DNA from: SAR202 cluster bacterium
GTDB lineage: Bacteria; Chloroflexota; Dehalococcoidia; Lucifugimonadales; VGZY01
Reading direction: 5' to 3'
NCBI GenBank assembly: GCA_016872355.1
Contig: VGZY01000005.1
Location: forward strand, 6,547 to 70,546
Length of the DNA: 64,000 nt
Shown piece after piece: positions 1 through 64,000 of the stretch (positions within the stretch are counted from its first letter, which is position 1; every line of letters starts with the position of its first letter). Position numbers and translations under genes: made by a program. Below the pieces are notes generated by a model that saw only the letters and a program-made list of their open reading frames with translations, ran no database searches and had not been told where the DNA came from.

Positions 1-1314
1 ACGGCGCAGTCCCAGGCGGGGAAGGCCGTGGCGAATGCGGAGACGGCTGTGACGGCGGCCGCGACTGCGCTGGATGCGCGCAAGTCTGATCTGGTCACCC
101 TGATGGCCGGCCCTACGGCTGATGCGGTGCAGGCCAAGAAGAACAGCGTGGAAGTTGCGAAGGCTTCCCTGGCGGACGCGGAAGCTGCGCTAGCTGATCT
201 CAAGGACGGGCCGGACGTTTTCCAACTGGATATCCAGGGTCAGCAGGTTGCGACGGCCCGCGAGACGCTGCGGACGGCGGAGGCGGCGCTGGCGGACCTG
301 CTGGCCGGCACGGCGAACTCGGGCTACGCGGCGCAGGCCAAGCAGGTGACCATTTCGCAGGCCAACCTGGACAAGGCGGTTGCGGACCTTGCGAAGCTGA
401 CTTCAGCCCCGGACGCTAACGAGCTTATCGTCAAGCAGTCCCAGGTGGATATCGCCCGCGAGAACCTCATGGACGCCGAGACCACCCTGGCGAGCTATCA
501 CCAGGTGGACGACCTGCAAATAGCGCTGCGAGAGTCGGACCTGATCGCCGCGAAGGCGGCGCTGGTGACCGCGGAGGCAAACCTTGAGGGCGCCACGCTG
601 AAGGCGCCGTTCAACGGCATCATATCCAGCGTGGCCGTATCGGTTGGCTCCAACGTTAACCAGAATACCGCCGCCATAGAGATTGTGGACCCCAAAGTGG
701 TGGTTCTTTCCGGCGCGGTTGACGAGATAGATGTGCTCTTCATTCGCACGGGCGATGCTGCCGCAGTATCGCTTGAGGCGCTGGGCGGGCAGGTGCTGGA
801 GGGCGAGATCACGTCGATCGCCTCTGCCGCGAGATCTCAGAACGGCGTTGTCACGTACCCGATTACCATCACGGTGCAGCCTCCGCAGAACATGTCGCTG
901 CCGGAAGGTATGACGGCCGTAGCGCAGATTATCGTGCAGGAGCAGCGCAACGGAATCCTGGTCCCTCTGCAGGCCGTGTATGGGACGTACCAGGCGCCGG
1001 TGGTAAAGCTGGTAAGCTCGGCCGGCAAGGTTGAGGAGCGGCCTGTCACGCTAGGCATAAGCGATGACTTCTGGACCGTTGTGACATCCGGCCTGGCCGA
1101 AGGCGATAGGGTGGCGATGACCACGACTGTCGTAACGACATCGCAGGTCACGGCGAACACACTGCAATCGTTCCAGACCCAGCGGAACCTGATTCGTGGC
1201 GGGCAGGCCGGGGTCACCGGCGCGGGCGGGGCCACCGGCGGCCAGTTCAGAGGCCAGTTTGGCGGCACGGGTGGGATAGGCCGCCAGGGCGGCCTTGTGC
1301 CGGGGGGCCGGTAG
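1..1314 (+). CDS. Efflux transporter periplasmic adaptor subunit (HlyD/MacA family), 5' end probably outside the window
   Basis: Frame 1 is open from nt 1 (ORF track starts at GTG 28). Ala/Glu/Leu-rich coiled-coil repeats (LADAEAALADL, LRTAEAALADL) are followed by the beta-barrel motif ATLKAPFNGIISSVAVSVGSNV and a Gly-rich C-terminal tail. The stop lies 2 nt before the ABC ATPase start. Confidence 0.8.
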   Translation, partial: TAQSQAGKAVANAETAVTAAATALDARKSDLVTLMAGPTADAVQAKKNSVEVAKASLADAEAALADLKDGPDVFQLDIQGQQVATARETLRTAEAALADLLAGTANSGYAAQAKQVTISQANLDKAVADLAKLTSAPDANELIVKQSQVDIARENLMDAETTLASYHQVDDLQIALRESDLIAAKAALVTAEANLEGATLKAPFNGIISSVAVSVGSNVNQNTAAIEIVDPKVVVLSGAVDEIDVLFIRTGDAAAVSLEALGGQVLEGEITSIASAARSQNGVVTYPITITVQPPQNMSLPEGMTAVAQIIVQEQRNGILVPLQAVYGTYQAPVVKLVSSAGKVEERPVTLGISDDFWTVVTSGLAEGDRVAMTTTVVTTSQVTANTLQSFQTQRNLIRGGQAGVTGAGGATGGQFRGQFGGTGGIGRQGGLVPGGR

Positions 1315-1316
1315 CC

Positions 1317-2039
1317 GTGGCACACCCGCTCATAGTATTAACGGACGCGACGAAGGTCTACCGTTTGGGTAAGGTGGACGTGCACGCCCTGGACGGCGTG
1401 ACCCTGGCGGTCGAGAAGGGCGAGTTCCTGGCGATCATGGGCGCGTCGGGGTCTGGCAAGTCCACCATGATGAACTTGCTCGGATGCCTGGACGTTCCCA
1501 CTACCGGTGCGTACTTGCTGGACGGCGAGGACGTGAGCCGGATGAGCGACAACAAGCTTGCCGAGGTGCGCAACTGCAAGATCGGATTTGTGTTCCAGCA
1601 GTACAACCTATTGCCGAAGCTTACGGCCGTGGCAAACGTGGAGCTCCCGCTCGTGTACGGCAACGTGGCGGACAGGCGCGCCCGGGCGCTGGAAGCGCTG
1701 GGCAGGGTGGGCCTGGCCAAGAGGGCGGGGCACAAGCCGTCCGAGCTTTCCGGCGGAGAGCAGCAGCGTGTGGGCATCGCGCGGGCGCTCGTGAAGAGCC
1801 CGGCGATTTTGCTGGCCGACGAGCCGACTGGCAACCTGGACTCCCGCTCCAGCGGGGAGATCATGGCTTTCATTCAAAAGTTGAACGACGAGGACGGCAT
1901 CACGATCATCCTGGTCACTCACGAGCCGGACATTGCGGCGCACGCCCGGCGGGTGGTGACGATGCGAGACGGCAAGGTCATTCGCGACCAGCTCCAGGAG
2001 CCGGTGCGCGCGGCCGTCCCGGCCGGGGCGAGGGTTTAG
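1317..2039 (+). CDS. ABC transporter ATP-binding protein (MacB/LolD type)
   Basis: Walker A GASGSGKST, signature LSGGEQQRVGIARAL, Walker B ILLADEPTGNLD, H-loop VTHE. Tightly coupled to the adaptor and permease genes. Confidence 0.95.
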   Translation: MAHPLIVLTDATKVYRLGKVDVHALDGVTLAVEKGEFLAIMGASGSGKSTMMNLLGCLDVPTTGAYLLDGEDVSRMSDNKLAEVRNCKIGFVFQQYNLLPKLTAVANVELPLVYGNVADRRARALEALGRVGLAKRAGHKPSELSGGEQQRVGIARALVKSPAILLADEPTGNLDSRSSGEIMAFIQKLNDEDGITIILVTHEPDIAAHARRVVTMRDGKVIRDQLQEPVRAAVPAGARV

Positions 2040-2045
2040 CGGCAT

Positions 2046-3290
2046 ATGAACAGCATTTCAACCATCATCACGGCGCTCTCCTCGCTGAACTCCAACCGGC
2101 TGCGGGCCGGGCTGGCGCTGCTTGGCATCGTCATCGGCGTCACGGCGGTCATCGCGCTGATGTCCATCGGGCGGGGCGCGCAGAAGCAGGTCACATCGCA
2201 GATAGAGTCGCTCGGCACCAACCTGCTGTTCGTGAACCCGGGCGCTACCACCGTCGGCGGCGTCGCCGGGCTGGCGGGGAGCGCGACGACGCTGACGCTT
2301 GACGACGCCTTCGCCCTCGTGGACCCTCTGTTTGCGCCGTCAGTTATCGCCACGGCGCCGGAGATACGGACTGTTGGGCAGGTGGTGGCGGGGAGGAAGA
2401 ACACCAGGACGCAGGTCGTCGGCGTGACGCCGGACTATGCGCCTGTGCGCGGCATGTCCATCGACTCGGGGGCTTTCATCCAGCCGCAGCATATCTCCAA
2501 CTACTCCGAGGTGACCGTCCTCGGCGCCACTGTATCCGAGACGCTGTTCGGAAACAGGGACCCGGTAGGAGAGTTTGTTCGAATCAACGGCAGGCAGTTC
2601 GTCGTAGTGGGAGTGCTGGAGAAGATGGGGGGCAGCGCGCAGGGCAGCTTCGACAACCAGATCGTCGTGCCGATCACAACGGCGTACTACCGGCTGTCCT
2701 CGCAGAGGACGACGGAGGGGTCGATCAGCGTCCAGCTGATTAACGTCCAGGTAAAAAGCGCCGGTCTTATGGAGCAGGCCGTGACGGAGGTCGCGACTGT
2801 CCTGCGGCTTCGGCACCGCATCACGGGCGAGGACGATTTTACGATAAGCAGCCAGCAGGAGACCATCGAAGCGTTGAACGAGACCACCAGCACGTTCGTT
2901 GTGTTCCTAGGGGCTATCGCGGGCATATCGCTGCTTGTGGGCGGCATCGGCATTATGAACATCATGCTCGTTTCGGTGACGGAGCGGACGCGTGAGATCG
3001 GCATACGCAAGGCTATCGGCGCGAAGCGCAGGGACATCCTGCTGCAGTTCGTGCTGGAGGCGACGCTCCTGAGCCTTGGCGGCGGCCTTGCGGGCGTTGC
3101 GCTCGGGCTCGCGGCGTCTAACTTCATTGACGGAAAGAGCTTCGGGACGCAGTCGTTCACGACAGCGTTCAGCGGGGATATAGCCCTGCTGGCGCTGGTG
3201 GTATCCTCGGGGATCGGGCTCTTTTTCGGAATCTACCCGGCGATGCGGGCGGCGCGCCTGCATCCCATCCAGGCGCTGCGGTACGAGTAA
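2046..3290 (+). CDS. ABC transporter permease, MacB/FtsX family
   Basis: N-terminal TM, about 230-aa extracytoplasmic domain, C-terminal FtsX-type 3-TM bundle. Ends ...YPAMRAARLHPIQALRYE, typical of MacB-type permeases. Confidence 0.9.
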   Translation: MNSISTIITALSSLNSNRLRAGLALLGIVIGVTAVIALMSIGRGAQKQVTSQIESLGTNLLFVNPGATTVGGVAGLAGSATTLTLDDAFALVDPLFAPSVIATAPEIRTVGQVVAGRKNTRTQVVGVTPDYAPVRGMSIDSGAFIQPQHISNYSEVTVLGATVSETLFGNRDPVGEFVRINGRQFVVVGVLEKMGGSAQGSFDNQIVVPITTAYYRLSSQRTTEGSISVQLINVQVKSAGLMEQAVTEVATVLRLRHRITGEDDFTISSQQETIEALNETTSTFVVFLGAIAGISLLVGGIGIMNIMLVSVTERTREIGIRKAIGAKRRDILLQFVLEATLLSLGGGLAGVALGLAASNFIDGKSFGTQSFTTAFSGDIALLALVVSSGIGLFFGIYPAMRAARLHPIQALRYE

Positions 3291-3318
3291 GCTATCGAGG
3301 GCTTCACAGGGGGCATTT

Positions 3319-4437
3319 ATGAAGCGGACGGTCGGGTTTCTGGCATATCTCGCCGCGCTTGGCAGCGCGATTATGGTCGGCTGTGCCGGCGGGACGCCTG
3401 CCGCCGAGACGGCAGGTTCATCTGCCATCTCAGGGCTTCCGACCCCCAGCCGCGCCTTGAGCCAGGCGGCTCCCGCCGCCGAGCCCACCGCTGCGGCGCC
3501 CGCGGCTCCGGCCGACCGGCAGCAGGGGATGGAGCAGATCCTCGCGCAGATACAGGCCCGCGTGGACGCCGGAGAGATCACGGCGGCGCAGGCGGCCGAG
3601 CTGAGGCAGAGGCTGGAGGCAGGCGGCCCCGGCGGTCCAGGAGGCCGCGGCGGCGCGTTCGTCAAACGGGGCGGCGCCATCGGGACGCTCGTGGCCATCG
3701 ATGGCTCCACGTTGACGATCAACGGGCAGCAGGGCGAAGTCAAGGCGACCATAGGGGCGGACACCGTCATTACAATCAGCGCGACCAGCACCGCGTCAGC
3801 CCTGAAGGTCGGTTCAACCGTAATGGTAGCCGGCCAGCGCGATGCCGACAACGTGTACACGGCCTTCTCATTCACCGAAATACCGCAAGACGGCGGGCCG
3901 CTTGGAGGGCTGGCGCAGCGCTTCCAGGGGCAGGAGGGCGGGACGACTGCGCCTCAGCAGCAGGGCCAGGCCGGGGGGTTCTTCCTAGGCGGCCAGGCGG
4001 GTGGGCAGCTCGGCGGGCAGATAGACCCGCGGACCCGGCAGCAGCTCTTCCAGCAGTTCCAACAGGGGGGAGGGTTCCAGGGACAGGGTGGGGGTCCGCA
4101 GGCCCAGGCGCAGGCGAAACGTCTCACCGGCACCGTGGACAAGATTGAGGGCGAAGTGGTCACGGTGAACACCGCCCAGGGTCCATTGCGCGTGAACATA
4201 ACGGCGGACACGTTCGTCAACTGGACCCGCGCAGGTACGATCGCGGAGCTCAAGGTGGGCGAGCCGGTGATAGTGAACGGCCAGCCGGGCGCGGGTGGGG
4301 TCATAGCCGCGACGTCTGTCTCCACGGGCCAGCAGGCATTCGGCGGCGTACGCGGCGGCATCCAGGGCCAGGCCGGCGGCGGCGGCCTGCGCGGCCAGGG
4401 CGGCATCCCGCCGGTCCCGGCAGGCACCGTGCAGTAG
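3319..4437 (+). CDS. Predicted lipoprotein, Gly/Gln-rich, with two repeated beta-rich modules
   Basis: Signal peptide with lipobox-like IMVGC (Cys22) and long G/Q/P low-complexity linkers. Two similar modules: GTLVAIDGSTLTINGQQGEVKATIGADTVITI...LKVGSTVMVAG and GTVDKIEGEVVTVNTAQGPLRVNITADTFVNW...LKVGEPVIVNG. Starts 28 nt after the permease stop on the same strand. Confidence 0.6.
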   Translation: MKRTVGFLAYLAALGSAIMVGCAGGTPAAETAGSSAISGLPTPSRALSQAAPAAEPTAAAPAAPADRQQGMEQILAQIQARVDAGEITAAQAAELRQRLEAGGPGGPGGRGGAFVKRGGAIGTLVAIDGSTLTINGQQGEVKATIGADTVITISATSTASALKVGSTVMVAGQRDADNVYTAFSFTEIPQDGGPLGGLAQRFQGQEGGTTAPQQQGQAGGFFLGGQAGGQLGGQIDPRTRQQLFQQFQQGGGFQGQGGGPQAQAQAKRLTGTVDKIEGEVVTVNTAQGPLRVNITADTFVNWTRAGTIAELKVGEPVIVNGQPGAGGVIAATSVSTGQQAFGGVRGGIQGQAGGGGLRGQGGIPPVPAGTVQ

Positions 4438-4546
4438 ATAGGGCCAGAAGCCATGCGATTTATCGAGGGGGGCGGGTCACACAGACCCGCCCCCAGTCTT
4501 TTTGCGGGTAGCAAAGGGCTGCCGCATAGGCGAAGCGCTCCGGGGG

Positions 4547-5749
4547 TTATTTACTAGTTGCCGGCACGCTAAGAAGCTGTTGGATTTCCTCGGGAATGTC
4601 GGCTGGAAGCGAGAGCGGCCGGTTGACCGCCGTTACGATGGTGGTGCTCGTCATGGTGCTGCGGAAAGGGCCATCGGGTTGCTGGGGGAGTCGCCACACA
4701 TTTACGCGTTCTCCCGTGGACGTATTTACGCAATCGATCTGCTTGGGAGGGAGCCAGTCCCACGTCTGGTCCTGAAGGAGGTCTTCCCGATCGGGCCTGC
4801 CGTAGCTCGTGACCTCTCCATAACCTTCACCGAACGGCTTGCACCAGTCTTTCTGGGCCTCGTCGTTGGAGAATACCGGCAGGTCCGCGGTAGCCTCCAT
4901 GGTGACCTCCATTCTGCGCAGAAGTCCGTCGTCCATCCCTATCCACACGGCCAGGGTAGTTTTCTGGAGTTTGATCGTCCACGTGTCCTTGAGAGCGGAG
5001 CCGATAGGGGACGGCGTGCGCTCACCGCTCCATTCGCGACGGACGGCGTGGTATACGTCAACCTTCTCGTTGCTTAAAGTCGTCGTTTCGATCCTGGAAA
5101 TCTCATCGAATTCTTCGGTAAGCCGCTCTAGGTCGGACATAAAGACTGCCGTGGACTTGAAATCGCCGGATGCGATCACACCGTTGGGGGCGCTACTCCT
5201 CGTCCATGGGCCCAGTACGGACGGTAAGACGGACCGGTCCAACGGCTCTCTTCTGAACAGGACGCTGCTCGTTCTAAGCGTCTGCAATTCGACTCGGGTC
5301 GTCACCTGGCCGTTGCGGGATTGAGTGGACGTTATCTCCAGGAAGCCAATCCCGCGGAGAAGGTCGTCCTGATAAGCGTATGTGCTGGTGGTAACGAAAC
5401 CGGGCGTAATGGGAGAATGCCGGACAGACTCCATCGCGTAGTGGATTGTCTCTACCTGCGACATCTTCTGGTAAGCGGCGGCGAATGCATCCCTTGGCGA
5501 GAGAGGGGAAGCGGTGCTTCCAGGGCTGATGTGCGCCATATAGGCAGCCGAGGCAATCGCAATTACGGCCACGGCTGTCGCAGCGGTTACCACCCTTACA
5601 TACCCTGGGACAGTGAACGTCCTGGTCGGCCGGGCTGCCCTTCTACTTATGGCCTTCCACCGGTCGGCCTCGATTGTCATGGGATCGAGCCGTTCCGAAA
5701 GGGCTGCCCTGACGGCATCCTCATTGATGTTGCGCTGTGATTCTTTCAT
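4547..5749 (-). CDS. Single-pass membrane protein, putative anti-sigma factor (positional inference)
   Basis: Starts 32 nt after the ECF sigma stop on the same strand. Short N-terminal segment, one TM (VRVVTAATAVAVIAIASAAYMA), about 320-aa extracytoplasmic domain. No zinc-binding anti-sigma motif seen. Confidence 0.5.
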   Translation of the reverse strand: MKESQRNINEDAVRAALSERLDPMTIEADRWKAISRRAARPTRTFTVPGYVRVVTAATAVAVIAIASAAYMAHISPGSTASPLSPRDAFAAAYQKMSQVETIHYAMESVRHSPITPGFVTTSTYAYQDDLLRGIGFLEITSTQSRNGQVTTRVELQTLRTSSVLFRREPLDRSVLPSVLGPWTRSSAPNGVIASGDFKSTAVFMSDLERLTEEFDEISRIETTTLSNEKVDVYHAVRREWSGERTPSPIGSALKDTWTIKLQKTTLAVWIGMDDGLLRRMEVTMEATADLPVFSNDEAQKDWCKPFGEGYGEVTSYGRPDREDLLQDQTWDWLPPKQIDCVNTSTGERVNVWRLPQQPDGPFRSTMTSTTIVTAVNRPLSLPADIPEEIQQLLSVPATSK

Positions 5750-5781
5750 CGTCGTATCTCCTCAGGCTGATCGCTCTGTCA

Positions 5782-6369
5782 CTAATGTGTTGATGCACGG
5801 TGGAGATCTTCGTAATTTGGCCTGTCCGCATCTTCGGCAAACTCAGCAGGCAATGTCTCGCCCAATTTCTTCAACGCGTTGTGCAGGCGGGACTTCACGG
5901 TGCCTTTTCTACAGTGCATCGCCAACGCCATCTCGGCCTCGTTGAACCCGTGGTAGTATCTGAGCACGACCGCCATGCGGTGCTCGGGAGACAGGGCTCC
6001 GATGGCGTGCCACAGTGCTGCGCTAGCCTCTGATTGTATGGCCTGCTCATCAGGCGCCATGTCAGGCGAAGGCAGCCATTCCGCCTCTTCCAACTGCGCT
6101 CCGCGCCGGTTCTGCCGCCTCAGCTCGCTAATCGAAAGATTGGCGGCGATCCGATGCAGCCACGGCCGGAAGGGACGGTTGGCATCGTAACCCCGGATGG
6201 ACCTGAAGACGTGGACGAAGACATCCTGGGTTACATCCTCGGCTGCCACCTTATTGCGCAAGATGGCGTACGCCGTCCGCATCACGGCGTCGCGATGAAT
6301 CGCAAACAGCACGCCGAGGCCGTCAAGGTCACCTAGCCGGCAACGCTCGATCGCATCTTTCTCATCCAT
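5782..6369 (-). CDS. RNA polymerase sigma factor, sigma-70 ECF subfamily
   Basis: Longest ORF (5782..6756) trimmed to ATG 6369 (MDEKDAIERC...). Region 2 (DVTQDVFVHVFRSIRGYD, FRPWLHRIAANLSISELRR) and region 4 HTH (MALAMHCRKGTVKSRLHNALKKL). Confidence 0.9.
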   Translation of the reverse strand: MDEKDAIERCRLGDLDGLGVLFAIHRDAVMRTAYAILRNKVAAEDVTQDVFVHVFRSIRGYDANRPFRPWLHRIAANLSISELRRQNRRGAQLEEAEWLPSPDMAPDEQAIQSEASAALWHAIGALSPEHRMAVVLRYYHGFNEAEMALAMHCRKGTVKSRLHNALKKLGETLPAEFAEDADRPNYEDLHRASTH

Positions 6370-6499
6370 TGTTGCTCCACATGTTTCACGGGAGACGGAC
6401 CGGGATTTCGCGCGTATCCTACTATCTATTCGCATGTGGCGTGCAGAAGGTTCACCGGGGGGTATAAGATATCGGGGAATTGCTACGGGTGAGAGGAAT

Positions 6500-7540
6500 A
6501 TGAGGACAGTTGACCTGAGGAGCGATACGAAGTCTTTGCCTTCGCCGGAGATGCGGAGGGCGATTGCGAAAGCAGAGCTTGGCGACGACGACTCCGGGGA
6601 GGACCCCACCGTTAACCGGCTGGAGGCGATGGCCGCGAAGATGCTGGGCAAGGAGGCGGCGCTGCTGGTCTCCAGCGGGACGCAGGGCAACCTGGTGTCG
6701 ATTCTCGCCGAGACCAACCGCGGCGACCACATTCTGCTCGGCGACCAGACGCACATCTACCTGGGCGAGGGCGGCGGGGTTGCCCAGATCGCGGGGGTGT
6801 CGCTTTACCCGCTGAAGAACACGGACGACGGGCTGTTCAGCCTGGATGAGATGAAGGCTACCCTCCACGCAGGTGAATACGGCTGGCCGAAGGCGACCCT
6901 CGTGTGCATCGAGAATACGCAGAACCTGGTAGGCGGCAAGGTGGTGACGCCGGAGATGATGCGGCAGGCTGGCGAGATCGCGCGGTCGTACAACCTGCCG
7001 GTGCACCTTGACGGCGCGCGGCTCTTCAACGCCGCGGTCTACCTTCGCGTGCCAGTGGCAGAGCTTGTGAAGGACGTGGACTCCGTGACGTTCTGCCTTT
7101 CGAAGGGCCTCGCCTGCCCGGTGGGGTCGATCGTGTGCGGGTCGAAGAAGATGGTCGATGAGGCGCGGAAGTGGCGGAAGCTGCTGGGCTCCAGCATGCG
7201 GCAGGCGGGGATAATCGCCGCGGCCGGCGTGGTGGCGCTCGAGCACATGGTGGACAGGCTTGCGGAGGACCATCAAAATGCCTACAGGCTGGCGCGCGGG
7301 CTGGCGTCGATTCCCGGCGTTGAGATCGACCCCGAGGGAGTGCAGACAAACCTGGTTTTCTGTAAGATTGCCGGTGCGCCGGGGAACGAGCTTTCACAGA
7401 GGTTCGCTGAGCGCGGGGTGAAGTTCTACCACATGGGCCAGCAGCGGTTCCGACTGGTGACGTACTACGGCATCACGTCGGAAGATATCGACTACGCGCT
7501 GGAGGGGATCGAGGCGGTGGTGAGGAAGCAGGGCCGGTGA
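6500..7540 (+). CDS. ltaE: Low-specificity L-threonine aldolase (beta-eliminating lyase family, PLP-dependent)
   Basis: Trimmed to ATG 6500, preceded by GAGAGGA. MRTVDLRSDT..PSPEMRRA, GDD..GEDPTVNRLE, SGTQGNL, VTFCLSKGL (PLP-lysine context). Confidence 0.85.
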   Translation: MRTVDLRSDTKSLPSPEMRRAIAKAELGDDDSGEDPTVNRLEAMAAKMLGKEAALLVSSGTQGNLVSILAETNRGDHILLGDQTHIYLGEGGGVAQIAGVSLYPLKNTDDGLFSLDEMKATLHAGEYGWPKATLVCIENTQNLVGGKVVTPEMMRQAGEIARSYNLPVHLDGARLFNAAVYLRVPVAELVKDVDSVTFCLSKGLACPVGSIVCGSKKMVDEARKWRKLLGSSMRQAGIIAAAGVVALEHMVDRLAEDHQNAYRLARGLASIPGVEIDPEGVQTNLVFCKIAGAPGNELSQRFAERGVKFYHMGQQRFRLVTYYGITSEDIDYALEGIEAVVRKQGR

Positions 7541-7557
7541 AAGCCGGATTTCGGTGG

Positions 7558-7580
7558 GGGTCCCGATGTAATCGGGGCCC
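7558..7580 (+). terminator. Weak hairpin after ltaE (possible terminator)
   Basis: GGGTCCCGA-TGTAA-TCGGGGCCC, about 9 bp including one G-U pair, 18 nt after the ltaE stop. No clear T-tract. Confidence 0.25.
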
Positions 7581-7712
7581 TCGTTGGGCACCGGACAGGC
7601 AGACGCCGGCAATGGTCCGCGACAATCGGTAACCCGCCCGAAAGGAACCAGGGCAGGTCTCAGACGTGCCCCTACCGCGTGGGCGCTGAAACTTATTGAA
7701 GAGGGGAAACTA

Positions 7713-9650
7713 ATGGCGCGCGTGGATTTACCTGAAATGCAGACTATTACCGCCACTAAGGTGGGGGCGCCGCCGGCGTGGGCGCTGATGCAGCGGCAGC
7801 TTATGCAGACGATGGAGGCCGGAGCGGAGGTAATGGTCCGCAAGTACCAGGAGCGCGGAGGCGCTCTGTACTACGGCGATTGCGTGGACGACCTGTATGA
7901 GCGCTTCTACAACTGGGGGCTTTTCTACGCCATCGGCGGCAGCGACCGTGTGCTGGAGCTGGGCCTCAGCTCATGGAACGCCATCACGCGCTACAACGAC
8001 GACGGCATCGTCCACCGCAAGAAGCACACGCACTTCAAGCACGGCGACTGGCGCAAGTACAACCAGCAGCTTCACAACGAGTACTTCAACAAGCAGACTC
8101 AGTCCGGTGCCGGCTCGTCCGAGTGGCACCACATGGGCGAGGGGAACATGGCGTTCTACGGGTTCGGCCTTGCCGACCCGACGATCTCGGAGAACGTGCG
8201 CCGCTCCCGCCGCTTCGCTGCCATGTTCATGGGAGAGGACCCGGAGGCGCAGAACTTCGACCCGAAGCGCGGGTTCTTCCTGTCGCCCATTCAGACGAGC
8301 GAGGGGCCATGGACCAACGGCACCGTTGAAAAGGCCATCTGGTGGCTGCAGGGCAAGCCGCAGAATCCCATGGCGCCCAATGGCAGGCGCTCGACGCTCT
8401 ACCCCGTCATTAAAGAGCTCCAGCCCGGCTGGGAGAACGACCCTTCGCGGCGCGACAAGATCGTGGACCTTTTCGAGAAGATCGTCCTGAGGGGCGACAC
8501 GCCCCAGAGCAACGCGGCGACGGCGCTGATCACGAATGCATACCTGTACACGGGCGAGGAAAAGTACCGGAAGTGGGTGCTCGACTATGTTGAAGGGTGG
8601 ATGGACCGCATCAAGCTGAACAACGGCATTGTGCCGGACAACATCGGCTGGGGTGGCAAGATCGGCGAGTTCCGCGAAGGCCAGTGGTGGGGCGGCCTGT
8701 ACGGCTGGAGCTGCCGCGGCATGACGAACATCTTCCACTCGCTCACCATCGGCGCGGAGTGTGCGCTGCTGCTCAGCGGCGACTACGGCTACCTGGACCT
8801 GATCCGCTCGCAGGTGAAGGTGCTGATGGACAACGGCAAGAAGGACGAGCAGGGCAACTTCGTCGCACCCACGATGCACGGGTACCAGGGGTGGTTCAAC
8901 CACGCGCCGCTGCGGACGAAGGAGCCGATCCATATCTGGCACAACTCGATGTCTGACGACGACCGGGCATTCCTGGACTACCTGCGGGACACGAACAAGT
9001 CAGTCGACTGGCTTGAGCAGCCGCAGGTGGGAGAGAAGTCGTTCCAGGACACGGACAAGGCGCGGTTCATGTTCCTGGAGGGGAAGAACCCGGACTGGCC
9101 GGTGAAGGCGTTGTCCGCCGAGCTTGGCGATGTGCTGCGCGTGGTGGACAAACAGCGCGTGGACGAGCGCGAAGCGGACAAGATGATAGAGGACAACATC
9201 GAGCCCAGCAGCCCGATCAATACTCAGGCGCTGATCCAGATGGCCCTGGGCGCGCCGCAGACGGTTTACAACGGAGGCCTGCTCCAGGCGCGCGTGCGCT
9301 ACTTCGACCCCGACCGCGCGCGCCCCGGCCTGCCGCCGGACGTCGCCGCGCTGGTGGATACGGTTACGGGCGATTCGGGCGGCATCCAGCTTGTCAACAC
9401 CAGTTTCACTGAGACGCGCCGGGTGATCGTGCAGGCGGGCGCGTTCGGTGAGCACAGCTTCACGGAGGTCCGCTGCCGTGTACAGGGCGAGGACGGTGAA
9501 CGGTCGGTGCGGGCGGACTCGCAGTACTTTGCCGTGACCCTCCCGCCGTCCACATCCGTCCGCATGCTGGCCGGGCAGAAGCGGTTCGTGAACAAGCCGT
9601 CGTACGCTTTCCCCTGGCACGGCGGCAAGGTGACGGCGCCGTTCCAGTAG
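7713..9650 (+). CDS. Hypothetical protein, 645 aa, Trp/Tyr-rich, cytoplasmic; function unknown
   Basis: Trimmed to ATG 7713 (GAAGAGGGGA upstream). GC3-rich codon usage like its neighbours. No signal peptide or TM, and no family I can name with confidence. Convergent with the sulfatase operon (19-nt gap). Confidence 0.6.
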   Translation: MARVDLPEMQTITATKVGAPPAWALMQRQLMQTMEAGAEVMVRKYQERGGALYYGDCVDDLYERFYNWGLFYAIGGSDRVLELGLSSWNAITRYNDDGIVHRKKHTHFKHGDWRKYNQQLHNEYFNKQTQSGAGSSEWHHMGEGNMAFYGFGLADPTISENVRRSRRFAAMFMGEDPEAQNFDPKRGFFLSPIQTSEGPWTNGTVEKAIWWLQGKPQNPMAPNGRRSTLYPVIKELQPGWENDPSRRDKIVDLFEKIVLRGDTPQSNAATALITNAYLYTGEEKYRKWVLDYVEGWMDRIKLNNGIVPDNIGWGGKIGEFREGQWWGGLYGWSCRGMTNIFHSLTIGAECALLLSGDYGYLDLIRSQVKVLMDNGKKDEQGNFVAPTMHGYQGWFNHAPLRTKEPIHIWHNSMSDDDRAFLDYLRDTNKSVDWLEQPQVGEKSFQDTDKARFMFLEGKNPDWPVKALSAELGDVLRVVDKQRVDEREADKMIEDNIEPSSPINTQALIQMALGAPQTVYNGGLLQARVRYFDPDRARPGLPPDVAALVDTVTGDSGGIQLVNTSFTETRRVIVQAGAFGEHSFTEVRCRVQGEDGERSVRADSQYFAVTLPPSTSVRMLAGQKRFVNKPSYAFPWHGGKVTAPFQ

Positions 9651-9669
9651 GGGTACGGGGTGCTACCCT

Positions 9670-11769
9670 TCAGAAGCGCCAGCCGCGCTGGCCGCCGAGG
9701 GCGCGCTCGGAGGGACCGCTGTCGTCTGCGGGCTCCGGCTCGCCTACGAGGTTGCCGGACGCGTCCAGGTACCGAAGGTCCTGCCCGTAGAGGCGGCCCT
9801 TGAGCACGTTGACCAGGCTTTCGCGTATGTCTGCGAAGGCGGGGTTGTCCGACATGTCCTGCATTTCGTCGGGGTCGTTGAGCATGTCGAATAGCTGGAA
9901 GCGGTTGCCCGTCGGGTAGTAGATCAGCTTGAACCGGTTGTCTCGAATCATGCGTGAGGCGCGGGTGTCCTCCCAGTGCTCGCCGTACAGGTATTCGTGG
10001 CGCTTCTCGCCCAGCATCGACAGGCCCTCGACGGTCTCAAGCACCGGTATGCCGCACAGCTCCAGCAGCGTCGGCATGATGTCCGCCTGGGCAACGAGAC
10101 GGTTGTCCCGCTTGTTGCGCGGCATGTCCTTCCTGTTCGCGGGCGGCGTGAAAACCATCGGTATCTTCGTCGCCTCTTCGTAGAACAGGTCTTTCGAGTA
10201 TTGCCGGTGGTTGCCGATCATCTCTCCGTGGTCGGCCGTGAACATGATCGCCGTGTTCTCCAGCAGACCTTCCTCCCGCAGCAGCCCCAGCACCAGGCGG
10301 ACCTGGTGGTCCACGTGCGTGCACAGAGCGTAGAACGCCTGCCTCGCCAGCCTGATCGCGGCGTCCGAATACGGGTCCTGTCCGAAGCGACGCGACCGTA
10401 GCGCGTACGGCATTTTGGCAAGGTCGCGCGCCCACTCGCCTACGATGGGCATGTCGATGTCCACGTCTGCATACATGTCCAGGTAGTGCTGTGGCGGGGC
10501 CAGCGGCGGGTGCGGCGCGTTGAACGACATGTACCAGAACGCCGGCTTCGAGGGGTCGCGGCGCGCGATGTAGTTGGACATCTGCTTCGCGGTCCAGTTT
10601 GTCCACGTGTACTGCTCGGGCAGGTGGAAAGGGCGCGCGTTGTAGTCGTTGCTGCCCATCCCGTGGGTAAGCTCCTGCCCGGCGTAGCCGTGCTCGGCCA
10701 GGAAAATCTCGTAGTCGTCCTTCGTCATGCCCAGGTGGTGGCGGCCTTCCTCGTTTAGAAGCGCGTCGTCAAAGCCTATGCGGTCGCGGGGAGGGTAGAC
10801 GTGCAGCTTGCCGACCGCGTAGGCCTGGTAGCCGGCGTTTCGGAACGTCTGCGCCATGGTAGGCAGGCCCTCCGGCATGGGCTCGTATTCTTTGAACACC
10901 CTGTCGCCGTGTGTAGGGGAGAACGCGCCGGTCATGATCTCGCGGCGTGCCGGGATGCAGCTTGGGACTGTGGCGTAGGCGTTGGTGTACGCGATGCCGT
11001 TCTCGATTAGCTGGTCGAGGGTGGGTGTGAGGATGGCGGGGTGCCCGAGCGCGCCTATGAGGCGGCCGTACCAGTGGTCCGTGCAGATAAGCAGTACGTT
11101 GGGTCTATCCATCTTCGCTCCGGTGGCCCTGTAGCGCTTTGGGTCTAGAGGCGTGACCAGGCGCGGTCCGCGGTACTTCGGGTTCAGCAGTCGCCATGCG
11201 ATCAGCACGGCGACGAGGTCGCCCAGGACGAACATCAGCAGCAGCGCCATGAAGATGTTGCCCCAGTTGGACCACTGGACGGTGACATTGTCGGGCGTCC
11301 ACCGTATGACGGAGTGGCTTCCGAGGAACCCGGTCACGTTGATCCGGTAGTCCTCGGTGTATGCCAGCATGCTGTCTGCGCCTGTGGTATCGCGCAGGGA
11401 GAAGTACACCTTGCGCGCCGCAGCGCCCGACTGGCCTGCGGGCAGGTTGCCGCGCGGGACGGTGACGTAGGCGGTGTGGACGGACGTGCCCGGCGGTAGC
11501 GCGGCGAGGAACGCCTCGGGCGTATCGAGAATCGTGCCGCCGACATCCAGAATCGGCTCGCGCCGCGCGCTTATGCGACCGTCGTCAGTGAATGAGAATC
11601 GGTACTCAGAGGGACGGTCCACCGGCGAGACGGTGCGTGTCTCCTCGATCACGGAGGACGTTGGAATCACCTCCATCTTTGTTGATCGCAGGCTTAACAC
11701 GATGAACATGAGCGCGGCCCAGCCCAGGACGGGCAAGGCAATTTTGAGGAGCGTTTCCAGGTTCTTCAT
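9670..11769 (-). CDS. Sulfatase (formylglycine-type) with a 219-aa N-terminal 2-TM extension
   Basis: Sulfatase motifs LICTDHW, SCIPARREIMTG (C-x-P-x-R), FTADHGEMIGNH. The same ORF carries 219 preceding residues with hydrophobic helices at about aa 10-27 and 171-193. Strong SD AAGGAGG lies 7 nt before ATG 11769; an internal ATG at 11112 matches the start of the paralogues. Confidence 0.85.
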   Translation of the reverse strand: MKNLETLLKIALPVLGWAALMFIVLSLRSTKMEVIPTSSVIEETRTVSPVDRPSEYRFSFTDDGRISARREPILDVGGTILDTPEAFLAALPPGTSVHTAYVTVPRGNLPAGQSGAAARKVYFSLRDTTGADSMLAYTEDYRINVTGFLGSHSVIRWTPDNVTVQWSNWGNIFMALLLMFVLGDLVAVLIAWRLLNPKYRGPRLVTPLDPKRYRATGAKMDRPNVLLICTDHWYGRLIGALGHPAILTPTLDQLIENGIAYTNAYATVPSCIPARREIMTGAFSPTHGDRVFKEYEPMPEGLPTMAQTFRNAGYQAYAVGKLHVYPPRDRIGFDDALLNEEGRHHLGMTKDDYEIFLAEHGYAGQELTHGMGSNDYNARPFHLPEQYTWTNWTAKQMSNYIARRDPSKPAFWYMSFNAPHPPLAPPQHYLDMYADVDIDMPIVGEWARDLAKMPYALRSRRFGQDPYSDAAIRLARQAFYALCTHVDHQVRLVLGLLREEGLLENTAIMFTADHGEMIGNHRQYSKDLFYEEATKIPMVFTPPANRKDMPRNKRDNRLVAQADIMPTLLELCGIPVLETVEGLSMLGEKRHEYLYGEHWEDTRASRMIRDNRFKLIYYPTGNRFQLFDMLNDPDEMQDMSDNPAFADIRESLVNVLKGRLYGQDLRYLDASGNLVGEPEPADDSGPSERALGGQRGWRF

Positions 11770-11799
11770 GCGTGTGCCTCCTTCGCGCCTGCAGGAAAG

Positions 11800-13299
11800 C
11801 TAGTACCGGTATCCCCGCTGATTGCCGTAGCTGCCGTCCGGCATAGAGGGCCGGAAGACGATCCTGTCCGGTGTGCCTACCAGCTTACCGTCTTTGACGT
11901 AACGAAGGTCGTCGCCGTACAGGTTTTCGATGAGGAGTTCCGTAAGCTCCTTGCGCGCGGCCGCGTGTGCCGAGTCCTCAGAAATGTCGTGCATCTCGTT
12001 CGGGTCGTTCTGCAGGTCGAACATGTGGAAGCGGTTGCCCACCGGGTAGTAGACCAGCTTGTAGCGCCGGTTTCGGACCATGCGCGTCGCGAAGGCGTTC
12101 TCCCAGTGCTCGCCGTAGATGTAGTCGCGCTTCTTTTCGCCCACAAGGGAGAGGCCTTCCACGGTCGGCGGCGTCGGGATGCCGCACAGGTCCATCAGGG
12201 TAGGAAAGATGTCCGCCTGCACAGCGAGGCGGTCATCGCGGCGGTTCTTGCCGATGTCCTTGCGCGAGGCCTGCGGCATCAGGAGCAAGGGCACCTTGAT
12301 GGAGTTCTCGTACATCACCGCCTTTGCGTACATGCCGTGGTTTCCGAGCATGTCCCCGTGGTCGGAGGTGAACATGATGATCGTGTTGTCCAGGGTGCCC
12401 TTGCCGGGCGCGATGCCGTAAGTGCCGTATGCCTTGGGGTCCTTCCCGGTGGTGTCCAGCTCGCGGATGGTGCCCATGACAAGGCGTATCTGGTGGTCTA
12501 TGTGCGTCGCAAGGGCGTAGAACGCCTGGCGGGCCTTCCTGACGGCGCGATCGGGATAGAGGTCCGGGCTGTGGCGGCGCGCGCGGACGGCGTAAGGCAG
12601 CTTCGCGCGGTCCTTCGCCCATTCGCCCGTGAACGGCTCGTCGATCTCCAGGTCGCGATAGATGTCCATGTACTCCGCCAGTGGGGCCAGCGGAGGGTGC
12701 GGGTGGTTGAACGACATGTACCAGAACGAGGGCTTGCGAGGGTCCCGCCGCGCGATGGCCTTGCTCATCTGGTATGCCGTCCAGTTCGTCGGATGGAACT
12801 TCTCGGGCAGGTGCCAAGGGCGGGTCAGGTAGTCGTTGTGAGACATGCCGTGGCCGAACTCCTGGCCGGAGTAGCCCTCGTCGTGCAGGTATAGCTCGTA
12901 GTCGTCCTTCCGGAGGCCGAACTGGTGGCGGCCTTCCTCGTTCAGCAGGATGTCATCGAAACCTATGCGGTCGCGGGGAGGGTAGACGTGCAGCTTGCCG
13001 ACGGCGAAGGTCTGGTAGCCGTTGGCCCGGAACGTCTGGGCCAGCGTGGGCAGGTGCTGCGGCATCGGCAGCTTTTCATTGAAGACGCGGTCTCCGTGGG
13101 TGCGGGCGTGGGTGCCGGTCATTATCTCGCGCCGGGCCGGGATGCAGGACGGCGTGGGAGCGTAGGCGTTTGTGAACGCCACGCCGCTCATGATGATCTG
13201 GTCCAGTGTGGGCGTCAGCACCGTGGGGTGGCCGAGCGCGCCGATCATCTGGCCGAACCAGTGGTCCACGCTGATGAGGAGTACGTTGGGTCTATCCAT
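11800..13299 (-). CDS. Sulfatase (formylglycine-type), no signal peptide
   Basis: MDRPNVLLISVDHW, SCIPARREIMTG, FTSDHGDMLGNH. Paralogous to the two flanking genes. Confidence 0.9.
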   Translation of the reverse strand: MDRPNVLLISVDHWFGQMIGALGHPTVLTPTLDQIIMSGVAFTNAYAPTPSCIPARREIMTGTHARTHGDRVFNEKLPMPQHLPTLAQTFRANGYQTFAVGKLHVYPPRDRIGFDDILLNEEGRHQFGLRKDDYELYLHDEGYSGQEFGHGMSHNDYLTRPWHLPEKFHPTNWTAYQMSKAIARRDPRKPSFWYMSFNHPHPPLAPLAEYMDIYRDLEIDEPFTGEWAKDRAKLPYAVRARRHSPDLYPDRAVRKARQAFYALATHIDHQIRLVMGTIRELDTTGKDPKAYGTYGIAPGKGTLDNTIIMFTSDHGDMLGNHGMYAKAVMYENSIKVPLLLMPQASRKDIGKNRRDDRLAVQADIFPTLMDLCGIPTPPTVEGLSLVGEKKRDYIYGEHWENAFATRMVRNRRYKLVYYPVGNRFHMFDLQNDPNEMHDISEDSAHAAARKELTELLIENLYGDDLRYVKDGKLVGTPDRIVFRPSMPDGSYGNQRGYRY

Positions 13300-13353
13300 T
13301 GGTCGCTCCAGAGAGGGAGTGATGGGTGAACCGGATTAGATGCCAATCGCGCG

Positions 13354-14796
13354 TCAGAAGCGCCATCCGCGCTGGCCGCCCAATTGGCGGTCGTTGTGGG
13401 AAAGATTCGGCCCTTGCATGTCCGGCAGACCGACGAGCCTGCCGTCCTGGACCCAGTCGGTGTCTCCGCCGTAGAGGAGGGATATGAGCTCCTCTTCCAG
13501 GCGCGCGCGCGTATCAGCGTGGGCAGGATCGTTTGAAAGGTCGCGGGTCTCTTCGCGGTCGAGATGGAGGTCAAAGAGCTGCACGCGGTTGCCGACAGGG
13601 TAGTAGATGAGCTTGTATCGAGCGTCACGGACCATGCGTGTGGACTGGGCGTCCTCGTAGTGCTCGCCGTAAAGGACCTGGCGCTGTCTCTCGCCCAGCA
13701 GGTCCAGCCCCTCCACTGTGCCGGGGACCGGGATGCCGCACATTGCGAGCAGCGTGGGCATGATGTCGGCCTGAAGCGCGAGGCGGTCGTCGCGCTTGCC
13801 TCGCGGCATGTTGTTGCCGGCTGCAGGAGGTGCCAGGACCATCGGGATGCGGGTGGCGCCCTCGTACATAGTGTCCTTCGCCCAGGTACCGTGATCGCCG
13901 AGGACGTCCCCATGGTCCGACGTGAACATGATAGCTGTGTTTTCCAGGAGGCCTTCCTCACGCAACAGGCCTATCACAAGGCGCATCTGGTGGTCGATGT
14001 GGGTGCACAGCGCGTAGAACGCCCGGCGGGCGACGCGAATGGCATCGTCGGAATAGAAGCCGCGAGGGAAGCGTCTCACGCGGATGGCGTAAGGCATCGC
14101 GTCGAAGTCCTCGCACCAGTCGCCGTAGACGGGCATATCGATGTCTACGTCCGCGTACATTTCGAGGTAGTCCTTCGGCGGCGCCAGCGGAGGGTGCGGC
14201 GCATTGAAGGACATGTACCAGAAGGCGGGCTTTGATGGGTCGCGCCTGACGATGTAGCTGGACATCTGCCTTGCGGTCCAGTTCGTCCAACTCAGGCGCT
14301 CCGGCAGGTGGTACGGGCGAACTGTGTAGTCGTTGCTGCCCATCCCGTGAGCCAGCTCGTGTCCTGCGTAACCCTGCTCCGCAAGGAACATCTCATAGTC
14401 GTCTTTCACCATGCCCAGGTGGTGTCGCCCCTCTTCGTTGAGAAGCGCGTCGTCAAAGCCTATGCGGTCGCGGGGAGGGTAGACGTGCAGCTTGCCGACC
14501 GCGTAGGCCTGGTACCCCGCGTCCCGGAAGGTCTGCGCCATGGTGGGCAGCCCCTCCGGCATTGGCTCGTACTCCTTGAATATGCGGTCGCCGTGGGTGC
14601 GGGCGTGGGTGCCGGTCATTATCTCGCGCCGGGCCGGGATGCAGGCGGGGACGGCGGAGTAGGCGTTGGTGTAGGCGATTCCGGTCTCGATAAGCTGGTC
14701 GAGCGTTGGCGTGAGGATAGCAGGGTGGCCGAGCGCCCCTACCAGGCTGCCCGGCCAGTGGTCGACGCTTACGAGGAGTGCGTTGGGTCGTTCCAT
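13354..14796 (-). CDS. Sulfatase (formylglycine-type), no signal peptide
   Basis: Longest ORF (to 15147) trimmed to ATG 14796 (MERPNALLVSVDHW), because the upstream part overlaps the AI-2E gene. ACIPARREIMTG, FTSDHGDVLGDH. Shares a 74-nt identical DNA run with the first sulfatase. Confidence 0.9.
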   Translation of the reverse strand: MERPNALLVSVDHWPGSLVGALGHPAILTPTLDQLIETGIAYTNAYSAVPACIPARREIMTGTHARTHGDRIFKEYEPMPEGLPTMAQTFRDAGYQAYAVGKLHVYPPRDRIGFDDALLNEEGRHHLGMVKDDYEMFLAEQGYAGHELAHGMGSNDYTVRPYHLPERLSWTNWTARQMSSYIVRRDPSKPAFWYMSFNAPHPPLAPPKDYLEMYADVDIDMPVYGDWCEDFDAMPYAIRVRRFPRGFYSDDAIRVARRAFYALCTHIDHQMRLVIGLLREEGLLENTAIMFTSDHGDVLGDHGTWAKDTMYEGATRIPMVLAPPAAGNNMPRGKRDDRLALQADIMPTLLAMCGIPVPGTVEGLDLLGERQRQVLYGEHYEDAQSTRMVRDARYKLIYYPVGNRVQLFDLHLDREETRDLSNDPAHADTRARLEEELISLLYGGDTDWVQDGRLVGLPDMQGPNLSHNDRQLGGQRGWRF

Positions 14797-14798
14797 TG

Positions 14799-15983
14799 CT
14801 ACCTGTTCGGGTTGCCGGCGTCGGCGGGAGTCTCGTTCTTCGAATCGTCCGGGGTCTCGCTGCCGGGCTGGTGCTTCCTGCCCATGGCGTCCGGCTCCAC
14901 ACTGGCCCCGATCTGCGCGGGGGTCTCCTTGTCGCTCCACTCGTTGTAGAGGTATTTGTAGACCTGTTTGGTGACGGCCGCAATGGGGACGGCGGCAATG
15001 ACGCCCCACAGGCCGCCGACCTGCGACGCCACGACGAGGATGACCATAATGGCGGCAGGGTGAATGTTCACCGCGTGGCCCTGTATCCTGGGCACCAGCA
15101 GGGTATTTTCCAACACCTGGACGCCTGCGTACAGGAGTACCACCCATACAACGTCCTCAGGAGATGTGGCGAGAGTAACCAGAATGCCCGGGATTGCGCC
15201 GAGGACGGGGCCCACCACCGGGATGAGCTCCGTCAGGCCGGCGATGATGCCAAGCAGGACCGCGTATGGAACGCCGATGGCGGACAGGCCGATGAAGACC
15301 ATACCGCCAACGACGATCACGAGCACGAACTGGGTCCGGACGTACCTGCCGAAGACGGTGTTGACTATGGCCAGGATGTTCCTTGCGTGGGGCTGAATGC
15401 GCGCGGGGAACAGGTCGTAGAAGGACGCAGCGGCCTTCTCTTGGTCTTTGAGAATGTAAAAGAGGAAGAAGGGCACTATCAGGAGGCCGAATACGATGGT
15501 GAACACGGAGGATACAGCCTCGACGGTGCGCATCACCACGGAGCGTGCGGCGGAAATGGTGACTTCGCCCACTTCATTCAGCCCGTTCTGTATCTGGACG
15601 CGAATCTCTTCGGGGATCCTGTTTACGTATTCCTGGTTCCAGCTCTCAATTGCGATCCGTGCGCGGGTGAATAGCTCCGGCACCAGGTCGATAAGCTGCG
15701 ATGCCTGACTCACCGCGGGAGGGACTATGAGGAGGACCGCCAGGGCGACGACGCAGAGGGCGGCGAGGTAGATGACCGCGATGGCGAGAATGCGGCTCAG
15801 CGCGGGGCGGCGGCGCCGCCATGGCATTATCCCTTCAAGCCTCGTGACGATTGGAGTGAGGATGAAGGCCAGGACGACGGAGAGGATGAAGGGGAAAAGC
15901 GCGTCCCTTGCCACGTACAGCAGATAGGCAATGGCGGCGACGGCAACGGCCACGAGTATCTGGCGCTTTCTGCTGTCGTGCAT
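14799..15983 (-). CDS. AI-2E family transporter (PerM/UPF0118-type membrane protein)
   Basis: Trimmed to ATG 15983 (MHDSRKRQILV...); the longer ORF runs through a 19-bp hairpin. Multiple TM helices and motifs FFLFYILKD, ELIPVVGPVLGAIP. The stop lies 2 nt before the sulfatase start. Confidence 0.85.
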   Translation of the reverse strand: MHDSRKRQILVAVAVAAIAYLLYVARDALFPFILSVVLAFILTPIVTRLEGIMPWRRRRPALSRILAIAVIYLAALCVVALAVLLIVPPAVSQASQLIDLVPELFTRARIAIESWNQEYVNRIPEEIRVQIQNGLNEVGEVTISAARSVVMRTVEAVSSVFTIVFGLLIVPFFLFYILKDQEKAAASFYDLFPARIQPHARNILAIVNTVFGRYVRTQFVLVIVVGGMVFIGLSAIGVPYAVLLGIIAGLTELIPVVGPVLGAIPGILVTLATSPEDVVWVVLLYAGVQVLENTLLVPRIQGHAVNIHPAAIMVILVVASQVGGLWGVIAAVPIAAVTKQVYKYLYNEWSDKETPAQIGASVEPDAMGRKHQPGSETPDDSKNETPADAGNPNR

Positions 15984-16113
15984 CCTGAGGGCCTCCGCTC
16001 TTGAGGCGTATCCATCGCTGGTGGAGACAACTATACTACAGCAAGCTCGCCCGGCTGGTAGAGATGTCCGGTGGTTAGGACGGCGGCCGCGACGCCACGC
16101 TCTATCGGCAATC

Positions 16114-16159
16114 TGCTGATGGGAAGTCCGGCCTAACGAAGCCGGACTTCCCATCAGCA
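16114..16159 (-). terminator. Perfect 19-bp hairpin without U-tract (putative terminator or RNA element)
   Basis: TGCTGATGGGAAGTCCGGC - CTAACGAA - GCCGGACTTCCCATCAGCA. Lies 8 nt downstream of the stop of the 124-aa ORF on the minus strand. Confidence 0.4.
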
Positions 16160-16166
16160 TGCGCCT

Positions 16167-16541
16167 TCAGCCGACGGCTTGCGGGGCCGCTTTCTTGCGC
16201 AGCCACTTGAATGCCAGTCCTATCCTCTTGCGGTAGACGATGAGGTTGGCAGCCGTGAGAATGAAGTAGATTACCGTCACTGCCATATGCGCGCCGGGAA
16301 TCAGGAGCTGGATAAGGAAGAGTCCCATGAGTAGTAGCGCGCCCACCAGGGACATCCTCAAATCAAGAAGCAGCGAAACGGCGAAAAGCGATTGCGCCGC
16401 CGTCAGGAGGACTTCCTCTTGCTGGCGGGAGTCAAGCGGCAGCGGGTCCAGCTCGTCCGGGTGCGCGCCGAACCCTGCGCGGCGCATCAGGTGCGCGTAG
16501 AGGGCACGGGTGGAGATGTCCTTCTTGGTTGAGGTTGTCAA
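16167..16541 (-). CDS. Small membrane protein, possibly a chimeric gene remnant
   Basis: N-terminus ALYAHLMRRAGFGAHPDELD resembles DUF1800 N-termini. The C-terminal 85 aa form 2-3 hydrophobic helices. Coding status uncertain. Confidence 0.4.
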   Translation of the reverse strand: MTTSTKKDISTRALYAHLMRRAGFGAHPDELDPLPLDSRQQEEVLLTAAQSLFAVSLLLDLRMSLVGALLLMGLFLIQLLIPGAHMAVTVIYFILTAANLIVYRKRIGLAFKWLRKKAAPQAVG

Positions 16542-16553
16542 TTGTCTCTCCCG

Positions 16554-16973
16554 TTAAGCAGCTTCGGAGGACTTGCGACGTGACTTGGTAGTGGCGGACT
16601 TGCTCTTATGGGCCTTTGCCTTGGGTGGCTGAGCACTGTTGGTACCAGGCTTGCGGGCTTGGTCGCGCTCTCTCCAGTAAGCAATCTCCTCTTCCGCCGT
16701 CTTGTTCCCCATCTGCTGCGACAGCGCCGATTGGGCCTCGTGCATCATCTCCACCGCGTCGAATTTTTTTGGAGGAGCGATTCCTGCGGTGAGTAGGACA
16801 AGGTCAGCCTTTGTAATAGCCTTGTCTGTCTGATCTTGCCACGCAACCAACCGTTTCCGCCTTTCCTCCCAGAAGACCACTTCTTCCGCAGTGGTCATGC
16901 CGGTCGTAAGGCTGTTAATAGCCTGCGCGCTCCGGTCGATCATATCTCTCACTTTAATTTTCTTCGTTGTCAT
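16554..16973 (-). CDS. Hypothetical protein with internal duplication and a basic tail (candidate partner of the upstream PIN protein)
   Basis: SD GAGGTG 7 nt before ATG 16973. Overlaps the PIN gene end by 20 nt. Duplicated segment TTAEEVVFWEERRKRL / KTAEEEIAYWRERDQAR. Lys/Ser/Ala-rich C-terminal tail. Confidence 0.5.
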   Translation of the reverse strand: MTTKKIKVRDMIDRSAQAINSLTTGMTTAEEVVFWEERRKRLVAWQDQTDKAITKADLVLLTAGIAPPKKFDAVEMMHEAQSALSQQMGNKTAEEEIAYWRERDQARKPGTNSAQPPKAKAHKSKSATTKSRRKSSEAA

Positions 16974-17424
16974 AATGGATCACCTCACTCGGTGAGAAGA
17001 TGCCCAAAGGCGGCAATCCATACACCGTATTGATCGCATTGTAAACTGGGATCTTTTGAAAATGGACTATGTGTTTGAAATTCCAGCTTACAACCATCCT
17101 GCAGTCTGAGGTTGAAGCCACGGCGATATGAAGTGCGTCCTTGTGCGATTTCGAGCCAACGACCTGAGCGGTTAAGTAGGCATCCCGTAACTGTATTGCG
17201 GTATCAGATATCGGCACGACTTCAATAATCCCCGCCAAACCTGAGTATACCTTTCGAACGGCTGGTGGGGCCAGAGCAAGCTCTTCCTCGACTATTGAGG
17301 AAGTGATCAAGGCAAAGCGGCCTTCCAAAACTTGCTCAAAGAAAGCTTTGCTCGCTACCGTGAACTCCGGGTCGAACAGCCCACCGAAGACGGAGGTGTC
17401 ACAATAAACCCTAATGGGCGCCAT
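16954..17424 (-). CDS. PIN-domain protein (VapC-like ribonuclease)
   Basis: Conserved acidic positions in VYCDTSVFGG, IVEEEL, DALHIAVAS, VSWNFKHI. ATG 17424 lies 2 nt after the dipeptidase stop (alternative GTG 17442). About 40-47% GC in counted lines versus about 63% in neighbours. Confidence 0.8.
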   Translation of the reverse strand: MAPIRVYCDTSVFGGLFDPEFTVASKAFFEQVLEGRFALITSSIVEEELALAPPAVRKVYSGLAGIIEVVPISDTAIQLRDAYLTAQVVGSKSHKDALHIAVASTSDCRMVVSWNFKHIVHFQKIPVYNAINTVYGLPPLGIFSPSEVIHYDNEEN

Positions 17425-17426
17425 TC

Positions 17427-18572
17427 CTACTTCCCCAGCCACTTCTCGAAGAAGCGCTGCCAGTTTCTGTACATGACGTTCTCAATGTCCGCGCGCTTGT
17501 AGCCGCGCTTTTCCAGAATGCCCGCGAGCTTCTGGTAGTCGGCCACCGTGTCCACGTCGTGCGGCGCGCCGTCCGACCCGCCCTGTCCGTCGGTGTCGCC
17601 GCCGATCGCCGCATGCTTGGAGCTGCCAGCCAGCTGGCACACGTAGTCGACGTGGTCGGCCACGTCCTCAATCGTTATGAGCTCGCTGGGGTACACCGCA
17701 CGCCTGGCAGGGATGCTCGTGGAGGCCCAATTGAGCTGGTAGTGCTTGTTGAGCATGTAGGTGTCCATCGACGAGCCGATGACGCCTCCGCGCCGGATTA
17801 CCTCTTTGAGGATATCGTCCGGCTGCTGGCGCTCCCCGGGGACGATGGCGCGGCAGTTCTGGTGGCTGGCGAGCGCGGGGCCGTCGAACTTCTCGAACTC
17901 CTGGCGGACCGAGGCGTCCGAGGTGTGTGTGACGTCCAGGATCATGCCCAGCTTTTCCATGTTCTTCAGAAGAGGCTTCGCGTCCGGGGTCAGGCCGCCA
18001 TCCGTGCCGGTGCCCGTGCCGTGCGAGTACTTGCTGACGCCATAGTGGGAGAGGCTGATCACGCGGAGGCCGTCTGCATGCCACTCGTGCACCTGGTCCG
18101 GCCAGGAGATGGCGTCCGCGCCCTCCATGCCGATGACGAAGCCTACCGGCAGCTTCTCGTAGTCAGTGGCGGACTCCCAAATCTTCATGTGGTCGGCGAA
18201 CTGCTTGGAGGTTGCGAGTATCTTCGCCTCGCCCTGCTTTTCGAGGATGCGGTAGTAGTACAGCTGCCCCATGGCCCCGGCGTAAGCGGACTCGTACGAG
18301 CGGAACTCGCCGTGAGGGTGGCCGGGCTTCAGCACGCACGCCACCGTCTTGACCAGCGCCGCGGCGATGCGCCCTTTGCGCATCTCAGGGAGCGTCGCCA
18401 TCGTCCCGACATCCGCCAGCCCGGACCGGCTCGTCGTCAGCGCCGGTATCCTTGGTGCGCGCCGCACCTCGTCGATGGGCTTGCGCAGATCGCGCGCCAT
18501 ATCCAGCGCGCCTATGGCCATCGGGTAGTCGCCGTCGATGATAAGCATGGAGGACTGCTGTTTGGCGGGCAT
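17427..18572 (-). CDS. Membrane dipeptidase family protein (peptidase M19)
   Basis: Motifs IIDGD, SHYGVSKYSHGTG, LDVTHTSD, AIGGDTDG. SD GAAGGAG 5 nt before the ATG, immediately after the vapC stop. Confidence 0.85.
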   Translation of the reverse strand: MPAKQQSSMLIIDGDYPMAIGALDMARDLRKPIDEVRRAPRIPALTTSRSGLADVGTMATLPEMRKGRIAAALVKTVACVLKPGHPHGEFRSYESAYAGAMGQLYYYRILEKQGEAKILATSKQFADHMKIWESATDYEKLPVGFVIGMEGADAISWPDQVHEWHADGLRVISLSHYGVSKYSHGTGTGTDGGLTPDAKPLLKNMEKLGMILDVTHTSDASVRQEFEKFDGPALASHQNCRAIVPGERQQPDDILKEVIRRGGVIGSSMDTYMLNKHYQLNWASTSIPARRAVYPSELITIEDVADHVDYVCQLAGSSKHAAIGGDTDGQGGSDGAPHDVDTVADYQKLAGILEKRGYKRADIENVMYRNWQRFFEKWLGK

Positions 18573-18587
18573 TTGGGCTCCTTCAAC

Positions 18588-19025
18588 CTAGGTCGGTGGA
18601 TTCTGTAGCTCTGGGCGAATATTGTGAAGGCGCACCGGCACGGCCGCGCTGATCCTGTTGAATTCGATATTGTCTGTGAAGACGGCCAATTCCTTGCGCT
18701 CGGCTACCGCGCAGATAAGGATATTCGTTGGGTCCACTCGGATGTTTGTCGTTCGGCACATCAAAGAGTACATGGCCGCCCCCTCGTGGTCCTCAACGAC
18801 GGTGTCCGTGTGCGGCATATCTCTGAACATGAGGCGCAGGCGCTCAAAGGCTTCCGGGTTTGGAATCCTCGACAAGACCTGCTGTCGCACCGGGCCGAGC
18901 AACACGGCGCGATTCTCGAATATGAGCTCCATTAGCTCGGCGCGAAGGCCCTCCTGGTAGGGGTTGAGATTCGCTCTCCTGGCCAGGGAAAGCGACCAAA
19001 TTGAGGCGTCAACGAGAACGTTCAC
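18588..19025 (-). CDS. vapC: Type II toxin VapC (PIN domain)
   Basis: MNVLVDASIW..., ...LAVFTDNIEF PIN signature. 4-nt overlap with the upstream antitoxin gene. Confidence 0.85.
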   Translation of the reverse strand: MNVLVDASIWSLSLARRANLNPYQEGLRAELMELIFENRAVLLGPVRQQVLSRIPNPEAFERLRLMFRDMPHTDTVVEDHEGAAMYSLMCRTTNIRVDPTNILICAVAERKELAVFTDNIEFNRISAAVPVRLHNIRPELQNPPT

Positions 19026-19225
19026 GCCTTCCCCTTGCCGCGGGACTCGTAATCGAACGGAGGGTCGAAGTCAATGGTGCCGAAGAGCTTGATAATTTCA
19101 AGCTGCTTCCTTCGGCGCACATACTCGTCCAGTGCGGCGTTCACGGCTTCACGCTTTGTCTTGTGCCCACCGATACGACGGGCCTCTTCAATCAGTTGAT
19201 CGTCGATATTCAGGTTCGTTGGCAT
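19022..19225 (-). CDS. vapB: Type II antitoxin VapB
   Basis: 67 aa. MPTNLNIDDQLIEEARRIGGHKTKREAVNAALDEY matches the VapB (DUF2191-like) antitoxin N-terminus. Confidence 0.85.
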   Translation of the reverse strand: MPTNLNIDDQLIEEARRIGGHKTKREAVNAALDEYVRRRKQLEIIKLFGTIDFDPPFDYESRGKGKA

Positions 19226-19281
19226 ATAGCTTCACCTCGATTACACACTATGCAACACGCTTGTCTGTGTGTATGTCTGCA

Positions 19282-19878
19282 TCATCGCAATTGCAACGCG
19301 AACTCGTCCATCGAAAACTTGCCCGTGGGCTCGCTCTTGAATCCGACAAACGAGAACCCGAAGCTCTCGCACTTCGCAAGGGTGGACTCGAGGGGAGTAG
19401 CGCGGGCCGGATCGCGGGCCCAGCTATTGTGCCACTTTGCCTTGTCCGGGCTGAGCGCGAAGACGTTTGGGTTGTCCGCCCACCTGCCGTGAGAAATGGA
19501 CAAGGGGTGGCTCGTGTAGTGCCAGCGGGTGCCACTCACGTGCGCCCAGAAGTAGCATTTCGCGTTGTCCAGGGCCAGCCCGTCCCCGCGCAGGTATACG
19601 GAGACCACCGCGTTACGCAGGTCCAGGTTGTCGTGGCCCAGCCAGCTGGAGTAATTGAGCAGCGCCAGGATCGAGACGGGCTCCTCCGGCGAGTCCGTGC
19701 TCCAGCGCGACTCGTCCGTCCAGATATACCCGCCGCCGTTCACGCCGCCGGCCTTCTGGTGAGTGGCAAGAATGAAGATATTCTCGCGCTTGGCAACCAT
19801 GCTCCAGTGGTAGTCGTACGTATGCCACGCCTCCGCGCTCTTGTCGAAGGTGTGGCTGATAAGTTTGGGTGTGGTCAT
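19282..19878 (-). CDS. Hypothetical protein, 198 aa, Trp/His-rich
   Basis: Longest ORF trimmed to ATG 19878 (GGAGG 5 nt upstream); the N-terminal extension runs into the palindrome at 19984-20044. No recognisable family. Confidence 0.55.
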   Translation of the reverse strand: MTTPKLISHTFDKSAEAWHTYDYHWSMVAKRENIFILATHQKAGGVNGGGYIWTDESRWSTDSPEEPVSILALLNYSSWLGHDNLDLRNAVVSVYLRGDGLALDNAKCYFWAHVSGTRWHYTSHPLSISHGRWADNPNVFALSPDKAKWHNSWARDPARATPLESTLAKCESFGFSFVGFKSEPTGKFSMDEFALQLR

Positions 19879-19983
19879 CGGACCTCCAGTCCAGTCTTCG
19901 ATTTCGTGGTAGCGCACTCTATCTGAATACCGCGGACGCCTGCTCCTCGCAGGGGACCCGATGCATCGGTGCCGGCTCCTGGT

Positions 19984-20044
19984 TTCGTATTGGCAGGCTC
20001 TGCCTCCTTGCATTTCGGAGGCAGGCAGAGCCTGCCAATACGAA
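19984..20044 (-). terminator. Long imperfect hairpin (8 bp + 4-nt bulge + 16 bp) without U-tract
   Basis: TTCGTATTGGCAGGCTCTGCCTCC - TTGCATTTC - GGAGGCAG(GCAG)AGCCTGCCAATACGAA. Lies between the P-loop NTPase stop (20051) and the next minus-strand gene. Confidence 0.4.
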
Positions 20045-20050
20045 CGCACT

Positions 20051-20578
20051 CTAGAGCCATCCCGCCCGGGCGAGCACTTCGCGCGCCAACTCTGTGACGT
20101 TGCGGCCCGCTTCGTTGTTAATGGTGAAGTCCTCCACCAAGGAGCGGTCCTGTATTCTCGCCAGCTCCGCGGATCTCGCCAGCCCCTCCTCCCGCCAGCT
20201 ACCTATCTCCCGGCGGCGGACGCGCTCGGCCATGTTATCTATCGAGGCGAGCAGCCTGCACACCTGTACATCTGCGTGCGGTACAGCCCTTCGGTAGTCC
20301 TCGAGCTCTGAGCGGCTTTCAAGCGCCCTCGCTACCAGCAGGCGCTGCGCTCCGGCGGCGACATAGATAGGCCAGATCGCCGCGAGGTTTGCCATCATCA
20401 GCGAGTGTCCGTAGTCGACCGGGTCCGGGAACATCTGGGTAAGCCAGTCGAGGTCTATCGCGGCGTGAGGCACCTTCGCGTCGCACAGCAAACCTGTCGC
20501 GTCGCCCAGCACGGTGGTCTTGCCTGCGCCGATGGAGCCGGTGATTATCAGGAGCGGTGCGCGTTCTGCTATTCCCAA
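20051..20578 (-). CDS. Small P-loop NTPase / kinase-like protein
   Basis: Walker A GSIGAGKTT at aa 14-22, about 175 aa. The start lies 1 nt after the hydantoinase B stop. Confidence 0.7.
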   Translation of the reverse strand: MGIAERAPLLIITGSIGAGKTTVLGDATGLLCDAKVPHAAIDLDWLTQMFPDPVDYGHSLMMANLAAIWPIYVAAGAQRLLVARALESRSELEDYRRAVPHADVQVCRLLASIDNMAERVRRREIGSWREEGLARSAELARIQDRSLVEDFTINNEAGRNVTELAREVLARAGWL

Positions 20579-20579
20579 G

Positions 20580-22319
20580 CTACTTCCTCAGCCGCTTTGT
20601 CGCCGCCTCGTCGATCTCGTTGGTGCCTGATTTGAACGCCACGGCGTAGACGTCGCGCGCGCGGTCGCGGGAGATCACGCCGGAGATGATGTCGCGGCGC
20701 ACGGCTTCGGGGTCGCGCTGCTTCGCATCGCCCCAGCCGCCGCCGCCGGGGGTCTCGGTGACGATCAGATTGTCTTTGAGGACGCTTGTGGTCACCTTGG
20801 ACGGGAAGCGCCGCTCCTTGCCGTCGGGGGCCTGCGCCACGCACTTCGAGGTGCGCGCGTCCTGGCCGCCGAAGAGGCCCCACGGCGCTACCTCCGCGCG
20901 GTCAGAGCTGAGCGTGAAGCCCACACGGTCGGCGAGGACGCGGATGGACCTTCGCAGGCCAACACCGCCGCGGTGCTTGCCCGCGCCCTCGGAGTCGGGG
21001 ATAAGCTCGTACGCCTCGATGCGCAGCGGGTAGGCGACCTCTATCACCTCTGCGGGGGAGTTGCGGGTGTTCGTCATGTGGTTCTGGACGGCGTCCATGC
21101 CGTCCTGGTCGTGCATGGCGCCCTGGCCGCCGGCGTAGGTCTCGATGTAGTTGAAATAGACGCCGCGCCGCTTGTCCTGGCCGCCGATGTTGAGCAGGTT
21201 CATCGTGCCGGAGCTGGCCGCCGCGACCCTTTCGGGAATCACCTTCGCGAGCGCGCCGATCAGAACGTCCACGATGCGCTGCGTGGTAATGATGTTGGCG
21301 TTGCAGACGGCGGTCGGAAATATCGCGGAGAGTAGCGAGCCTTCACGCACCCTGATATCCACCGGGCGGTACGAGCCTGCGTTGGCAGGCATGTCCGGGT
21401 CCAGGCACGCCTTCAGCACGTAATAGACGCATGCCGCCACCGATGGCCACCGGCAGTTGAGGGGGCCGAGGCAGCCGTTGTCCGTCTGGGTGAAGTCTGT
21501 AGTGATGGAGTCGCCCTTCGCTTCGATGGTGACGCGGATTGTGATCCTGTCCGTCGTTATGCCGTCGCCCTCGATCACGTCCTCGAAGGAGTATTTGCCG
21601 ATGGGGATAAGCTTGAGCGCGGACTCCATGCGGCGCTGCGAGTAGTTCAGCATCTCGTCCAGGTACAGCTCGACGTTCTCCGGGCCGTACTTGTCCGCCA
21701 GCTCGGTGAGCCGGCTCTCGCACACGACGTTTGCCGCGAACTGCGCCATGAGGTCGCCGCGCACCTCTTTCTGCGGTCGCACGTTCTGGGAGATCAGCGA
21801 CCACAGGTCAGGGTCTATCTCTCCCTTCTTGAAGAGCTTCACGGGAGGTATCTGCAGCCCCTCCTGGAATATCTCCGTGACGCCGAACGGCATGGAGCCC
21901 GGCGCGTAGCCGCCCATGTCCACGTGGTGCGCCTGGTTGGCTGTGATGGCGATTACGCGGCCCTTGTAGAAGACCGGCGAGATCAGCGCGAGGTCGTTCA
22001 GGTGGCCGGGTCCGGCCGGGTAGGGGATGTTAAACGCGATGGCGTCGCCCTGCTCCAGCTTTTCCAGCGGGTAGATGGAGAGCGCGGATTTCACCGCGGA
22101 GTGCATCGTGCCCAGGTGTACGGGCGTGGCCACCTCGCTCATCGCGACGACCGCCATATCGCCAGTGGCGGTATATATCGCGCCGGACGTGTCGCGGCGG
22201 TCCTTGATGTTCGTGGAGTAGCTGGCGCGCACGAGCGCCGCAACCATCTCGTCCGAGATGGAGTAGAAGGCGTTGCGCATCACTTCGAGCGTAATGGGAT
22301 CGACTTTGCTTTTTGGCAT
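20580..22319 (-). CDS. hyuB: Hydantoinase B / oxoprolinase family protein
   Basis: N-terminus KVDPITLEVMRNAFYSISDEM and 579-aa length are typical of HyuB. TAATG overlap with hyuA. Confidence 0.9.
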   Translation of the reverse strand: MPKSKVDPITLEVMRNAFYSISDEMVAALVRASYSTNIKDRRDTSGAIYTATGDMAVVAMSEVATPVHLGTMHSAVKSALSIYPLEKLEQGDAIAFNIPYPAGPGHLNDLALISPVFYKGRVIAITANQAHHVDMGGYAPGSMPFGVTEIFQEGLQIPPVKLFKKGEIDPDLWSLISQNVRPQKEVRGDLMAQFAANVVCESRLTELADKYGPENVELYLDEMLNYSQRRMESALKLIPIGKYSFEDVIEGDGITTDRITIRVTIEAKGDSITTDFTQTDNGCLGPLNCRWPSVAACVYYVLKACLDPDMPANAGSYRPVDIRVREGSLLSAIFPTAVCNANIITTQRIVDVLIGALAKVIPERVAAASSGTMNLLNIGGQDKRRGVYFNYIETYAGGQGAMHDQDGMDAVQNHMTNTRNSPAEVIEVAYPLRIEAYELIPDSEGAGKHRGGVGLRRSIRVLADRVGFTLSSDRAEVAPWGLFGGQDARTSKCVAQAPDGKERRFPSKVTTSVLKDNLIVTETPGGGGWGDAKQRDPEAVRRDIISGVISRDRARDVYAVAFKSGTNEIDEAATKRLRK

Positions 22320-24376
22320 TACTTAGCCGCCTGTTCGATGATGATGTTTCTGTATGCGTCCACGCGCGCCGATTGGTGCGGCCAGATAACGGTCGTGGCG
22401 TCGAGCTGCTCCACAATGGCCGGGCCGGTAAGGCGGTCGCCGGGCCGTAGCTTGGGGCGGTCGTAGACGTTCGTCGCGGAGCGCTTGCCCTTGAAGTAGA
22501 CCTGGCGCTGCGACTTTACGGCCTTCGCAGGGTCCTTGGACCCCTTGAGCGGCGCCGCCTCCAGCCTGGGGCTGGGTGTGGCAGCGATAGCGGTGAGGCG
22601 GAGGTTGACCACCTCAACCGGGTTGGCCGGGTTGGAGTAGCCGTAGCGCTGCTTGTGCGCGTCGTGGAACCTCTGCGACGCCTCGGCGAACTGCTGCATG
22701 GTGATCTTGCCCGGCGGCAGGGGCGTATCGATCTCGTAGCCCTGGCCGACGTACCGCATCTCGGCCAGCCTGACGAGAGTGACCGACTCCTCCGGCATCT
22801 TCTCCCGGTTCATCTGGTCGATCGCCTCGCGCTCAAGCTCCTCGTACCATGCTGTGAGGCTGGCCGGCTGGATCTCGTTCCCCGGCTTGAGCACGGTGCG
22901 GACGAAGTCGTGCCGCATGTCCGCCATCAGCAGGCCCATCGCGGAGGTCACGCCCGGAGCGATTGGGACGAGCACACGCGGGATGTCCATCTCGAACGCC
23001 AGCTCCGCCGCGTGAACAGGCCCTGCGCCGCCGAACGCGACGAGCGCGAACTCGCGAGGGTCGTAGCCGCGAGCGATGGAGACTACACGTATCCCCTTTA
23101 TCATGCCCGCGTTGACGACGCGGATGATGCCTTCGGCGGCCTCATCGAGTCCCAGCTTGAGCGGGCCGGCGATGTTGTCCTGTATCGCCTTGCGGGCGAG
23201 CTCGATGTCCAGCGTCATCGTGCCTCCGAGCAGGCTGTCCTTGCCGAGCCTGCCGAGCACGAGGTTGGCGTCCGTGACCGTCGCCACCGTGCCGCCGCGT
23301 CCGTAGCACGCCGGCCCCGGCTGCGCGCCCGCCGAGCGCGGGCCTACACGGAGCGCGCCGCCCTGGTCTATCCACGCGATGCTGCCGCCGCCCGCGCCGA
23401 GGGTGTTAATGTCCACCATCGGCACCTTCACAGTCAGGCGCTCTATCTCGCTTTCCTTCGTGCGCCTTATCTGGCCCTTGTAGGCAAGGCAGATGTCGAA
23501 GCTCGTCCCGCCCATGTCCACCGAGATGACGTTCATCTCGCCTGCCTGGTTGGCGATGGCGTTGCTGCCGATGACGCCCGCCGCCGGGCCGGAGAGGATC
23601 GTCTGGACGGGGCGCTCGGCGGAGTGGCCAGCGCTGGTGGTGCCGCCGTTGGACTGCATGATGTAGACGTCCGATTGCACGCCCACGTCGTTGATCGCCT
23701 TCTGGAGGCGGGTCAGGTAGCGCTCCATGACCGGCCCGACGTACGCGTTGATCGTCGTCGTGCTCATGCGGTCGTATTCCTTGAACTCCGGGAGCACCTC
23801 GTGAGAGAGCGATAGCTTCACGTCCGGCATCGCCTTCTTTATCGCCTCGCCTATGGCCTTCTCGTGCGCCGGGTTGGCGTATGAGTGGAGGAGGCACACC
23901 GCGATGGCCTGCACCTCCGCCTTCCTGATTTCCTCAATGGTCGCAGCCAGGTCCATCTTGTCCAGCGGGGTAAGCACTTCTCCTGTGTGGAGCATTCGCT
24001 CCGTCACCTCAAACCGCAAGTGCCTGGGGACGAGGGGGTCCGGGCGGCGGACGCGCCAGTCGTAGAGGCTGGGCCGGTCCTGCTTGCCGATCTCCAGCAC
24101 GTCGCGGAAACCCTTCGTTACGATGAGGGCCGTCTTCGCGCCCTTACGCTCCAGCATGGTGTTCGTTGCTACGGTTGTGCCGTGGATGAAGAACTGGATC
24201 TCGCCTGCGGGTATCTTCAGTCGGGCAGCGAGGTCCCTTATTCCGTTCGCAACTCCTATTGACTGGTTCTGCGGTGTCGAAGAGGTTTTTCCGAACTCCA
24301 GCTTGCCGGTTTTCGTGTCGTAAAGTGCAAGGTCTGTGAACGTTCCACCTACATCTACGCCGACTCTGTATGCCAT
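22319..24376 (-). CDS. hyuA: Hydantoinase A / oxoprolinase family protein
   Basis: MAYRVGVDVGGTFTDLALYD and ISVDMGGTSFD ATPase (ASKHA-fold) motifs. 685 aa. Confidence 0.9.
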   Translation of the reverse strand: MAYRVGVDVGGTFTDLALYDTKTGKLEFGKTSSTPQNQSIGVANGIRDLAARLKIPAGEIQFFIHGTTVATNTMLERKGAKTALIVTKGFRDVLEIGKQDRPSLYDWRVRRPDPLVPRHLRFEVTERMLHTGEVLTPLDKMDLAATIEEIRKAEVQAIAVCLLHSYANPAHEKAIGEAIKKAMPDVKLSLSHEVLPEFKEYDRMSTTTINAYVGPVMERYLTRLQKAINDVGVQSDVYIMQSNGGTTSAGHSAERPVQTILSGPAAGVIGSNAIANQAGEMNVISVDMGGTSFDICLAYKGQIRRTKESEIERLTVKVPMVDINTLGAGGGSIAWIDQGGALRVGPRSAGAQPGPACYGRGGTVATVTDANLVLGRLGKDSLLGGTMTLDIELARKAIQDNIAGPLKLGLDEAAEGIIRVVNAGMIKGIRVVSIARGYDPREFALVAFGGAGPVHAAELAFEMDIPRVLVPIAPGVTSAMGLLMADMRHDFVRTVLKPGNEIQPASLTAWYEELEREAIDQMNREKMPEESVTLVRLAEMRYVGQGYEIDTPLPPGKITMQQFAEASQRFHDAHKQRYGYSNPANPVEVVNLRLTAIAATPSPRLEAAPLKGSKDPAKAVKSQRQVYFKGKRSATNVYDRPKLRPGDRLTGPAIVEQLDATTVIWPHQSARVDAYRNIIIEQAAK

Positions 24377-24577
24377 TTACGCCTCTCCTGTCGAATTCGC
24401 GGCGAGTGTAGCACCGGAATATCTGCCAGTCAAACGACCCTGTAGCATTCAGAATGCAACTCATAAGGGAATTTGATGGATCGCTCCGAAAACGCCTGAC
24501 ACTGTCGTAAATCGCTCGTTTTCACCTACGAAGAACGGACTAGTACCAATGGGCCAGCCGTGAAAGAGAGGAGCGAG

Positions 24578-25300
24578 ATGGCTGTCAAGGCGATACTTCT
24601 GGATGCTGGGGGGACGCTGTGGGAGCCGGGCCGGCAGATAGGCGGGCGAAAGGGCGTATGGTTCCAGACACTGACGCAACTTGGCTTCAATGTGTCGCAG
24701 GCGTCAGTCAGCATGGCCTACGACATCGTCTGGATCTCTTTTGCTCACCGGTGGAACCGTATGGAGACGTGGGGGTTGCCCAACCCGTCGGAAGTGGTGG
24801 ACAGGTTCTGGGAGGAGTTCAACATTGCGCTTGTTACCCACCTGGATATGATCGCCGATCGCCATATACTCAAGAGCCGCCTGGAGTCAAATTCGCTCCG
24901 CGATGCCCTCTACCCCGATACTGAGCTTGCGATAGCCAGGCTCCGCGCGCTCGGCTATAAACTGGCGATTGTCTCCAACGGCTCCCACCAGCGCGATTAC
25001 GCCCACAGGCTCGGCATAGCCCGATGCTTCTACGCGGTAGTAAGCTCGACTGAGATCGGATACCGAAAGCCGATGCCGGAGGTCTTTCATGCCGCGCTCG
25101 AGAAGCTGGGTGTCAGCGCGGAAGAGGCGATCATGATCGGCGACTCCTATGAGGCCGATGTGCTGTGCGCGAGGGCGGCCGGAATCGAAGCCTTGCACCT
25201 TATACGGGACCCGGAGACTGTGTCCCTGATGAACGACCCGGAGACGATCGCGGACCTGTGGGGGGTTGTGCGCCACCTGGAGAGCGTTGCGGTCTGTTAA
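24578..25300 (+). CDS. HAD-superfamily hydrolase (subfamily IA-like)
   Basis: Trimmed to ATG 24578 (GAGAGGAG upstream). Motif I ILLDAGGTLW, motif II IVSNG, motif IV MIGDSYEADV. Confidence 0.8.
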   Translation: MAVKAILLDAGGTLWEPGRQIGGRKGVWFQTLTQLGFNVSQASVSMAYDIVWISFAHRWNRMETWGLPNPSEVVDRFWEEFNIALVTHLDMIADRHILKSRLESNSLRDALYPDTELAIARLRALGYKLAIVSNGSHQRDYAHRLGIARCFYAVVSSTEIGYRKPMPEVFHAALEKLGVSAEEAIMIGDSYEADVLCARAAGIEALHLIRDPETVSLMNDPETIADLWGVVRHLESVAVC

Positions 25301-25392
25301 GAGGGGGCCATCGACTGGGATCAGACCACCGATGGCAAAGATTGACATTACTCCTACCCGGCGTTAATCTCATGCTGAGGGAGGACACGCCG

Positions 25393-25686
25393 ATGAATGT
25401 TTCTTTGACACCCCAGTTGGAAGAGCTTGTCAGGAGAAAGGTGGAGTCCGGGCAGTACAACTCCGCCAGCGAGGTAGTGAGGGAGGGGCTGCGGCTCATT
25501 GAGGAGCGGGACAGGGTGTTGACTGCGAAGCTCGATGCGCTGCGAAGCGACATCCAGGTGGCTGTGGACCAGGTGAAGCGTGGCGAAGGTTACCGGCTCA
25601 ACACCGATGATGAACTGGACGCATTTTCCGAGCAGACGTGGAACGAATTCCTGAGCCAGCGCAAAGCGCAGAAGAAGGCGTCATAA
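25393..25686 (+). CDS. parD: Type II antitoxin ParD (ribbon-helix-helix)
   Basis: MNVSLTPQLEELVRRKVESGQYNSASEVVREGLRLIEER. GGGAGG upstream of ATG 25393. Lies 4 nt before parE. Confidence 0.8.
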   Translation: MNVSLTPQLEELVRRKVESGQYNSASEVVREGLRLIEERDRVLTAKLDALRSDIQVAVDQVKRGEGYRLNTDDELDAFSEQTWNEFLSQRKAQKKAS

Positions 25687-25690
25687 GCCT

Positions 25691-25990
25691 ATGCGCAAGC
25701 TCCGAGTTTCACCTGAAGCCCGGAACGATGAATTGGAGATACTGGAGTATATTGCAAGGGACAACCTGCAAGCGGCTCGCAGGATAAACAACTTGATTCG
25801 CGAGAAATACAGGTCCTTGAGGGACCAGCCTTATCTCGGCCGCCCGCGACCTGACTTGATGGCAGATGCCAGGAGTCTGCCCGCTGGGAACTATGCCATC
25901 ATATACACAGTCTCCCGCGACGAAGTTGTCATTCTTAGAGTTTTGGACCAGCGCCGAGACATTCTGCCCCTGTTTGATACTGACCTGTAG
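25691..25990 (+). CDS. parE: Type II toxin ParE/RelE family
   Basis: 99 aa. VSPEARNDELEILEYIARDN...YAIIYTVSRDEVVILRVLDQRRD, typical ParE. Confidence 0.85.
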   Translation: MRKLRVSPEARNDELEILEYIARDNLQAARRINNLIREKYRSLRDQPYLGRPRPDLMADARSLPAGNYAIIYTVSRDEVVILRVLDQRRDILPLFDTDL

Positions 25991-26058
25991 ACCGCTAATT
26001 GACGCCCGCCTGACCCGCTGATAGACTGGCCCCATTTCGACACGGCGGCCTTCACTTC

Positions 26059-27144
26059 ATGCCTCTCCTCTCGCACCTCACTGTGATCGACCTCACGGCG
26101 AACACGCCGGGACCGTTCTGTTCGTCGATTCTTGGAGACCTTGGCGCCCGAGTCATAAAGGTTGAGCCGCCCGGCGGCGACCCGCTCCGTGTGTCCGCGC
26201 CGGACATGTTCGCCCAGCTCAACCGCGGCAAGATGAGCGTGGCGCTCAACCTCAAGTCGGACGCTGGCCGGCAGCGGCTCAGGACGCTGGTAGAGAAGGC
26301 GGACATCGTGCTGGAGGGCTCGCGGCCCGGAGTCGCGAAGCGCCTGGGCGCAGACTTCGAGACACTCTCCGCGATAAATCCCGGCATTGTCTACTGTTCT
26401 ATCTCAGGATTCGGCCAGGACGGGCCATGGCGCGACCGGCCAGGGCACGACCTGAACTACGTCGCGCTCAGCGGGTACCTGGCCGTCCAGTCGGCCATCG
26501 AGGGCCGTCCGTACGCCCCCGCGGTGCTGATCTCCGACATGGCCTCCGGCCTCTACGCCGCGGTGGCCGTCCTTGCGGCAGTCGCGGGCAGGACCGCCTC
26601 CGGGAAGGGCGCGTACCTGGACCTGTCCATGGCGGAGTCGGCGCTGGCGATGATCACGCCGGACATCGGCGGCAAGCATCAGGAGGGCCGTTTTCAGCCC
26701 AACGTGACCGCCATTCCCACGTACGGCCTATTCCTGTGCCGCGACGGCAAGTGGATAAGCCTGGGGATTGTAAACGAGGACCACTTCTGGGAGCGCTTCT
26801 GCAAGGCCTCCGGGTTTCAAGACCTCGCAGAAATGGCGTCTCTGACCTTCCACGACCGCATGATGCAGACAGACCGCGTGCGCGCGATGCTGGGTCGCGC
26901 CTTCTGGCTGAAGGGCGGGGCGGAATGGGAGGCGATTCTCCAGAAGGCGGATGTGCCTGCTGCCCTGGTCACCAGTCTCAATGACGTATTCTCGTCTGCG
27001 CAGTTCCTCGCCCGCGGCGTATTCACCGAGCTCGCCGGCGTGCGTTACCTCTCCCAGCCGTTCAAGGTGAACGACATGACGCCCGCGCCTGCCGCGCCAC
27101 CGCCCGCGATCAACGACCACGAAGCTGAAGTGTTCGTTCCTTAG
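26059..27144 (+). CDS. CoA-transferase family III (CaiB/BaiF)
   Basis: LSHLTVIDLTANTPGPFCSSILGDLGARVIKVEPPGGDP and GHDLNYVALSG motifs. Confidence 0.9.
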   Translation: MPLLSHLTVIDLTANTPGPFCSSILGDLGARVIKVEPPGGDPLRVSAPDMFAQLNRGKMSVALNLKSDAGRQRLRTLVEKADIVLEGSRPGVAKRLGADFETLSAINPGIVYCSISGFGQDGPWRDRPGHDLNYVALSGYLAVQSAIEGRPYAPAVLISDMASGLYAAVAVLAAVAGRTASGKGAYLDLSMAESALAMITPDIGGKHQEGRFQPNVTAIPTYGLFLCRDGKWISLGIVNEDHFWERFCKASGFQDLAEMASLTFHDRMMQTDRVRAMLGRAFWLKGGAEWEAILQKADVPAALVTSLNDVFSSAQFLARGVFTELAGVRYLSQPFKVNDMTPAPAAPPPAINDHEAEVFVP

Positions 27145-27317
27145 AGCCGGCCCGCCGGGACTTCTCATGGATAACTGCCTGGCGTGCGGGCGTGACGGGT
27201 TCTGTCGGCGGTAGAGACCCCCGGCATGGTCTCTCTACGATGTGAGCGGTGTGTCATGTACAATGGCTACCGTCTTAACGATAGCCCGCGCGTTTAGCGC
27301 ACCATTCGGGGTTTCAC

Positions 27318-28970
27318 ATGGCTTCAACTTCGAACTACCAGATCGGCAACTACCACGAGACCTACCGCACTTTCCGGCTTACGGCGCCTGAGCACTTCAA
27401 CTGGGCTTACGAGGTCTTCGACCGGTGGGGGCGTGACCCCAACAAGGTCGCTATGGTCTGGTTAAGCCACGATGGCAAGACGACGAAGAACATCACATAT
27501 CGCTATATGGGGGAGCGGTCGCGCAGGGCCGCAAATGTCCTCTCGGGCGTGGGCGCCCGGCCGGGGGACAGCGTGTTTATCATGCTTCCGCGCATACCGG
27601 AATGGTGGGAGGTCGTTCTTGGCTGCATACGCGGTCTGTTCATATCCGTGCCCGGCACCACGCAGCTCACGCACAAGGACCTTGTTTACCGCATGAATGC
27701 GGCTGGGATCAAGATCGCGGTGACAGATGCCGACAACTACCCAAAGTTCGAGGCGCTTCGGGGCGAGTGTCCGACACTGGAGAAGGTAGTAGTCGTGGGC
27801 GGTGGGAAAGGGTTGCTCGACTATGAGACGCTGATGGCGCAGGCATCGCCGAGTCTTCCGAACCCGAACAATCTGTCTTCTGAGCCATTGATGGTGTACT
27901 TCACATCCGGCACAACGGGCAACCCCAAGATGGTGCTCAACACCCACGCGTCGTACCCGGTGGGGCACATCATCACGGGCAAATTCTGGCTCGATAACCG
28001 GCCGACGGACCTGCACTACACTCTGTCGGACACGGGCTGGGCCCAGGCTGCATGGACGTGCCTCTTCGCGCCGTGGAATATGGGCGCGGCGCTGTTCGTG
28101 TGGGACCACCGGGGCCGGTTCGACCCTCTTGGCACTCTGCAGATGTTCGAGAAGTACCCCATCAGCACGTTCATGGCGCCGCCGACAGCGTACCGCATGC
28201 TCATTCTGGAGGACCTCAACAAGATAAAGCCCATGGCTCTGCGCCATTGCGTGGGGGCCGGCGAACCCGTGAACCCCGAGGTCATTGATGCTTGGAAGGA
28301 GGGCCTGGGCCACCACGTGTGGGAGGGATACGGCCAGACCGAGACTGTGCTGTGCATCGCGCTGTTCCCGGGCATGAGGTACAAGCCGGGCTCAATGGGC
28401 GTGGCGGCGCCGGGCTTCAACATGGCGGTGGTGGACGACAAGGGCAACGTGCTGCCGCACGGCGAGGAGGGCGAGGTGGCGATCCGCCACCGGCCGGTCC
28501 GGCCGGTGGGGCTGTTCGAGGGCTATTGGAAGAACCCGGAGGCGAACGCGAACTGCTTCCGAGGCGACTGGTACTACACCGGCGACCGCGCGACGCTGGA
28601 CGAGGAGGGCTACTACTCCTTCGTCGGCCGCGGCGACGATGTAATCAAGAGCTCGGCTTACCGCATCGGGCCGTTCGAGGTGGAGTCGGCCCTGATAGAG
28701 CATCCGGCGGTCGCCGAGGCGGCGGTTGTCGGCAGCCCAGACAAAATCAGGGGGCAGATCGTCAAGGCGTTCGTCGTCCTGAAGCCGGGGTTCGCCGGAT
28801 CGGATACGCTCGCAAAGGAGCTTCAGGAGCACGTGCAGAGGACAACTGCGCCTTACAAGTACCCGCGTGAGGTGGAGTTCATGGCGGAGCTGCCGAAGAC
28901 TATCAGCGGAAAGATCCGGCGCAACGAGCTACGCAAGCTGGAGATTACACGCAAGTCCAAGAGAGATTAA
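27318..28970 (+). CDS. AMP-dependent acyl-CoA synthetase/ligase (medium-chain type)
   Basis: AMP-binding motifs YFTSGTTGNPK, EGYGQTE, YYTGDRA, PKTISGKIRR. Confidence 0.9.
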   Translation: MASTSNYQIGNYHETYRTFRLTAPEHFNWAYEVFDRWGRDPNKVAMVWLSHDGKTTKNITYRYMGERSRRAANVLSGVGARPGDSVFIMLPRIPEWWEVVLGCIRGLFISVPGTTQLTHKDLVYRMNAAGIKIAVTDADNYPKFEALRGECPTLEKVVVVGGGKGLLDYETLMAQASPSLPNPNNLSSEPLMVYFTSGTTGNPKMVLNTHASYPVGHIITGKFWLDNRPTDLHYTLSDTGWAQAAWTCLFAPWNMGAALFVWDHRGRFDPLGTLQMFEKYPISTFMAPPTAYRMLILEDLNKIKPMALRHCVGAGEPVNPEVIDAWKEGLGHHVWEGYGQTETVLCIALFPGMRYKPGSMGVAAPGFNMAVVDDKGNVLPHGEEGEVAIRHRPVRPVGLFEGYWKNPEANANCFRGDWYYTGDRATLDEEGYYSFVGRGDDVIKSSAYRIGPFEVESALIEHPAVAEAAVVGSPDKIRGQIVKAFVVLKPGFAGSDTLAKELQEHVQRTTAPYKYPREVEFMAELPKTISGKIRRNELRKLEITRKSKRD

Positions 28971-29014
28971 CCGCTGAGAGCACAGTGGACTTTGCGGTCA
29001 CGAACAGGGGTCTT

Positions 29015-30154
29015 ATGTATTTCACCGATGAGCACGAGCTGTTTCGGAAAACTGTCCGGCGGTTTGTGCAGGAGGAGTTAACTCCCAATGTCGCGCGTTG
29101 GGAGGAGGACGGCCTTGTCCCCCGCCAGGTGTTCAGGCGCATGGGTGAGATGGGGTTCCTGGGGGTCGAATACCCGGTGGAGTACGGTGGATCGGAAGCG
29201 GACTTCTGGATTACGGTCGTGCTCGCGGAAGAGCTCGCCCGCTGTGGGGCTGGGGGCGTGGCGTTCAGCATCGTCGTGCATACGGATATGTCTTCGCCGT
29301 GGCTCGCCAGGGTGGGCACGCCGGAGCAGAAGGCGCGCTTCCTGCCGGCCATCACGAGCGGCGAGAAGGTATGTGCGCTTGCGATCACCGAGCCCGGCGC
29401 GGGGTCCGACATGGCGTCGTTAGCGACGACCGCGCGGCGCGACGGCGATCACTGGGTCATCAACGGCTCAAAGACATTCATCACCAACGGCGTCTATGGG
29501 GACCTCTACTTCGTGGCGGCGCGCTCTCGCGATACCGGTCGCAAGCACCAGCAGCTCTCCCAGATTATCGTCGAGCGCGGCGCGTCCGGGCTAACGGTGT
29601 CGAAGAAGCTGGACAAGACCGGCATGCGTTCGTCCGACACAGCGGAGCTGCACTTCGACAACGTTCGCGTGCCAGCGGCGAACCTGCTTGGCGAGGAGGG
29701 CAGGGGCTTCTACCAGCTTGCCGCCGGTCTCCAGCGGGAGCGCCTGCTCTCCGCGGTCCTGAGCATCTCGGCCGCGCGAAAGGCCGTTGAGGATACTGTC
29801 GCGTACCTTAAGCAACGGCAGGCATTCGGGCAGCCGCTGGCGGAGTTCCAGGCCCTTCGGCACAGGATGGCTGACGCCGCGACTCTGGTGGAGGCGTCCC
29901 GGCAGGTCACGTATTCCGCCGCAGCAAAGTATGCTGCGGGCCATGAGTGCTCGATGGAGGTATCCATGGCGAAGCTGTTCTCCACCGAGGCGGCGAACCG
30001 CGTGGCCTACGAGACGGTGCAGATGCATGGCGGCATGGGGTACATGCGCGAGACGCCGATAGAGCGCTTTGCCCGGGACTACCGCTTGTGGACAATTGCG
30101 GCCGGGTCTTCCGAGATGATGCGGGAGATCATCGCGAAGAAAATGTTCTCATAG
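29015..30154 (+). CDS. Acyl-CoA dehydrogenase
   Basis: MYFTDEHELFRKTVRRFVQEEL N-terminus, ALAITEPGAGSD, QMHGGMGYMRE. An alternative GTG start at 28985 cannot be excluded. Confidence 0.9.
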   Translation: MYFTDEHELFRKTVRRFVQEELTPNVARWEEDGLVPRQVFRRMGEMGFLGVEYPVEYGGSEADFWITVVLAEELARCGAGGVAFSIVVHTDMSSPWLARVGTPEQKARFLPAITSGEKVCALAITEPGAGSDMASLATTARRDGDHWVINGSKTFITNGVYGDLYFVAARSRDTGRKHQQLSQIIVERGASGLTVSKKLDKTGMRSSDTAELHFDNVRVPAANLLGEEGRGFYQLAAGLQRERLLSAVLSISAARKAVEDTVAYLKQRQAFGQPLAEFQALRHRMADAATLVEASRQVTYSAAAKYAAGHECSMEVSMAKLFSTEAANRVAYETVQMHGGMGYMRETPIERFARDYRLWTIAAGSSEMMREIIAKKMFS

Positions 30155-30193
30155 CTTCGGAGAAGGCTAGCCGCGCGGCGCAGGCGGCTGGAT

Positions 30194-30598
30194 TCACTGG
30201 GACTGGCGGTGTTGACGTCCTTCGCGCGGCATCTCCTCGACTTCCTTGATCTGGTCAGCCATGGAGGTGCCCGGAGGATTGGCCATGGCCCCGGCGAGCA
30301 TGTTTTCCATACCCTTTTCATGCAGGTCTTCAAACTTGCTGATAGGGATGGCCGGCAAGGTAGTGACATGGACGCCGCCGCGGACGCCGAGCTCAAGAGA
30401 GAAGCGCGCGGCCGATGCGTTGTCGGGCGCGTCGATGACACTCACGAAGTCGTAATCACCGAGCACGCCGTACAGCCCCATCACCTGCACCTCCGGTACG
30501 TGCACTCCCTGCTGCGCCTGCAGCATGCTGGAGGGGTCGTCCAGGACTTTTTGCCTGCCCTCAGGAGTGAGCTTCATCAACAGGAAGTACGTTGCCAT
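30194..30598 (-). CDS. GYD-domain protein
   Basis: Trimmed to ATG 30598 (MATYFLLMKLTPEG...); GVLGDYDFVSVIDAP motif. Confidence 0.75.
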   Translation of the reverse strand: MATYFLLMKLTPEGRQKVLDDPSSMLQAQQGVHVPEVQVMGLYGVLGDYDFVSVIDAPDNASAARFSLELGVRGGVHVTTLPAIPISKFEDLHEKGMENMLAGAMANPPGTSMADQIKEVEEMPREGRQHRQSQ

Positions 30599-30713
30599 GC
30601 GTTGACCCCCGAATGCGCGAGCGCCGTGTTGCATCAGCCTGAGTTGATTGTATCATTGGGGAGTTGAGACGGGGACGTGCTCCAAAGGCTGTACTCACGG
30701 GACGGGTGCGAAA

Positions 30714-31877
30714 ATGGCCACCGAGACAAGCCGGGCAGTGTTTGACCACGCGGACGCCGGGCGGCGAAAGGCGCCGTTCCGGTTCTTCGACAACCGCGAG
30801 AAGTACCTCCAGTTCGTCTACACCTGCAATGAAAAGCAGGTCATAGCCGACCGGATAGCGCGGGAGACCAGGCACATCCAGCCTGTGCAGCCCGCGCTGC
30901 GGCTCTTCGACGCCGGTATGGGCAACGCCACGGTCCTGACCCGCGTCATGCGACAGCTCCACCACAGGCACCCGACGGTGCCGTTCCTCATCGTTGGCAA
31001 GGAGATCAGCCAGGAGGACGTGCGCCTCAGCCTGGAGAAGATGGCGGACCGCTTCTTCGAGCACCCACAAACGGTGCTGGTGGTCACCAACATGTTCTAC
31101 AGTGAGGCGCCGTGGCTCTACCCCAACACGGAAGCCAATCGAGCGAAGCTCAACTGGGTGGAGGTGCCGCTGAAGGGGAGCACTGCCCACGATTTCGACC
31201 GCCAGATCCGCGAGCTTGAGCCGGACCTGCAGGAGTGGTGGCAGACTCGGCCGAGCATGGCAGGAAACCCGGTTTACGTGACGCCTTCGGTGCTCATCCT
31301 TTACCGCCAGGACCAGGCGTGGCCGCTGGCGCCGATAATCCCCCGGAAGCTTGAGCGCGACAGCCAGTACGACATCGTCATAGCGGCGCAGCCGTACCGC
31401 GCAAAGCAGCCTGCGGAGGTCAAGTTGCGCAAGGTGCTCGCCCCGCTGGCGCGGTCGCTCGCATCCGGCGGGTGCATGGTCGTCATCCAGTCCACCGGTA
31501 AGGACCCGGGGATGGAGATCATCCGCAAGATATGGCCTGAGGAGGACCCGTTCACAACGCCGCGCCAGGCGCTTCTGCGCGAGATGAGGGCCCAACTCGG
31601 CGAATCGAACCCCTCGCTGCGGTACCTCAGTTACCGCGATTCACAGGCGGAGTTCCGCTACGAGCTGCAGGTGGGGCCGAGCGAGATCGCGAGCAGCATC
31701 GGGACTTCGACCATCCTCGCCGCGTGGAACGCCGCGACCTACGTTGCGCAGATAGAGGACGAGCACCTGCGGGAGGCGATGAGCCACGGCGCGTACCTGG
31801 ACGCGACGCGCGACGTTTTGCGCCGGTACAGCGGCCTGTGGTTCGTGGACGAATCGTTCGTTGTGGCGAGGCCGTAG
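30714..31877 (+). CDS. Hypothetical protein, possibly class I methyltransferase-like fold
   Basis: Trimmed to ATG 30714. LRLFDAGMGNATVL resembles SAM-binding motif I, and LASGGCMVVIQ a later strand. Assignment weak. Confidence 0.5.
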   Translation: MATETSRAVFDHADAGRRKAPFRFFDNREKYLQFVYTCNEKQVIADRIARETRHIQPVQPALRLFDAGMGNATVLTRVMRQLHHRHPTVPFLIVGKEISQEDVRLSLEKMADRFFEHPQTVLVVTNMFYSEAPWLYPNTEANRAKLNWVEVPLKGSTAHDFDRQIRELEPDLQEWWQTRPSMAGNPVYVTPSVLILYRQDQAWPLAPIIPRKLERDSQYDIVIAAQPYRAKQPAEVKLRKVLAPLARSLASGGCMVVIQSTGKDPGMEIIRKIWPEEDPFTTPRQALLREMRAQLGESNPSLRYLSYRDSQAEFRYELQVGPSEIASSIGTSTILAAWNAATYVAQIEDEHLREAMSHGAYLDATRDVLRRYSGLWFVDESFVVARP

Positions 31878-31908
31878 CAGGTAGGAGGTAGTTAGTAGTT
31901 AGTAGTTG
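31874..31908. repeat. Heptanucleotide tandem repeat (5 units)
   Basis: GTAGCAG GTAGGAG GTAGTTA GTAGTTA GTAGTTG. The first unit contains the TAG stop of the upstream gene. Confidence 0.7.
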
Positions 31909-31967
31909 GTCAAGACATCAGGGCCTCAAGTCCATCGCACCATCGGAATGCAACGTGAGGTTTACCA

Positions 31968-32624
31968 ATGGCCGTGAAGACGAAGCGAATGGCAGTGCAG
32001 GTGCCGGGCTCGATTACGGTAACGGCGGAGTATGCCGACGCCGGGGCAGCGCGGGACATTGTGTTCGCTTACGCTCCGGGAGCGGGGTCGAATATCAACG
32101 ACCCTTTCGGTGTGTACGCCCAGGAAGAGCTGGCCCGTCTGGATTACTCGTCTATCAGGTTCCAGTTTCCGTACAAAGAGGCAGGCAAGAGCGCACCGGA
32201 CCGCCCGCCCGTCCTTGAGGCGACCTGGAGGGCGGTAATACGCGCCGTCCCAACGGGGAAGCGGGTGGTGATCGGCGGCCGGTCCATGGGCGGCAGGATG
32301 GCGTCGCACGTGGTGGCGCAGGGTGAGAAGGTTGCGGGGCTCGCGCTCTTCGCGTACCCGTTGATCGCACCGGGGAAGACCGAGGCGCGCGACGGCCATC
32401 TGAGCGCGATCAAGGCGCCGACTCTATTCTGCTCGGGCACGAAGGACACGTACGCCACTCCGGAGCAACTACGGGCCGCGGCGGCGCAGGTGCCCGACTC
32501 GACCGTGCGCCTGCTGGATGGCGCGGACCACGGTTTCAAGGTGCTGAAGTCCACGGGCCGCACTCAGACGGATGTCTATCGCGAGGCGGCGGCCGCGCTT
32601 GTGGAGTTTATGGGGAAGTTGTGA
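31968..32624 (+). CDS. Alpha/beta-fold hydrolase (COG3571-like)
   Basis: Nucleophile elbow GGRSMGGRMAS, FCSGTKD, GADHGF. 218 aa. Confidence 0.8.
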   Translation: MAVKTKRMAVQVPGSITVTAEYADAGAARDIVFAYAPGAGSNINDPFGVYAQEELARLDYSSIRFQFPYKEAGKSAPDRPPVLEATWRAVIRAVPTGKRVVIGGRSMGGRMASHVVAQGEKVAGLALFAYPLIAPGKTEARDGHLSAIKAPTLFCSGTKDTYATPEQLRAAAAQVPDSTVRLLDGADHGFKVLKSTGRTQTDVYREAAAALVEFMGKL

Positions 32625-32661
32625 GTGGGGCCAAGAAACGATGACTAACACTGATCGCAAA

Positions 32662-32952
32662 TTAGGACTTTGAAGAGCCTTCATCTGGCGGACTCGCCGC
32701 CACAGCAAGCGCGATTTGAACATGCCGCAGTCGGAAAGTCAACGGCTTATGGTTGCATGCGCTGACAAATATCTTTGAGTTCACTTTCGCGTTTCGGCGG
32801 TTGCCGCTCTGAACGTACTGCAGCTTGAGTCCAAGTACCCCGTCCCACCCGTCTAAAGCTTTCGATACCTGGTATTTGATCTCGAAGACCTGTCTGTCGC
32901 CTTCAGTGAAAGGAAACGCGTCTTTTAACACAGTTCCTTTATCGCCACCCAA
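32662..32952 (-). CDS. Orphan ORF in low-GC islet (possibly the 3' part of a frameshifted gene)
   Basis: TTG start. Overlaps the end of the 149-aa ORF by 28 nt in another frame. About 45-52% GC in counted lines. Confidence 0.35.
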   Translation of the reverse strand: MGGDKGTVLKDAFPFTEGDRQVFEIKYQVSKALDGWDGVLGLKLQYVQSGNRRNAKVNSKIFVSACNHKPLTFRLRHVQIALAVAASPPDEGSSKS

Positions 32953-33374
32953 ACGTTCGTGATTTGCCAGTTAGACCACGTGTAGTCATCGCCCTGGTGC
33001 CGCAATGCCGTTGCTTGCATCAATGAAGCGGGAATTCTATTCCGTCCTACAGCTCTTGGAAGTAACCTCATTGGATAGCGTCGGTTGTCGAAAGCGGAGA
33101 AGTCGATTTGGTTGATTGATGCGATGGGAATTCTAGGTCGCAGAGTAATACGCACAATAGACTCACCTGGCGACAACCAGAGTGTGGATGATCTGCGTTC
33201 CCTCTCTGGATCCACTGTTAAGGTTGGGTTAAGGAACCTCATTTCGAATTTGGCATACTCGTCGCGCAAGCTCCTGAACCACCACCACCCAGTGCCCGCT
33301 AAAGCTATAAGCACGGCAACTGCGGCTGCAATAATGTCACCCCATGTGATCGAGCTCTGAATGAAATTGGACAT
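32925..33374 (-). CDS. Orphan membrane-anchored protein in low-GC islet
   Basis: N-terminal TM WGDIIAAAVAVLIALAGTGWWWF. No recognisable family. Low GC relative to flanks. Confidence 0.4.
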   Translation of the reverse strand: MSNFIQSSITWGDIIAAAVAVLIALAGTGWWWFRSLRDEYAKFEMRFLNPTLTVDPERERRSSTLWLSPGESIVRITLRPRIPIASINQIDFSAFDNRRYPMRLLPRAVGRNRIPASLMQATALRHQGDDYTWSNWQITNVWVAIKELC

Positions 33375-33489
33375 GGGTGGTGAGGCCTTTGTTACTCGAA
33401 ATGCGACGGGTAGTCCGTCAAGTTGAATCCTAACAGGCCAACTGAATCTAGTCCACTTCAGGATCTGCAGATGTGAAAGCGCAGCAACC

Positions 33490-34401
33490 CTACTGCAGCT
33501 GCACCCAATCGGCGCCGTGCTGCTCGAAGCGACGCTGGAGCTCGCGGACGGCCTCGGTTGGGATGGGCAGGCGCTTCTCCACCATCTCGATGTTCGATCT
33601 GATGTGCGCAGGGTTGTGGGATCCGACGATAATGGTGTCCACCTCGGGGTGTGCCATTACGAAGCCCATTGCGAGAAGGATGGCGTCTTCCGGCGCTCCG
33701 GGGATGGGACCCAGGTCCCGCAATATCTTTGCGCGGCGAAGGTACTCGTTGGCGTAGGGGTAGGGCGACTCGCTCTTGCCCCACACGCTGTTGGCGACCG
33801 GGCGCTTGATGATTATGCCCATGCCTTTGGCGCGCGCCAGCTTGAGCAGACCTGTGGTGCGCGCGCGCTGGTCCACGAGGTTGTAGCTGGTCTGGAGCGT
33901 GTCGAAGAGGCCGCTCTCCACCGCCCACCGCGCGGGCTCGTTATCGCCGCTGTAGCCGATGAAGCGCGTCTTGCCCGCCTTCTTCGCCTTCTGCATCGCC
34001 TCAATCGCTTCGCCGCGCTGCAACACCGCCAGGCTGCACGAGTGCAGCTGTACCATGTCCACGCACTCCGTCTTCATGCGCCTGAGGCTTCGGTCTATGG
34101 AGTGCTCGATCACTGGGGCGGACCATGGCTGGCCGACGGCGTCGCCGTAGACCTGGCCGCACTTGGTGGCGAGGATGAAGTCGGCGCGCCGGTGTGAGAC
34201 CGACGCCCCGATCATCTCTTCCGTGTTGCCGTACATCGCAGCCGTGTCCAGGAAGTTGACACCGGAGTCCAGCGCCGCCCCCAGCACGCGACCGGCCGCC
34301 GCAAAGTCCGCCTTTGCGTCCTCGTGCCTGTTAATCTCGGCGAGGCCGAGTCCGATGGGCGTGATGTTGAGGCCTGTGCGGCCGAAGGGTCGAGTCTGCA
34401 T
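33490..34401 (-). CDS. Aldo/keto reductase
   Basis: MQTRPFGRTGLNITPIGLG, FLDTAAMYG, 303 aa. Confidence 0.9.
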   Translation of the reverse strand: MQTRPFGRTGLNITPIGLGLAEINRHEDAKADFAAAGRVLGAALDSGVNFLDTAAMYGNTEEMIGASVSHRRADFILATKCGQVYGDAVGQPWSAPVIEHSIDRSLRRMKTECVDMVQLHSCSLAVLQRGEAIEAMQKAKKAGKTRFIGYSGDNEPARWAVESGLFDTLQTSYNLVDQRARTTGLLKLARAKGMGIIIKRPVANSVWGKSESPYPYANEYLRRAKILRDLGPIPGAPEDAILLAMGFVMAHPEVDTIIVGSHNPAHIRSNIEMVEKRLPIPTEAVRELQRRFEQHGADWVQLQ

Positions 34402-34417
34402 GGGTGGAGCCTTTCGG

Positions 34418-34481
34418 GGTGCTGGGTGCTAGGTACTGGGTGCTGGGTCCGATCCGAGACCAGCACCCAGCACCCAACACC
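34418..34481. repeat. Inverted arrays of a heptamer forming a long imperfect hairpin
   Basis: GGTGCTG GGTGCTA GGTACTG GGTGCTG (34418-34445), a 15-nt spacer, then CAGCACC CAGCACC CAACACC (34461-34481). Lies between the dehydrogenase stop and the AKR start. Confidence 0.7.
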
Positions 34482-34487
34482 CTTTTC

Positions 34488-35564
34488 TCAGTGTTCCGCC
34501 CTCTTCATGGGCTTGATGTTGCGCGTGGCCGCGATGCGGCGCTCCGCCATGCGGTCGGCCGCGACGCTCGTCGGAATCTTCTCGTCCTTGGAGGTCTGGA
34601 AGACCTTGAGCGTGGTGTCGTAGATGCGCTGCGTAATCTCTTTGGCGCGGTCCGGGTTGTAGGTCACGCCGACCTCGCAGGAGGCGTTGATGATGCCGCC
34701 GGCGTTCACCACGTAGTCGGGAGCGTAGAGGACGCCCATCTGGTGGAGCTGCTCTCCATGGCGCTCCTCGGCCAGCTGGTTGTTCGCGCCGCCGCAGATG
34801 ATCGGCGCCTTGATGCGCTTGATCGTGTTGTCGTTGATCACCGCGCCGAGGGCGCACGGGGAGAAGATGTCAGCCTTCTGGTCGTATATCTCCTCCGGCT
34901 TGACGATCGTCGCGCCCAGGGAATTCGCAACCTCTGTCGCGGGCTGGTAGAAGTCGGCGACGACCAGCTTCACGCCCTCTTTCACCAGGTGGTAGGCCGT
35001 GTTGCGGCCCACGTTGCCGAAGCCCTGCATGGCGATCGTCTTGCCCGCCAGGCTGTCGCTTCCCCAGAGCTCCTTTGCGCACGCCTTCATGCCCAGGTAG
35101 AGCCCGAGGCCGGTCATTTCTGAGGTGTCGCCGGAGCCGCCCATCGTGCGCGGCAGGCCGACGACGTACTTCGTCTCCTGGGCGATGTGCTCCAGGTCGC
35201 GCGGGGTCATGCCCACGTCCTCGGTGGTGATATAGCGGCCGCCCAACGTGTCCACGAAGCGTCCGAAGGCCCGGAGCATCGCCTCGTTCTTGTCCTTGCG
35301 GGAGTCGGCCCAGATGAGGCCCTTGCCGCCGCCGAGCGGGATGCCGGCAACCGCGGACTTGTACGTCATCGCGCGCGCCAGTCGGAGGGCGTCCATGATC
35401 GCGTCTTCTTCCGTGGGGTGCGGCCAGATGCGAACGCCGCCGGAAGAAGGGCCGAGCGTCGTGCTGTGGATGGCGATGAACGCCTTGAGGCCCACCGAGG
35501 GCTCGTAGCACATCGTGAACTGCTCGAACTTGTAGCGCTCCATGTACTCCATGGTCTTCAGCAT
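34488..35564 (-). CDS. Leucine/valine/phenylalanine dehydrogenase (Glu/Leu/Phe/Val dehydrogenase family)
   Basis: Trimmed to ATG 35564 (MLKTMEYMERYKFEQ...). AIHSTTLGPSSGGVRIW, GIPLGGGKGLI (catalytic Lys region), MQGFGNVG Rossmann motif. 358 aa. Confidence 0.9.
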   Translation of the reverse strand: MLKTMEYMERYKFEQFTMCYEPSVGLKAFIAIHSTTLGPSSGGVRIWPHPTEEDAIMDALRLARAMTYKSAVAGIPLGGGKGLIWADSRKDKNEAMLRAFGRFVDTLGGRYITTEDVGMTPRDLEHIAQETKYVVGLPRTMGGSGDTSEMTGLGLYLGMKACAKELWGSDSLAGKTIAMQGFGNVGRNTAYHLVKEGVKLVVADFYQPATEVANSLGATIVKPEEIYDQKADIFSPCALGAVINDNTIKRIKAPIICGGANNQLAEERHGEQLHQMGVLYAPDYVVNAGGIINASCEVGVTYNPDRAKEITQRIYDTTLKVFQTSKDEKIPTSVAADRMAERRIAATRNIKPMKRAEH

Positions 35565-35674
35565 GCAAAAAAACCCCCGGAGTAGTCCTGCCGGTACGGG
35601 CGACCACAGCCCGGACCGGCGGTGCGATTCGCATTGCGACGAATTTCGCAACTCCAAGCTTAACACACTGGGAC

Positions 35675-35695
35675 GGCAGTGAGCAGTGGGCAGTG
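35675..35695. repeat. Heptanucleotide tandem repeat (3 units)
   Basis: GCAGTGA GCAGTGG GCAGTGG, in the divergent intergenic region. Confidence 0.6.
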
Positions 35696-35845
35696 GGCCA
35701 GACAAAGCAAAAACGGGTAGCGTGTGCCCGGAAACAATGAAGGTGGATTCATGGAAATTTTGAGGAAGGAGGGGGTGAAACGGCTACCGCGGGGGAGACT
35801 GCGATTGGTATTGTGTTTGGGCAAACTTGAAGGCGGGGTGGCGCG

Positions 35846-36970
35846 ATGGCTCTAACAGCAGATGTGGTGATCGCAGGGGCCGGGGTGGTCGGGTGCGCGG
35901 CGGCCTACTTCCTGGCGAAGCAGGGCGCCGCGGTAACGGTGGTGGAGGGGCGTGGAATAGCCACCGGGCCGTCAGGATACGCAGTAGGGTCGCTCAACCC
36001 ATTCACGGGCGACGGCATACCGGGTCCGCTGGAGGCGCTGGCAAGGGCGTCTTTCCAGATGCACACGGCCGCCTGGGCGGAGCTTATCGCGGAGTCCGGC
36101 GTGGACTTCAAACCGGTGATGATGCCGCACCTGGAGCTTGCGCTGGACGAGAGCTACGTGCCGGTGCTCCGGGCGCTGCAGGGCCGTCTGGACGGCGACG
36201 GCATGTTCAGGACGCGATGGCTGGAGGCAGAGGAGGTGACTCTGCTGGACGACAGGCTGACGCCGGAGTCGCGCGGCGCGCTGCTGGTGGAGAGCATCGG
36301 CATCCTGGACAGCTATGACTACAACGTGGCGCTGGCGAAGGGGGCCGAGAGACTGGGTGCGAGACTGGTCAAGGCGGAGGCCATTGGGCTTGAGCGACAG
36401 GGTGGACGGGTAACTGCGGTGTCCACAACAGCCGGCCGGATAGATGCGGGGGCGTTCCTGGCGGCTATGGGGACGGAGTCGCGGACGGCGGGAGAGTGGC
36501 TCGGCGTACCGCTGCCCATCGTGTCGCTGAAAGGACAGATCCTGCATCTCAAGGCACCCGGCCGGCGGCTGGGCTACTCCCTGCACGGCGAGATGTCGCT
36601 TGTTCACAAGGCAGACGGCCTCGTCTGGGTGGGTGGGACGGAGGAGCACGGCAAATCGGACATTGCGACCGACCTGGACGGACGGTCGGCGCTGGCGGCG
36701 CAGGTGCGCCGAATGGCGCCCGGACTGGAAATTACAGTAGCTTCGCATACCGCGTGCCTCCGGCCGATGTCGCCTGACCGGCTGCCGGTGATAGGCCCGG
36801 CGCCCAGCTGGGAGAACGCGTACGTCGCTACTGGGGCGGGCAGGAAGGGCGTTCTCCTGGCCCCGGCCATCGGCCGCGCCGTGGCGGATATGGTCACTAA
36901 AGGGAGAACAGACTTGCCTGTGAGCGGGATGCTATTCGTACCTCAGCGCTTCCGCGGGGTATGTCTTTGA
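35846..36970 (+). CDS. FAD-dependent oxidoreductase (DAO / glycine-D-amino-acid oxidase family)
   Basis: DVVIAGAGVVGCAAAYFLAKQG dinucleotide-binding motif. 374 aa. The 3' end overlaps the convergent permease gene by 39 nt. Confidence 0.85.
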   Translation: MALTADVVIAGAGVVGCAAAYFLAKQGAAVTVVEGRGIATGPSGYAVGSLNPFTGDGIPGPLEALARASFQMHTAAWAELIAESGVDFKPVMMPHLELALDESYVPVLRALQGRLDGDGMFRTRWLEAEEVTLLDDRLTPESRGALLVESIGILDSYDYNVALAKGAERLGARLVKAEAIGLERQGGRVTAVSTTAGRIDAGAFLAAMGTESRTAGEWLGVPLPIVSLKGQILHLKAPGRRLGYSLHGEMSLVHKADGLVWVGGTEEHGKSDIATDLDGRSALAAQVRRMAPGLEITVASHTACLRPMSPDRLPVIGPAPSWENAYVATGAGRKGVLLAPAIGRAVADMVTKGRTDLPVSGMLFVPQRFRGVCL

Positions 36971-39900
36971 GGCCTGGCGGGCGGGCATGTAGGTCGCGAT
37001 GACAGAGAAGACCCACGTGAGGCCGAGAATCATCGCTATCTGGAGCCACGGAATGGTGAAGCGGATGTTGTCGGCGCCCTCTTGCGCGCGAATGTCCATT
37101 ACAGCGTTGTAGGATAGGACGATTCCCAGGATGCCGCCGATGACCGTGCCCAGGACTGCGATAAAAGACGACTCCAGCAGGAACGACCACTGGACCATGC
37201 GGCGGCGGTAGCCGATGGCGCGGAGCACCCCGATCTGCTGTCGGCGCTCCACGACGGCGCGGGTGCTGATGACGCCGAGCGCGGCGACGCCGACGAAAAG
37301 TCCGAGGGCCATGAAGCCGGTAAACAGGCGGAAGAATGTCTTGCCGGCGGCGGCGGCCTGGAGAAGCTGCTCCTCGAGAACCACGGCGTCCATGCCGTGT
37401 TCCAGGAACGCCGCCTCGATGGCCTTCGCCGTCGCCGCCCTGTCGACGCCATCCTTCAATCTGAACAGGTGGGTGGTGATGGGTACCGGCGCGGGAAGCA
37501 CGGCGTCCAGTGCCGCCTTTGAGGTTATGATCCCGTGCACGTCGTGAACGCGGTCTATAACGGCGATCACTTTCACGCGGGCCGTGCCGCCGCTGTTCGG
37601 CTCGCGCAGCTCCAGCTCAACGGCTTCCATCCGGCTGTCGTTATAGTACGCGTTGAGCAGGGAGTCATCCTTCCCGCCGGCTGCGGGCGCCTTGCTCTCC
37701 ACCATGTAGCCGCTGACGACTGCGAGGCCGGGGTTATCCGCGATCGCCTGCCATACGTCTATCGCTGCAGGCCCGTAGCCTTCCGCGACCAGCTTAAAGG
37801 TGTATTCGGACTGGCGGAGGAACCCTTGGTCCGCCAGCAGGACTGGCTCACTTTCCCAGCCCTGGGTCTCCGCGCCGGCCCGCCGCGCCTGGACCGGCGC
37901 CCTCGTATAGCCGCCGATCGCTTCGAAGTCGCCCGGGTCCAGTGACGGCTCTGCCGCAATCGCTGCCCGGATGTCCGTCACGGGCGTATTCAGGTTTACC
38001 TCTGCTCCGATATCCCACCCGCCGGTGACGACGTCCGGCTCTGAGAACTGCGTGCTAAACGTCTCCGTCAGTACGGACATCACCATCAGGGTGAAAACGA
38101 CCAGCGCAAACATTGCAAGGGTGAGGCCGGTGCGGAACTTGGCGCTCATGGGATATGCGACGGCGGTAGTGAGGACTGGGCGCAGCCTGCCCACGCCGCG
38201 CGTGGCCGATGTGAACGCCTTCATGAGGATGTCGGCGTTGTACATGACCGTCCAGACCGCTGCGGCCACCATGGCAATGCCCGAAACGAACATCACGTTG
38301 AAGTTGCCTTCCAGCTTGCCCGTGACCGGCTCGAAAAAGCCAAGCGGGAGCACCCAATACAGGAGCAGGGCCAGGCCAGTGAGCGTGAACGCCAGGCGAT
38401 CACGCGCCTCCGGGCACATACTGGTGCGCTTCAGCGCCACGCGAAGGAGCAGCCCCATGCCGATCAGCATCAGCGAGACGCCCGAGCCGAACCAGGCCAC
38501 CTGCTTCCATGTGGTCACGGTCATGTACGCAATTGCCGTGCCGGCGAGGAACGTGAGCCAGCCGCGAAGGAGGTACGTCCACACGAACTTGAAAAGGCCG
38601 ATTGCGATGTCTGCTATCCACAGCGGGAAGGCGACAACCCAGAGAACGGCCCTGGCGGCGTTCAGGAGTGCCGCGCCCGGGCGCTTCCTGAGCAGGGCAG
38701 TGACCGCCTTCCAGAGGAAATAGACCGGCCGGACGAGCGCCCGCAGGAATGAAAAGAGGCGCGAGCGGAACCGGGGTTCTTTGGGGGCGGCGAGCGCCTC
38801 CGGGAGGCCGCGGATCGCGACGACGATATTCAGCCTGCTGACCCTGTACGCGGAGAATGCCACCGTCGCGAGAGTAATGACCATGCCAAGACAGTACGCG
38901 ACGACGATGCTGCGGGGCTCGAAGTGGACGGTGAGGCTGAAGTTCTCGCCGATGTCCTCCGCCAGGGAATTGATGACGCGGATGCCGACGGCGCTCACCG
39001 CCAGCCCGAGCGCGACGCCTACTGCCGCGGAGACTACGGCGTAAGCCGCGCCCTCGAATATGAACATCAGCACCAGGTGCCTGCGCTTTGCGCCGACCGC
39101 GCGCGCCATGCCCATTTCCGACTTCCGCGCGGCCGCGAGGAGAACGAAGATCAGGAAGATCAGCAGGATCCCGACCATGATGGAGAAGAGGCTGAATGTG
39201 ATGAAGATGGTCGTCACCACGCTGCCGGCCTCGTCGGCCTCCCTGAGCACGTTCTGCTTGATGTTCAGCACGCGCATCTCGGACAGCCGGTCCATGAGGA
39301 TGGCGACTGCCGTCCCGGTGGAGCCCATGTCGCTGTCGAACAGGGAAGACAGGACGAATTGCACAACCGGCGCGTCGCCGAGCAGGCTGACGAGCTCGTC
39401 GCTTACACCGTCCTTCTGAATCTCCGCGATCAGCGAGTCAACGTCCGTCCGTAGCTCGCCCTCCAGCGGCGTGGCCTTCTCCTGGAGCATGCGCAGTGTG
39501 TCCGGCGTGTTAAGGCCTCTTTTGATCTCGCCGGCCACGTCGCGGTTGCTGAACACCAGGCGCAGATCGCGCGAGACCTCGCGGCCTAGCTCTGCGCCCT
39601 CCAGCACGCCCCCACGGTTGGATACGAGGAGGGAATTGATCTGCCCGATCTTCGTGAACATCCGCTGCATGTGTTCCAGCGGCATCACGATTGTTGGCTC
39701 ACGGCCGGCGATGCCGCCACGTTCTATGATGTCGCGGACGGTGACGTTGACCTGGAGATCGTTGAGGAAGAGGCGGATTACATCGCCCTTCTCAATATCC
39801 AGCGACTCCGCGGCGGGCCGGTTTACGAAGACCTGGCCTTCCGGCACAGCCCCGATGTCAGCCGGGCCGCCGGCCGTCGAAAGCAGGTCCCCGAAGCCGC

Positions 39901-40396
39901 CCATGTGCGCCGGGTCGATGCCGACGACGTTCATGCCCGGCTCGGTCTGGGAAGACCGCACCGCCAGCGCGGGGACGGACTCCGCAAGCTGCGGCATCAT
40001 CCCGTCGATGCGGCTATCCCCCGCGAACCGGTCGCGTACGTTCTCAAACTGCGTGTAGGGGATGTAGGTGCGGCCGAAGACCGCGCCGCCGCCGCCGGAG
40101 CGGGCGGGGAGAACGATCTCGTCGATATTTTGGAGGCCGGTGATCGCCTCCTTGCGGATGGAGTAGCTCAGGGTGTCGCCCGTCCCGAAGGCGGCGGACA
40201 TGATGACTGTGCTGAGCATCACGCCGATGATGATCAGCGCAGTCATGCCGGGCCGGCGGGGGATGTTACGCAGCGCCATCTTTACCATGACGGGGTTGCG
40301 GACCGCCAGGTACACGATGGCCAGCATCGCCGCGGCGAACAGCGCCAGCAGCACGGCCATGAGCGTATCCATGGGGATGAAGAAGAGCTTCTCCAA
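36932..40396 (-). CDS. ABC transporter permease with duplicated FtsX domains (1154 aa)
   Basis: Two FtsX-type TM bundles separated by large extracytoplasmic regions and additional TMs. Ends ...YPAEALRYE like MacB-type permeases. Confidence 0.85.
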   Translation of the reverse strand: MEKLFFIPMDTLMAVLLALFAAAMLAIVYLAVRNPVMVKMALRNIPRRPGMTALIIIGVMLSTVIMSAAFGTGDTLSYSIRKEAITGLQNIDEIVLPARSGGGGAVFGRTYIPYTQFENVRDRFAGDSRIDGMMPQLAESVPALAVRSSQTEPGMNVVGIDPAHMGGFGDLLSTAGGPADIGAVPEGQVFVNRPAAESLDIEKGDVIRLFLNDLQVNVTVRDIIERGGIAGREPTIVMPLEHMQRMFTKIGQINSLLVSNRGGVLEGAELGREVSRDLRLVFSNRDVAGEIKRGLNTPDTLRMLQEKATPLEGELRTDVDSLIAEIQKDGVSDELVSLLGDAPVVQFVLSSLFDSDMGSTGTAVAILMDRLSEMRVLNIKQNVLREADEAGSVVTTIFITFSLFSIMVGILLIFLIFVLLAAARKSEMGMARAVGAKRRHLVLMFIFEGAAYAVVSAAVGVALGLAVSAVGIRVINSLAEDIGENFSLTVHFEPRSIVVAYCLGMVITLATVAFSAYRVSRLNIVVAIRGLPEALAAPKEPRFRSRLFSFLRALVRPVYFLWKAVTALLRKRPGAALLNAARAVLWVVAFPLWIADIAIGLFKFVWTYLLRGWLTFLAGTAIAYMTVTTWKQVAWFGSGVSLMLIGMGLLLRVALKRTSMCPEARDRLAFTLTGLALLLYWVLPLGFFEPVTGKLEGNFNVMFVSGIAMVAAAVWTVMYNADILMKAFTSATRGVGRLRPVLTTAVAYPMSAKFRTGLTLAMFALVVFTLMVMSVLTETFSTQFSEPDVVTGGWDIGAEVNLNTPVTDIRAAIAAEPSLDPGDFEAIGGYTRAPVQARRAGAETQGWESEPVLLADQGFLRQSEYTFKLVAEGYGPAAIDVWQAIADNPGLAVVSGYMVESKAPAAGGKDDSLLNAYYNDSRMEAVELELREPNSGGTARVKVIAVIDRVHDVHGIITSKAALDAVLPAPVPITTHLFRLKDGVDRAATAKAIEAAFLEHGMDAVVLEEQLLQAAAAGKTFFRLFTGFMALGLFVGVAALGVISTRAVVERRQQIGVLRAIGYRRRMVQWSFLLESSFIAVLGTVIGGILGIVLSYNAVMDIRAQEGADNIRFTIPWLQIAMILGLTWVFSVIATYMPARQASKTYPAEALRYE

Positions 40397-40399
40397 TGC

Positions 40400-41164
40400 T
40401 TATGACCCCTGACGCCTGTTGCCGGCGCGCGCGCCGTCCTCGGAGACCCCGTTGGCCGGACCCGGCCCGGCGGCGCGGCCCTTCCCGTCGTCCACCACCA
40501 GGCCGTCGCGCATTCTAACGATGCGGTTGGCGGCCTCGCCCACCTCTCGGGCGTGGGTCACAATCACGAACGTCTCACCGTTGTCGCGGTTCAGGCCGAT
40601 CATAAGCGCCATGATCTCCTGCGCCGTCTCGCTGTCAAGGTCGCCGGTGGGCTCGTCCGCCCACACGATAGCGGGGTCGTTGACGAGCGCGCGGGCGATG
40701 GTGACTCGCTGGCGCTGGCCGCCTGAGAGCTCGCCCGGGTAGTGGCTGCCTCTGTCAGAGAGGCCCACGCGGTCCAGCATGTCCTTCGCCTTGCGGCGCG
40801 CCACCGACGGGCTTGTGCCTGAGAGCAGGAGCGGCATCTCTACGTTCTCAATCGCGGAGAGCACCGGAAACAGGTTGTAGAGCTGGAATACAAAGCCCAT
40901 GCGCCGGGCGCGGTAGTCGCTCCGCTCATCGTCGCCCATGCCGTGAAGGTTGACGCCTTCGATGAGCGCCAGGCCTGAGTCTATCTCGTCCAGCCCGGAC
41001 AGGCAGTTCAGCAGCGTCGTCTTCCCGCATCCGGACGGACCCATGATTGCCACCATTTCCCCGCGGTCGATCTTCAGATCGACGCCGCGAAGGGCGTGGA
41101 CCTTTACCTTGCCGGTGTCGTAGGTCTTCTTGATGTCTGTAGCGTCCACGATCAGCTCTGTCAT
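40400..41164 (-). CDS. ABC transporter ATP-binding protein (MacB/LolD type)
   Basis: [35 protein letters not shown]. The stop lies 3 nt before the permease start. Confidence 0.95.
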
Positions 41165-41191
41165 ATGCCCCTCTGTCGATGCCTGGTTGAA

Positions 41192-41221
41192 TTATGCGCA
41201 TATATATGCGTGTAAGTCAAC
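41192..41221 (-). promoter_or_regulatory. Putative sigma-70 promoter of the ABC operon with an embedded palindrome
   Basis: Minus strand TTGACT - 18 nt - CATAAT. The spacer contains the perfect palindrome CGCATATATATGCG (41198-41211). Confidence 0.4.
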
Positions 41222-41334
41222 CAGAGCGCTGCGGGCGAGTGCAGGTAGAGTCCTGTTTCCTATGTGGCCGCAGCGCCTCCGGTAATGATAGCAGAGGAGT
41301 GGTAAGTGATTTGAAAGATGTGAACAGAAGCGGT

Positions 41335-41363
41335 TTGACAATCAACTGCGATATGGGGATAAT
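41335..41363 (+). promoter_or_regulatory. Putative sigma-70 promoter
   Basis: TTGACA - 17 nt - GATAAT, followed by SD AAGGAGG and ATG 41397. Confidence 0.55.
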
Positions 41364-41396
41364 GCCGACGAAAAGCGTTCATAAGGAGGTTGTATC

Positions 41397-41735
41397 ATGG
41401 TAGTTCAGTCAACGGAAACGCCGTCTCAGCCAAGTGTGTCGTACCCGGTGCGACTTGAAGCGGAGTACCAGGAGACCTATTCGCGCGGCCTGGCATTGCT
41501 TGGCGCGCTGGTCTTTCTAAAGGCGCTGCTACTGATACCGCACCTGGTGATCCTGTACATTCTTGGCATTGCGTCGGCGGTGCTGGCGTGGGTTGGTTAC
41601 CTGGTCATCCTGTTCACCGGCAAGCAGCCGAGAGGCGTCTACCACTTCAACCTCGGCGTCCTGCGGTGGCAGACGCGCACGACGGCGTGGCTGCTGAGCA
41701 TCTCCGATAAATACCCGCCGTTCACGATGAAGTAG
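41397..41735 (+). CDS. DUF4389-like small membrane protein
   Basis: Two TM helices (LIPHLVILYILGIASAVLAWVGYLVILFTGK) and C-terminal SDKYPPF motif. Confidence 0.7.
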   Translation: MVVQSTETPSQPSVSYPVRLEAEYQETYSRGLALLGALVFLKALLLIPHLVILYILGIASAVLAWVGYLVILFTGKQPRGVYHFNLGVLRWQTRTTAWLLSISDKYPPFTMK

Positions 41736-41780
41736 GCGCGGTAGCCAACGGGCCACATAAGAGAGGGCTCTTGAGACGGG

Positions 41781-41812
41781 CGGCAGCGTAAAACGGGCAG
41801 TTTACGCTGCCG
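41781..41812 (+). terminator. Perfect 12-bp hairpin after the DUF4389 gene
   Basis: CGGCAGCGTAAA - ACGGGCAG - TTTACGCTGCCG. No downstream T-tract. Confidence 0.4.
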
Positions 41813-41830
41813 GACATGGTCGTGCCAGCT

Positions 41831-41859
41831 TTGACAATGGTGTTTGCTCAGAGTATCTT
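41831..41859 (+). promoter_or_regulatory. Putative sigma-70 promoter
   Basis: TTGACA - 17 nt - TATCTT, upstream of ATG 41918. Confidence 0.4.
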
Positions 41860-41917
41860 TCAGAAGTCTGTCGCAATACTTGTTAAGTTCGCACTCCCAG
41901 GAGCGCCTGATAATCTC

Positions 41918-43171
41918 ATGAGCAAGCTTTATTACACTGAGTCCGGCCGTTTCCTGCCGGCGCTTGGCGAAGAGCTGACAACGTTTCGCCGCGCCCGAAA
42001 AGTCCTGACCCTGCCGAAGACATCGAAGCCTGCCCGCCTCTTTTTTATCCCGCGACCATACGAAGACTCAAACGCGCCGCTGCGCCTTTCTGTGAACGGC
42101 AAAGAGCTCGCGCCCATCGTCAAGCAGCCGAGCAGGATCGTGTACCAGTGGCATGCCGTCACTCTTGAGCCGGGGCTCCTCAGGGCAGGGGAGAACGTTT
42201 TCGAGTTCTGGTGCGATGCGACCGCGATGAACGGCTGGGCGCTGGCGATGGAGGGGGGCTTTGCCAACCCCGCGAGCTTCACCACAGACGACGGCGGGGC
42301 AAACTGGCGCAACCACCACATGTCATACCTTAATGTGGACAGGGGCGAATACCTTGTCCGCGTGCGCCTTGAAGAGGGCGAAGACCCCGCGCCGCCGCCG
42401 ATGGTCTACGAGGACCCTGCCAATCCCAGGCTGGCCTCCTATCGCAAGCTGTTCCCGGCCGAGGCGCTGGAGCCCGGCCCGATACTGAAGCGCGTCCGCG
42501 CCCTGAGCACGTGGATTGCGAACAGCTGGGAGCACACGGCGGCAGGGCCCGGACTGGGCACGGTGCCGATGCCGTGGGACCCGGAGACGATACACGCCTG
42601 GGCGTCCATGGAAAAAGGCCACGCCGGTCAGAGGCCGATCGCGAATTGCATCTTCTACGGCGTGACGTTCGCCGCGGCATGCCAGGCCCTCGGTATCCCC
42701 GCCCGTTGCTCTATCTTTTCAGACAAGCCGGCCGGGGGTGGCGGGCACTTCACGGCAGAGTACTGGTCCAATGAGCATGAGAAATGGTGCATGGTGGACC
42801 CGAACTTCGACGCCATGTTCCTGCGCAACGGCGTCCCGCTCTCAGTGACCGAGCTACAGGACACCCGCAAGACCGTGAACGACGTTACTGAGTACGGCCC
42901 GGGCGCTGAGCGCCACAGGCAGAACCCCAGGACCATGTACTGGTTCGACGACGGCAGCCGCCGGGCGCGGTCTATCAACCACCGGTCCGTCTGGTACCGC
43001 TCGGACATCCTCTCCCACCCTGAGTTCAACCCGGCCGCCCACGGCGCGGGTGTGATGTACTCAGAAACGGGAATCGTCTGGGAGCAGCGCGACATGGAGA
43101 CTTGGCCGATGTTCCCATACTTCGGGGACCGCGATTACTTCGACGCGCCTCCGAGGGGTTTCGGCAAGTAG
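41918..43171 (+). CDS. Transglutaminase-like (papain-fold Cys-His-Asp) domain protein
   Basis: Trimmed to ATG 41918. Core NCIFYGVTFAAACQALGIPAR...GHFTAEYW...WCMVDPNFD matches the transglutaminase-like Cys/His/Asp arrangement. No signal peptide. Confidence 0.7.
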   Translation: MSKLYYTESGRFLPALGEELTTFRRARKVLTLPKTSKPARLFFIPRPYEDSNAPLRLSVNGKELAPIVKQPSRIVYQWHAVTLEPGLLRAGENVFEFWCDATAMNGWALAMEGGFANPASFTTDDGGANWRNHHMSYLNVDRGEYLVRVRLEEGEDPAPPPMVYEDPANPRLASYRKLFPAEALEPGPILKRVRALSTWIANSWEHTAAGPGLGTVPMPWDPETIHAWASMEKGHAGQRPIANCIFYGVTFAAACQALGIPARCSIFSDKPAGGGGHFTAEYWSNEHEKWCMVDPNFDAMFLRNGVPLSVTELQDTRKTVNDVTEYGPGAERHRQNPRTMYWFDDGSRRARSINHRSVWYRSDILSHPEFNPAAHGAGVMYSETGIVWEQRDMETWPMFPYFGDRDYFDAPPRGFGK

Positions 43172-43280
43172 GCGCTATGCCATTAGTCCTAAGAGCCGGT
43201 ATGGCGTTCGTACATAGCTGGTATCATCAGTGAATGGCGCACTTGCCTGTAACCTATCCAACGGACGGCTTTGAAACGCG

Positions 43281-43943
43281 ATGAGCGACCTTTTTCACGA
43301 GCTTTCAGACTGGCTTGCCGGTGTCGCGGACAGCGACTGGGCTATTGCGGTGCTTGGGTTGGCCTCGTTCATAGAGGCGATATTCTTCCCAATCCCGCCG
43401 GACCCCCTGATGCTCGGGATCGCGGTGCTGCGCCCCGGCATCAGCATCTGGCTTGGCGTGTGGGTTACGGCAACGTCCGTACTCGGCGCGCTCGTGGGCT
43501 ACTGGGTGGGCAAGAAGCTCGGCAGGCCCGTGCTCTTGAAGTTCTTCTCCGAGAGCAAGATCAGCAAGGTAGAGGCGCTGTACCAGAAGTACGGCATGTG
43601 GGCGACGCTCATCGCCGCCTTCACGCCCATACCTTACAAGGTCTTCGCCATTACGGCGGGCGTGTTGCGGCTTGACCGCCGCACTTTCGTAATTGCCTCA
43701 ATTATCGGTCGCGGCGCGCGGTTTATCACACTTGGCGTGCTTATCTACTTCTTCGGCGAGTCGATCGAGAAGTTCGTGATAGATAACTTTGAAATACTGA
43801 CCGTCGCCGTGACAGTGCTAGTGCTGGCGCTTGCTGCGGCATATGTGCTGTTCAGCCGCCGCGGCAAGGCGAATAAGCGCAAGGCAGAGGAAGCCGCCGC
43901 GCATGGCGCGCCGGCCTCCGGCCAGACCACCGAGCCAGGGTGA
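43281..43943 (+). CDS. DedA/YqaA (VTT-domain) family membrane protein
   Basis: SFIEAIFFPIPPDPLML, AAFTPIPYKVFAITAG motifs. Confidence 0.8.
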   Translation: MSDLFHELSDWLAGVADSDWAIAVLGLASFIEAIFFPIPPDPLMLGIAVLRPGISIWLGVWVTATSVLGALVGYWVGKKLGRPVLLKFFSESKISKVEALYQKYGMWATLIAAFTPIPYKVFAITAGVLRLDRRTFVIASIIGRGARFITLGVLIYFFGESIEKFVIDNFEILTVAVTVLVLALAAAYVLFSRRGKANKRKAEEAAAHGAPASGQTTEPG

Positions 43944-43950
43944 CTTCGCT

Positions 43951-44508
43951 CTAAAGGTTCTCCACGCCGGTGAGCGTCTGCCGGGCCGGTTTTGCCCCGG
44001 ATGGGGCCACCCTGCGCCGGGTGCTTGTGCCGGTGTCTGCCGCTATGGACGGCTCCCCCGCTGCAGCGCCGGCCTGCCGGGCGAGCGCAAGCTGGTCGGT
44101 GAGGCCCCAGTGCTCGATGATCTTCCCGTGGGAAAAGCGGACGATATCGATGCCTGGAATCGAGGTCCTGTTTCCGCTGGCACTGAGCCCCAGGAAATCC
44201 CCACTGTGCGTTCCTCGGAACGTCACTCTCGCCACAACCTTGTCCCTGTCGGCGATCATGTCCTCCACGGTGACGTACAGGTCCGGGAAGGCAGCATGCA
44301 TCGCCCGCACCAGCGATTTGAAGCCTTCCCTGCCGGGGTCGAAGCCCGGGAACACTTCGTGCTCGTACATGTCGGCGTGGACGTACTCATCAGCGGCGTC
44401 AATGTTCCGGCCGTTGAATACCTCCTGGTACAGGCCGTGAAGCCTTGAAATGTTGTTATCCCTCGAAACGACCCGCTTTCTTTGCTGCGCTCCCCACACG
44501 ATAGCCAT
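43951..44508 (-). CDS. SnoaL-like ester cyclase family protein
   Basis: FPDLYVTVEDMIADRDKVVARVTFRGTHSGDFLG..SGN...PGIDIVRFSHGKIIEHW. Confidence 0.8.
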   Translation of the reverse strand: MAIVWGAQQRKRVVSRDNNISRLHGLYQEVFNGRNIDAADEYVHADMYEHEVFPGFDPGREGFKSLVRAMHAAFPDLYVTVEDMIADRDKVVARVTFRGTHSGDFLGLSASGNRTSIPGIDIVRFSHGKIIEHWGLTDQLALARQAGAAAGEPSIAADTGTSTRRRVAPSGAKPARQTLTGVENL

Positions 44509-44625
44509 GCCGCCCTCCTCAGCGTCGGATTGTGGCGCGGCGCCCGCAAAATGCCCAAAGCGCCGCAGTTTCTGAGGAAAGAATAGGTGGTGCTCGTTGC
44601 GGCAGAATCCCCCTTTCGGGTGATT

Positions 44626-45918
44626 CTAGGCGGCGCGGGCCGAGTCCGGCTTCTTTACCGTGACCTTCTCGATCCTGGGCCCGCGGGTCTGTGAGACCAC
44701 GAACGTCAGGGCGCCGTAGCTCAGGCGGTCGCCTTTGGATGGGATACTGCCAAGCTCACTCATCACAAAGCCGGCTACCGTCTCGTACTCCCCGTCCGGA
44801 ATTTCGAGATTCAGCATCTCATTCAGCTCGTCGATGCGCATCGATCCGTCGATCTGGAACTCCGTATCGCTGACAGGGCGCACAGTCTCTTCCGCCCCTT
44901 CCTGTCGTGACTGTCCGACGATCTCGCCCACGAGCTGCTTGTACGTAACCATCCCGGCGATGCCGCCGAACTCATCGACGACGACCCCGGTGCTCATGCC
45001 GTTCTGGCGCATCTCGTGGAGAAGCTCCAGTACCTCCTTGGTCTCAGGGACAAAATAGGCCGGGTGAGCGTACCTTTCGATAGGGCCGGCAGGGTCAATT
45101 GCGCCCTGGCCGCTTGCTTTGACGAACTCCTTGACGGACAACATCCCGACCATGTTGTCCACGCTCCCGTCGCAGACGGGGAAGTGGCTGAAGTACTGGT
45201 GGGAGTTGAACATAAGGAATTCGGCTACCGTCATTCTGCGGTCTATCCACACAATCTTTGAGCGGCGAGTCATGATATCCCCCACATGGCGGCCGCCGGC
45301 CCGGAAGACCCTCAGGAGCATATATGCCTCGGTGTCCTGTACCGCGCCGGTGCGGCGGCCGTGGGAGATGAGCGACTTGATCTCCTCCTCGGTAATGCCC
45401 GGCTCAGGGTTTTGCTTTATCCCCAGAATGCGCAGCGCCAGGTGAGTGGTAACGCTGAGCACGGCGGCGACCGGGGCGAACAGCTTTGCGACGAGCATCA
45501 TGGGGCGTGAGAGCGCGGATGCGATGGTCTCCGGGTGGCTTAGCGCGAGCTGCTTGGGCACGAGCTCTCCGATAATTAGAGAGGCGAAGACGATCACCGC
45601 GACAACAACGGCGAAGGCGATCTCTTCGTTGTAGGCGCCAACGTACGGCAGGCCTGCGAGCGCGGGGCTAATGTCTTCTGCGATTCGCGCTCCGCCGAAG
45701 GCGCCTGAGAGGATGCCGATTAGAGTAATACCAATCTGTACAGTGGAGAGGAAGCGTGTGGGGGACTGGCCAAGTATCAGGGCAGCCAGCGCACCTTGAT
45801 CGCCCTGGTCGGCGCGGTGCTGTAGCTTCGTCCTGCGGGCGGACACTACCGCGAACTCCGCCATGGAGAATACGCCATTGGCGAGGATCAGTACAGCGAT
45901 GATACCGACTTCAAACAT
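44626..45918 (-). CDS. Hemolysin/CNNM family protein (DUF21-CBS pair-CorC_HlyC)
   Basis: Trimmed to ATG 45918 (AGGAG upstream). LANGVFSMAEFAVVSARR DUF21 motif, CBS pair, C-terminal transporter-associated domain. Confidence 0.9.
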   Translation of the reverse strand: MFEVGIIAVLILANGVFSMAEFAVVSARRTKLQHRADQGDQGALAALILGQSPTRFLSTVQIGITLIGILSGAFGGARIAEDISPALAGLPYVGAYNEEIAFAVVVAVIVFASLIIGELVPKQLALSHPETIASALSRPMMLVAKLFAPVAAVLSVTTHLALRILGIKQNPEPGITEEEIKSLISHGRRTGAVQDTEAYMLLRVFRAGGRHVGDIMTRRSKIVWIDRRMTVAEFLMFNSHQYFSHFPVCDGSVDNMVGMLSVKEFVKASGQGAIDPAGPIERYAHPAYFVPETKEVLELLHEMRQNGMSTGVVVDEFGGIAGMVTYKQLVGEIVGQSRQEGAEETVRPVSDTEFQIDGSMRIDELNEMLNLEIPDGEYETVAGFVMSELGSIPSKGDRLSYGALTFVVSQTRGPRIEKVTVKKPDSARAA

Positions 45919-46102
45919 GCGAGGAGGCTCCTGGGTGCTCTCCCCGAGACAGGCAGAGCGCCCAGGCCATTCTAGCACCTGAGGGCATTTGGCCGTACGG
46001 CTTCCAGGAGCCTATTCCAGGAAAAACCCACGCGAGCCACCCAGAATGAACTCTGGAAGGATGCATTGCCGCTGCGATCGTCGCCGTCCGTGGAGTGAGT
46101 TG

Positions 46103-46111
46103 TGGTAGAAT
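46103..46111 (+). promoter_or_regulatory. Extended -10 promoter element
   Basis: TGgTAGAAT. No good -35 element. Confidence 0.4.
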
Positions 46112-46120
46112 GGCGCTGAT

Positions 46121-46210
46121 ATGAAAGCTTGCCTTGCGATCGGTGTCTCCAGGGTAGCTATGATCGCCACGGTAGTAGTACGTGGCCGGTTACCTGTGGG
46201 GAGGAATTAG
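46121..46210 (+). CDS. Candidate leader peptide (29 aa) rich in Val/Ile/Leu
   Basis: MKACLAIGVSRVAMIATVVVRGRLPVGRN. Three consecutive GTA codons at 46172-46180. Its end overlaps the antiterminator arm. Confidence 0.45.
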   Translation: MKACLAIGVSRVAMIATVVVRGRLPVGRN

Positions 46211-46242
46211 GCTCGTCCGGTCGCACCGGACACCATCTCTGG

Positions 46243-46267
46243 ACCTCCCTGAACGGGAGGTTTTTTT
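46243..46267 (+). terminator. Intrinsic terminator directly upstream of ilvE (attenuator)
   Basis: aCCTCCC - TGAAC - GGGAGGt followed by T7. Lies 28 nt before the ilvE ATG, with SD AAGGAG in between. Confidence 0.6.
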
Positions 46268-46295
46268 GTGGAACGGACATACCAAGGAGTAGACG

Positions 46296-47387
46296 ATGTC
46301 ACGAGCAACGGAGCTTAACGACGGCAGGTCCACAGAAGGCCAAAAGAGCGCCGCTCCGCAGGCGAAGAAGGCCAACCTGGGCTTTGGCCGGACATTCACA
46401 TCACACATGTTCGTCATGGAGTGGACCAAGGACCGGGGATGGCACAGCCAGCGGATAGAGCCGTATGGCTCGCTTACCCTGGACCCGGCGGCGGCGGTGC
46501 TGCACTACGGGCAGGCGCTGTTCGAGGGGCTGAAGGCGTTCAAGACACGAGACGGGCGCATCGTGATGTTCAGGCCGGACCGCCACTTCAAGCGCATGAA
46601 GGAGGGGGCAGCACGGCTTGTGATGCCCGAGATCGACTCCGACACGGTGATGAAGTGGCTCGTGGAGCTCGTTACGAAGGATAGGAACTGGGTCCCGTCC
46701 GAACCGAGTACGGCGCTTTACATTCGCCCCACGCTGGTGGCGACGGAGCCGTTCCTTGGGGTGAGGCCATCAGAGAGTTATCTGTTCTTGATCATTATGT
46801 CGCCAGTGGAGCCCCTATACGGTCTAACGCCCAGGCCGCTGAAGCTGTGGGCGGAGACGAAATACGTGAGGGCGGCCCCCGGCGGCCTGGGCGCATCGAA
46901 GACAGCCGCCAACTACGTCGCCAGCCTGGCAGGCTCGGTGGCCGCGAAGTCGAAAGGGTTCGACCAGGTGATCTGGCTGGACGCAATCGAGCGAAAGTAC
47001 GTGGAAGAGGTCGGCACGATGAACCTCTTCGCCGTAATCGACGGCGAGCTGGTCACGCCGCCGCTCGGGGACACAATCCTGCCTGGGGTCACCAGAGACT
47101 CCATCCTCACCCTCGCGAAGGAGTGGGGCCTGAGGGCAAGTCAGCGCAGGATTTCGCTGGAGGAGATCGTTGCTGCCGACCGGTCCGCCAAGCTGCAGGA
47201 GATATTCGGCTGCGGCACGGCGGCTGTGTTGTCCAGGGTAGGGCAGCTCGCGGGAGATGGGTTCGATATCGCCCTGCCGATGCGCGACGGGTCATACGCC
47301 CAGCGCTTCTACGACGCCATCACTAACGTCCAATACGGCCTCGCGCCTGACACCCACGGGTGGCTGAAAGAGGTGCGCCAGGGGTGA
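46296..47387 (+). CDS. ilvE: Branched-chain-amino-acid aminotransferase
   Basis: FGRTFTSHMF, YGQALFEGLKAF, 363 aa, long-form class IV aminotransferase. SD AAGGAG 6 nt upstream. Confidence 0.92.
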   Translation: MSRATELNDGRSTEGQKSAAPQAKKANLGFGRTFTSHMFVMEWTKDRGWHSQRIEPYGSLTLDPAAAVLHYGQALFEGLKAFKTRDGRIVMFRPDRHFKRMKEGAARLVMPEIDSDTVMKWLVELVTKDRNWVPSEPSTALYIRPTLVATEPFLGVRPSESYLFLIIMSPVEPLYGLTPRPLKLWAETKYVRAAPGGLGASKTAANYVASLAGSVAAKSKGFDQVIWLDAIERKYVEEVGTMNLFAVIDGELVTPPLGDTILPGVTRDSILTLAKEWGLRASQRRISLEEIVAADRSAKLQEIFGCGTAAVLSRVGQLAGDGFDIALPMRDGSYAQRFYDAITNVQYGLAPDTHGWLKEVRQG

Positions 47388-47415
47388 GGCCCATCTCGTC
47401 GCCGGGGGTGATTCA

Positions 47416-48942
47416 GTGCCTCAGCAATCGAGTCGGGCCAGACCCGTAAGGCGCGCGGCCAAGCCCAAGGTCCTCTTTGCAGCCCCGCCCAGCGATGTTG
47501 CCACCGCCTGCATCGCCCGGTACGCCCGCTCCAGGGCCCCGGAAACGCGCGTACTCTTCTCAGACATCGCCCGTTATCCTGGCCTGATAGCGGAGATGGG
47601 GCCGGAAGCAGAAGGCATCGAGGGGACGGTTAACAGTTATGATCCTGAAACGGGCTTCGAGGCCGCTTTCACCGCCAGATTCAACCGGCCCCTGCCCAGC
47701 TACGCCGCAGCCACCCACGACGCCGTCCTTCTCCTTGCCTACGGGCTAGAGCGCTCAGGAGGCGTGGGCGGCGAGTCCCTGGCCAGGGCTATGGGCGAGG
47801 TGGTCGACGGGACCGGGCACACCACCGGATGGGACCCAGCGGGCGTCAAGGACGCCCTTGGCGCAAACCGGAGCGGCAACCTCCCCAACGTCTCAGGCGG
47901 AACCGGCGGTCTGGCCTACAGCCCGGACCTGCGCACGGAGCTAAGCTCTTCAACTTACGGCCACTGGAAGGTCTCAGGCGGGAAGTTCGTCTTCCAGGAA
48001 TTCATCTCGACCTCGCCGGATGCCCATGAAGGCTCCCTCTCGGCCGAGTCGCTTTTCCGCACGCTGGCCTCGGAGAGCAAACGCGATAACGGGACGGCCA
48101 CGGGAGCATCCGCGGCCTATGACCCTGGGCCGCGTGCGGGTCTGTGGGCGCTCATCGTCGCTGGCTTGGCCGGTTGGGAGAACTACCGTCACCAGGCCGA
48201 CGCGCTGGCCTTCTACCAGCTACTGCGATCACGCGGCGTGGCTGATGACCGCATTGTGCTCGCCATGGCGGACGACATCGCCGGCAGCCCGCGCAACCCG
48301 GAGCCGGGCATAGTAAGGAACTACCCCGGCGGCCCCAACCTGCACGAAGGCGCGAATATCGATTACCGCACCTCCAGCCTCTCGGAAAGCGACCTCAGCG
48401 CCATTCTGAACGGAGAGAGCACCACCTCCTTGCCGCACGTGATATCTGCCGGGCGACAGGACAACGTGCTGCTATTTATGGTGGGCCACGGCGGTCGGGC
48501 AGGTTTCTATATGGGCGTTCATAGCGCCGGAGACAGCGTTCAGGAAGGCGAGGCCACAGTACTTGACTCTGCCGAGCTTGCCGGGATGCTGGGATCCCTG
48601 TCGGCTTCCGGCAGGTTCCGGCGGCTCCTCATCGTCGTGGAGGCATGCCACGCAGGTGCTCTGGGAGCGGAGATCAAAACGCCCGGAGTCCTGCTTATCA
48701 CGGGCGCCAATGCGACCGAGAACTCGCAGGCGTCAAACTACGATGTCAAACTGAACCAGTTCCTCGCGGACGACTTTGCCTGGGAGCTCTTCAGGCTTGG
48801 TTCCGACTCGCCTTCACTCTCACTCGACGAGGCGCACCGCATTGCATACGTCCGTGTGAAGGCATCCCATGTCTCCGCCTACAACGAGGACCGTTTCGGG
48901 GACATGGCCACGGTTACGCTGGCCGAATTTATATCCCCGTAG
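47416..48942 (+). CDS. Fusion protein: partial type-1 periplasmic-binding-protein-like region + legumain-like peptidase C13 domain
   Basis: aa 243-508 align by eye to legumain: WALIVAGLAGWENYRHQAD, MADDIAGSPRNPEPGIV, catalytic His in FMVGHGG (His358), catalytic Cys in VVEACHAGA (Cys411). aa 60-200 resemble the C-terminal lobe of Leu/Ile/Val-type binding proteins (SYAAATHDAVLLLAYGLE). No signal peptide. GTG start 28 nt after the ilvE stop. Confidence 0.8.
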   Translation: MPQQSSRARPVRRAAKPKVLFAAPPSDVATACIARYARSRAPETRVLFSDIARYPGLIAEMGPEAEGIEGTVNSYDPETGFEAAFTARFNRPLPSYAAATHDAVLLLAYGLERSGGVGGESLARAMGEVVDGTGHTTGWDPAGVKDALGANRSGNLPNVSGGTGGLAYSPDLRTELSSSTYGHWKVSGGKFVFQEFISTSPDAHEGSLSAESLFRTLASESKRDNGTATGASAAYDPGPRAGLWALIVAGLAGWENYRHQADALAFYQLLRSRGVADDRIVLAMADDIAGSPRNPEPGIVRNYPGGPNLHEGANIDYRTSSLSESDLSAILNGESTTSLPHVISAGRQDNVLLFMVGHGGRAGFYMGVHSAGDSVQEGEATVLDSAELAGMLGSLSASGRFRRLLIVVEACHAGALGAEIKTPGVLLITGANATENSQASNYDVKLNQFLADDFAWELFRLGSDSPSLSLDEAHRIAYVRVKASHVSAYNEDRFGDMATVTLAEFISP

Positions 48943-48980
48943 CAGCACGCCCCCCGCGGCGCCTCTTTACTTTGAGATAT

Positions 48981-49002
48981 ATTCGCGTCAATTGACGCGA
49001 AT
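48981..49002. promoter_or_regulatory. 22-nt perfect palindrome (candidate operator or RNA hairpin)
   Basis: ATTCGCGTCAATTGACGCGAAT. Ends 8 nt before ATG 49011. Confidence 0.4.
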
Positions 49003-49010
49003 AGTTCGCC

Positions 49011-50567
49011 ATGCTAGATTCACCCTCGAACCACAGCACGGAGGCGACCGCTTTGCTCACGCCCATCCAGTACGAGCCCAAGCCGTACCTGCTACGCTCC
49101 AACTCCATCTTCTTTCACGACTGGAGGTATGTCTTCGAGGGCAACTTCAACTGGAAGACGACCGCGGAGAAAGAGGAGGGACGCTACTTCAAGGACCTCA
49201 AGGAGCCGGCGAAGTGGACCGCAATCGATATGCCGTACGGCATTCGCCTCCGCACCGTCCAGTCGCAAAACACCGAGCCGTTCCTGGACGTGGGCAAGCC
49301 CTGGGAAGAGCACCTCAGGCACCCCAGCGTTGTACTGGATAGTGGGATCTATCGCCTCTGGTACGGCACGCGCAAGAACATGTGCTACGCGGAATCGGAC
49401 GATGCCTTCACGTGGCGCAAGCCCAGGCTCGGCATCCAGGAGATCGAAGGGAGCAAGCACAACAACGTTGTAATCGGCATGAAGATGCCGCCGCAGCCGG
49501 ACTACTTCAACCTGGGCAACGTCTTCGTAGACCCGTCTGCGCCAGCCACCGAGCGCTACAAGGCGCTGTATATGCGCCGCATCGCGCCGGACGTGATGAA
49601 GGCATTCACTGCCAAGTATCCCGGCGAGCTCAGCCCGCACTACCAGGATGGAGCGGATGAGGACATCGAAAAGGAGGTCCTCGCCGTTGGCGGCGCGGTC
49701 TCGGCGGACGGCCTACGGTGGAAGCCGACGAAGCTTCCACTGACGGTCCACAGGGCCGATACACAGAACATGATGTACTTCGACGAGGTCCGCAACACAT
49801 ACGTCGGCTACTTCCGCACCCACGTCTTCCGCCGCCGCTCCATCGGCCGCGCGGAGTCGAAGGACTTCAGGCACTTCCCCTTGCTTGACACGATCATCTG
49901 GCCGGACGCGAGCGTTGGCCCGTCGGACGTGTGGTACTCCATCGGCCGCGTCTCGTATCCCGGCGCGCCGGACTACCACCTGATGTTCGCGGGGGCATGG
50001 CACGTCACTGAAGACAACTGGTACCACCGGCCGGCGACCAGCCCGGACGGCGTCATGTGGGGCTGGGTGCCCGGCGAGCGCCCTATCACCCTGGGTGACG
50101 GGCGCGCGTGGGACGCCGGCTGCATCTCCATGGGCGCGGGCATGGTGGCGCTACCCGGCGACCGCGTCGGCATCCCCTATACCGGATACCACATCCCGCA
50201 CAAGTACCCCCGCTCGCCGGGGCTCGGCAAGTTCGCGTGGGCTACGTGGCAGAAGGGCCGCGTCGTCGCGCTTGAGGCGGAAGAGCGCGGCGAGTTCATC
50301 ACCAAGCGCGTCCGCTTTGAGGGGAACACCCTGCGCGTAAACGTGAACACGAAGCACGTGGGGAGCCTTGCCGTGGAGGTGGTAGGGGAGGGCGGCAAGC
50401 CCATCGAAGGGCGGTCCTTCGCCGACTGCGATGTCATCAGCGGTGACCACCTGGACAAGGTGGTCACCTAGTGCGGAAACTCGGACCTTGGCCGCAAGCC
50501 CGGAGAGCCCCTTATGTTCCGCGTGCGGCTGAACGCCGGCAAGCTCTACAGCATGAAATTCCAGTAG
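49011..50567 (+). pseudogene. Beta-propeller glycoside-hydrolase-like protein with C-terminal beta-sandwich, interrupted by an in-frame TAG (50469-50471)
   Basis: ORF track gives 49011..50471 (486 aa). The same frame continues for 31 more codons (CGNSDLGRKPGEPLMFRVRLNAGKLYSMKFQ) to a double stop TAGTAG. Repeated DG..W blade motifs (AESDDAFTWRKP, VSADGLRWKP, TSPDGVMWGW). Confidence 0.6.
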
Positions 50568-50591
50568 TAGATCGCACACGGGGGACAGCCC

Positions 50592-51188
50592 ATGCCATCC
50601 AAACCAAAGATAGCCATCATCGGTGACGGCAAAGTGGGCTCGGCACTGAAGCGCGGGTTGACCCGCGGCGGCTACGATGTGCGGGCGGTGGGACGCGAGC
50701 CGAAGCAGGTCGCGGAAGTCGCTAAATGGGGCGACGCCGTCATACTGGCGATGCCTTACGCCGTGCGTGAGGCCGTCATCGCTGGCGTAAGGGATGCCGT
50801 GAAGGGCAAGACGGTGGTGGACGCCACCAACGGCCTGGACAAGGGCCTCACGATCCTGACAGACCCGCGACGCGAGAGCGGGGCGGAGCAGGTTCAGCAG
50901 TGGGTGCCGGAGGCGAAGGTCGTCAAAGCGTTCAATAACGTCTTTGCCGAGACGATGGACTCCGGCAAGGTGAACGGGGAGGCCATCGCGACCTTCGTCG
51001 CCGGCAACGATGATGCCGCGCGCAAGCAGGTGGTGGCTATGGCGATGGCGATCGGCTTCGACGCGGTGGAAGCCGGCAGCCTCGAGAACGCCCGGTTGAT
51101 TGAGATGATGGGCAACCTCACGATCACGCTCGCACACCGAGTCGGCATGGGCCGCAACTTCGGCTTCAAGATCGTCCGAGGCGGCTGA
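50592..51188 (+). CDS. NADP-dependent oxidoreductase (F420-dependent NADP reductase / P5C-reductase-like N-domain family)
   Basis: KIAIIGDGKVGSALKRGL Rossmann motif. 198 aa. Confidence 0.7.
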   Translation: MPSKPKIAIIGDGKVGSALKRGLTRGGYDVRAVGREPKQVAEVAKWGDAVILAMPYAVREAVIAGVRDAVKGKTVVDATNGLDKGLTILTDPRRESGAEQVQQWVPEAKVVKAFNNVFAETMDSGKVNGEAIATFVAGNDDAARKQVVAMAMAIGFDAVEAGSLENARLIEMMGNLTITLAHRVGMGRNFGFKIVRGG

Positions 51189-51261
51189 CGTCCCACACGG
51201 GACGGCGCGGATGTAGTAGACTCCCTTCCGTGAACGCAAACGAGAGGACCCTTCACTTCAC

Positions 51262-52242
51262 ATGCCCGACACAAGACCGGTAATCCTAACCGGCGCTCCA
51301 AAAGAAAAGCCCGTCTACGCGGAGGCCAACGGCCTCAAGTGGTACCACGTCAAGGCCGTCACCGTAGAAGAGCTGGACTTCGTTGGCAAGCTCTGCCAGG
51401 TCAACCCGTTCGACCTCGCGGACTGCATCTCGCAAAAGCAGCTCCCCACGGTCGTCGTTAGGGGCGACTACCTCTTCGCCATCATCCACTTCCCCCGGTT
51501 CGTCCCTGAGAAGCAGACGGTCGTACCCCAACAGGTCGGAGTCATAATCGGCACAACGTTCATGGTCACCGTCTCCCAGGCTGAGGTGAAGCCGGTCGAC
51601 CGGCTCTTCCAGCGTTGCTTGACAGAGTCTCTTGTTCGCCGGCAGGTCATGGACGGCGGCACCGGGGAGGTGCTTTACCGCGTCCTGGACAAGATGGTGG
51701 ACTACCTCTTTCCCATGTTGGACAAGGTGCTCGAGGCGATGGAGTCCATCGAGGACGACGTCTTCGACGAGCGAGTCTCGGTGGCGCGAAGCGTCAGCAT
51801 CCTGCGGCGGGACATCACGGACCTGCGGCGGATACTGTTTCCCATGCAGCGCCTGGTCACAGACCTCCGCGCAAAGACGAAGAAGTACTGCAGGGTGGAT
51901 ATGGACCTGCACTACGAGGACCTTTACGACCGCGTCGCCACCGTCTGGACGACGCTGGAGAGCGCCAAGGAACGCGTCGACATCTACAAGGACACGGACT
52001 ACGTGATCAGCACGGAGAAGACGAACAAGATCCTCTCAATGCTGACGATAATCTTCACGCTGTCCATCCCCGTGACCGTTGTGGGCGCGCTCATGGGCAT
52101 GAACGTCCTCGTGCCAGGTGGGGTAGAGACCGGGCCCTGGATGTTCCTTGGCGATTACACCACGTTCGTCCTAATGATCCTCATCTCCCTCATCCCCGCC
52201 GGGCTTATGCTCCTCCTGTTCAAATGGTGGCGCTGGATATAG
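51262..52242 (+). CDS. corA: Magnesium/cobalt transporter CorA
   Basis: GMN motif (ALMGMNVLVPG) between two C-terminal TM helices. 326 aa. Confidence 0.9.
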   Translation: MPDTRPVILTGAPKEKPVYAEANGLKWYHVKAVTVEELDFVGKLCQVNPFDLADCISQKQLPTVVVRGDYLFAIIHFPRFVPEKQTVVPQQVGVIIGTTFMVTVSQAEVKPVDRLFQRCLTESLVRRQVMDGGTGEVLYRVLDKMVDYLFPMLDKVLEAMESIEDDVFDERVSVARSVSILRRDITDLRRILFPMQRLVTDLRAKTKKYCRVDMDLHYEDLYDRVATVWTTLESAKERVDIYKDTDYVISTEKTNKILSMLTIIFTLSIPVTVVGALMGMNVLVPGGVETGPWMFLGDYTTFVLMILISLIPAGLMLLLFKWWRWI

Positions 52243-52481
52243 GTCCTAAGAATCTCAGACCATGTTCGATTGCAGGGCTCTGCCAACGCATCGTCCGAGC
52301 CGGTTTCTGAGGATTCCCAGTTGGCGATGCAGCCACGCTGATCTCACAGCTCCCCGAAGAGCGCACGCAGTGCGCCACTACGGGGAGAGGGGCCACAGGC
52401 CGTCTGGCATTGGCCTGCTCAGGCTGGTTCTGACAAGTCCAACTCTTCTAAAATGTCTGACTTGATTCCAGATAGTTGCAC

Positions 52482-52510
52482 TTGCAATGATTGTACAGTG
52501 CTCGTATAAT
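52482..52510 (+). promoter_or_regulatory. Putative sigma-70 promoter
   Basis: TTGCAA - 17 nt - TATAAT. Confidence 0.5.
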
Positions 52511-52594
52511 GCTTCTGAGGGCCAACGCCCAGCGCGCACCGCGAGGTATGCCATGACTAACAACACCACTCTCGCAACTAAGGAGCATCCGGAG

Positions 52595-53416
52595 ATGGCC
52601 GGCCCCATGCCGGCCCTGTTCGTCGCTCACGGCGCGCCGTTCGTGACTCGGGACGGTGCGCCTGTTTCCCTGCAGGCCAGAGGCGGCCCCAACTGGATCG
52701 CCGGGCTCTTCAAGGACCTGAACGAGCTCGCGCTGTCCATTCCCAAGCCGCGAGCGGTGCTGATTCTCTCCGCGCACTGGGAGGAACGCCCGGTGACCAT
52801 CGGCGCGACAACGACGGTGCCGCTGACGTACGACTTCTACGGCTTCCCGGAGCAGTTCTACCACTTCGAGTACCCGGCACCCGGCGCGCCGGAGCTGGCG
52901 GAGCGCGTCCGCGAGCTGCTTGGACCCACGCAACAGGTTGCGGAAAACCCGGAGCGCGGCCTTGACCACGGCGCGTACGCTCCGCTGGCGGCGATGTACC
53001 CGGACGCGGACGTGCCGGTCCTCCAGGTCTCGCTGCCCACAATGGACCCTGAGACGCTCTTCAAGCTGGGGCAAACGCTCGCGCCGCTCCGCAACGAGGG
53101 TGTGCTGATCGTCGGCAGCGGCTTCATCACGCACAACCTGCGCACGGTAGACCTGCGCGCGGACGCGCCGGTGCCGTCCTGGGCCGCGGATTTCGACTCG
53201 TGGAGCGCCGAGGTGATGGCCGCGCATGACATCGACCGGCTCGTTACCTACAAGGAGATAGCGCCGGGGGTGCGCTTCGCGCTGCCGACGCATGAGCACT
53301 TCGTGCCGTCTATCGTCGCCGCTGGCGCCGGCACAGAGGGGCCGAGCGACGTCAAATTCCCGCTGACGGGCTTTATCATGGGCTCCTTCACCCGCCGGTC
53401 CGTGAGGTACGGGTAA
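52595..53416 (+). CDS. Class III extradiol ring-cleavage dioxygenase (LigB/YgiD, 4,5-DOPA dioxygenase-like)
   Basis: Start chosen at ATG 52595 (AAGGAG 9 nt upstream; alternative ATG 52553). MPALFVAHGAP, ILSAHWE, GSGFITHNL. Confidence 0.85.
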   Translation: MAGPMPALFVAHGAPFVTRDGAPVSLQARGGPNWIAGLFKDLNELALSIPKPRAVLILSAHWEERPVTIGATTTVPLTYDFYGFPEQFYHFEYPAPGAPELAERVRELLGPTQQVAENPERGLDHGAYAPLAAMYPDADVPVLQVSLPTMDPETLFKLGQTLAPLRNEGVLIVGSGFITHNLRTVDLRADAPVPSWAADFDSWSAEVMAAHDIDRLVTYKEIAPGVRFALPTHEHFVPSIVAAGAGTEGPSDVKFPLTGFIMGSFTRRSVRYG

Positions 53417-53497
53417 CGGTGCGGCGAAAGACGTTGCCCTCTCCACCGTTCCGGTAGATAATGTCCACCGTCACCCGGAACGCCATGTGGAGAAGAT

Positions 53498-54547
53498 ATG
53501 GAAGCCACACAAATAGCTGAGGCTCGTCCGCGTACATCGTTCGCCGGGCGCATCCCATGGCTATGGTACGACCTCACATCCAGAATCCCGGTCCCGCTGT
53601 GGGTGCTGTCCATTCTTGTGGGCGTTTCCGCATACCTTGGGCTTGCCTTCGCAGGATGGCTCGCGGGCGATGTCGAGAGGTTGTTGCGCGACTATCGCTT
53701 CGCGCTGGCCTCCGGGATTACCGCTTTTGCGGCGCTCGGAATGGGGCTGGCGCCGTCATCGTTAAAACGGCTCCAGGAAAAGCTGTCTGCCTGGATAGTG
53801 CCGGTAGGCGATGGGTCAGCCGACTTCCAACAGGCGACCTCCAGGGCTTTGATGCGGTTCTTCTGGCCGGCGTTCTTGCTGATCTTGATTGGCCAGTCCC
53901 CTTCGGTCATTAACCCCGGTGGCGATCCGTGGACCAGAGACTTCCCCGACCCTCGGGCCTTCAGCCCCATATTGGCGCCTCTGTACGTTGTGTTCGCCTA
54001 TTTCCTGGGTGGTGCCATCTCCATAACCTTCGGAGGTTTGATCGCGATCGCATACCGGCTGAAACGCTGCGTGACGTTTCGGCCCGGCATCGTGCTGGCC
54101 GGCAAAGCCGCTTTCGCTCCTCTCAGGAACCTCATCCTGACGATGTGGGCAACGAGCAGCGGTCCGCTGCTCGTGTTCTTTATCCTGGCCACACTGGTCA
54201 GGGAATCGGTAGTAACCGACTACGCGCTGGCATCTGTTGTCCTCACACTGATACTCGTTACGACGATGATCCCTCATCTGTTCATAAATAGCTTGCTTGC
54301 CCGAGAGAAGGCGAAGGAGCTGCGGGAGATACAGAGCGAGATCACGGCCACGGCGAATACTCCGGAGACGGCCGATTCAACGGAGATCACACGCCGCATG
54401 TTCCGTTTCCAGGTGCTGACTCACCAGCTCCAGCAGGCCCAGGCCTTCACGCCCACGCTCATGGACATCCGTTTCTTCATTCAGGTCGGAACGAGCATCA
54501 CAGGTATCGTGCTGGCGAACGTTTTGCTCAGGAACTTACTCGGATAG
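53498..54547 (+). CDS. Hypothetical polytopic membrane protein
   Basis: 6-7 hydrophobic helices plus a C-terminal coiled segment. No recognisable family. Confidence 0.55.
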   Translation: MEATQIAEARPRTSFAGRIPWLWYDLTSRIPVPLWVLSILVGVSAYLGLAFAGWLAGDVERLLRDYRFALASGITAFAALGMGLAPSSLKRLQEKLSAWIVPVGDGSADFQQATSRALMRFFWPAFLLILIGQSPSVINPGGDPWTRDFPDPRAFSPILAPLYVVFAYFLGGAISITFGGLIAIAYRLKRCVTFRPGIVLAGKAAFAPLRNLILTMWATSSGPLLVFFILATLVRESVVTDYALASVVLTLILVTTMIPHLFINSLLAREKAKELREIQSEITATANTPETADSTEITRRMFRFQVLTHQLQQAQAFTPTLMDIRFFIQVGTSITGIVLANVLLRNLLG

Positions 54548-54554
54548 GTGAAAC

Positions 54555-55187
54555 ATGGCCGTCATCGAAAAGCTCGCTTCATCCCGCGGTCGGAGGGATG
54601 AGGAGCCCAACATAGCGCTCGCAAAAGAGATAGCCTTCCGGGGCAACCGCGCCGCCGTCGAAGAGCTTACCCAGGCCCTCCACGGCAAGGACAAGGCCGT
54701 CAAGAGCGATGCGATCAAGGTGCTATACGAGCTTGGGGCGCTCAAGCCGACGTTGATCGCCGACCATGTTGAAGACTTCGTGAAGCTATTGGGGAGCACG
54801 GATAACCGGCTTGTCTGGGGCGCAATGACGGCCCTCGGGAGCATTGCGGATATCAGGGCGGACAAGATCTGGCAGAATATTGAGCCGGTGATCAAGGCTA
54901 CGCAGACCGGCTCCGTAATCACGCAAGACTGGGGTGTGCGCGTCCTGGCCACCGTGGCCGCGAAGCACGAGCGCTACCGCTCCCGGCTCTTCCCGTTTCT
55001 CATGTTGTTCCTGCAGGCCTGCGAGCCGAAGGATTTTCCTAGGCACCTGGAGAGCATCGTCCCCGCCATTAACGCAGACGGCATGAAGGCCGTTCTGGAA
55101 CTGGTGGAGCAGAGGCGGGTGGTCCTTAACGCCACGCAGGCAAAGCGCGTGGACAGGGTTGTGAAGTCGCTGGGCACAGCCGGATAG
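54555..55187 (+). CDS. Hypothetical HEAT/ARM-like repeat protein
   Basis: All-helical repeat pattern (AVEELTQALHGKDKAVKSDAIKVLYELG...). Starts 7 nt after the upstream membrane protein gene. Confidence 0.5.
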   Translation: MAVIEKLASSRGRRDEEPNIALAKEIAFRGNRAAVEELTQALHGKDKAVKSDAIKVLYELGALKPTLIADHVEDFVKLLGSTDNRLVWGAMTALGSIADIRADKIWQNIEPVIKATQTGSVITQDWGVRVLATVAAKHERYRSRLFPFLMLFLQACEPKDFPRHLESIVPAINADGMKAVLELVEQRRVVLNATQAKRVDRVVKSLGTAG

Positions 55188-55215
55188 CGATGCGGGCGTC
55201 CTCGCTTGTGGACCG

Positions 55216-57780
55216 TCAGTGCGCAGCCGGCGAAGTGACAGGCATTCCCTCCGCTTCGCCTGTCCCGACGCCGTCAGGGACCTTCGGCCCCTTGCGGCGC
55301 AGGAGGCTGTAAATCACCGGCACGACGACGAGCGTGAGGAATGTGGACGTTATCAAGCCGCCCACGACCACCGTGGCGAGCTCCGCGCCGATAATGCCGG
55401 AGCCGCCGCCGGTCAGGCCCAGGGATAACGGCAGCAAAACAAAGACCGTCGTCAGCGCCGTCATCAGTATCGGGCGGAGGCGCGTGCGCCCGCCCTGTAC
55501 CAGGGCATCCCGCAGTGTCAGCCCGCGCTTGCGAAGGTCCTCTACGAACGCAATCAGCACAATGGCGTTCGTCACCACCAGGCCTATCAGCATCAGGATA
55601 CCCATCAATGCCGGCAGGCCGAGCGCCCGCTGGGTGACGAACAGGCCGCCGATCGCGCCTATGGACGCCAGCGGCAGGCTCACGATGATCACGAAAGGCG
55701 ATACGAACGACCGCTGCGTGACAACCATGATCACGTACACGAGGACGATGCCCGCCAGCATGGCGATGCCCATCTGGGCGAACGCCTCGTTCATATCCTC
55801 GAACACGCCGCCGGTCGCCAGCTCCACGCCCGGCGGCAGCCCCGCGGCGTCCGTCGTCTTCTTTACCTCGGCCTGCAGGGCCTGGGGGTTCTTTGCGGTG
55901 ATCGTCCCCGAGATTGTTATCGCCCTTCGACCGTCCACGCGCTTGACCGGCGTCATCCCCTCGAAGCCCGGCGCGGGCGCGATTCCGTCGTGCGCCACGT
56001 TCTCCGTCCCCTCCAGCTTCGCGATCTCGGCCGTCAGGGTGTCGGCTGCCGCGCTCATCCGGGCGTAGTCTTCGCCCAGCAGTGTCAGCTCCAGCAAGTT
56101 CCCGCCGAAGCCGTCCGCATCCGTTTTCGTCACGGTGATGCTGCGGGATGGTCCCGGCAGTATTGTTTCAAGCTCGTCCGCGATGGCATCGGCGTCCGCG
56201 CCTTCGACAAGGGTGACCTGCACGGATGCGGAGTCGGAGCGGGTCCCGCCTGCGCCGAACTGTGTGGAAGCCCCGTAAGTAGACTGGTAGACTTCCACGT
56301 CTCCACGCGCCTTCAGCGCGCCGAGCACGCCCTCAACCTCACTGAGCTGGGCCATGACCTGGCCGGAGTCCTGTGCCCCGGGTACGGTCACGTTGACATT
56401 GAGAACGACGTTGCCTGAGCTTGGCAAGAAGCTCATGGGCACCAAGGCAGTGAGCGCCAAACTGCCAATAAACAGCGCGCCGGCTATCGACAGCGTCAGC
56501 GCCTTGTGTTGCAGCGCCCAGCTGAGTATCCCCGTGTAGGTACGCTCCATTCGCCCGCCATGCTGCTTCTCCGTCTTTGTGATAAGCAGCGTTCCGAGCA
56601 CCGGCGTGATGGTGAGCGCCACCACGAGCGAAGCGACCAGCGCATAGGTGATGGTGAGCGCGAAGGGGACGAATATAATGCTGATGAATCCGCCGATGAG
56701 TGCAAGCGGCGCGAACACGGCTATGGTTGTCAAGGTGGACGCCGTGATCGGCATCGCAACTTCGCGCGTCGCGTTGAGTGCGGCCGTGCGCCTGTCCTCT
56801 CCCATCTGGATATGGCGGTACACGTTCTCCATGACCACTATGCTGTCGTCCACCACCCTGCCGACGGCGATCGCCAGTCCGCCCAGCGTGAGAATGTTCA
56901 GACTCATGCCTTGCCACGCCATCGCGATGAACGCTGCGAAGATGCTGACTGGTATTGAGACGGCGGTCACGATCGTCGGCCGCACACTCAGCAGGAACGA
57001 AAAGATGATAATCACCGTAAGGACTGAGCCGATGACGACGTCGCGCGTGAGGTCGTTTATCGCGTGCTCGACGTCCGGCGCCTGGTTCAAGACCTCGACA
57101 AGCTGGATGTCCTGCGGCAGGGTTGGCGAGATGATCTCCAGCCGCTCCGTGACGCGGTTGGCAACGTCCACGGTGTTCGCATCAGGGTGCTTGAGCACGC
57201 TGATCGGGATGCTGGGAAGTCCGTTGGTGCGGGTAATGGAGAGGCCGCTGCCGGCGCCCAGCGGTGCCTCCGCGCTGTACACGCCCTCCACGCTCTGTAT
57301 TGCGGGGAGAATGCGATCGTTTATGATCCCTTCCAGGTCCGCAAGGTCTCTCTCGCCCAGCACGCTAAGCTGGATGATAGGGAATTCGTCGGGGTTGATA
57401 CGCGCGACGCGTGCAGGCTGCACGCCCTGGGGAAAGCTGATCGCGTTGACCTTCCTCTCGATCTCCGCTTGTAGCGCCTCCATATCCACGCCGAAGTCAG
57501 ACTCAATAATGATCTGTGACAGCGAGGGCGCCGAAATGGTGGTTACCCTCCCGGCCTCCCCAACGTCATCCAGCGCCCGTTCGATTGGGATGGTGACGTC
57601 GTTAAGCACGGTTTGCGCGTCCGCCTCCGGATAGAAGACGGCGACAGTTACAAGAGGGAAGTCGAAGTCGGGAAGGAGCTCAAGCTGTAACTTGCTTAGA
57701 CTGAATGCCCCTCCGGCGATGACTGCGGCTGTGAGAACGAGTGTGAGGACTCTCGCGCGGAGCGCAAGACGTGTAAGCAT
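55216..57780 (-). CDS. RND-superfamily efflux permease, short form (854 aa)
   Basis: 12-TM AcrB-like layout with GRVVDDSIVVMENV and the C-terminal repeat. Both extracytoplasmic loops are only about 217 aa. Confidence 0.9.
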   Translation of the reverse strand: MLTRLALRARVLTLVLTAAVIAGGAFSLSKLQLELLPDFDFPLVTVAVFYPEADAQTVLNDVTIPIERALDDVGEAGRVTTISAPSLSQIIIESDFGVDMEALQAEIERKVNAISFPQGVQPARVARINPDEFPIIQLSVLGERDLADLEGIINDRILPAIQSVEGVYSAEAPLGAGSGLSITRTNGLPSIPISVLKHPDANTVDVANRVTERLEIISPTLPQDIQLVEVLNQAPDVEHAINDLTRDVVIGSVLTVIIIFSFLLSVRPTIVTAVSIPVSIFAAFIAMAWQGMSLNILTLGGLAIAVGRVVDDSIVVMENVYRHIQMGEDRRTAALNATREVAMPITASTLTTIAVFAPLALIGGFISIIFVPFALTITYALVASLVVALTITPVLGTLLITKTEKQHGGRMERTYTGILSWALQHKALTLSIAGALFIGSLALTALVPMSFLPSSGNVVLNVNVTVPGAQDSGQVMAQLSEVEGVLGALKARGDVEVYQSTYGASTQFGAGGTRSDSASVQVTLVEGADADAIADELETILPGPSRSITVTKTDADGFGGNLLELTLLGEDYARMSAAADTLTAEIAKLEGTENVAHDGIAPAPGFEGMTPVKRVDGRRAITISGTITAKNPQALQAEVKKTTDAAGLPPGVELATGGVFEDMNEAFAQMGIAMLAGIVLVYVIMVVTQRSFVSPFVIIVSLPLASIGAIGGLFVTQRALGLPALMGILMLIGLVVTNAIVLIAFVEDLRKRGLTLRDALVQGGRTRLRPILMTALTTVFVLLPLSLGLTGGGSGIIGAELATVVVGGLITSTFLTLVVVPVIYSLLRRKGPKVPDGVGTGEAEGMPVTSPAAH

Positions 57781-57863
57781 TTCTGTTTCCTGTTGGATCG
57801 GTCCGTTTCGGCAAGGTGGCGCGAAGGTTCGGGCTTTTCAGCGTGGCGTTCGGGAAGGGGTTG

Positions 57864-58343
57864 CTATGCGTCTCGCCCCGGCACGGCCGGATTGGGCTCA
57901 GCTTTTCGCTCGCTCATCGACCAGTGGAGTATACGCATTGCCTCGGCGACGGTCTGAAGCTCGGAATTTCCCAGGCGTCCGAATATCCCCTCGGAGTCGA
58001 TCAGCCAGGACTCGCGAAGCCTGCGGGCAAGCTGCAGGCCCTGGTCCGTGAGCTCGCACAGCACAAGGCGGCGGTCGGCAGAGTCCACACGGCGCTCCAC
58101 CATGCCTGCCTTGAAGAGCTTGTCAATCAGGTTCGTCGCGGCGGGCAGCGTCACACCCAGCGCCTGGGCAATGGCGCTCATGGTCGCCGGCTGCTCGTGG
58201 AACAAAAGGAACAGCACTTTGAGCTGGCCGAAAGTCAGGTCCTGCTCAATCCACGCGCCGATGTGCCGCCTGGACGATGCCCGCATCATCCCTTCCCGGA
58301 GGGCATGGATCTCGTCTATAAGCCTTCTTCTATCGTCAGCCAT
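57864..58343 (-). CDS. MarR family transcriptional regulator
   Basis: Winged-HTH LTFGQLKVLFLLFHEQPATMSAIAQALGVTLPAATNLIDKL...DSADRR. Confidence 0.9.
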   Translation of the reverse strand: MADDRRRLIDEIHALREGMMRASSRRHIGAWIEQDLTFGQLKVLFLLFHEQPATMSAIAQALGVTLPAATNLIDKLFKAGMVERRVDSADRRLVLCELTDQGLQLARRLRESWLIDSEGIFGRLGNSELQTVAEAMRILHWSMSERKAEPNPAVPGRDA

Positions 58344-58374
58344 TTCCCCTGCCGGTCAATTTACTTTATGGACG

Positions 58375-58387
58375 CTTAATAATTAAG
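58375..58387. promoter_or_regulatory. 13-nt AT-rich palindrome upstream of marR (candidate operator)
   Basis: CTTAAT-A-ATTAAG, 32 nt upstream of the MarR start codon. Confidence 0.35.
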
Positions 58388-58507
58388 ACTATCGTGTTAG
58401 CACCAAGATATCAAATGCCAGCACCCTGGTGGCGGCACGTAGCGGGCGCCGCGCGTGGCCACAGTGTATTATAATTGCTGGCGCCATTCCAGCGTCGGAG
58501 CGGCGGT

Positions 58508-59617
58508 ATGATGCGCATCGAGCAGTTGGACCTGTACCTCGTTGAAATGCCTCTCATTTCTCCCTGGCGCACGGCGTACGGCGAGGATGCTTCTTCGTTT
58601 TCCATCCTGGTGAGGGCGATTGGCGAGGGACGGGAAGGGTGGTCGGAGTCCGCCCCTCTGGGCGCGCCAACCTACCTCCCGGAGAGCGCCGGAGCAGCCT
58701 TCTACCACGCGTCCGAGATATTCGCCTCACATGTCGTCGGTCGGGATTACGCGACGGCCAGGGACCTCAACTCAAGGCTCGCCGTCTTCAAGGGAAACGG
58801 CTTCGCGAAGGCGGCCGTCGAAATGTCGTGGTGGACGCTCGAATGCGCGCTGAGGGGCGTCCCGTTGCATACGCTCCTGGGCGGACCGCTGCGAGAAGTG
58901 CCGGTTGGCGCGGCGTTCGGGATCGAGGACTCCATCGACGCGCTGCTTCGGAAGATCGGAGATGCCCGGGCGGCGGGCCACCCGTGTGTGAAGCTGAAGG
59001 TAGCGCACGGCTGGGACCTGGAGATTGTACGCGCGGCCACATCCACGTTCCCAGGGATGCAGTTCCACATAGACTGCAACGCGGGGTACACGCTGGACGA
59101 CCTGCCGTTCTTCAAGGCCATCGACGGCCTTGGGCTGGCGTTCATTGAGCAGCCGCTCCATTACGCCGATGTCATCGACCACGCCGAGCTGGCGCGGCAG
59201 ATACGGACGCCGGTGTGCCTGGACGAGTCGATAGTGAGCGTGAAGTCCGCCGAACAGGCGATCAAGGTTGGGGCGTGCAGCGTCATCAACATCAAGCCCG
59301 CCCGCGTCGGCGGCCTCGCGAGCGCGGTCGCGATCCACGACATGGCGCGCAACGCCGGCATCGCCTGCTGGGTCGGCGCGATGTTCGAGGGCGGGATCGG
59401 CACTGCCATCGGCGTGGAGCTCGCCACGCTGCCCGGCTTCACCCACGCGGCGGACCTCACCCCGCCGAGCGTCTTCCTGGCCGCGGACGTGGCGGACCGG
59501 CCCGTAGAGCTCACCCCGCGCATGACCTTCCTGCCCACTCGGGGCGCTCTGCCCGCGCCGGACCCCGCCGCGCTGGCCCGCCTTACCCGCGCAAGCAAGA
59601 CTGTGCGACCTCCCTAG
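58508..59617 (+). CDS. Enolase-superfamily enzyme (o-succinylbenzoate synthase / N-acylamino-acid racemase subgroup)
   Basis: Trimmed to ATG 58508 (GGAG upstream). MMRIEQLDLYLVEMPLISPWRTAYG, VKLKV, IDCNAGY, IEQPL, LDES metal/acid-base motifs. Confidence 0.85.
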   Translation: MMRIEQLDLYLVEMPLISPWRTAYGEDASSFSILVRAIGEGREGWSESAPLGAPTYLPESAGAAFYHASEIFASHVVGRDYATARDLNSRLAVFKGNGFAKAAVEMSWWTLECALRGVPLHTLLGGPLREVPVGAAFGIEDSIDALLRKIGDARAAGHPCVKLKVAHGWDLEIVRAATSTFPGMQFHIDCNAGYTLDDLPFFKAIDGLGLAFIEQPLHYADVIDHAELARQIRTPVCLDESIVSVKSAEQAIKVGACSVINIKPARVGGLASAVAIHDMARNAGIACWVGAMFEGGIGTAIGVELATLPGFTHAADLTPPSVFLAADVADRPVELTPRMTFLPTRGALPAPDPAALARLTRASKTVRPP

Positions 59618-60648
59618 AGCGAGTCCTCGCCCCCGGTCAGCCACTCCAGATTGAACTGCGCGAGACGGATCGCCTCGCGGCGGTGGTAGTTGCCGCGCTC
59701 GTACAGGCACGCTATTGTGCCGTCCGGGGCTATCGCGAGGTCGGAGTAAGAGGAAGGGCCGGCGTGCAGCACCCGCGAGACGGGCCAGGAGCGGCATTCG
59801 TCGTAACTCAGGCGGACGGTCATAGTGTTTCGCTCAACGGACGCTGGGTTGGCGAACAGCACTCGGCTCTTGCCGTGCCCGGCCGCAGTTGTGTAGCGCA
59901 ATACGCTGGCCTGGCACACCGGGTCCGGGAGCGGCTCCACTTCCGCTGCCTTTGACCACGTCAACCCGCCGTCCGCGCTCCAGGCCTCCACACGTCGCCT
60001 GGCGTCCTTCCGTGAGGGGCGCATCGACATTTAGGTTCGGCCATCCTCGCTCTCCACAGCCATGCACTCGTCCGTCCACGGCGCTATGTCTGCGCCCGCC
60101 TTCCACGTCGCCCCGTGGTCGTCGGTGTACACGACGTGGCTGCGGAATAACGGCCAGCCCTGGCGAGTCCCCTGGCGGTGGTCGCTGGGGACGATCAGCC
60201 GCCCGGACCGGGCCTGGATGCCGTGTCCCGGTCCTGTGCCGTACCACGTCCAGCCCGCTGGCTTGACATCGCCGGTTATCTCGCGCGGCGCGGCCCAGGA
60301 AACGCCGTCATCGTCGGAGTGCATAACGAAAACCCTGTCGTTGTCCCAGCAGTACACCAGCCAGACCCGGCCGGTGTCCCGGTCCACAATCGGGCAGGGG
60401 TTGCCGATGGTGTGCTCTCCGTCCGAGTGGACGACGCTCATCGCTCCCCAGGACGCCCCTCCGTCCATGCTTCGCCGGAGGACGATGTGGATCTCGCCCC
60501 AGTCCGAGTGGTCGTACTTCCTTCCCTCGCAGAAGGCAAGCATCGTCCCGCGCGGCGTCGTCACCAGCGCCGGGATCCTGTAGGTGTGGTACCCATCCAG
60601 GCCCTGGGCGAATATCTCCGTCTCACGGAACCACGGCCGGTTACTCAT
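59614..60648 (-). pseudogene. GH33 exo-alpha-sialidase (BNR/Asp-box) split by an in-frame TAA (60031-60033)
   Basis: YRIPAL (RIP motif). Asp boxes SMDGGASW, SDDDGVSW, TDDHGATW upstream of the stop and SADGGLTW downstream. The two track ORFs (60031..60648 and 59614..60030) are contiguous in one frame: ...GRT TAA ATG SMR... Confidence 0.85.
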
Positions 60649-60761
60649 GGCTTTACCTCGTGGGCGCCATTCTAACAGCAGCCTGACGGAGCAACAATCG
60701 GAGCAAAATGACCGCCTGAAGGTGATAAACTGCGAGGACGATTCTTATTTGAGAGGCGGAT

Positions 60762-61868
60762 ATGGGCACGTCTACTCTTCCCTCATGGGTCACATGGCCG
60801 GGCGACGACTGGCAGCAGATCACTCCTGAGGAGGCCGGGCTGGACCCGGCGCGATTCAAGGCGTTCCTGGACGGACTGGACGTGCGACCCGGGTCATTCG
60901 GCGGGGAGGACCATAGCGGGAACAGATACGGCGCGGTTATTACGCGCGGCGGCTACCTGGTCCACTCCTGGGGCGACAGGCACTACCGCTACCAGACCGC
61001 CTCCGTCGGCAAGGCGCTGTCCTGGCCCCTCATAGGCTTCGCAGTGGAGGACGGCCTCCTGGACGCGGACCAGCCGATCAACCGCTACTGGACGGGCGAT
61101 GGCGAGCTCTCGCACCCTCACAAGCACCTTGACAAGGGCTTCCACAAGAACCTGACCTGGCGCCACATCATCGGCCACAAGCACGGCGCCGTTCACCATG
61201 GCGGCTTCCCGATGGAGGTGGGCAATCGCTGGCGGGAGAAGCGCACCGGCCTGGAGGAGCCCAATGTCGTCGACGGCGTTGTCGAATGGGCCAGGTGGAC
61301 CGGCGACCCGTTTTATGACCTGTATTCCCACGCGGAGCCGGGCACTCTGGGCGTCTACAGCAGCGCCGGCTTCTGGCGGCTGGGACAGGCGCTCACGCAC
61401 GTCTGGGACCGCGACCTCAAGGACGTGATCGACGAGCGGCTCTTCAGCAAGATCGGCATCCCGGCGGACCGCTGGGACTGGCTCACCGGCGAGTACGTGC
61501 ACAAGCAAAAGTACCTGTACCCGAAGCTGCCGGACACCTACACGTACCTGGACCCGCCGTACCGGGTGAAGGGCCACGTCGTCCGCAGCGGACCCGGCTG
61601 GGTGGTCATCAGCGCGTCGGACTGGGCCAGGGTAGGGCACCTCATCGCCTGCGGCGGCGTATGGAACGGCAAGCAGATCATCGACCCGCAGTGGCTTCGC
61701 ACGCACAGCGGCGGCAACAAGTGCGGCATGTACGGCGAGGGCGACCACTTCACAGCAATGGGCGTGGTGACGACCGCCGGGCTTGAGTACCCGTACAAGT
61801 CTGTCGGCAAATCGTTCATCCCTGAAGAGGTCTTCACCGGCCCCGTCCGCGTGAAAGCCCGGCGCTAG
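60762..61868 (+). CDS. Serine hydrolase (beta-lactamase/transpeptidase-like fold)
   Basis: S-x-x-K motif in YQTASVGKALSW. 368 aa. No signal peptide. Confidence 0.7.
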   Translation: MGTSTLPSWVTWPGDDWQQITPEEAGLDPARFKAFLDGLDVRPGSFGGEDHSGNRYGAVITRGGYLVHSWGDRHYRYQTASVGKALSWPLIGFAVEDGLLDADQPINRYWTGDGELSHPHKHLDKGFHKNLTWRHIIGHKHGAVHHGGFPMEVGNRWREKRTGLEEPNVVDGVVEWARWTGDPFYDLYSHAEPGTLGVYSSAGFWRLGQALTHVWDRDLKDVIDERLFSKIGIPADRWDWLTGEYVHKQKYLYPKLPDTYTYLDPPYRVKGHVVRSGPGWVVISASDWARVGHLIACGGVWNGKQIIDPQWLRTHSGGNKCGMYGEGDHFTAMGVVTTAGLEYPYKSVGKSFIPEEVFTGPVRVKARR

Positions 61869-61886
61869 TTATTAAGGAGTCCCCCA

Positions 61887-62912
61887 ATGCAGTCCGCGAT
61901 GTTCATGTATACCTGGGACCTGCGAGACGAGGGTATCGACGCCGTCCTCGGCCGCGTTCGCGGCTGGGGCGTGGACGCCATCAGCCTCGCGGCCTCATAC
62001 CACGGCGGGTACGTCGTCCACCCTCACAACCCGCGCCACAAGGTGTACATGATCGAGGACGGCACAGTCTATTTCCACCCGCAGCAGCGGTATTTCGCCG
62101 ACACGCCACTCAAGCCCAAGGTGGCGGAGGTCGCTCGCGACGTCGACTGGTTCGCGGCGGCCGGCCAGCGGCTGGACCGTTACGGCATGAAGCTGATCGC
62201 CTGGACGGTCTGCTTCCACAACACGCGCCTGGGATTGCTGCACCCCAATGCGACGGTGCAGAATGTCCTGGGCGACTCCTACCCCCACGCACTCTGTCCC
62301 TCGAACGAGAGCGCCCGGCTGTACGCCCGCGGCCTTTGCCGCAACCTGGCGACGGAGTATCCGATCCACGCGATCCAGATAGAGGCCACGTCCTTCGGCG
62401 GCGCATTCCATGACCATCACCACCAGGGCTACGCGACGGTTATGGAGCCGGTGGAGTCGTGGCTGATGTCGCTCTGCTTCTGCGAAGCCTGCCGCAAGCA
62501 GGCCTACGTGCGCGGAGTGGATATCGAGTCCGCGGCAGAGGCGGCGCGCGCGCACCTGACGACGTTTTTCAGCACGGCTCCCGTGCGCCAGGCCGGCCTT
62601 GCGAATACGAAGCAGGAGTTGCTGGAGCGCGTGCCTGCGTTCACCGCGGTCGAGGCGATGCGGCGGGAGGTGGAGATCAGCCTGTACCAGCAGATCAGCG
62701 CCCCGTTTCGCGGTGGATTTCGATCTGCCAACCGGCAATTCATAGAACCGCTCCCGATCCGCCGGATAGACCCCGCCGCAGGTCCGGAAGTCCAGCTACG
62801 TGATGCAATCGTCGCCAAAGTCCGTCGCATGCTAGAGCTCAAGGAACGGCTTGGCCCTCTTCGCCACCTCCTTACGAGCGAGCGGGACGACCTGCAGCGC
62901 AGCATTGAATAG
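61887..62912 (+). CDS. Hypothetical protein (TIM-barrel glycosidase-like?) whose last 53 codons derive from a DNA-methyltransferase tail
   Basis: SD AAGGAG 8 nt upstream. The N-terminal 288 aa have no family I can name. The C-terminus LPIRRIDPAAGPEVQLRDAIVAKVRRMLELKERL... matches the C-terminal consensus of type IIG/BREX methyltransferases. Confidence 0.55.
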   Translation: MQSAMFMYTWDLRDEGIDAVLGRVRGWGVDAISLAASYHGGYVVHPHNPRHKVYMIEDGTVYFHPQQRYFADTPLKPKVAEVARDVDWFAAAGQRLDRYGMKLIAWTVCFHNTRLGLLHPNATVQNVLGDSYPHALCPSNESARLYARGLCRNLATEYPIHAIQIEATSFGGAFHDHHHQGYATVMEPVESWLMSLCFCEACRKQAYVRGVDIESAAEAARAHLTTFFSTAPVRQAGLANTKQELLERVPAFTAVEAMRREVEISLYQQISAPFRGGFRSANRQFIEPLPIRRIDPAAGPEVQLRDAIVAKVRRMLELKERLGPLRHLLTSERDDLQRSIE

Positions 62913-63002
62913 GTGGACTTTGAGATAGACAACCTTATCTACGAGCTTTACGGTCTGACGGCAGAAGAGCGAAAACTGGTTGCAAGCGCGACTACAGAAT
63001 AG
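62751..63002 (+). pseudogene. Fossil of a type IIG RM / BREX PglX-like methyltransferase C-terminus (84 codons with an internal TAG)
   Basis: LPIRRID...VAKVRRMLELKERL...DDLQRSIE TAG VDFEIDNLIYELYGLTAEERKLV... The (I/L)D.LVYELYGLT.EE tail is the hallmark ending of these enzymes. Confidence 0.55.
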
Positions 63003-63086
63003 GCATCTACCTAATAAACGGCGGACCAACCCTGTATCTCCGGCACGGCCTAAAGGTTCGGCCCTATTTCACGGCGCGAGGCCCTC

Positions 63087-64000
63087 ATGTCCGACTACCA
63101 GCCGCTCGATATCTCGGCCCTCTGCAGCTCAAACATGTCGGCAATCGGTGAAACGGGCGCCGACGGCCTCGGAAACCAGACGATGCTCGGGCTGCCGTTC
63201 CTTGTCGGTGCGCCTGCGGCAAAGGACGGCGATAACTGTTTCATCGACCTTCGGGGAGACAGCGCGCCTGTCACAGTCCCCATCCGTAGCCGGGCGCGCA
63301 ACGTGGTCATCGCCCACAGGCTGCTGGAGACCTCTGTCCCTCAGGGCGGCCTGATCGGCAACCACGTCGCGGACTACGTGTTCAGGCTCGCGGACGGCTC
63401 CATTGAGACGGTGAAGGTCCGCGAGAGGTTCCAGATTTCCGCCATCAACCCGCCTTACCACCGGCCTACCTACACGGGGGCGCCGTACCTGCCGTTCGAC
63501 GCCGTGCGGGATACTCACGATGCCCTGATGCCGCGGTACGAGGGCAGGTGGGACGACATGGGCAATCGCCAGTCCGAAGGCCTGCAAGGGTTCTCGAAGC
63601 GCTACTTCCTCTGGCACTGGCGCAACCCGAAGCCGGATGTCGAAATCGAGTCGTTCACCATCGTGCCCGTGCGGCAGCGCTTCATCATCGCCGCCGTAAC
63701 GCTCGGCCACGCGGACGAGGACCCGTTCGTGCTCGACGCCCGCCGGGCGGCGAAGATCGTCCTCAAGGACCCGGAGCGGGCGGCGAAGCCCTTCTCAGTC
63801 GATGTGAGCGTGGACCGCGGCGTCGCCTCGTACGCCTTTCCCCTTCCTCTCAGCACGCCGGATGAATTCCTGGCGGACGCCCTCAAGGGCTGGGGCGAGA
63901 AGGACAACGAGACATCCAGCCCGTCTTACGTGGAGGTCTCCGCGACGCCGTCCGCGACCGTCACCGTGAAACAGGGCGACGAGGTCGTAGGGACGGTCAA
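63087..64000 (+). CDS. Hypothetical protein, 3' end outside the window
   Basis: ATG 63087 (GCGAGG upstream). The frame is open for 304 codons to the window edge (MSDYQPLDISALCSS...), which explains its absence from the ORF track. GC3-rich codon usage. The listed antisense ORF 63129..63710 is a shadow ORF. Confidence 0.55.
   Translation, partial: MSDYQPLDISALCSSNMSAIGETGADGLGNQTMLGLPFLVGAPAAKDGDNCFIDLRGDSAPVTVPIRSRARNVVIAHRLLETSVPQGGLIGNHVADYVFRLADGSIETVKVRERFQISAINPPYHRPTYTGAPYLPFDAVRDTHDALMPRYEGRWDDMGNRQSEGLQGFSKRYFLWHWRNPKPDVEIESFTIVPVRQRFIIAAVTLGHADEDPFVLDARRAAKIVLKDPERAAKPFSVDVSVDRGVASYAFPLPLSTPDEFLADALKGWGEKDNETSSPSYVEVSATPSATVTVKQGDEVVGTV

Follow-up and report, generated by a model that had tools for sequence, protein, structure and literature searches.

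We propose, with moderate confidence, that a 699-residue sulfatase reading frame in a SAR202 genome is a near-neutral, recent read-through fusion of two co-transcribed neighbouring genes and not an evolved sensor-enzyme. The frame lies in a stretch of 64,000 nucleotides (the window) from a SAR202 cluster bacterium (Dehalococcoidia), and its preliminary description recognised in it the layout of a sensor-coupled enzyme, with an outside-facing domain tethered to an inside-facing sulfatase. That reading was not supported by comparison with relatives: the membrane module is a stand-alone protein in 5 of 5 cases, an extension is found in 0 of the best 119 sulfatase homologues, and the sulfatase keeps its own Shine-Dalgarno sequence and ATG.

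The fused frame belongs to a same-strand string of genes that contains three tandem sulfatase paralogues, two of them directly upstream of it:

9670..11769, minus strand: fused open reading frame, 699 aa
9670..11112, minus strand: sulfatase gene proper, a Cys-type arylsulfatase of 480 aa from its own ATG at 11112
10945..10959, minus strand: CIPAR formylglycine motif of the fused sulfatase
11800..13299, minus strand: sulfatase paralogue 2, 499 aa, 30 nt upstream of the gene for the two-helix (2-TM) protein
13354..14796, minus strand: sulfatase paralogue 3, 480 aa from the ATG at 14796
14799..15983, minus strand: AI-2E family transporter gene (Pfam PF01594, 1.9e-63), the head of the gene string

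Paralogues 2 and 3 are 60% and 71% identical to the fused copy, respectively. The transporter gene encodes 394 aa as called on an identical JGI contig, and its stop lies 2 nt ahead of the ATG of paralogue 3. A longer paralogue 3 frame reaching up to 15147 was discarded as spurious: its additional part (14800..15147) overlaps the transporter gene and has a GC content by codon position of 0.86/0.64/0.41. Scanning the gene string for promoters and terminators gave nothing better than chance. In the 699-aa protein, which is annotated as a DUF4976 protein, Pfam Sulfatase (PF00884) matched aa 223-574 (1.4e-45, 156.3 bits against a cutoff of 25) over the full profile (positions 1-301 of 301), and an SGSH_C domain was found by Pfam at aa 519-656. 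The formylglycine motif lies within SCIPARRE at aa 270-277, and all three paralogues have C-x-P-x-R. The NCBIfam arylsulfatase model PRK13759 scored 385.9 bits, under its cutoff of 481, and none of the NCBIfam equivalog cutoffs for arylsulfatase, choline-sulfatase or PehA was reached by the fused sulfatase. By its sequence, the sulfatase part is an ordinary cytoplasmic Cys-type arylsulfatase with predicted sulfate-ester hydrolase activity.

We next compared the fused protein with its homologues, using the full 699-aa sequence as query and taking the best 119 sulfatase homologues (56-71% identity). These are 459-526 aa long and cover 61-69% of the query, and the N-terminal extension is present in 0 of the 119. 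A strict (R/K)PNVLL first-strand pattern begins at most 13 residues from the start in 67 of the 119, including all of the first 12 listed, and CxPxR is present in 110. Because the homologue N-termini that were read start only a few residues from the first sulfatase strand, the subfamily appears to have no signal peptide. A Cys-type sulfatase motif can be matured in the cytoplasm. The subfamily is thus predicted, from its missing signal peptide and its motif, to work there. The catalytic part (aa 220-699) resembles the PF00884 plus PF16347, PRK13759-like, COG3119 enzymes of SAR202 groups I/II. In these groups sulfatases in tandem paralogues and enolase-superfamily genes have been described, a pattern that the window matches with its own paralogous sulfatases and enolase-superfamily genes (PMC6946804, PMC10444878). 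Compared with hundreds of arylsulfatases of about 480 aa, it is likewise 56-71% identical, in tandem paralogues and without a signal peptide (PMC6946804, PMC10444878); what sets it apart is the 219 extra N-terminal residues, present only in the fused copy among the homologues listed.

The extension itself is well founded. As the preliminary description had stated, the fused frame has 219 extra residues (699 aa against 499 and 480 aa for its paralogues), and a strong Shine-Dalgarno sequence, AAGGAGG, read directly from the sequence, lies 7 nt before the ATG at 11769. The claim that it is translated was borne out by codon-position GC, by homologues and by purifying selection. GC by codon position is 0.60/0.48/0.83 in the extension and 0.63/0.41/0.87 in the catalytic part, and the extension's signature is also that of the neighbouring genes. 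A search with the extension alone gave one relative at E 5.8e-54, and four more were found by profile HMMER search. The closest relative, P0001 (51% identity), is encoded on a 1278-nt ENA contig, L001; against it dN/dS is 0.19 over the extension, indicative of purifying selection, and 0.28 in the outside domain. Residues 1-219 are, on these sequence criteria, truly coding and more than a chance open frame. The features of this part are:

11777..11783, minus strand: Shine-Dalgarno AAGGAGG of the 2-TM gene, aligned with GGAG + 6 nt + TTG in L001
11134..11769, minus strand: coding region of the 2-TM membrane protein, aa 1-212, equal to the stand-alone gene of relatives (GC3 0.83, homologues, dN/dS 0.19)
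11686..11751, minus strand: TM1, about aa 7-28 (hydropathy peak 2.29; AF2 helix 2-26)
11266..11685, minus strand: extracytoplasmic beta-rich domain, about aa 29-168 (AF2 model; placement predicted)
11185..11265, minus strand: TM2, about aa 169-195 (hydropathy peak 2.82; AF2 helix 169-195)
11134..11196, minus strand: basic cytoplasmic tail WRLLNPKYRGPRLVTPLDPKR, aa 192-212 (100% identical to L001; placement predicted)
11113..11133, minus strand: junction, TAC (Tyr213) in place of TAA in L001, plus 18 nt (19 nt in L001), read as YRATGAK (DNA alignment)
11121..11118, minus strand: Shine-Dalgarno GGAG of the sulfatase, inside the junction

The two hydrophobic helices were confirmed: Kyte-Doolittle 19-residue peaks fall at aa 7-25 (2.29) and aa 172-190 (2.82), with none elsewhere in the 699 aa. 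The domain of about 140 aa between them had been said to belong to no recognised family, and it has no Pfam, NCBIfam or PDB match. Sequence searches of these three collections with the extension singly and with all six members of its family returned no family, and a cofilin match to the extension (E 0.09) was dismissed as noise. An AF2 model built from six sequences (pLDDT 78.9) has about 10 strands and 1-2 helices in the ectodomain; a fold search with this ectodomain model (Foldseek, PDB and BFVD) found nothing at E<0.001. An earlier model from two sequences (pLDDT 59.7) and its fold search were set aside as meaningless. TM2 is followed by a Lys/Arg-rich stretch, as described, with 7 K/R against 1 D/E. 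A basic C-terminal tail with 4-7 K/R is common to 6 of 6 family members, and their N-termini are mostly basic. By the positive-inside rule the tail would lie inside, and therefore the sulfatase would lie in the cytoplasm. The positive charge bias and a subfamily without signal peptide thus support the cytoplasmic sulfatase that had been suggested, whose placement is plausible and deduced. On the basis of hydropathy and charge only, an N-in/C-in topology with the domain outside and the sulfatase in the cytoplasm is plausible.

LtaS, EptA/MCR-1 and YejM/PbgA also join a domain of the sulfatase/alkaline-phosphatase fold to an N-terminal membrane module. In these proteins the catalytic domain lies outside the cytoplasm and the membrane module has five TM helices. 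The fused protein, by contrast, has two helices and an enzyme predicted to lie inside, and the membrane parts are non-homologous. The distinction from LtaS/EptA-type enzymes drawn in the preliminary description is upheld by the two hydrophobic segments in 699 aa and by NCBIfam scores far below cutoffs (24.8, 22.8 and 18.4 bits against 825, 970 and 500 for models of this group of enzymes).

What, then, is the N-terminal module? Across 5.8 billion clusters, searched by word index first with just the extension and then with a six-sequence profile, and 1.84 billion representatives, searched exhaustively with HMMER, there were only five true relatives (P0001-P0005), the profile E-values of family members ranging from 6.6e-112 to 8.5e-11. 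Neither peptide patterns nor a DNA pattern for the conserved tail revealed further loci when GTDB genomes and JGI metagenomes were scanned. Weak matches to two repeat proteins, P0006 and P0007 (META-domain and Ig-repeat matches), were put down to motif-level similarity and not homology; P0006 (E about 5e-6, with short motifs that recur) has the look of a META-domain repeat protein. The relatives are 172-219 aa as called and 206-219 aa once their starts are corrected from the DNA. All five are stand-alone 2-TM proteins, none of them fused to anything, and the module as described, a part of a sulfatase, thus has no counterpart among them. They share one plan, in which TM1 and TM2 flank a domain of about 140 aa, preceded by a short N-terminus that is mostly basic and followed by a basic tail. 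The ectodomains have the conserved motifs YxE(E/D)YP and W(S/T/N)NxG(N/D), and in alignments the window protein follows this family pattern.

A sulfatase neighbour is found only in the lineage of the window and L001; P0002-P0005 have no adjoining sulfatase. The distant relatives neighbour an FAA hydrolase gene and a gene for a DUF8034 protein (L004-L008), a transposase-like gene (L003), a DUF1579 gene (L009) or a small unknown gene (L002). A DUF8034-like gene neighbours the module both in the window and in L004. A general linkage of the two was rejected, as 0 of 66 DUF8034 loci from GTDB genomes hold a homologue of the module.

The most informative comparison is that with L001, which has the gene order of the window: the C-terminus of sulfatase 2, the 2-TM gene and the N-terminus of a sulfatase. 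The sulfatase 2 C-terminus is 92% and the downstream sulfatase N-terminus 88% identical between the two. In L001 the 2-TM gene ends with ...LDPKR-TAA and is followed by 19 nt that include ACCGGAG and then by the sulfatase start ATGGATAGACCCAAC. In the window the same region reads ...LDPKR-TAC-AGG-GCC-ACC-GGA-GCG-AAG-ATG-GAT-AGA-CCC. TAC thus stands for TAA, and with one base less in the spacer both genes come into one frame; the linker is seven codons of former intergenic spacer. The gaps around the 2-TM gene are short, at 30 nt to the upstream sulfatase in the window and 19 nt to the downstream sulfatase in L001. The sulfatase's own GGAG + 5 nt + ATG is retained in the window. The unfused paralogue 2 has a matching start region, GGAGCGACCAATGGATAGACCC, GGAGCGA..ATGGATAGACCC being common to both. 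The junction alignment and the retained sulfatase start argue that the module is a neighbouring gene read into the sulfatase. Because the outgroup relatives P0002-P0005 are stand-alone and without an adjoining sulfatase, parsimony makes the fusion derived and the stand-alone state ancestral.

Within the 2-TM protein, conservation is uneven. Window and L001 proteins are about 50% identical overall and 45% in the outside domain, with a dN/dS there of 0.28. Yet the tail WRLLNPKYRGPRLVTPLDPKR is 100% identical over 21 aa, although synonymous sites have changed heavily (pS 0.69), whereas the rest of the protein is 45-63% identical; TPLD of the tail is also kept in P0002. Identity in the face of such synonymous change indicates that the tail is under strong selection, and it is predicted to face the cytoplasm. 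This hints at a role for the conserved tail, perhaps one that involves the neighbouring enzymes.

These observations lead us to the following model. In this SAR202 genome, two adjacent, co-transcribed genes would have merged into a single reading frame. The upstream one would encode a very rare membrane protein of about 210 aa with its basic N-terminus in, its domain out and its basic tail in, and the downstream one an ordinary Cys-type arylsulfatase of the cytoplasm that belongs to the set of three tandem paralogues. Ribosomes starting at the ATG at 11769 would read past the former stop, through the seven linker codons and into the sulfatase. In the long product (78 kDa), residues 1-195 would form a helical hairpin in the membrane that exposes the beta-rich domain on the outer side, and the sulfatase would be tethered at the cytoplasmic face of the membrane through some 25 aa of basic linker. 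With its helices even in number and its C-terminus inside, the membrane part would keep the enzyme in its native compartment; because it would stay where it normally works, the fusion could be tolerated and persist. With the GGAG-ATG start intact, internal initiation probably continues to yield the free 480-aa enzyme. "Rosetta stone" read-through fusions are alike in having a short spacer, a stop turned into a sense codon, the spacer as linker and a downstream start that is kept. The present case differs from the usual ones in joining a membrane protein to a soluble enzyme, with an even TM number that keeps the compartment. Collectively, the comparisons make a recent and nearly neutral fusion the most likely reading, rather than a regulatory design. 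As a counterpoint, an in-frame fusion required the stop to be lost and the spacer length to change relative to L001, and the need for both could be read as selection for it.

The fusion depends on one MAG assembly and on one substitution plus one base of spacer length, and we therefore considered whether it might be an assembly or sequencing artefact, a possibility that we regard as real though doubtful. The true genome would then have one more base in the 21-nt linker, the 2-TM gene would end at the TAG inside ATGGATAG and the two proteins would be separate; the 2-TM gene and the sulfatase start would overlap by 8 nt, a common coupled arrangement. Indeed, one base inserted anywhere in 11113..11130 gives ...GAT GGA TAG, the same out-of-frame TAG follows the spacer in L001, and all relatives of the module are unfused. 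The fused protein (MBM3933093.1, from a SAR202 MAG) forms a singleton cluster and is encoded on one 83.9-kb contig, the only one to support the junction. No other contig encodes the identical 699-aa sequence, and an identical 480-aa stand-alone form is absent from the collection searched. The sole other contig of the population, the JGI contig L076 (metagenome 3300020193), stops 118 nt before the junction. However, this independent assembly is 100% identical to the window from 19299 to 11230, over 8070 nt, which argues for good base accuracy. Furthermore, the linker has no long homopolymer, and the coding sequence is clean and in frame on both sides of the junction. Finally, TAA to TAC is a real difference, and an indel error would leave the TAC unexplained.

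A second alternative is that the fusion betrays a functional partnership, with the 2-TM protein serving the sulfatases, and perhaps also the AI-2E-type transporter, as membrane partner, sensor or anchor, in the manner of a "Rosetta stone" protein. In its favour, the gene lies between two sulfatase genes in the window as in L001, the 21-aa cytoplasmic tail is fully conserved despite saturated synonymous change, and two changes were needed for the in-frame fusion. The order of TM, domain, TM and output also resembles that of sensor proteins: histidine kinases, chemoreceptors and some cyclases share the gross layout of an outside domain between helices and an output inside. Unlike these classical sensors, the fused protein has no HAMP, PAS, DHp or other transducing element, nothing signalling lies between TM2 and the enzyme, only the 25-aa basic linker, and 0 of 5 relatives are fused. 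Moreover, 4 of the 5 lineages with a relative have no adjoining sulfatase, and the ectodomain evolves fast, at 45% identity compared with 88-92% for the flanking sulfatases. Foldseek against PDB and BFVD recognised no sensor or ligand-binding fold in the ectodomain, and no other sulfatase has such a module. We consider the partnership unlikely.

A particular form of it, to which we give marginally less credence, is that the 2-TM protein is a membrane dock whose tail WRLLNPKYRGPRLVTPLDPKR holds the otherwise soluble sulfatases at the inner membrane face, beside the importer encoded in their gene string. Sulfated substrates would lose their sulfate as they are imported, with the fast-evolving ectodomain perhaps acting as a gate or sensor for them. 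Conservation of the tail is the main support for this minority view; if it were true, a new arrangement of cytoplasmic sulfatases would have come to light in SAR202. That the outer domain regulates the enzyme is likewise unlikely, because no transducing element follows TM2 and the link is not conserved.

Least probable is a fusion ancestral to the window/L001 lineage that was split in L001 by TAC to TAA and then acquired a neutral 1-nt insertion: that one substitution would be enough to split the gene, with the internal Shine-Dalgarno/ATG rescuing the sulfatase, but two events (fusion and fission) are invoked where one suffices, the outgroups are all stand-alone, and the Shine-Dalgarno and start region are shared with the unfused paralogue 2, making independent initiation the older state.

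The recent read-through fusion that we favour carries a caution, in that a striking domain architecture in a MAG dissolves into two ordinary neighbours once its one close relative is taken into account. A real fusion would be a natural experiment in which a cytoplasmic sulfatase tolerates membrane tethering, and it could hint that the two proteins interact. The SAR202 sulfatase expansions are thought to be important for the turnover of sulfated organic matter, and that picture is unchanged. What the analysis adds is a very rare, uncharacterised 2-TM family, with six members among about 15 billion proteins, which is of value for a beta-rich domain that is predicted to lie outside and has no recognised fold, and for an invariant tail predicted to face the cytoplasm.

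The small two-helix (2-TM) membrane-protein gene (11134..11769, minus strand) is in frame with the sulfatase ORF (9670..11769, minus strand), and its best-conserved part lies directly before the junction (11113..11133, minus strand) at which it reads into the sulfatase:

11134..11196, minus strand: cytoplasmic tail of the 2-TM protein, 21 aa, WRLLNPKYRGPRLVTPLDPKR

In L001, the contig carrying the closest, stand-alone 2-TM relative, the tail has 100% amino-acid identity to that in the window despite ~12 synonymous codon changes. Outside the tail, the two proteins share 32-63% identity. From this comparison of sequences, the tail looks like a short motif under strong selection. The L001 gene (168..821) was called from an internal ATG, giving 189 aa, and its mechanical ORF begins at TTG 168. 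Alignment of its DNA with the window suggests that the real start is TTG 192, which is preceded by GGAG and 6 nt; the protein would then be 209 aa, with the N-terminus MSTSQILPR.

Contig L076, from a separate JGI assembly of this population, matches the window at 100% identity over 8070 nt and breaks at window position 11230, within TM2 of the 2-TM gene and 118 nt short of the junction. Variation between strains, or a branch that a paralogue induced in the assembly graph close to the junction, could account for this break.

On its other side, the sulfatase is convergent with a further gene, 19 nt separating the end of that gene from the sulfatase stop:

7716..9650, plus strand: DUF8034-like protein gene, 644 aa, 52% identity to a DUF8034 protein

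The 644-aa protein had no match in the Pfam copy searched or among PDB sequences. The DUF8034 protein, whose assignment (PF26099) is a precomputed label, is encoded directly downstream of P0004, another stand-alone 2-TM relative, in L004-L008. Its family is multi-copy in MAGs of Dehalococcoidia, Latescibacterota, Poribacteria and Gemmatimonadota. Because none of the 66 DUF8034-like loci examined has a 2-TM homologue, the adjacency in both the window and L004-L008 may be chance or a relic of old linkage.

Elsewhere, the window holds ABC/FtsX gene sets:

28..3290, plus strand: second MacB-type set (HlyD, ABC, MacB_PCD/FtsX)
36932..41164, minus strand: very large FtsX-type permease, 1154 aa, beside an ABC ATPase gene; FtsX domains matched at its C-terminal end

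Finally, sulfatase paralogue 3 also has an upstream extension, but a spurious one:

14797..15147, minus strand: upstream extension in the mechanical ORF of paralogue 3

This adds 117 codons, for an ORF of 597 aa. Its GC3 is only 0.41, and it lies across the AI-2E transporter gene in a different frame. The gene itself starts at ATG 14796, 2 nt past the transporter stop. The extension is useful as a negative control for ORF extensions in this GC-rich genome.

Follow-up and report, generated by a model that had tools for sequence, protein, structure and literature searches.

Analysis of a 64,000-nt window from a SAR202 cluster bacterium (Chloroflexota; assembly GCA_016872355.1, contig VGZY01000005.1, positions 6,547-70,546 of the forward strand), the whole stretch of DNA to which "the window" refers below, indicates that positions 46103-46295 probably form a leader-peptide transcription attenuator that senses valine, or branched-chain amino acids (BCAA) more generally, and controls ilvE. 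An attenuator had been proposed here in a preliminary description of this DNA, and that model is the best-supported explanation for the ilvE leader. The leader carries the sequence elements of an attenuator, its helices are mutually exclusive and their geometry fits the model. The attenuation mechanism itself is textbook; what the ilvE case adds is the little-studied marine SAR202 lineage.

Promoter, terminator and competing helices upstream of ilvE

The ilvE leader lies in a divergent intergenic space, with the CNNM gene on the opposite strand. The extended -10 element TGgTAGAAT that had been described between the two genes is present at 46103-46111, and the motif TGNTAGAATGG occurs three times in the 64-kb window, always in intergenic DNA and each time directed at a gene; one copy with a single mismatch is found at 26019-29 (+). 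The promoter scan detected no good -35 element with TGgTAGAATGG. A classical two-hexamer sigma-70 promoter before ilvE was not found, its place being taken by the recurrent extended -10 motif, and the TGgTAGAATGG promoter upstream of the leader is well supported. The intrinsic terminator is located between this promoter and the ilvE ribosome-binding site, and ilvE can therefore be transcribed by read-through only. Only 16 nt separate the terminator from the Shine-Dalgarno sequence of ilvE, which leaves no room for a second promoter. The positions of all features are given in Table 1.

Table 1. Features of the ilvE leader and its neighbourhood, in window coordinates.
Feature	Position	Strand	Remarks
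Extended -10 element TGgTAGAATGG	46103-46113	+	TGGTAGAAT at 46103-46111; recurrent motif
Copies of TGNTAGAATGG	45967-77; 46103-13; 60667-77	-; +; -	45967-77 serves CNNM
Predicted transcription start	~46118	+	inferred
Candidate leader ORF MKACLAIGVSRVAMIATVVVRGRLPVGRN	46121-46210	+	29 codons plus TAG; ATG start; TAG at 46208-46210
Structured 5' hairpin	46126-46159	+	
Alternative helix P2	46148-46200	+	46148-46159 pairs with 46188-46200; full-length MFE
Alternative in-frame start, 16-aa MIATVVVRGRLPVGRN	ATG at 46160	+	AGGG 5 nt upstream
Hairpin B	46161-46192	+	11 bp, one bulge, 9-nt loop GUAGUAGUA; MFE of nascent transcripts
GTA GTA GTA (Val x3)	46172-46180	+	proposed stall site
Antiterminator 5' strand CCUGUGGGGAGG	46193-46204	+	includes GGGAGG 46199-46204
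Small hairpin GUCCGGU-CGC-ACCGGAC	46215-46231	+	within antiterminator loop; all folds
Intrinsic terminator	46241-46267	+	stem GGACCUCCC / GGGAGGUUU, loop UGAAC, U7 46261-46267
ilvE	46284-47387	+	class II branched-chain aminotransferase; Shine-Dalgarno AAGGAG 46284-46289; CDS 46296-47387, 363 aa
Remnant of PBP-peptidase C13 gene	47416-48942	+	without ~180-210 N-terminal residues

The terminator scan detected a hairpin of 9 pairs with a 5-nt loop at 46241-46263. Its parts (CCTCCC at 46244-46249, GGGAGG at 46255-46260 and T7 at 46261-46267) are those that had been described about 30 nt before the ilvE ATG, and the terminator ends 28 nt before this codon. Runs of at least six T or A occur only four times in the 64 kb, and 46241-46267 is the sole clean hairpin-plus-T7 within a 5' leader in the window. 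This intrinsic terminator is real, unusual, strong and rare. The second T7 run (35573-35567, minus strand) was considered as a sister attenuator and rejected, having neither a clean terminator hairpin nor a leader ORF. A search of the window for paralogous leaders found none, the one match being of 11 nt at the common promoter.

The pairing of GGGAGG 46199-46204, which ends 3 nt 5' of the TAG at 46208-46210, with CCTCCC 46244-46249 was described as a 6-bp helix. The pairing is present, but the antiterminator is longer than that: 46193-46204 forms 12 bp with 46244-46250 and 46253-46257, interrupted by a 2-nt bulge. Constrained folding of the full-length leader yielded -57.4 kcal/mol with the terminator and -56.4 kcal/mol with the antiterminator forced, so that the two states are nearly isoenergetic. 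In nascent transcripts ending at 46250-46258 the MFE contains the antiterminator (7 to 12 pairs), also with a ribosome masked on the VVV codons. When 46193-46220 was masked, corresponding to a ribosome at the stop codon, the antiterminator was abolished. The footprint of a ribosome with the stop codon in the A site was taken as P-12 to P+15, that is 46193-46220, and covers the whole antiterminator strand, whereas a ribosome stalled on VVV has its 3' edge at about 46184-46190 and leaves 46193-46204 free. The masking simulations thus reproduce the central claim of the preliminary description, that stalling on VVV leaves the antiterminator strand accessible, whereas a ribosome that has reached the stop codon masks it.

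The leader region folds better than shuffled sequences (z = -2.6). The energy and complementarity of the antiterminator duplex are equalled by 11-18% of shuffles (p = 0.11-0.18), and the duplex energy is weak statistical support for the antiterminator. Hairpin B, the whole loop of which is made up of the three GTA codons, directly abuts the antiterminator strand and is possibly a pause hairpin or a hairpin of the '1:2' type. In the full-length MFE, helix P2 sequesters part of the antiterminator 5' strand and may act as an anti-antiterminator.

The leader ORF and the proposed switch

Coordinates and composition of the 29-codon ORF agree with the preliminary description: 10 of its 29 residues are L, I or V, and the three GTA codons are consecutive. 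Among the 47 long ORFs of the window, GTA represents 11% of the Val codons and TTA 1% of the Leu codons, which confirms that both are rare in the surrounding genes. The tandem codons of the leader specify Val; Val, Ile and Leu are the amino acids made by ilvE. The peptide has one VVV run, whereas comparator leaders from metagenomes have long L/I/V tracts. The ATG at 46121 lacks a Shine-Dalgarno sequence and stands only some 3 nt after the predicted start of transcription, unlike the other genes in the window, whose leaders carry Shine-Dalgarno sequences; in the comparator leaders this signal is likewise weak or distant. The GC3 of the leader ORF is 16/29 (~55%) against ~0.8 in genes and looks non-coding, and the length of 29 codons is unremarkable taken alone.

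The position and the codon run of the ORF were evaluated with shuffles in which the antiterminator was kept fixed and the upstream 75 nt were dinucleotide-shuffled. A correctly placed ATG ORF arose in 19% of these shuffles, and an ORF with a VVV, LLL or III run 5' of the antiterminator strand in 0.2%. With a looser definition (a triplet run or a run of at least four BCAA codons) the frequency was 0.5% for ATG starts and 1.8% for any start codon.

The gene downstream is assigned to class II by NCBIfam PRK13357 (431.9 bits, cut-off 307) and TIGR01123 ilvE_II (347.5 bits, cut-off 250), and its product also matches Pfam Aminotran_4. The preliminary description had placed the following PBP/legumain gene under the same control. 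Co-transcription of this gene with ilvE is probable, but the gene itself is truncated at the N-terminus: homologues have 670-740 aa, and the alignment begins at their residues 177-213, at 47410-47455 of the window. No remnant of the missing N-terminus was found elsewhere in the window. The possibility that the leader is a pseudogene remnant of this N-terminus was discarded, since tblastn with full-length homologues returned nothing in 45919-46295.

From these elements we propose a switch of which the transcription start, the translation of the ORF, the stalling of the ribosome and the regulatory outcome are predicted. The TGgTAGAAT promoter would start transcription near 46118, and a ribosome would translate 46121-46210 or the shorter in-frame ORF that begins at 46160. 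When Val-tRNA, or more generally BCAA-tRNA, is plentiful, the ribosome would reach the TAG at 46208 and cover 46193-46220, and CCUGUGGGGAGG could therefore not pair with the 5' arm of the terminator. With this strand masked, the hairpin 46241-46263 followed by U7 would form and RNA polymerase would stop 28 nt before ilvE. When charged tRNA-Val is scarce, the ribosome would stall on the three rare GUA codons at 46172-46180, in the loop of the hairpin 46161-46192, with its 3' edge at about 46184-46190. The strand 46193-46204, left free, would form the 12-bp antiterminator with 46244-46257 and pre-empt the terminator, and ilvE, probably together with the truncated C13 gene, would be transcribed. 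If, in SAR202, the class II aminotransferase serves mainly catabolism, turning the gene on under starvation would run counter to its function.

Comparison with known attenuators and metagenome loci

The classical leader-peptide attenuators are those of the enterobacterial ilvGMEDA (ilvL) and ilvBN (ivbL) operons. The ilvE leader resembles ilvL and ivbL in its short ORF with tandem BCAA codons, in the alternative between terminator and antiterminator and in the predicted masking by a ribosome at the stop codon, and ilvE is among the genes regulated by attenuation in the enterobacterial ilvGMEDA operon. In contrast with ilvL and ivbL, the leader is much poorer in BCAA codons (one VVV run), lacks a Shine-Dalgarno sequence and is close to the 5' end, and the attenuator would control a class II ilvE that stands alone, in SAR202 (Chloroflexota); sequence homology was not detectable.

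In M. tuberculosis, the ilvB1NC operon is preceded by a BCAA-rich uORF attenuator in which the ribosome stalls at 'LVVI', a site with a GUA regulatory codon; a ribosome footprint of ~26 nt centred on the regulatory or the stop codon decides between terminator and antiterminator, as supported by SEnd-seq, ribosome profiling and reporters (PMC13236596). The ilvE leader shares with this system the proposed GUA regulatory codons, the predicted footprint-decided switch and a GC-rich genome, and differs from it in the gene (ilvE instead of ilvB1NC) and in being predicted from sequence. A three-hairpin attenuator precedes ilvBNC in Corynebacterium glutamicum (PMC11857589), and other actinobacterial amino-acid leaders have been described (PMC1262725). 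The C. glutamicum case is comparable as a BCAA leader attenuator outside Proteobacteria with several competing hairpins, whereas gene, phylum and sequences are different in the window. Mycobacterial leaderless poly-Cys uORF attenuators, which sense cysteine, have transcripts that begin exactly at AUG or GUG (bioRxiv 10.1101/834739). Their short regulatory ORF, like the candidate ORF of the window, stands at or near the 5' end without a Shine-Dalgarno sequence; in the window the AUG is instead at the predicted +3 or +4.

A metagenome scan with a pattern taken from the window (the platform GGGAGG..CCTCCC..GGGAGG-T5) found at least 119 loci. Of 120 matches, 109 have a short ATG ORF whose end falls between -12 and +36 nt relative to the first GGGAGG, and at most platform loci the amino-acid runs of the leader ORF fit the downstream pathway: FFF precedes PheA and DAHP synthase, CCC a PALP enzyme, TTTTT an amino-acid kinase, and L/I/V runs precede AHAS, IPMS-like and class IV aminotransferase genes. 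In the window the codon run and GGGAGG are 18 nt apart, against an interquartile range of 11-20 in 58 comparable leaders. The stop offset of the window (+9) falls just below the interquartile range of the 58 leaders (12-19) but within the observed range, and the same offset is found in four loci (L090, L108, L125 and L167).

BCAA leaders from Anaerolineae-like Chloroflexota metagenome contigs (L149, L176, L177 and L180, and also L090, L115 and L125) share with the window an identical GGGAGG/CCUCCC-loop-GGGAGG/U-run platform. Part of this likeness is by construction, since several of them were retrieved with the window-derived pattern, which imposed the three hexamers in L090, L115, L125 and L149. 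L176, L177 and L180, the IlvB proteins of which have Anaerolineae as named relatives, were obtained by IlvB homology and not by a DNA pattern; they carry BCAA-rich leaders before ilvBNC with the same design as the window. In all these leaders, as in the window, pairing of the antiterminator strand extends into the terminator loop, GGG AGG is read as Gly-Arg, the stop follows 0-4 codons after Gly-Arg, and the last BCAA codons are in a hairpin loop 10-20 nt upstream. The C-terminus '..PVGR' followed by 0-1 aa and the stop is common to the window, L176 and L180, and 'GVGR' with 1-4 aa before the stop is present in L177 (..GVGRRPGT) and L090. The Anaerolineae-like leaders differ from the window in their long L/I/V tracts (for example SLSLISLLVALLVVL), in their hairpin stems CUCCUC/GAGGAG and in preceding ilvBNC or leuA/cimA. 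Local alignments of the 70 nt upstream and of the spacer, compared with dinucleotide shuffles, revealed no nucleotide homology of the window to Chloroflexota leaders outside the platform (p = 0.32-0.70), and on this comparison the likeness is architectural only.

A broader reading, which we hold to be quite unlikely, is that the window element is one instance of a very widespread and apparently uncatalogued attenuator 'cassette' in which the hexamers have a mechanistic role. The Shine-Dalgarno-like GGGAGG in the last leader codons would be the antiterminator strand, the anti-Shine-Dalgarno-like CCUCCC the 5' arm of the terminator, and the second GGGAGG with the U-run its 3' arm. The same hexamers are found across Phe, Cys, Thr, Tyr/Trp/His, Leu and Ile/Val leaders of very different genomes, which would argue for a mechanistic role and not for chance. 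The 16S anti-Shine-Dalgarno of the terminating ribosome could pair with the in-ORF GGGAGG, holding the ribosome, or else the 3' arm of the terminator could also serve the downstream gene as its Shine-Dalgarno sequence and link the control of transcription with that of translation. If this cassette reading were true, leader-peptide control would reach a SAR202 ilvE that stands alone, through a sensor that is near-leaderless and responds to valine only.

Alternative explanations and biological significance

A real terminator/antiterminator switch might also be set by an RNA-binding protein, a tRNA or a small ligand, the mini-ORF being fortuitous, and we regard this as unlikely. The protein, tRNA or ligand would recognise the hairpins 46126-46159 and 46161-46192, or P2, and thereby favour or prevent antiterminator formation. 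In favour of this view, the GUAGUAGUA triplets make up precisely the loop of a stable 11-bp hairpin, and the leader is more structured than its shuffles (z = -2.6); the ORF lacks a Shine-Dalgarno sequence and coding GC3, a rightly placed ORF arises by chance in 19-45% of shuffles, and for a GTA repeat in an open frame Val is one of only two frames without stops. The platform also adjoins a SAM-I/IV aptamer match in L065 and serves at least one riboswitch too. However, clear-cut BCAA leader peptides regularly carry regulatory codons in a hairpin loop (in 11 of the 12 comparator BCAA leaders, the hairpin closest upstream of the antiterminator has BCAA codons in its loop), and a switch that ignores the ribosome does not explain where the stop codon stands with respect to the antiterminator strand. 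The cmscan of 45700-46600, run at E <= 10 with the complete Rfam set of 4227 families, pointed to no known RNA family: it returned AS1726 (E = 5.5) and sul1 (E = 5.9), both far below their gathering scores and chance-level matches, and a scan of the whole window with Rfam 15 at gathering thresholds gave nothing. Neither a T-box 14-mer nor a UGGN bulge is visible, and we know of no BCAA riboswitch or (GUA)n-binding regulator.

It is also conceivable, if very improbable, that the element does not work, being either an independent sRNA or micro-protein transcript or a decayed attenuator, with ilvE expressed by constitutive leak-through. In the second case it would be a leftover of the rearrangement that set ilvE before the truncated PBP-C13 gene. 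The rearranged locus, in which the downstream gene has lost ~200 N-terminal codons, is consistent with this explanation, as is a leader peptide poorer in BCAA than the comparators. The same can be said of the isolation of ilvE, whose nearest homologues belong to other phyla: in a protein search of 5.8 billion proteins the closest ilvE was 59-60% identical and the next-best hit 58-60%, none above 60% was found in the public data searched, and a genome scan detected 49 loci, the best 54% identical. Upstream regions of homologues L050-L056 and of the 49 genome loci (L001-L049) contained no terminator or leader adjacent to the gene; in homologues at most 60% identical this absence is uninformative on the conservation of the leader and is not a negative result. 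On the other side, all parts are intact (perfect hairpin, full U7, open ORF and 12-bp antiterminator), and the 16-nt gap from the terminator to the Shine-Dalgarno sequence of ilvE is too short for an alternative promoter. In addition, ilvE has the codon usage of its host (GC3 0.82) and is therefore not a recent arrival.

In Firmicutes and some Chloroflexi, ilv/leu genes and genes of aminoacyl-tRNA synthetases are under T-box control, and one of the loops here exposes a GUA codon, but a T-box that senses uncharged tRNA-Val has almost no probability, given that the scan suggested earlier for recognising one (RF00230) had no T-box match at E <= 10 among the 4227 families across 45700-46600 and that no conserved T-box sequence is present.

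Leader-peptide attenuation is documented mainly in Proteobacteria and Actinobacteria, and in the literature searched we found no description of it in Chloroflexota or SAR202. The signature of the ilvE leader (a leader ORF ending in GGGAGG, then a CCUCCC/GGGAGG-U terminator) retrieves many more metagenome attenuators. If the ilvE attenuator is real, it would imply that transcription and translation are coupled in SAR202, an abundant, uncultured deep-ocean lineage, and would offer a concrete, testable case in which amino acids are sensed through this coupling.

Locus and predicted control signals

The gene behind the leader encodes a class II branched-chain aminotransferase, with scores exceeding the NCBIfam cut-offs, and its neighbours are those of the preliminary description: a divergent CNNM gene and, downstream, a Peripla_BP_6/Peptidase_C13 gene (47416-48942, +). 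The extended -10, the mini-ORF with its three GTA codons, GGGAGG and TAG, and the terminator elements CCTCCC, GGGAGG and T7 were likewise recovered where that description had placed them.

Features of the ilvE leader and occurrences of its promoter motif in the window
Feature	Position	Strand	Remark
Extended -10 TGGTAGAAT	46103-46111	+
Mini-ORF	46121-46210	+	ATG start; product MKACLAIGVSRVAMIATVVVRGRLPVGRN
GTA GTA GTA	46172-46180	+
GGGAGG in antiterminator strand	46199-46204	+
Mini-ORF stop TAG	46208-46210	+
Terminator 5' arm CCTCCC	46244-46249	+
Terminator 3' arm GGGAGG	46255-46260	+
T7 tract	46261-46267	+
ilvE ATG	46296	+	strong AAGGAG ahead of start
CNNM/CorC-type gene	45918		most probable ATG start; divergent from ilvE
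TGNTAGAATGG(CGC)	45967-45977	-	ahead of CNNM gene
TGNTAGAATGG(CGC)	46103-46113	+	ahead of ilvE leader
TGNTAGAATGG(CGC)	60667-60677	-	ahead of gene starting at 60648
TGNTAGAATGG(CGC), 1 mismatch	26019-26029	+	ahead of gene at 26059

The three exact copies of the TGNTAGAATGG motif in the 64-kb window are all intergenic and all point at a gene, so the ilvE promoter is better supported than a single match suggests. The recurrent extended -10 probably represents the consensus for housekeeping promoters in this SAR202 organism. Three of the four sites have a weak -35 element or none, and the mismatched copy has a TTGACG hexamer 17 nt upstream of its -10. From the position of the motif, transcription of the leader is predicted to start near 46118. 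The best two-hexamer sigma-70 match of the window (41335-41363, +; TTGACA-17-GATAAT, 11/12) precedes the next called gene (41816) by about 450 nt; this gap could reflect an extended leader, or a small gene or RNA that the annotation lacks, and Rfam gave nothing around the match.

The upstream neighbour is divergent, so the terminator can act only on the transcript heading into ilvE, which makes expression of ilvE dependent on read-through; the stretch from the terminator to the ilvE Shine-Dalgarno is too short for a further promoter. The downstream gene is truncated, since its homologues of 670-740 aa align only from their residues 177-213 on, and the absent N-terminal PBP half, any signal peptide included, was found nowhere in the window. 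Thus ilvE with its leader seems to have taken the place of the 5' end of this gene, and the remnant may be a pseudogene or may be expressed only through ilvE read-through. Comparison ruled out that the leader is itself a remnant of the absent 5' part.

The only other T7 run in a 5' leader (35573-35567, -) sits 2 nt before a Glu/Leu/Phe/Val-type amino-acid dehydrogenase gene (34491-35564, -), the second amino-acid-metabolism gene with an unusual leader in the window. Upstream of the run is a structured leader of about 100 nt, starting past a TGtTAAGCT -10-like element; the region (35564-35680, -) has neither a clean terminator hairpin nor a leader ORF and gave no match in Rfam, and GGGGG ahead of the U-run may be the Shine-Dalgarno of the gene.

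Folding and ribosome masking

The leader folds at -66.9 kcal/mol and is more stable than its shuffles (z = -2.6). The GGGAGG/CCTCCC antiterminator proposed earlier was recovered, and folding extends it well beyond the hexamer: CCUGUGGGGAGG (46193-46204) pairs with CCUCCCU (46244-46250) and ACGGG (46253-46257) in a helix of 12 bp with a 2-nt bulge, which takes in the terminator's 5' arm, its loop and the start of its 3' arm. Comparison of the two full-length folds showed them to be nearly isoenergetic (terminator -57.4, antiterminator -56.4 kcal/mol). In nascent transcripts ending at 46250-46258 the MFE contains the antiterminator and two local upstream hairpins, 46126-46159 and 46161-46192, the latter having a loop that consists wholly of the three Val codons, GUAGUAGUA. 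The full-length MFE contains an alternative helix (46148-46159/46188-46200), which resembles the 1:2 pairing of classical attenuators and sequesters part of the antiterminator strand.

With the ribosome footprint modelled from P-12 to P+15, a ribosome placed at the first, second or third Val codon would end its footprint at 46184-46190 and leave the antiterminator intact, whereas one at the stop codon would cover 46193-46220, exactly the antiterminator strand, and the helix would be lost. The masking folds thus reproduce the suggested geometry, in which a stall on VVV frees the strand and a ribosome at the stop hides it. Codon usage in 47 long ORFs of the window (GC3 about 0.8) bears out the rarity of GTA (11% of Val codons) and TTA (1% of Leu codons). 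The mini-ORF itself looks non-coding by GC3 (16/29), an ORF of such length is no proof of coding, and its AUG has no Shine-Dalgarno and lies about 3 nt from the predicted 5' end; an alternative in-frame AUG (46160), with AGGG 5 nt upstream, would give MIATVVVRGRLPVGRN. When the 75 nt upstream were shuffled with antiterminator and terminator held fixed, an ATG ORF of at least 10 codons with its stop placed to mask the antiterminator arose in 19% of shuffles, such an ORF plus VVV/LLL/III upstream of the strand in 0.2%, and VVV/LLL/III or at least four consecutive L/I/V codons in 0.5% (1.8% with any start codon), post hoc percentages which assume that the GTA repeat has no other cause, since otherwise just two frames are open, the valine frame among them.

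We consider it probable that the ilvE leader is a ribosome-mediated, leader-peptide attenuator, as first proposed. A stall at the three rare GUA codons, and probably also at the scattered upstream Ile codons, would keep CCUGUGGGGAGG free to pre-empt the terminator, and smooth translation to the TAG would mask the strand and lead to termination 28 nt before ilvE. Among experimentally studied systems, the uORF attenuator of M. tuberculosis ilvB1 comes nearest; it follows the same footprint logic, and its 'LVVI' stall site contains a regulatory GUA codon (PMC13236596).

Recurrence of the design in metagenomes

The next-best ilvE among 5.8 billion proteins is 58-60% identical, and neither terminator nor leader was found at the inspected ilvE homologues, which belong to other, mostly GC-richer organisms. 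With no close relative for a direct conservation test, recurrence of the design was looked for instead. The pattern GGGAGG N25-55 CCTCCC N3-8 GGGAGGTTTTT, hereafter the platform, retrieved at least 119 metagenome loci (L057-L175). Among 120 listed matches, 109 have an ATG ORF of at least 8 codons ending -12 to +36 nt from the first GGGAGG, and 58 listed matches have a peptide with at least three identical residues in a run or at least four L/I/V. Among the matches listed, the type of run agrees with the gene past the terminator: FFF(F) leaders precede chorismate mutase/prephenate dehydratase and DAHP synthase, a CCC leader a PALP (CysK-type) enzyme, a TTTTT leader an amino-acid kinase, a YYWHY leader a class I/II aminotransferase, and L/I/V-tract leaders acetolactate synthase (L115, L149), an HMGL-like isopropylmalate/citramalate synthase (L125) and a class IV aminotransferase (L127). 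This agreement suggests that the platform is a much-used chassis for leader-peptide attenuators. The distance from run to GGGAGG in the window (18 nt) falls within the interquartile range of the class (11-20), and its stop offset (+9), shared with four loci, lies just under that range (12-19). Over the 119 loci listed, pairing of the antiterminator extension is more stable with the terminator loop of the same locus than with loops taken from other loci (-15.5 vs -14.4 kcal/mol; p = 0.0017).

Most platform loci appear to be leader-peptide attenuators, with codon runs of F, C, T, Y/W/H, L and I/V, and many lie on low-GC contigs, some about 1 Mb long. A start codon often directly follows the U-run, so the 3' arm GGGAGG may double as a Shine-Dalgarno. 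Tyr/Trp-rich peptides (ending NYWYYGKPLREALLS before the stop, or containing NWYYGKASSGG) precede Asp/Glu/hydantoin racemase family genes at L069, L100 (Pfam PF01177), L132 and L148; aromatic codons would not have been expected before a racemase-like enzyme. On the contig of L106, which has a Tyr/Trp/His leader attenuator, there is also a group I intron match (4710-4993, +; RF00028, 61 bits, cut by the locus end).

Three further ilvBNC loci (L176, L177, L180) were obtained through IlvB homology, independently of the DNA pattern, and all three have every platform element; their leader peptides are MFQVSGALSLISLLVALLVVLEEGLLPVGR (L176) and MRSISVSLSLISLLIGLLVALTRTFPVGRR (L180), and that of L177 ends in IIILVVVELLLSIEKELAGVGRRPGT, each before a stop. 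The only named relatives of the L149 IlvB are Anaerolineae/Anaerolineales MAG proteins (72-74% identity). In the L149/L176/L180 type of leader, every base of the antiterminator strand CCGGUUGGGAGG can pair with CCUCCCAAUCGG, which comprises arm and loop; the window peptide ends in RLPVGRN and its antiterminator is built alike. The motif GAGGAGTCATTGCC.G.TGGGAGG is common to the leuA/cimA leader L125 and the ilvB leader L149, which suggests that attenuators of different BCAA operons are paralogous. The arms of the regulatory-codon hairpin in the Anaerolineae-type leaders (L149, L176, L180, L125) are CUCCUC...GAGGAG, conserved and SD/anti-SD-like, and those of L115 are CUCCUU/AAGGAG. Outside the platform the window leader has no significant nucleotide similarity to these leaders (p = 0.32-0.70). 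The search pattern behind several comparators used the window's own hexamers, and to that extent the resemblance is built in; the sequences therefore point to the same design, and homology is not claimed.

Alternative explanations and significance

The main rival, a real switch with a protein, tRNA or ligand sensor in place of the ribosome, is an unlikely reading. The window peptide is atypically poor in BCAA codons, with a single VVV run, and the platform is not exclusive to leader peptides, since L065 carries a SAM-I/IV riboswitch aptamer (Rfam, 43.3 bits; 1160-1427, -) directly upstream of it. The 'MMM leader peptide' of L065 may be part of the riboswitch and not a real ORF, and similar Met-rich ORFs are found in L068, L158 and L164. 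The (GUA)3 loop, initially suspected to point to another kind of sensor, was dropped as such a pointer because BCAA codons (VV, VVL, IAII etc.) occupy the loop of the last pre-antiterminator hairpin in 11 of the 12 comparator BCAA leaders. Less likely still is a non-functional element or an independent small transcript. Antiterminator complementarity alone is unremarkable, as 11-18% of dinucleotide shuffles of the upstream region pair equally well with the C-rich arm. The terminator exceeds chance: the scan found a hairpin of 9 pairs with a 5-nt loop, followed by a T-tract, and runs of at least six T or A number only four in 64 kb; otherwise, generic terminator-like matches in the window are no commoner than in shuffles. 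A T-box is effectively excluded, as cmscan of the region at E <= 10 gave two chance-level matches only; over the whole window no Rfam family reached its gathering score and no tRNA gene turned up, and no Rfam leader family matched any of 14 platform loci tested.

In the freely accessible papers covered, leader-peptide attenuation was not found described for Chloroflexota or SAR202. As a probable leader-peptide attenuator, the ilvE leader would be a further case of a known type. The by-product, a simple signature with oddly invariant SD/anti-SD-like hexamers that draws many amino-acid-specific leader-peptide attenuators from metagenomes, may outweigh the single locus in general interest.

What the first reader, a model, noticed from the sequence alone, without database searches (positions are those of the whole stretch)
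47416..48942. Cytoplasmic legumain (C13, clan CD) protease fused to a partial amino-acid-binding-protein-like region, co-transcribed with ilvE
The C-terminal 265 aa align by eye along their whole length with eukaryotic legumain. This includes the catalytic His (VGHGG, His358) and Cys (EACHAG, Cys411) contexts and the WxxYRHQAD motif. The N-terminal 200 aa resemble only the C-terminal lobe of type-1 periplasmic binding proteins of the Leu/Ile/Val-binding kind (…PSYAAATHDAVLLLAYGLERSG…). There is no signal peptide, and the gene starts 28 nt after ilvE, so it sits behind the putative branched-chain amino-acid attenuator. A caspase-fold protease carrying a ligand-binding-like module in an amino-acid-regulated operon suggests a ligand-gated or amino-acid-supply-linked protease. 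I do not know of a described bacterial system of this kind.
Basis: partly seen in the sequence, partly recalled or inferred. Interest (0 to 1): 0.7.

Follow-up and report, generated by a model that had tools for sequence, protein, structure and literature searches.

The report
Truncated bacterial legumain gene beside ilvE
This is a real gene for a legumain-type protease, but it is a copy that has lost its front third. The intact family is a widespread, uncharacterised group of exported "binding-protein plus legumain" lipoproteins, and this copy's position next to the amino-acid gene ilvE is seen in no other genome.

Summary
The ORF (47416-48942, +, 508 aa) exists as described. It has a complete legumain-like C13 domain: Pfam 9.9e-46, His358/Cys411 and the Asn-pocket residues intact, predicted fold TM 0.89 to human legumain. 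In front of it lies only the last ~40% of a Leu/Ile/Val-type binding-protein (PBP) domain.

The partial PBP is a truncation, not a new module. About 120 homologous protein clusters and at least 592 genomic loci encode ~700-aa proteins with a signal peptide or lipobox, a complete PBP and then C13. They occur in Myxococcota, Actinomycetota, Chloroflexota, Bacteroidota and methanogens. Homology to them starts at residue 14 of the window protein, which matches their residue ~215. The missing ~210 residues are encoded nowhere in the window.

No other complete locus shows this truncation. ilvE is absent from all 80 family loci examined, and C13 is absent from 43 ilvE loci. The recurrent neighbour is a Bmp/PnrA-like lipoprotein gene (22 of 80 loci).

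The junction is reproduced in a second assembly, so it is not a chimera. The organism is a SAR202 (Chloroflexota) MAG with no close relative sampled.

Most likely this is a non-exported remnant, possibly still translated by read-through from ilvE. A new cytoplasmic function is not excluded but has no support. Interest is low to moderate. The intact family deserves study more than this copy does.

The parts
46296..47387 (+). ilvE (branched-chain amino-acid aminotransferase, type II). It is the upstream neighbour and is not part of the family's conserved context.
   Evidence: NCBIfam PRK13357 1.4e-129 and TIGR01123 5.5e-104. Identical to an NCBI SAR202 cluster bacterium protein.
47388..47415 (+). 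28-nt spacer between ilvE and the ORF. It contains a Shine-Dalgarno-like GGGGGTGAT (47404-47412) and no terminator-like hairpin.
   Evidence: Sequence. The terminator scan finds nothing between the genes.
47416..48942 (+). The whole ORF, 508 aa from GTG. NCBI holds this form (MBM3933126.1). JGI and Logan aa from ATG 47596.
47416..47454 (+). Residues 1-13 (MPQQSSRARPVRR). Basic, no family homology, low model confidence. Possibly the n-region of a former signal peptide.
   Evidence: tblastn homology starts at 47455-47464. pLDDT is below 50 for residues 1-14.
47455..48015 (+). PBP remnant, residues 14-200. It corresponds to residues ~215-410 of full-length homologues, i.e. Peripla_BP_6 profile position 187 onward.
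   Evidence: It keeps 17 of 18 family-conserved positions.
48016..48132 (+). Linker, residues 201-239, containing the family-conserved F-R-T-L-A-S-E motif. Mostly low-confidence and flexible.
   Evidence: Alignment A1. pLDDT is below 50 at residues 204-212 and 224-229.
48133..48939 (+). Legumain-like C13 catalytic domain, residues 240-508. Key codons: Asn256 (48181-48183), Arg258/His259 (48187-48192), His358 (48487-48489), Glu409 (48640-48642), Cys411 (48646-48648), Asp452 (48769-48771). There is no C-terminal LSAM prodomain.
   Evidence: Pfam 9.9e-46. PDB legumain 7.7e-31. Foldseek TM 0.89, rmsd 2.1-2.4 Å to active human legumain. Codons checked.
46160..46273 (+). Context: candidate ilvE leader. 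A small ORF MIATVVVRGRLPVGRN* (46160-46210) is followed by a terminator-like hairpin (46241-46263) and a U-run.
   Evidence: No Rfam family matches.

Best explanation
The ORF is a 5'-truncated or internally deleted copy of a gene from a widespread prokaryotic family. Intact members are ~700-aa exported proteins, mostly lipoproteins. They consist of a signal peptide with a lipobox Cys, a complete LIVBP/HAAT-type periplasmic binding domain, a flexible linker and a legumain-like C13 peptidase. In this SAR202 (Chloroflexota) genome the first ~210 codons are gone, and the remainder begins 28 nt after ilvE.

Shown: the truncation, its uniqueness, the intact C13 catalytic machinery, the absence of an export signal, and the absence of any conserved ilvE linkage.

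Inferred: (1) Because no terminator separates the genes and a good Shine-Dalgarno precedes GTG 47416, the remnant is probably still transcribed by read-through from ilvE and may be translated. (2) The product would stay in the cytoplasm, the wrong compartment for this family. (3) What is left of the PBP contains only part of each lobe and none of the N-terminal two-thirds that forms most of the ligand cleft in LIVBP-type proteins, so it cannot act as a ligand sensor and probably folds poorly. (4) The gene is therefore most likely a recent, not yet decayed relic, and its place behind the ilvE leader is a by-product of the deletion or rearrangement rather than a regulatory design.

A sub-hypothesis is an in-frame internal deletion. 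It would have removed the signal-peptide h-region through residue ~215 of a full-length gene already located after ilvE. This would explain why a good ribosome-binding site, a start codon and a basic n-region-like N-terminus sit exactly at the junction.
For: All but five of the 119 non-self homologues listed are 587-756 aa and nearly all carry PF13458/PF01094 plus PF01650. tblastn of five full-length homologues places the start of homology at window 47455-47464, matching their residues 209-229, with no hit to their N-terminal parts anywhere in the 64 kb. In alignment A1 the window sequence is empty over columns 1-283. Pfam maps Peripla_BP_6 profile 1-310 onto residues 27-328 of P0005, but only profile 187-310 onto the window protein. 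Of 80 genomic loci, every one not cut by a contig end encodes a 647-1015-aa ORF with an N-terminal signal, except L051 (N-masked) and L053 (possible frameshift). The only short database member starting at a similar position (P0055) is a contig-edge fragment. Of 112 full-length homologues, 96 have a hydrophobic N-terminal segment and 79 a lipobox-like motif; the window protein has neither. ilvE and the downstream 486-aa gene are absent from all 80 family loci (1.23 Mb), and C13 is absent from 43 ilvE loci. The recurrent neighbour is Bmp/PnrA (22 of 80 loci) and is absent from the window. The junction is reproduced in Logan assembly L001 at 99.993% identity. The window copy has lost 3 of 26 C13 positions that are >=95% conserved (S251L, W449F, G483A), and only 5 of 112 homologues lose as many. 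Its GC3 of 0.75 is at the low end of its neighbours, 0.77-0.87. Several MAGs carry two or three paralogues (CAITRH01, MGSU01, DAORCZ01, JBGAOI01), so loss of one copy is plausible.
Against: The 508-codon frame is fully open. All catalytic and S1 residues are intact. Relative-rate tests show no acceleration, with window-unique to sister-unique changes at ~1.07 in both domains. The PBP remnant keeps 17 of 18 conserved positions. A strong SD-like GGGGGTGAT lies at proper spacing before the GTG. NCBI's pipeline annotated it as a protein, not a pseudogene. All of this fits equally well a remnant that is maintained by selection. No close relative exists (the nearest family member is 49% identical and the nearest ilvE 58-60%), so neither the ancestral state nor dN/dS could be obtained.
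Confidence: 0.6

Rival explanations
1. Neofunctionalised cytoplasmic legumain. After losing its export signal and most of the PBP, the protein is kept as a cytoplasmic Asn/Asp-specific protease. It is co-expressed with ilvE under the branched-chain amino-acid leader, perhaps to supply amino acids by proteolysis during starvation.
For: Open frame, intact catalytic and S1 residues, good SD and start codon, no terminator after ilvE, no rate acceleration, PBP remnant well conserved, annotated as a protein by PGAP. A candidate Val/Ile-rich leader peptide plus terminator precedes ilvE.
Against: It is a single occurrence. No other genome has a short form or an ilvE linkage. Neither PBP lobe is complete, so ligand gating by the remnant is structurally implausible (and the known LIVBP topology). 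There is an excess of substitutions at near-invariant C13 positions. Every feature cited in support is also expected of a recently truncated gene.
Confidence: 0.15
2. The gene is effectively intact but split or mis-assembled. The 5' part would lie elsewhere in the genome, or the ilvE/ORF junction would be an assembly chimera joining two loci.
For: A contig from another sample (L128) ends at window 47480, 25-90 nt from the junction. That could mark a strain-variable or graph-branch point.
Against: Two assemblies span the junction identically: the 83.9-kb NCBI/JGI contig and the Logan contig L001. No N-terminal family sequence occurs anywhere in the 64-kb window in any frame. A PBP N-half encoded separately would still leave this ORF without an export signal.
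Confidence: 0.05
3. The true product is the 448-aa form starting at ATG 47596 (the JGI/Logan call). On this reading the PBP-derived sequence upstream of it is untranslated relic DNA.
For: Two gene callers chose this start. ATG is a commoner start codon than GTG.
Against: The ATG has only GCGGAG immediately abutting it, with no spacer. The GTG has GGGGGTGAT with the GGGGG core 7 nt upstream. Family homology at normal identity continues through the 47 codons upstream of the ATG, in frame and without stops.
Confidence: 0.15

Closest known systems
Prokaryotic PBP-C13 fusion proteins, e.g. 'Legumain' of Plesiocystis pacifica SIR-1 (P0078, 728 aa), 'C13 family peptidase' of Deltaproteobacteria/Nannocystaceae MAGs (P0048, P0070), and 'ABC transporter substrate-binding protein' of Bacteroides sp. 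(P0098)
   Same: Collinear homology at 30-49% identity from window residue 14 to the C-terminus. Same linker motif, same C13 domain with the same catalytic and S1 residues, and the same absence of a C-terminal prodomain.
   Different: The window copy lacks the signal peptide/lipobox and the first ~60% of the PBP. It also lacks the Bmp neighbour found in 22 of 80 loci, and it sits after ilvE. I found no experimental study of the family.
Eukaryotic legumain / asparaginyl endopeptidase (MEROPS C13, clan CD; human LGMN, PDB 4aw9, 4n6o)
   Same: Catalytic domain is 28% identical over its whole length, predicted TM 0.89. The Asn42-His148-Cys189 triad and the S1 residues Arg44, His45, Glu187 and Asp231 are all conserved.
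   Different: There is no C-terminal LSAM prodomain, which keeps prolegumain latent until acid activation. An N-terminal PBP-derived region is present instead. It is prokaryotic and, in this copy, not exported.
LIVBP/HAAT-type periplasmic binding proteins (LivJ/LivK; PDB 4mlc, 3td9)
   Same: The PBP domain of intact family members matches these proteins at 7e-22 to 1e-7, and the window remnant aligns with their C-terminal third.
   Different: The window retains only profile positions 187-310, scores below the Pfam cut-off, has no signal peptide and has no adjacent LivHMGF-type transporter genes.

Membership tests
Peptidase family C13 (legumain), clan CD | Significant match to the family profile (Pfam PF01650) above the curated cut-off | tested here: met
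   156.8 bits against a cut-off of 22.8, E 9.9e-46, residues 244-496 matching profile 2-249 of 258.
Peptidase family C13 (legumain), clan CD | Catalytic His-Cys dyad with the supporting Asn (human N42/H148/C189) | tested here: met
   N256, H358 and C411 align to these residues. N256 and H358 are invariant and C411 is present in >=90% of the 33 sequences.
Peptidase family C13 (legumain), clan CD | S1 pocket residues for Asn/Asp specificity (human R44, H45, E187, D231) | tested here: met
   R258, H259, E409 and D452 align to them. The roles of these residues are taken from published legumain structures (own knowledge).
Peptidase family C13 (legumain), clan CD | Caspase-like alpha/beta fold of the catalytic domain | tested here: met
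   AF2 model with pLDDT above 90 over most of the domain. Foldseek TM 0.89, rmsd 2.1-2.4 Å to active human legumain. This is a prediction only.
Peptidase family C13 (legumain), clan CD | Asn-specific endopeptidase (or ligase) activity | not testable with these tools
   Requires enzyme assays.
Eukaryote-type prolegumain | C-terminal LSAM prodomain that confers latency | tested here: not met
   The protein ends 12 residues after the Pfam C13 match. Matches to prolegumain chains cover only their catalytic part.
Prokaryotic exported PBP-C13 family (intact form) | N-terminal signal peptide, lipobox or membrane anchor | tested here: not met
   Maximum KD 11-mer is 1.17, against a family median of 2.59. 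96 of 112 homologues have a hydrophobic segment and 79 of 112 a lipobox-like motif.
Prokaryotic exported PBP-C13 family (intact form) | Complete type-I PBP domain preceding the C13 domain | tested here: not met
   Only profile positions 187-310 of 343 are present. Alignment columns 1-283 are empty, and the missing part is not elsewhere in the window.
Prokaryotic exported PBP-C13 family (intact form) | Collinear homology through the PBP C-terminal part, the linker and C13 | tested here: met
   44-49% identity over residues 14-508 to the nearest members. It is therefore a derivative of this family rather than an intact member.
LIVBP/HAAT periplasmic binding proteins | Two complete lobes forming a ligand cleft, with a profile score above the cut-off | tested here: not met
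   25 bits against a cut-off of 31.7, covering only the C-terminal ~40% of the profile.
ilv operon member / attenuator-controlled gene | Conserved synteny with ilvE or other ilv genes in related genomes | tested here: not met
   0 of 80 family loci contain ilvE and 0 of 43 ilvE loci contain C13.
ilv operon member / attenuator-controlled gene | Co-transcription with ilvE | tested here: inconclusive
   The 28-nt gap has no terminator-like site, so read-through is plausible. No expression data are available.
Caspase-like anti-phage defence proteins (PADLOC) | Significant match to a defence-system model | tested here: not met
   Only a weak generic 'caspase' hit (18.7 bits, E 2e-4). The intact homologue P0005 has none.

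The most novel reading that the evidence does not exclude
The remnant is not a relic. On this reading it is a functional cytoplasmic Asn-specific protease, derived from a secreted PBP-legumain and captured behind ilvE and its Val/Ile leader, so that intracellular proteolysis is switched on together with branched-chain amino-acid biosynthesis. That would be the first cytoplasmic bacterial legumain.
Probability: 0.12. Interest if true: 0.6.

Novelty: new member of a known kind. Interest (0 to 1): 0.3.

Why it matters
For this locus, the value is mainly corrective. An apparently exotic "half-PBP plus cytoplasmic legumain in an ilv operon" turns out to be a truncated copy of an exported family, and the ilvE link is unique to one population.

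The by-product is of more interest. Legumain-type C13 peptidases fused to a complete Leu/Ile/Val-type binding domain form a large family of lipoproteins. They are found in at least 592 GTDB species loci across bacterial phyla, methanogens and Bacteroidales (one Bacteroidales cluster was seen on 241 contigs). They are often paired with a Bmp/PnrA-like lipoprotein. I found no published characterisation and no solved structure. They lack the prodomain that regulates eukaryotic legumain, so how the PBP domain controls or targets the protease is an open and testable question.

Tried and rejected
- **Missing 5' part elsewhere in the window.** tblastn with five full-length homologues found nothing.
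- **Assembly chimera.** Rejected, because the Logan contig L001 spans the junction at 99.993% identity.
- **Other short family members as independent truncations.** P0055 is a contig-edge fragment. L005, L017, L059 and L064 are cut by contig ends, L051 is N-masked and L053 is probably frameshifted.
- **Ancestral state from relatives.**
  - The metagenome scan with ilvE gave at most 56% identity.
  - The protein search with ilvE gave at most 60% apart from the self hit.
  - The identical ilvE occurs only on the same two contigs.
- **dN/dS using L128.** Impossible, since it has 1 mismatch in 5.5 kb and is the same population.
- **NCBI flagged the ORF as a pseudogene.** Refuted. MBM3933126.1 is the 508-aa protein.
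- **Genome-wide gene decay suggested by a short AcrB-like ORF.** Rejected, because its N-terminus is normal.
- **Rfam match for an ilv leader or any RNA.** None in the window.
- **Defence-system membership.** Only a weak generic caspase hit.
- **Literature on bacterial, prokaryotic or archaeal legumain or Peptidase_C13.** Nothing relevant in three searches.
- **Limit of the AF2 model.** The model is confident (pLDDT 85), but I do not take it as evidence that the remnant folds. The alignment came from intact homologues, and the tool returns no coordinates for interface analysis.

Full report
**1. Observation**

The window contains an ORF at 47416..48942 (+) of 508 codons starting with GTG. It lies 28 nt downstream of a type-II branched-chain aminotransferase gene, ilvE (46296..47387; NCBIfam PRK13357 1.4e-129).

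Residues 244-496 match Pfam Peptidase_C13 at 9.9e-46 (156.8 bits against a cut-off of 22.8). They also match the catalytic domain of human legumain at 7.7e-31 over its whole length. In that alignment:
- VGH358GG aligns with legumain His148.
- EAC411HAG aligns with Cys189.
- N256-Y-R258-H259-QAD aligns with Asn42/Arg44/His45.
- E409 and D452 align with the S1-pocket residues Glu187 and Asp231 (codons verified).

An AlphaFold2 model (mean pLDDT 85.4) superposes on active human legumain at TM 0.89 and rmsd 2.1-2.4 Å. The protein ends right after the catalytic domain, so it has no LSAM-type prodomain.

The N-terminal region hits Peripla_BP_6 only weakly: 25 bits, below the 31.7 cut-off, residues 13-128 on profile positions 187-310 of 343. 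There is no hydrophobic N-terminal segment.

**2. What the partial PBP is**

A search of 5.8 billion proteins returned 125 clusters. Apart from the self hit, nearly all are 587-756 aa and carry a complete PBP domain (PF13458, PF01094) followed by PF01650. Their source names include "Legumain [Plesiocystis pacifica SIR-1]", "C13 family peptidase" and "ABC transporter substrate-binding protein".

Their N-termini are signal peptides, most ending in a lipobox Cys. Of 112 full-length homologues, 96 have a hydrophobic segment and 79 a lipobox-like motif.

tblastn of five full-length members against the window puts the start of homology at 47455-47464 (ORF residue 14-17). This matches their residues 209-229. 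Nothing in the 64 kb matches their first ~210 residues in any frame. In a 33-sequence alignment the window protein is empty over columns 1-283.

Pfam maps profile positions 1-310 onto residues 27-328 of homologue P0005, but only positions 187-310 onto the window protein.

In that fold each lobe is built from both N- and C-terminal segments (established LIVBP topology, own knowledge). The remnant is therefore not "the C-terminal lobe". It is an incomplete piece of both lobes.

**3. Is the truncation or the ilvE link seen elsewhere?**

They occur in Myxococcota, Actinomycetota, Chloroflexota, Bacteroidota, Thermodesulfobacteriota, Patescibacteria and archaea (Methanoregula, Methanospirillum, ANME-1, Thermoplasmata). 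The best match is only 49% identical.

- **Truncation.** Of the 80 loci retrieved, all those not cut by a contig end encode 647-1015-aa ORFs with N-terminal signals. The exceptions are L051 (N-masked) and L053 (probably frameshifted). The one short database member starting near the same point (P0055) is open to its contig edge.
- **ilvE link.** ilvE and the downstream 486-aa gene are absent from all 80 loci (1.23 Mb). None of 43 metagenomic ilvE loci carries a C13 gene.
- **Actual conserved neighbour.** A Bmp/PnrA-like substrate-binding lipoprotein gene (PF02608, 4.8e-46) lies directly adjacent on the same strand in 22 of 80 loci, across phyla and in methanogens. The window has none.

**4. Is the junction real?**

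Yes. A Logan assembly of SRR7990526 (L001, 14.3 kb) is collinear with window 38120-52381 at 99.993% identity and carries the same ilvE-to-ORF arrangement. The 83.9-kb contig is in NCBI as a SAR202 cluster bacterium MAG. NCBI annotates the 508-aa form as hypothetical protein MBM3933126.1, while JGI and Logan aa from ATG 47596.

A contig from another sample (L128) is 99.98% identical but begins at window 47480, just inside the ORF. It does not span the junction. That break so near the junction may or may not reflect strain variation.

**5. Relic or functional?**

The evidence does not settle this.

For maintenance:
- The frame is open and the catalytic and S1 residues are intact.
- The PBP remnant keeps 17 of 18 family-conserved positions.
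- Tajima relative-rate tests show no acceleration, with a ratio of ~1.07.
- A good SD-like GGGGGTGAT precedes the GTG at proper spacing, and no terminator follows ilvE.

For decay:
- The copy is unique and lacks the export signal of an extracytoplasmic family.
- It retains an incomplete PBP.
- It has lost 3 of 26 C13 positions that are at least 95% conserved (S251L, W449F, G483A; also Y474H). Only 5 of 112 homologues lose as many.
- Its GC3 (0.75) is at the low end of its neighbours.
- Paralogues are common in this family, with two or three loci in several MAGs, so one copy is expendable.

No relative is close enough for dN/dS. A recent truncation explains all the "maintenance" features without invoking selection, so I favour a recent relic (about 0.6) over a neofunctionalised cytoplasmic protease (about 0.15).

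The basic N-terminus MPQQSSRARPVRRAAK, joined directly to mid-PBP sequence and preceded by a good ribosome-binding site, suggests an in-frame internal deletion. It would have occurred in a full-length gene that already followed ilvE and would have retained the original start. This is inference only.

**6. Comparison with known systems**

The protein passes every sequence and fold test for the C13 legumain family. It fails the tests for:
- a eukaryote-type prolegumain (no LSAM domain);
- an intact PBP-C13 lipoprotein (no signal, incomplete PBP);
- a LIVBP-type binding protein;
- an ilv-operon member by synteny;
- a known defence caspase (PADLOC 18.7 bits only).

No solved structure of any prokaryotic C13 protein appeared in the sequence or fold searches of the PDB. 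Three full-text searches found no paper on bacterial, prokaryotic or archaeal legumains or on this fusion.

**7. Verdict**

- The locus itself is of low interest, as a truncated member of a database-annotated family.
- The intact PBP-legumain lipoprotein family and its Bmp partner are uncharacterised and widespread, and they are the better target for follow-up.

Noticed in passing
window 46160-46273: Candidate ilvE leader/attenuator. A 16-codon ORF, MIATVVVRGRLPVGRN*, has three consecutive Val codons plus Ile and Thr. It is followed by a 9-bp GC-rich hairpin and a U-run just before the ilvE ribosome-binding site. GGGGAGG near the end of the leader ORF could pair with the CCTCCC arm of the terminator as an anti-terminator. 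No Rfam family matches, and the fold z-score is only -1.67.
   Followed up: partly
window 48982-49001: A perfect 20-bp palindrome, TTCGCGTCAATTGACGCGAA, overlaps the only promoter-like site in the region (TTGACG...TAGATT). It lies 10 nt upstream of the 486-aa gene and is likely an operator for a dimeric regulator, which suggests that gene has its own regulated promoter.
   Followed up: no
window 49011-50471: A 486-aa protein with no Pfam or NCBIfam match (NCBI MBM3933127.1, 'hypothetical protein'). It is absent from all 80 family loci.
   Followed up: partly
L002 6985-8004; L081 11422-12429; 20 further loci listed: Intact PBP-C13 genes are directly flanked, on the same strand, by a Bmp/PnrA-like substrate-binding lipoprotein gene in 22 of 80 loci. 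This holds across Myxococcota, Bacteroidota, Thermodesulfobacteriota and Methanoregula and looks like a conserved two-gene module of unknown function.
   Followed up: partly
protein P0116 (alignment A1, columns ~755-762): One full-length family member has Asp in place of the catalytic Cys (…FMDTDYSG… against …VVEACHAG…). It is a probable pseudo-protease within the family.
   Followed up: no
L128 (= window 47480-53021): A contig of the same population from another sample (JGI 3300020193) ends 25-90 nt from the truncation junction. This may mark a strain-variable point or may be coincidence.
   Followed up: partly
L008, L009, L054 (one MAG, CAITRH01); L016/L017; L051/L062; L063/L065: Several single MAGs carry two or three paralogous PBP-C13 loci, so the family is often multi-copy.
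   Followed up: no
window 9670-15147 (-) and 20580-24376 (-): Three consecutive sulfatase genes (699, 499 and 597 aa; PF00884 plus SGSH_C) and a hydantoinase/oxoprolinase A/B pair.
   Followed up: no
window 47416 vs 47596: Gene callers disagree on the start. NCBI uses GTG 47416 (508 aa) and JGI/Logan use ATG 47596 (448 aa). Family homology and the better Shine-Dalgarno motif favour the GTG.
   Followed up: yes
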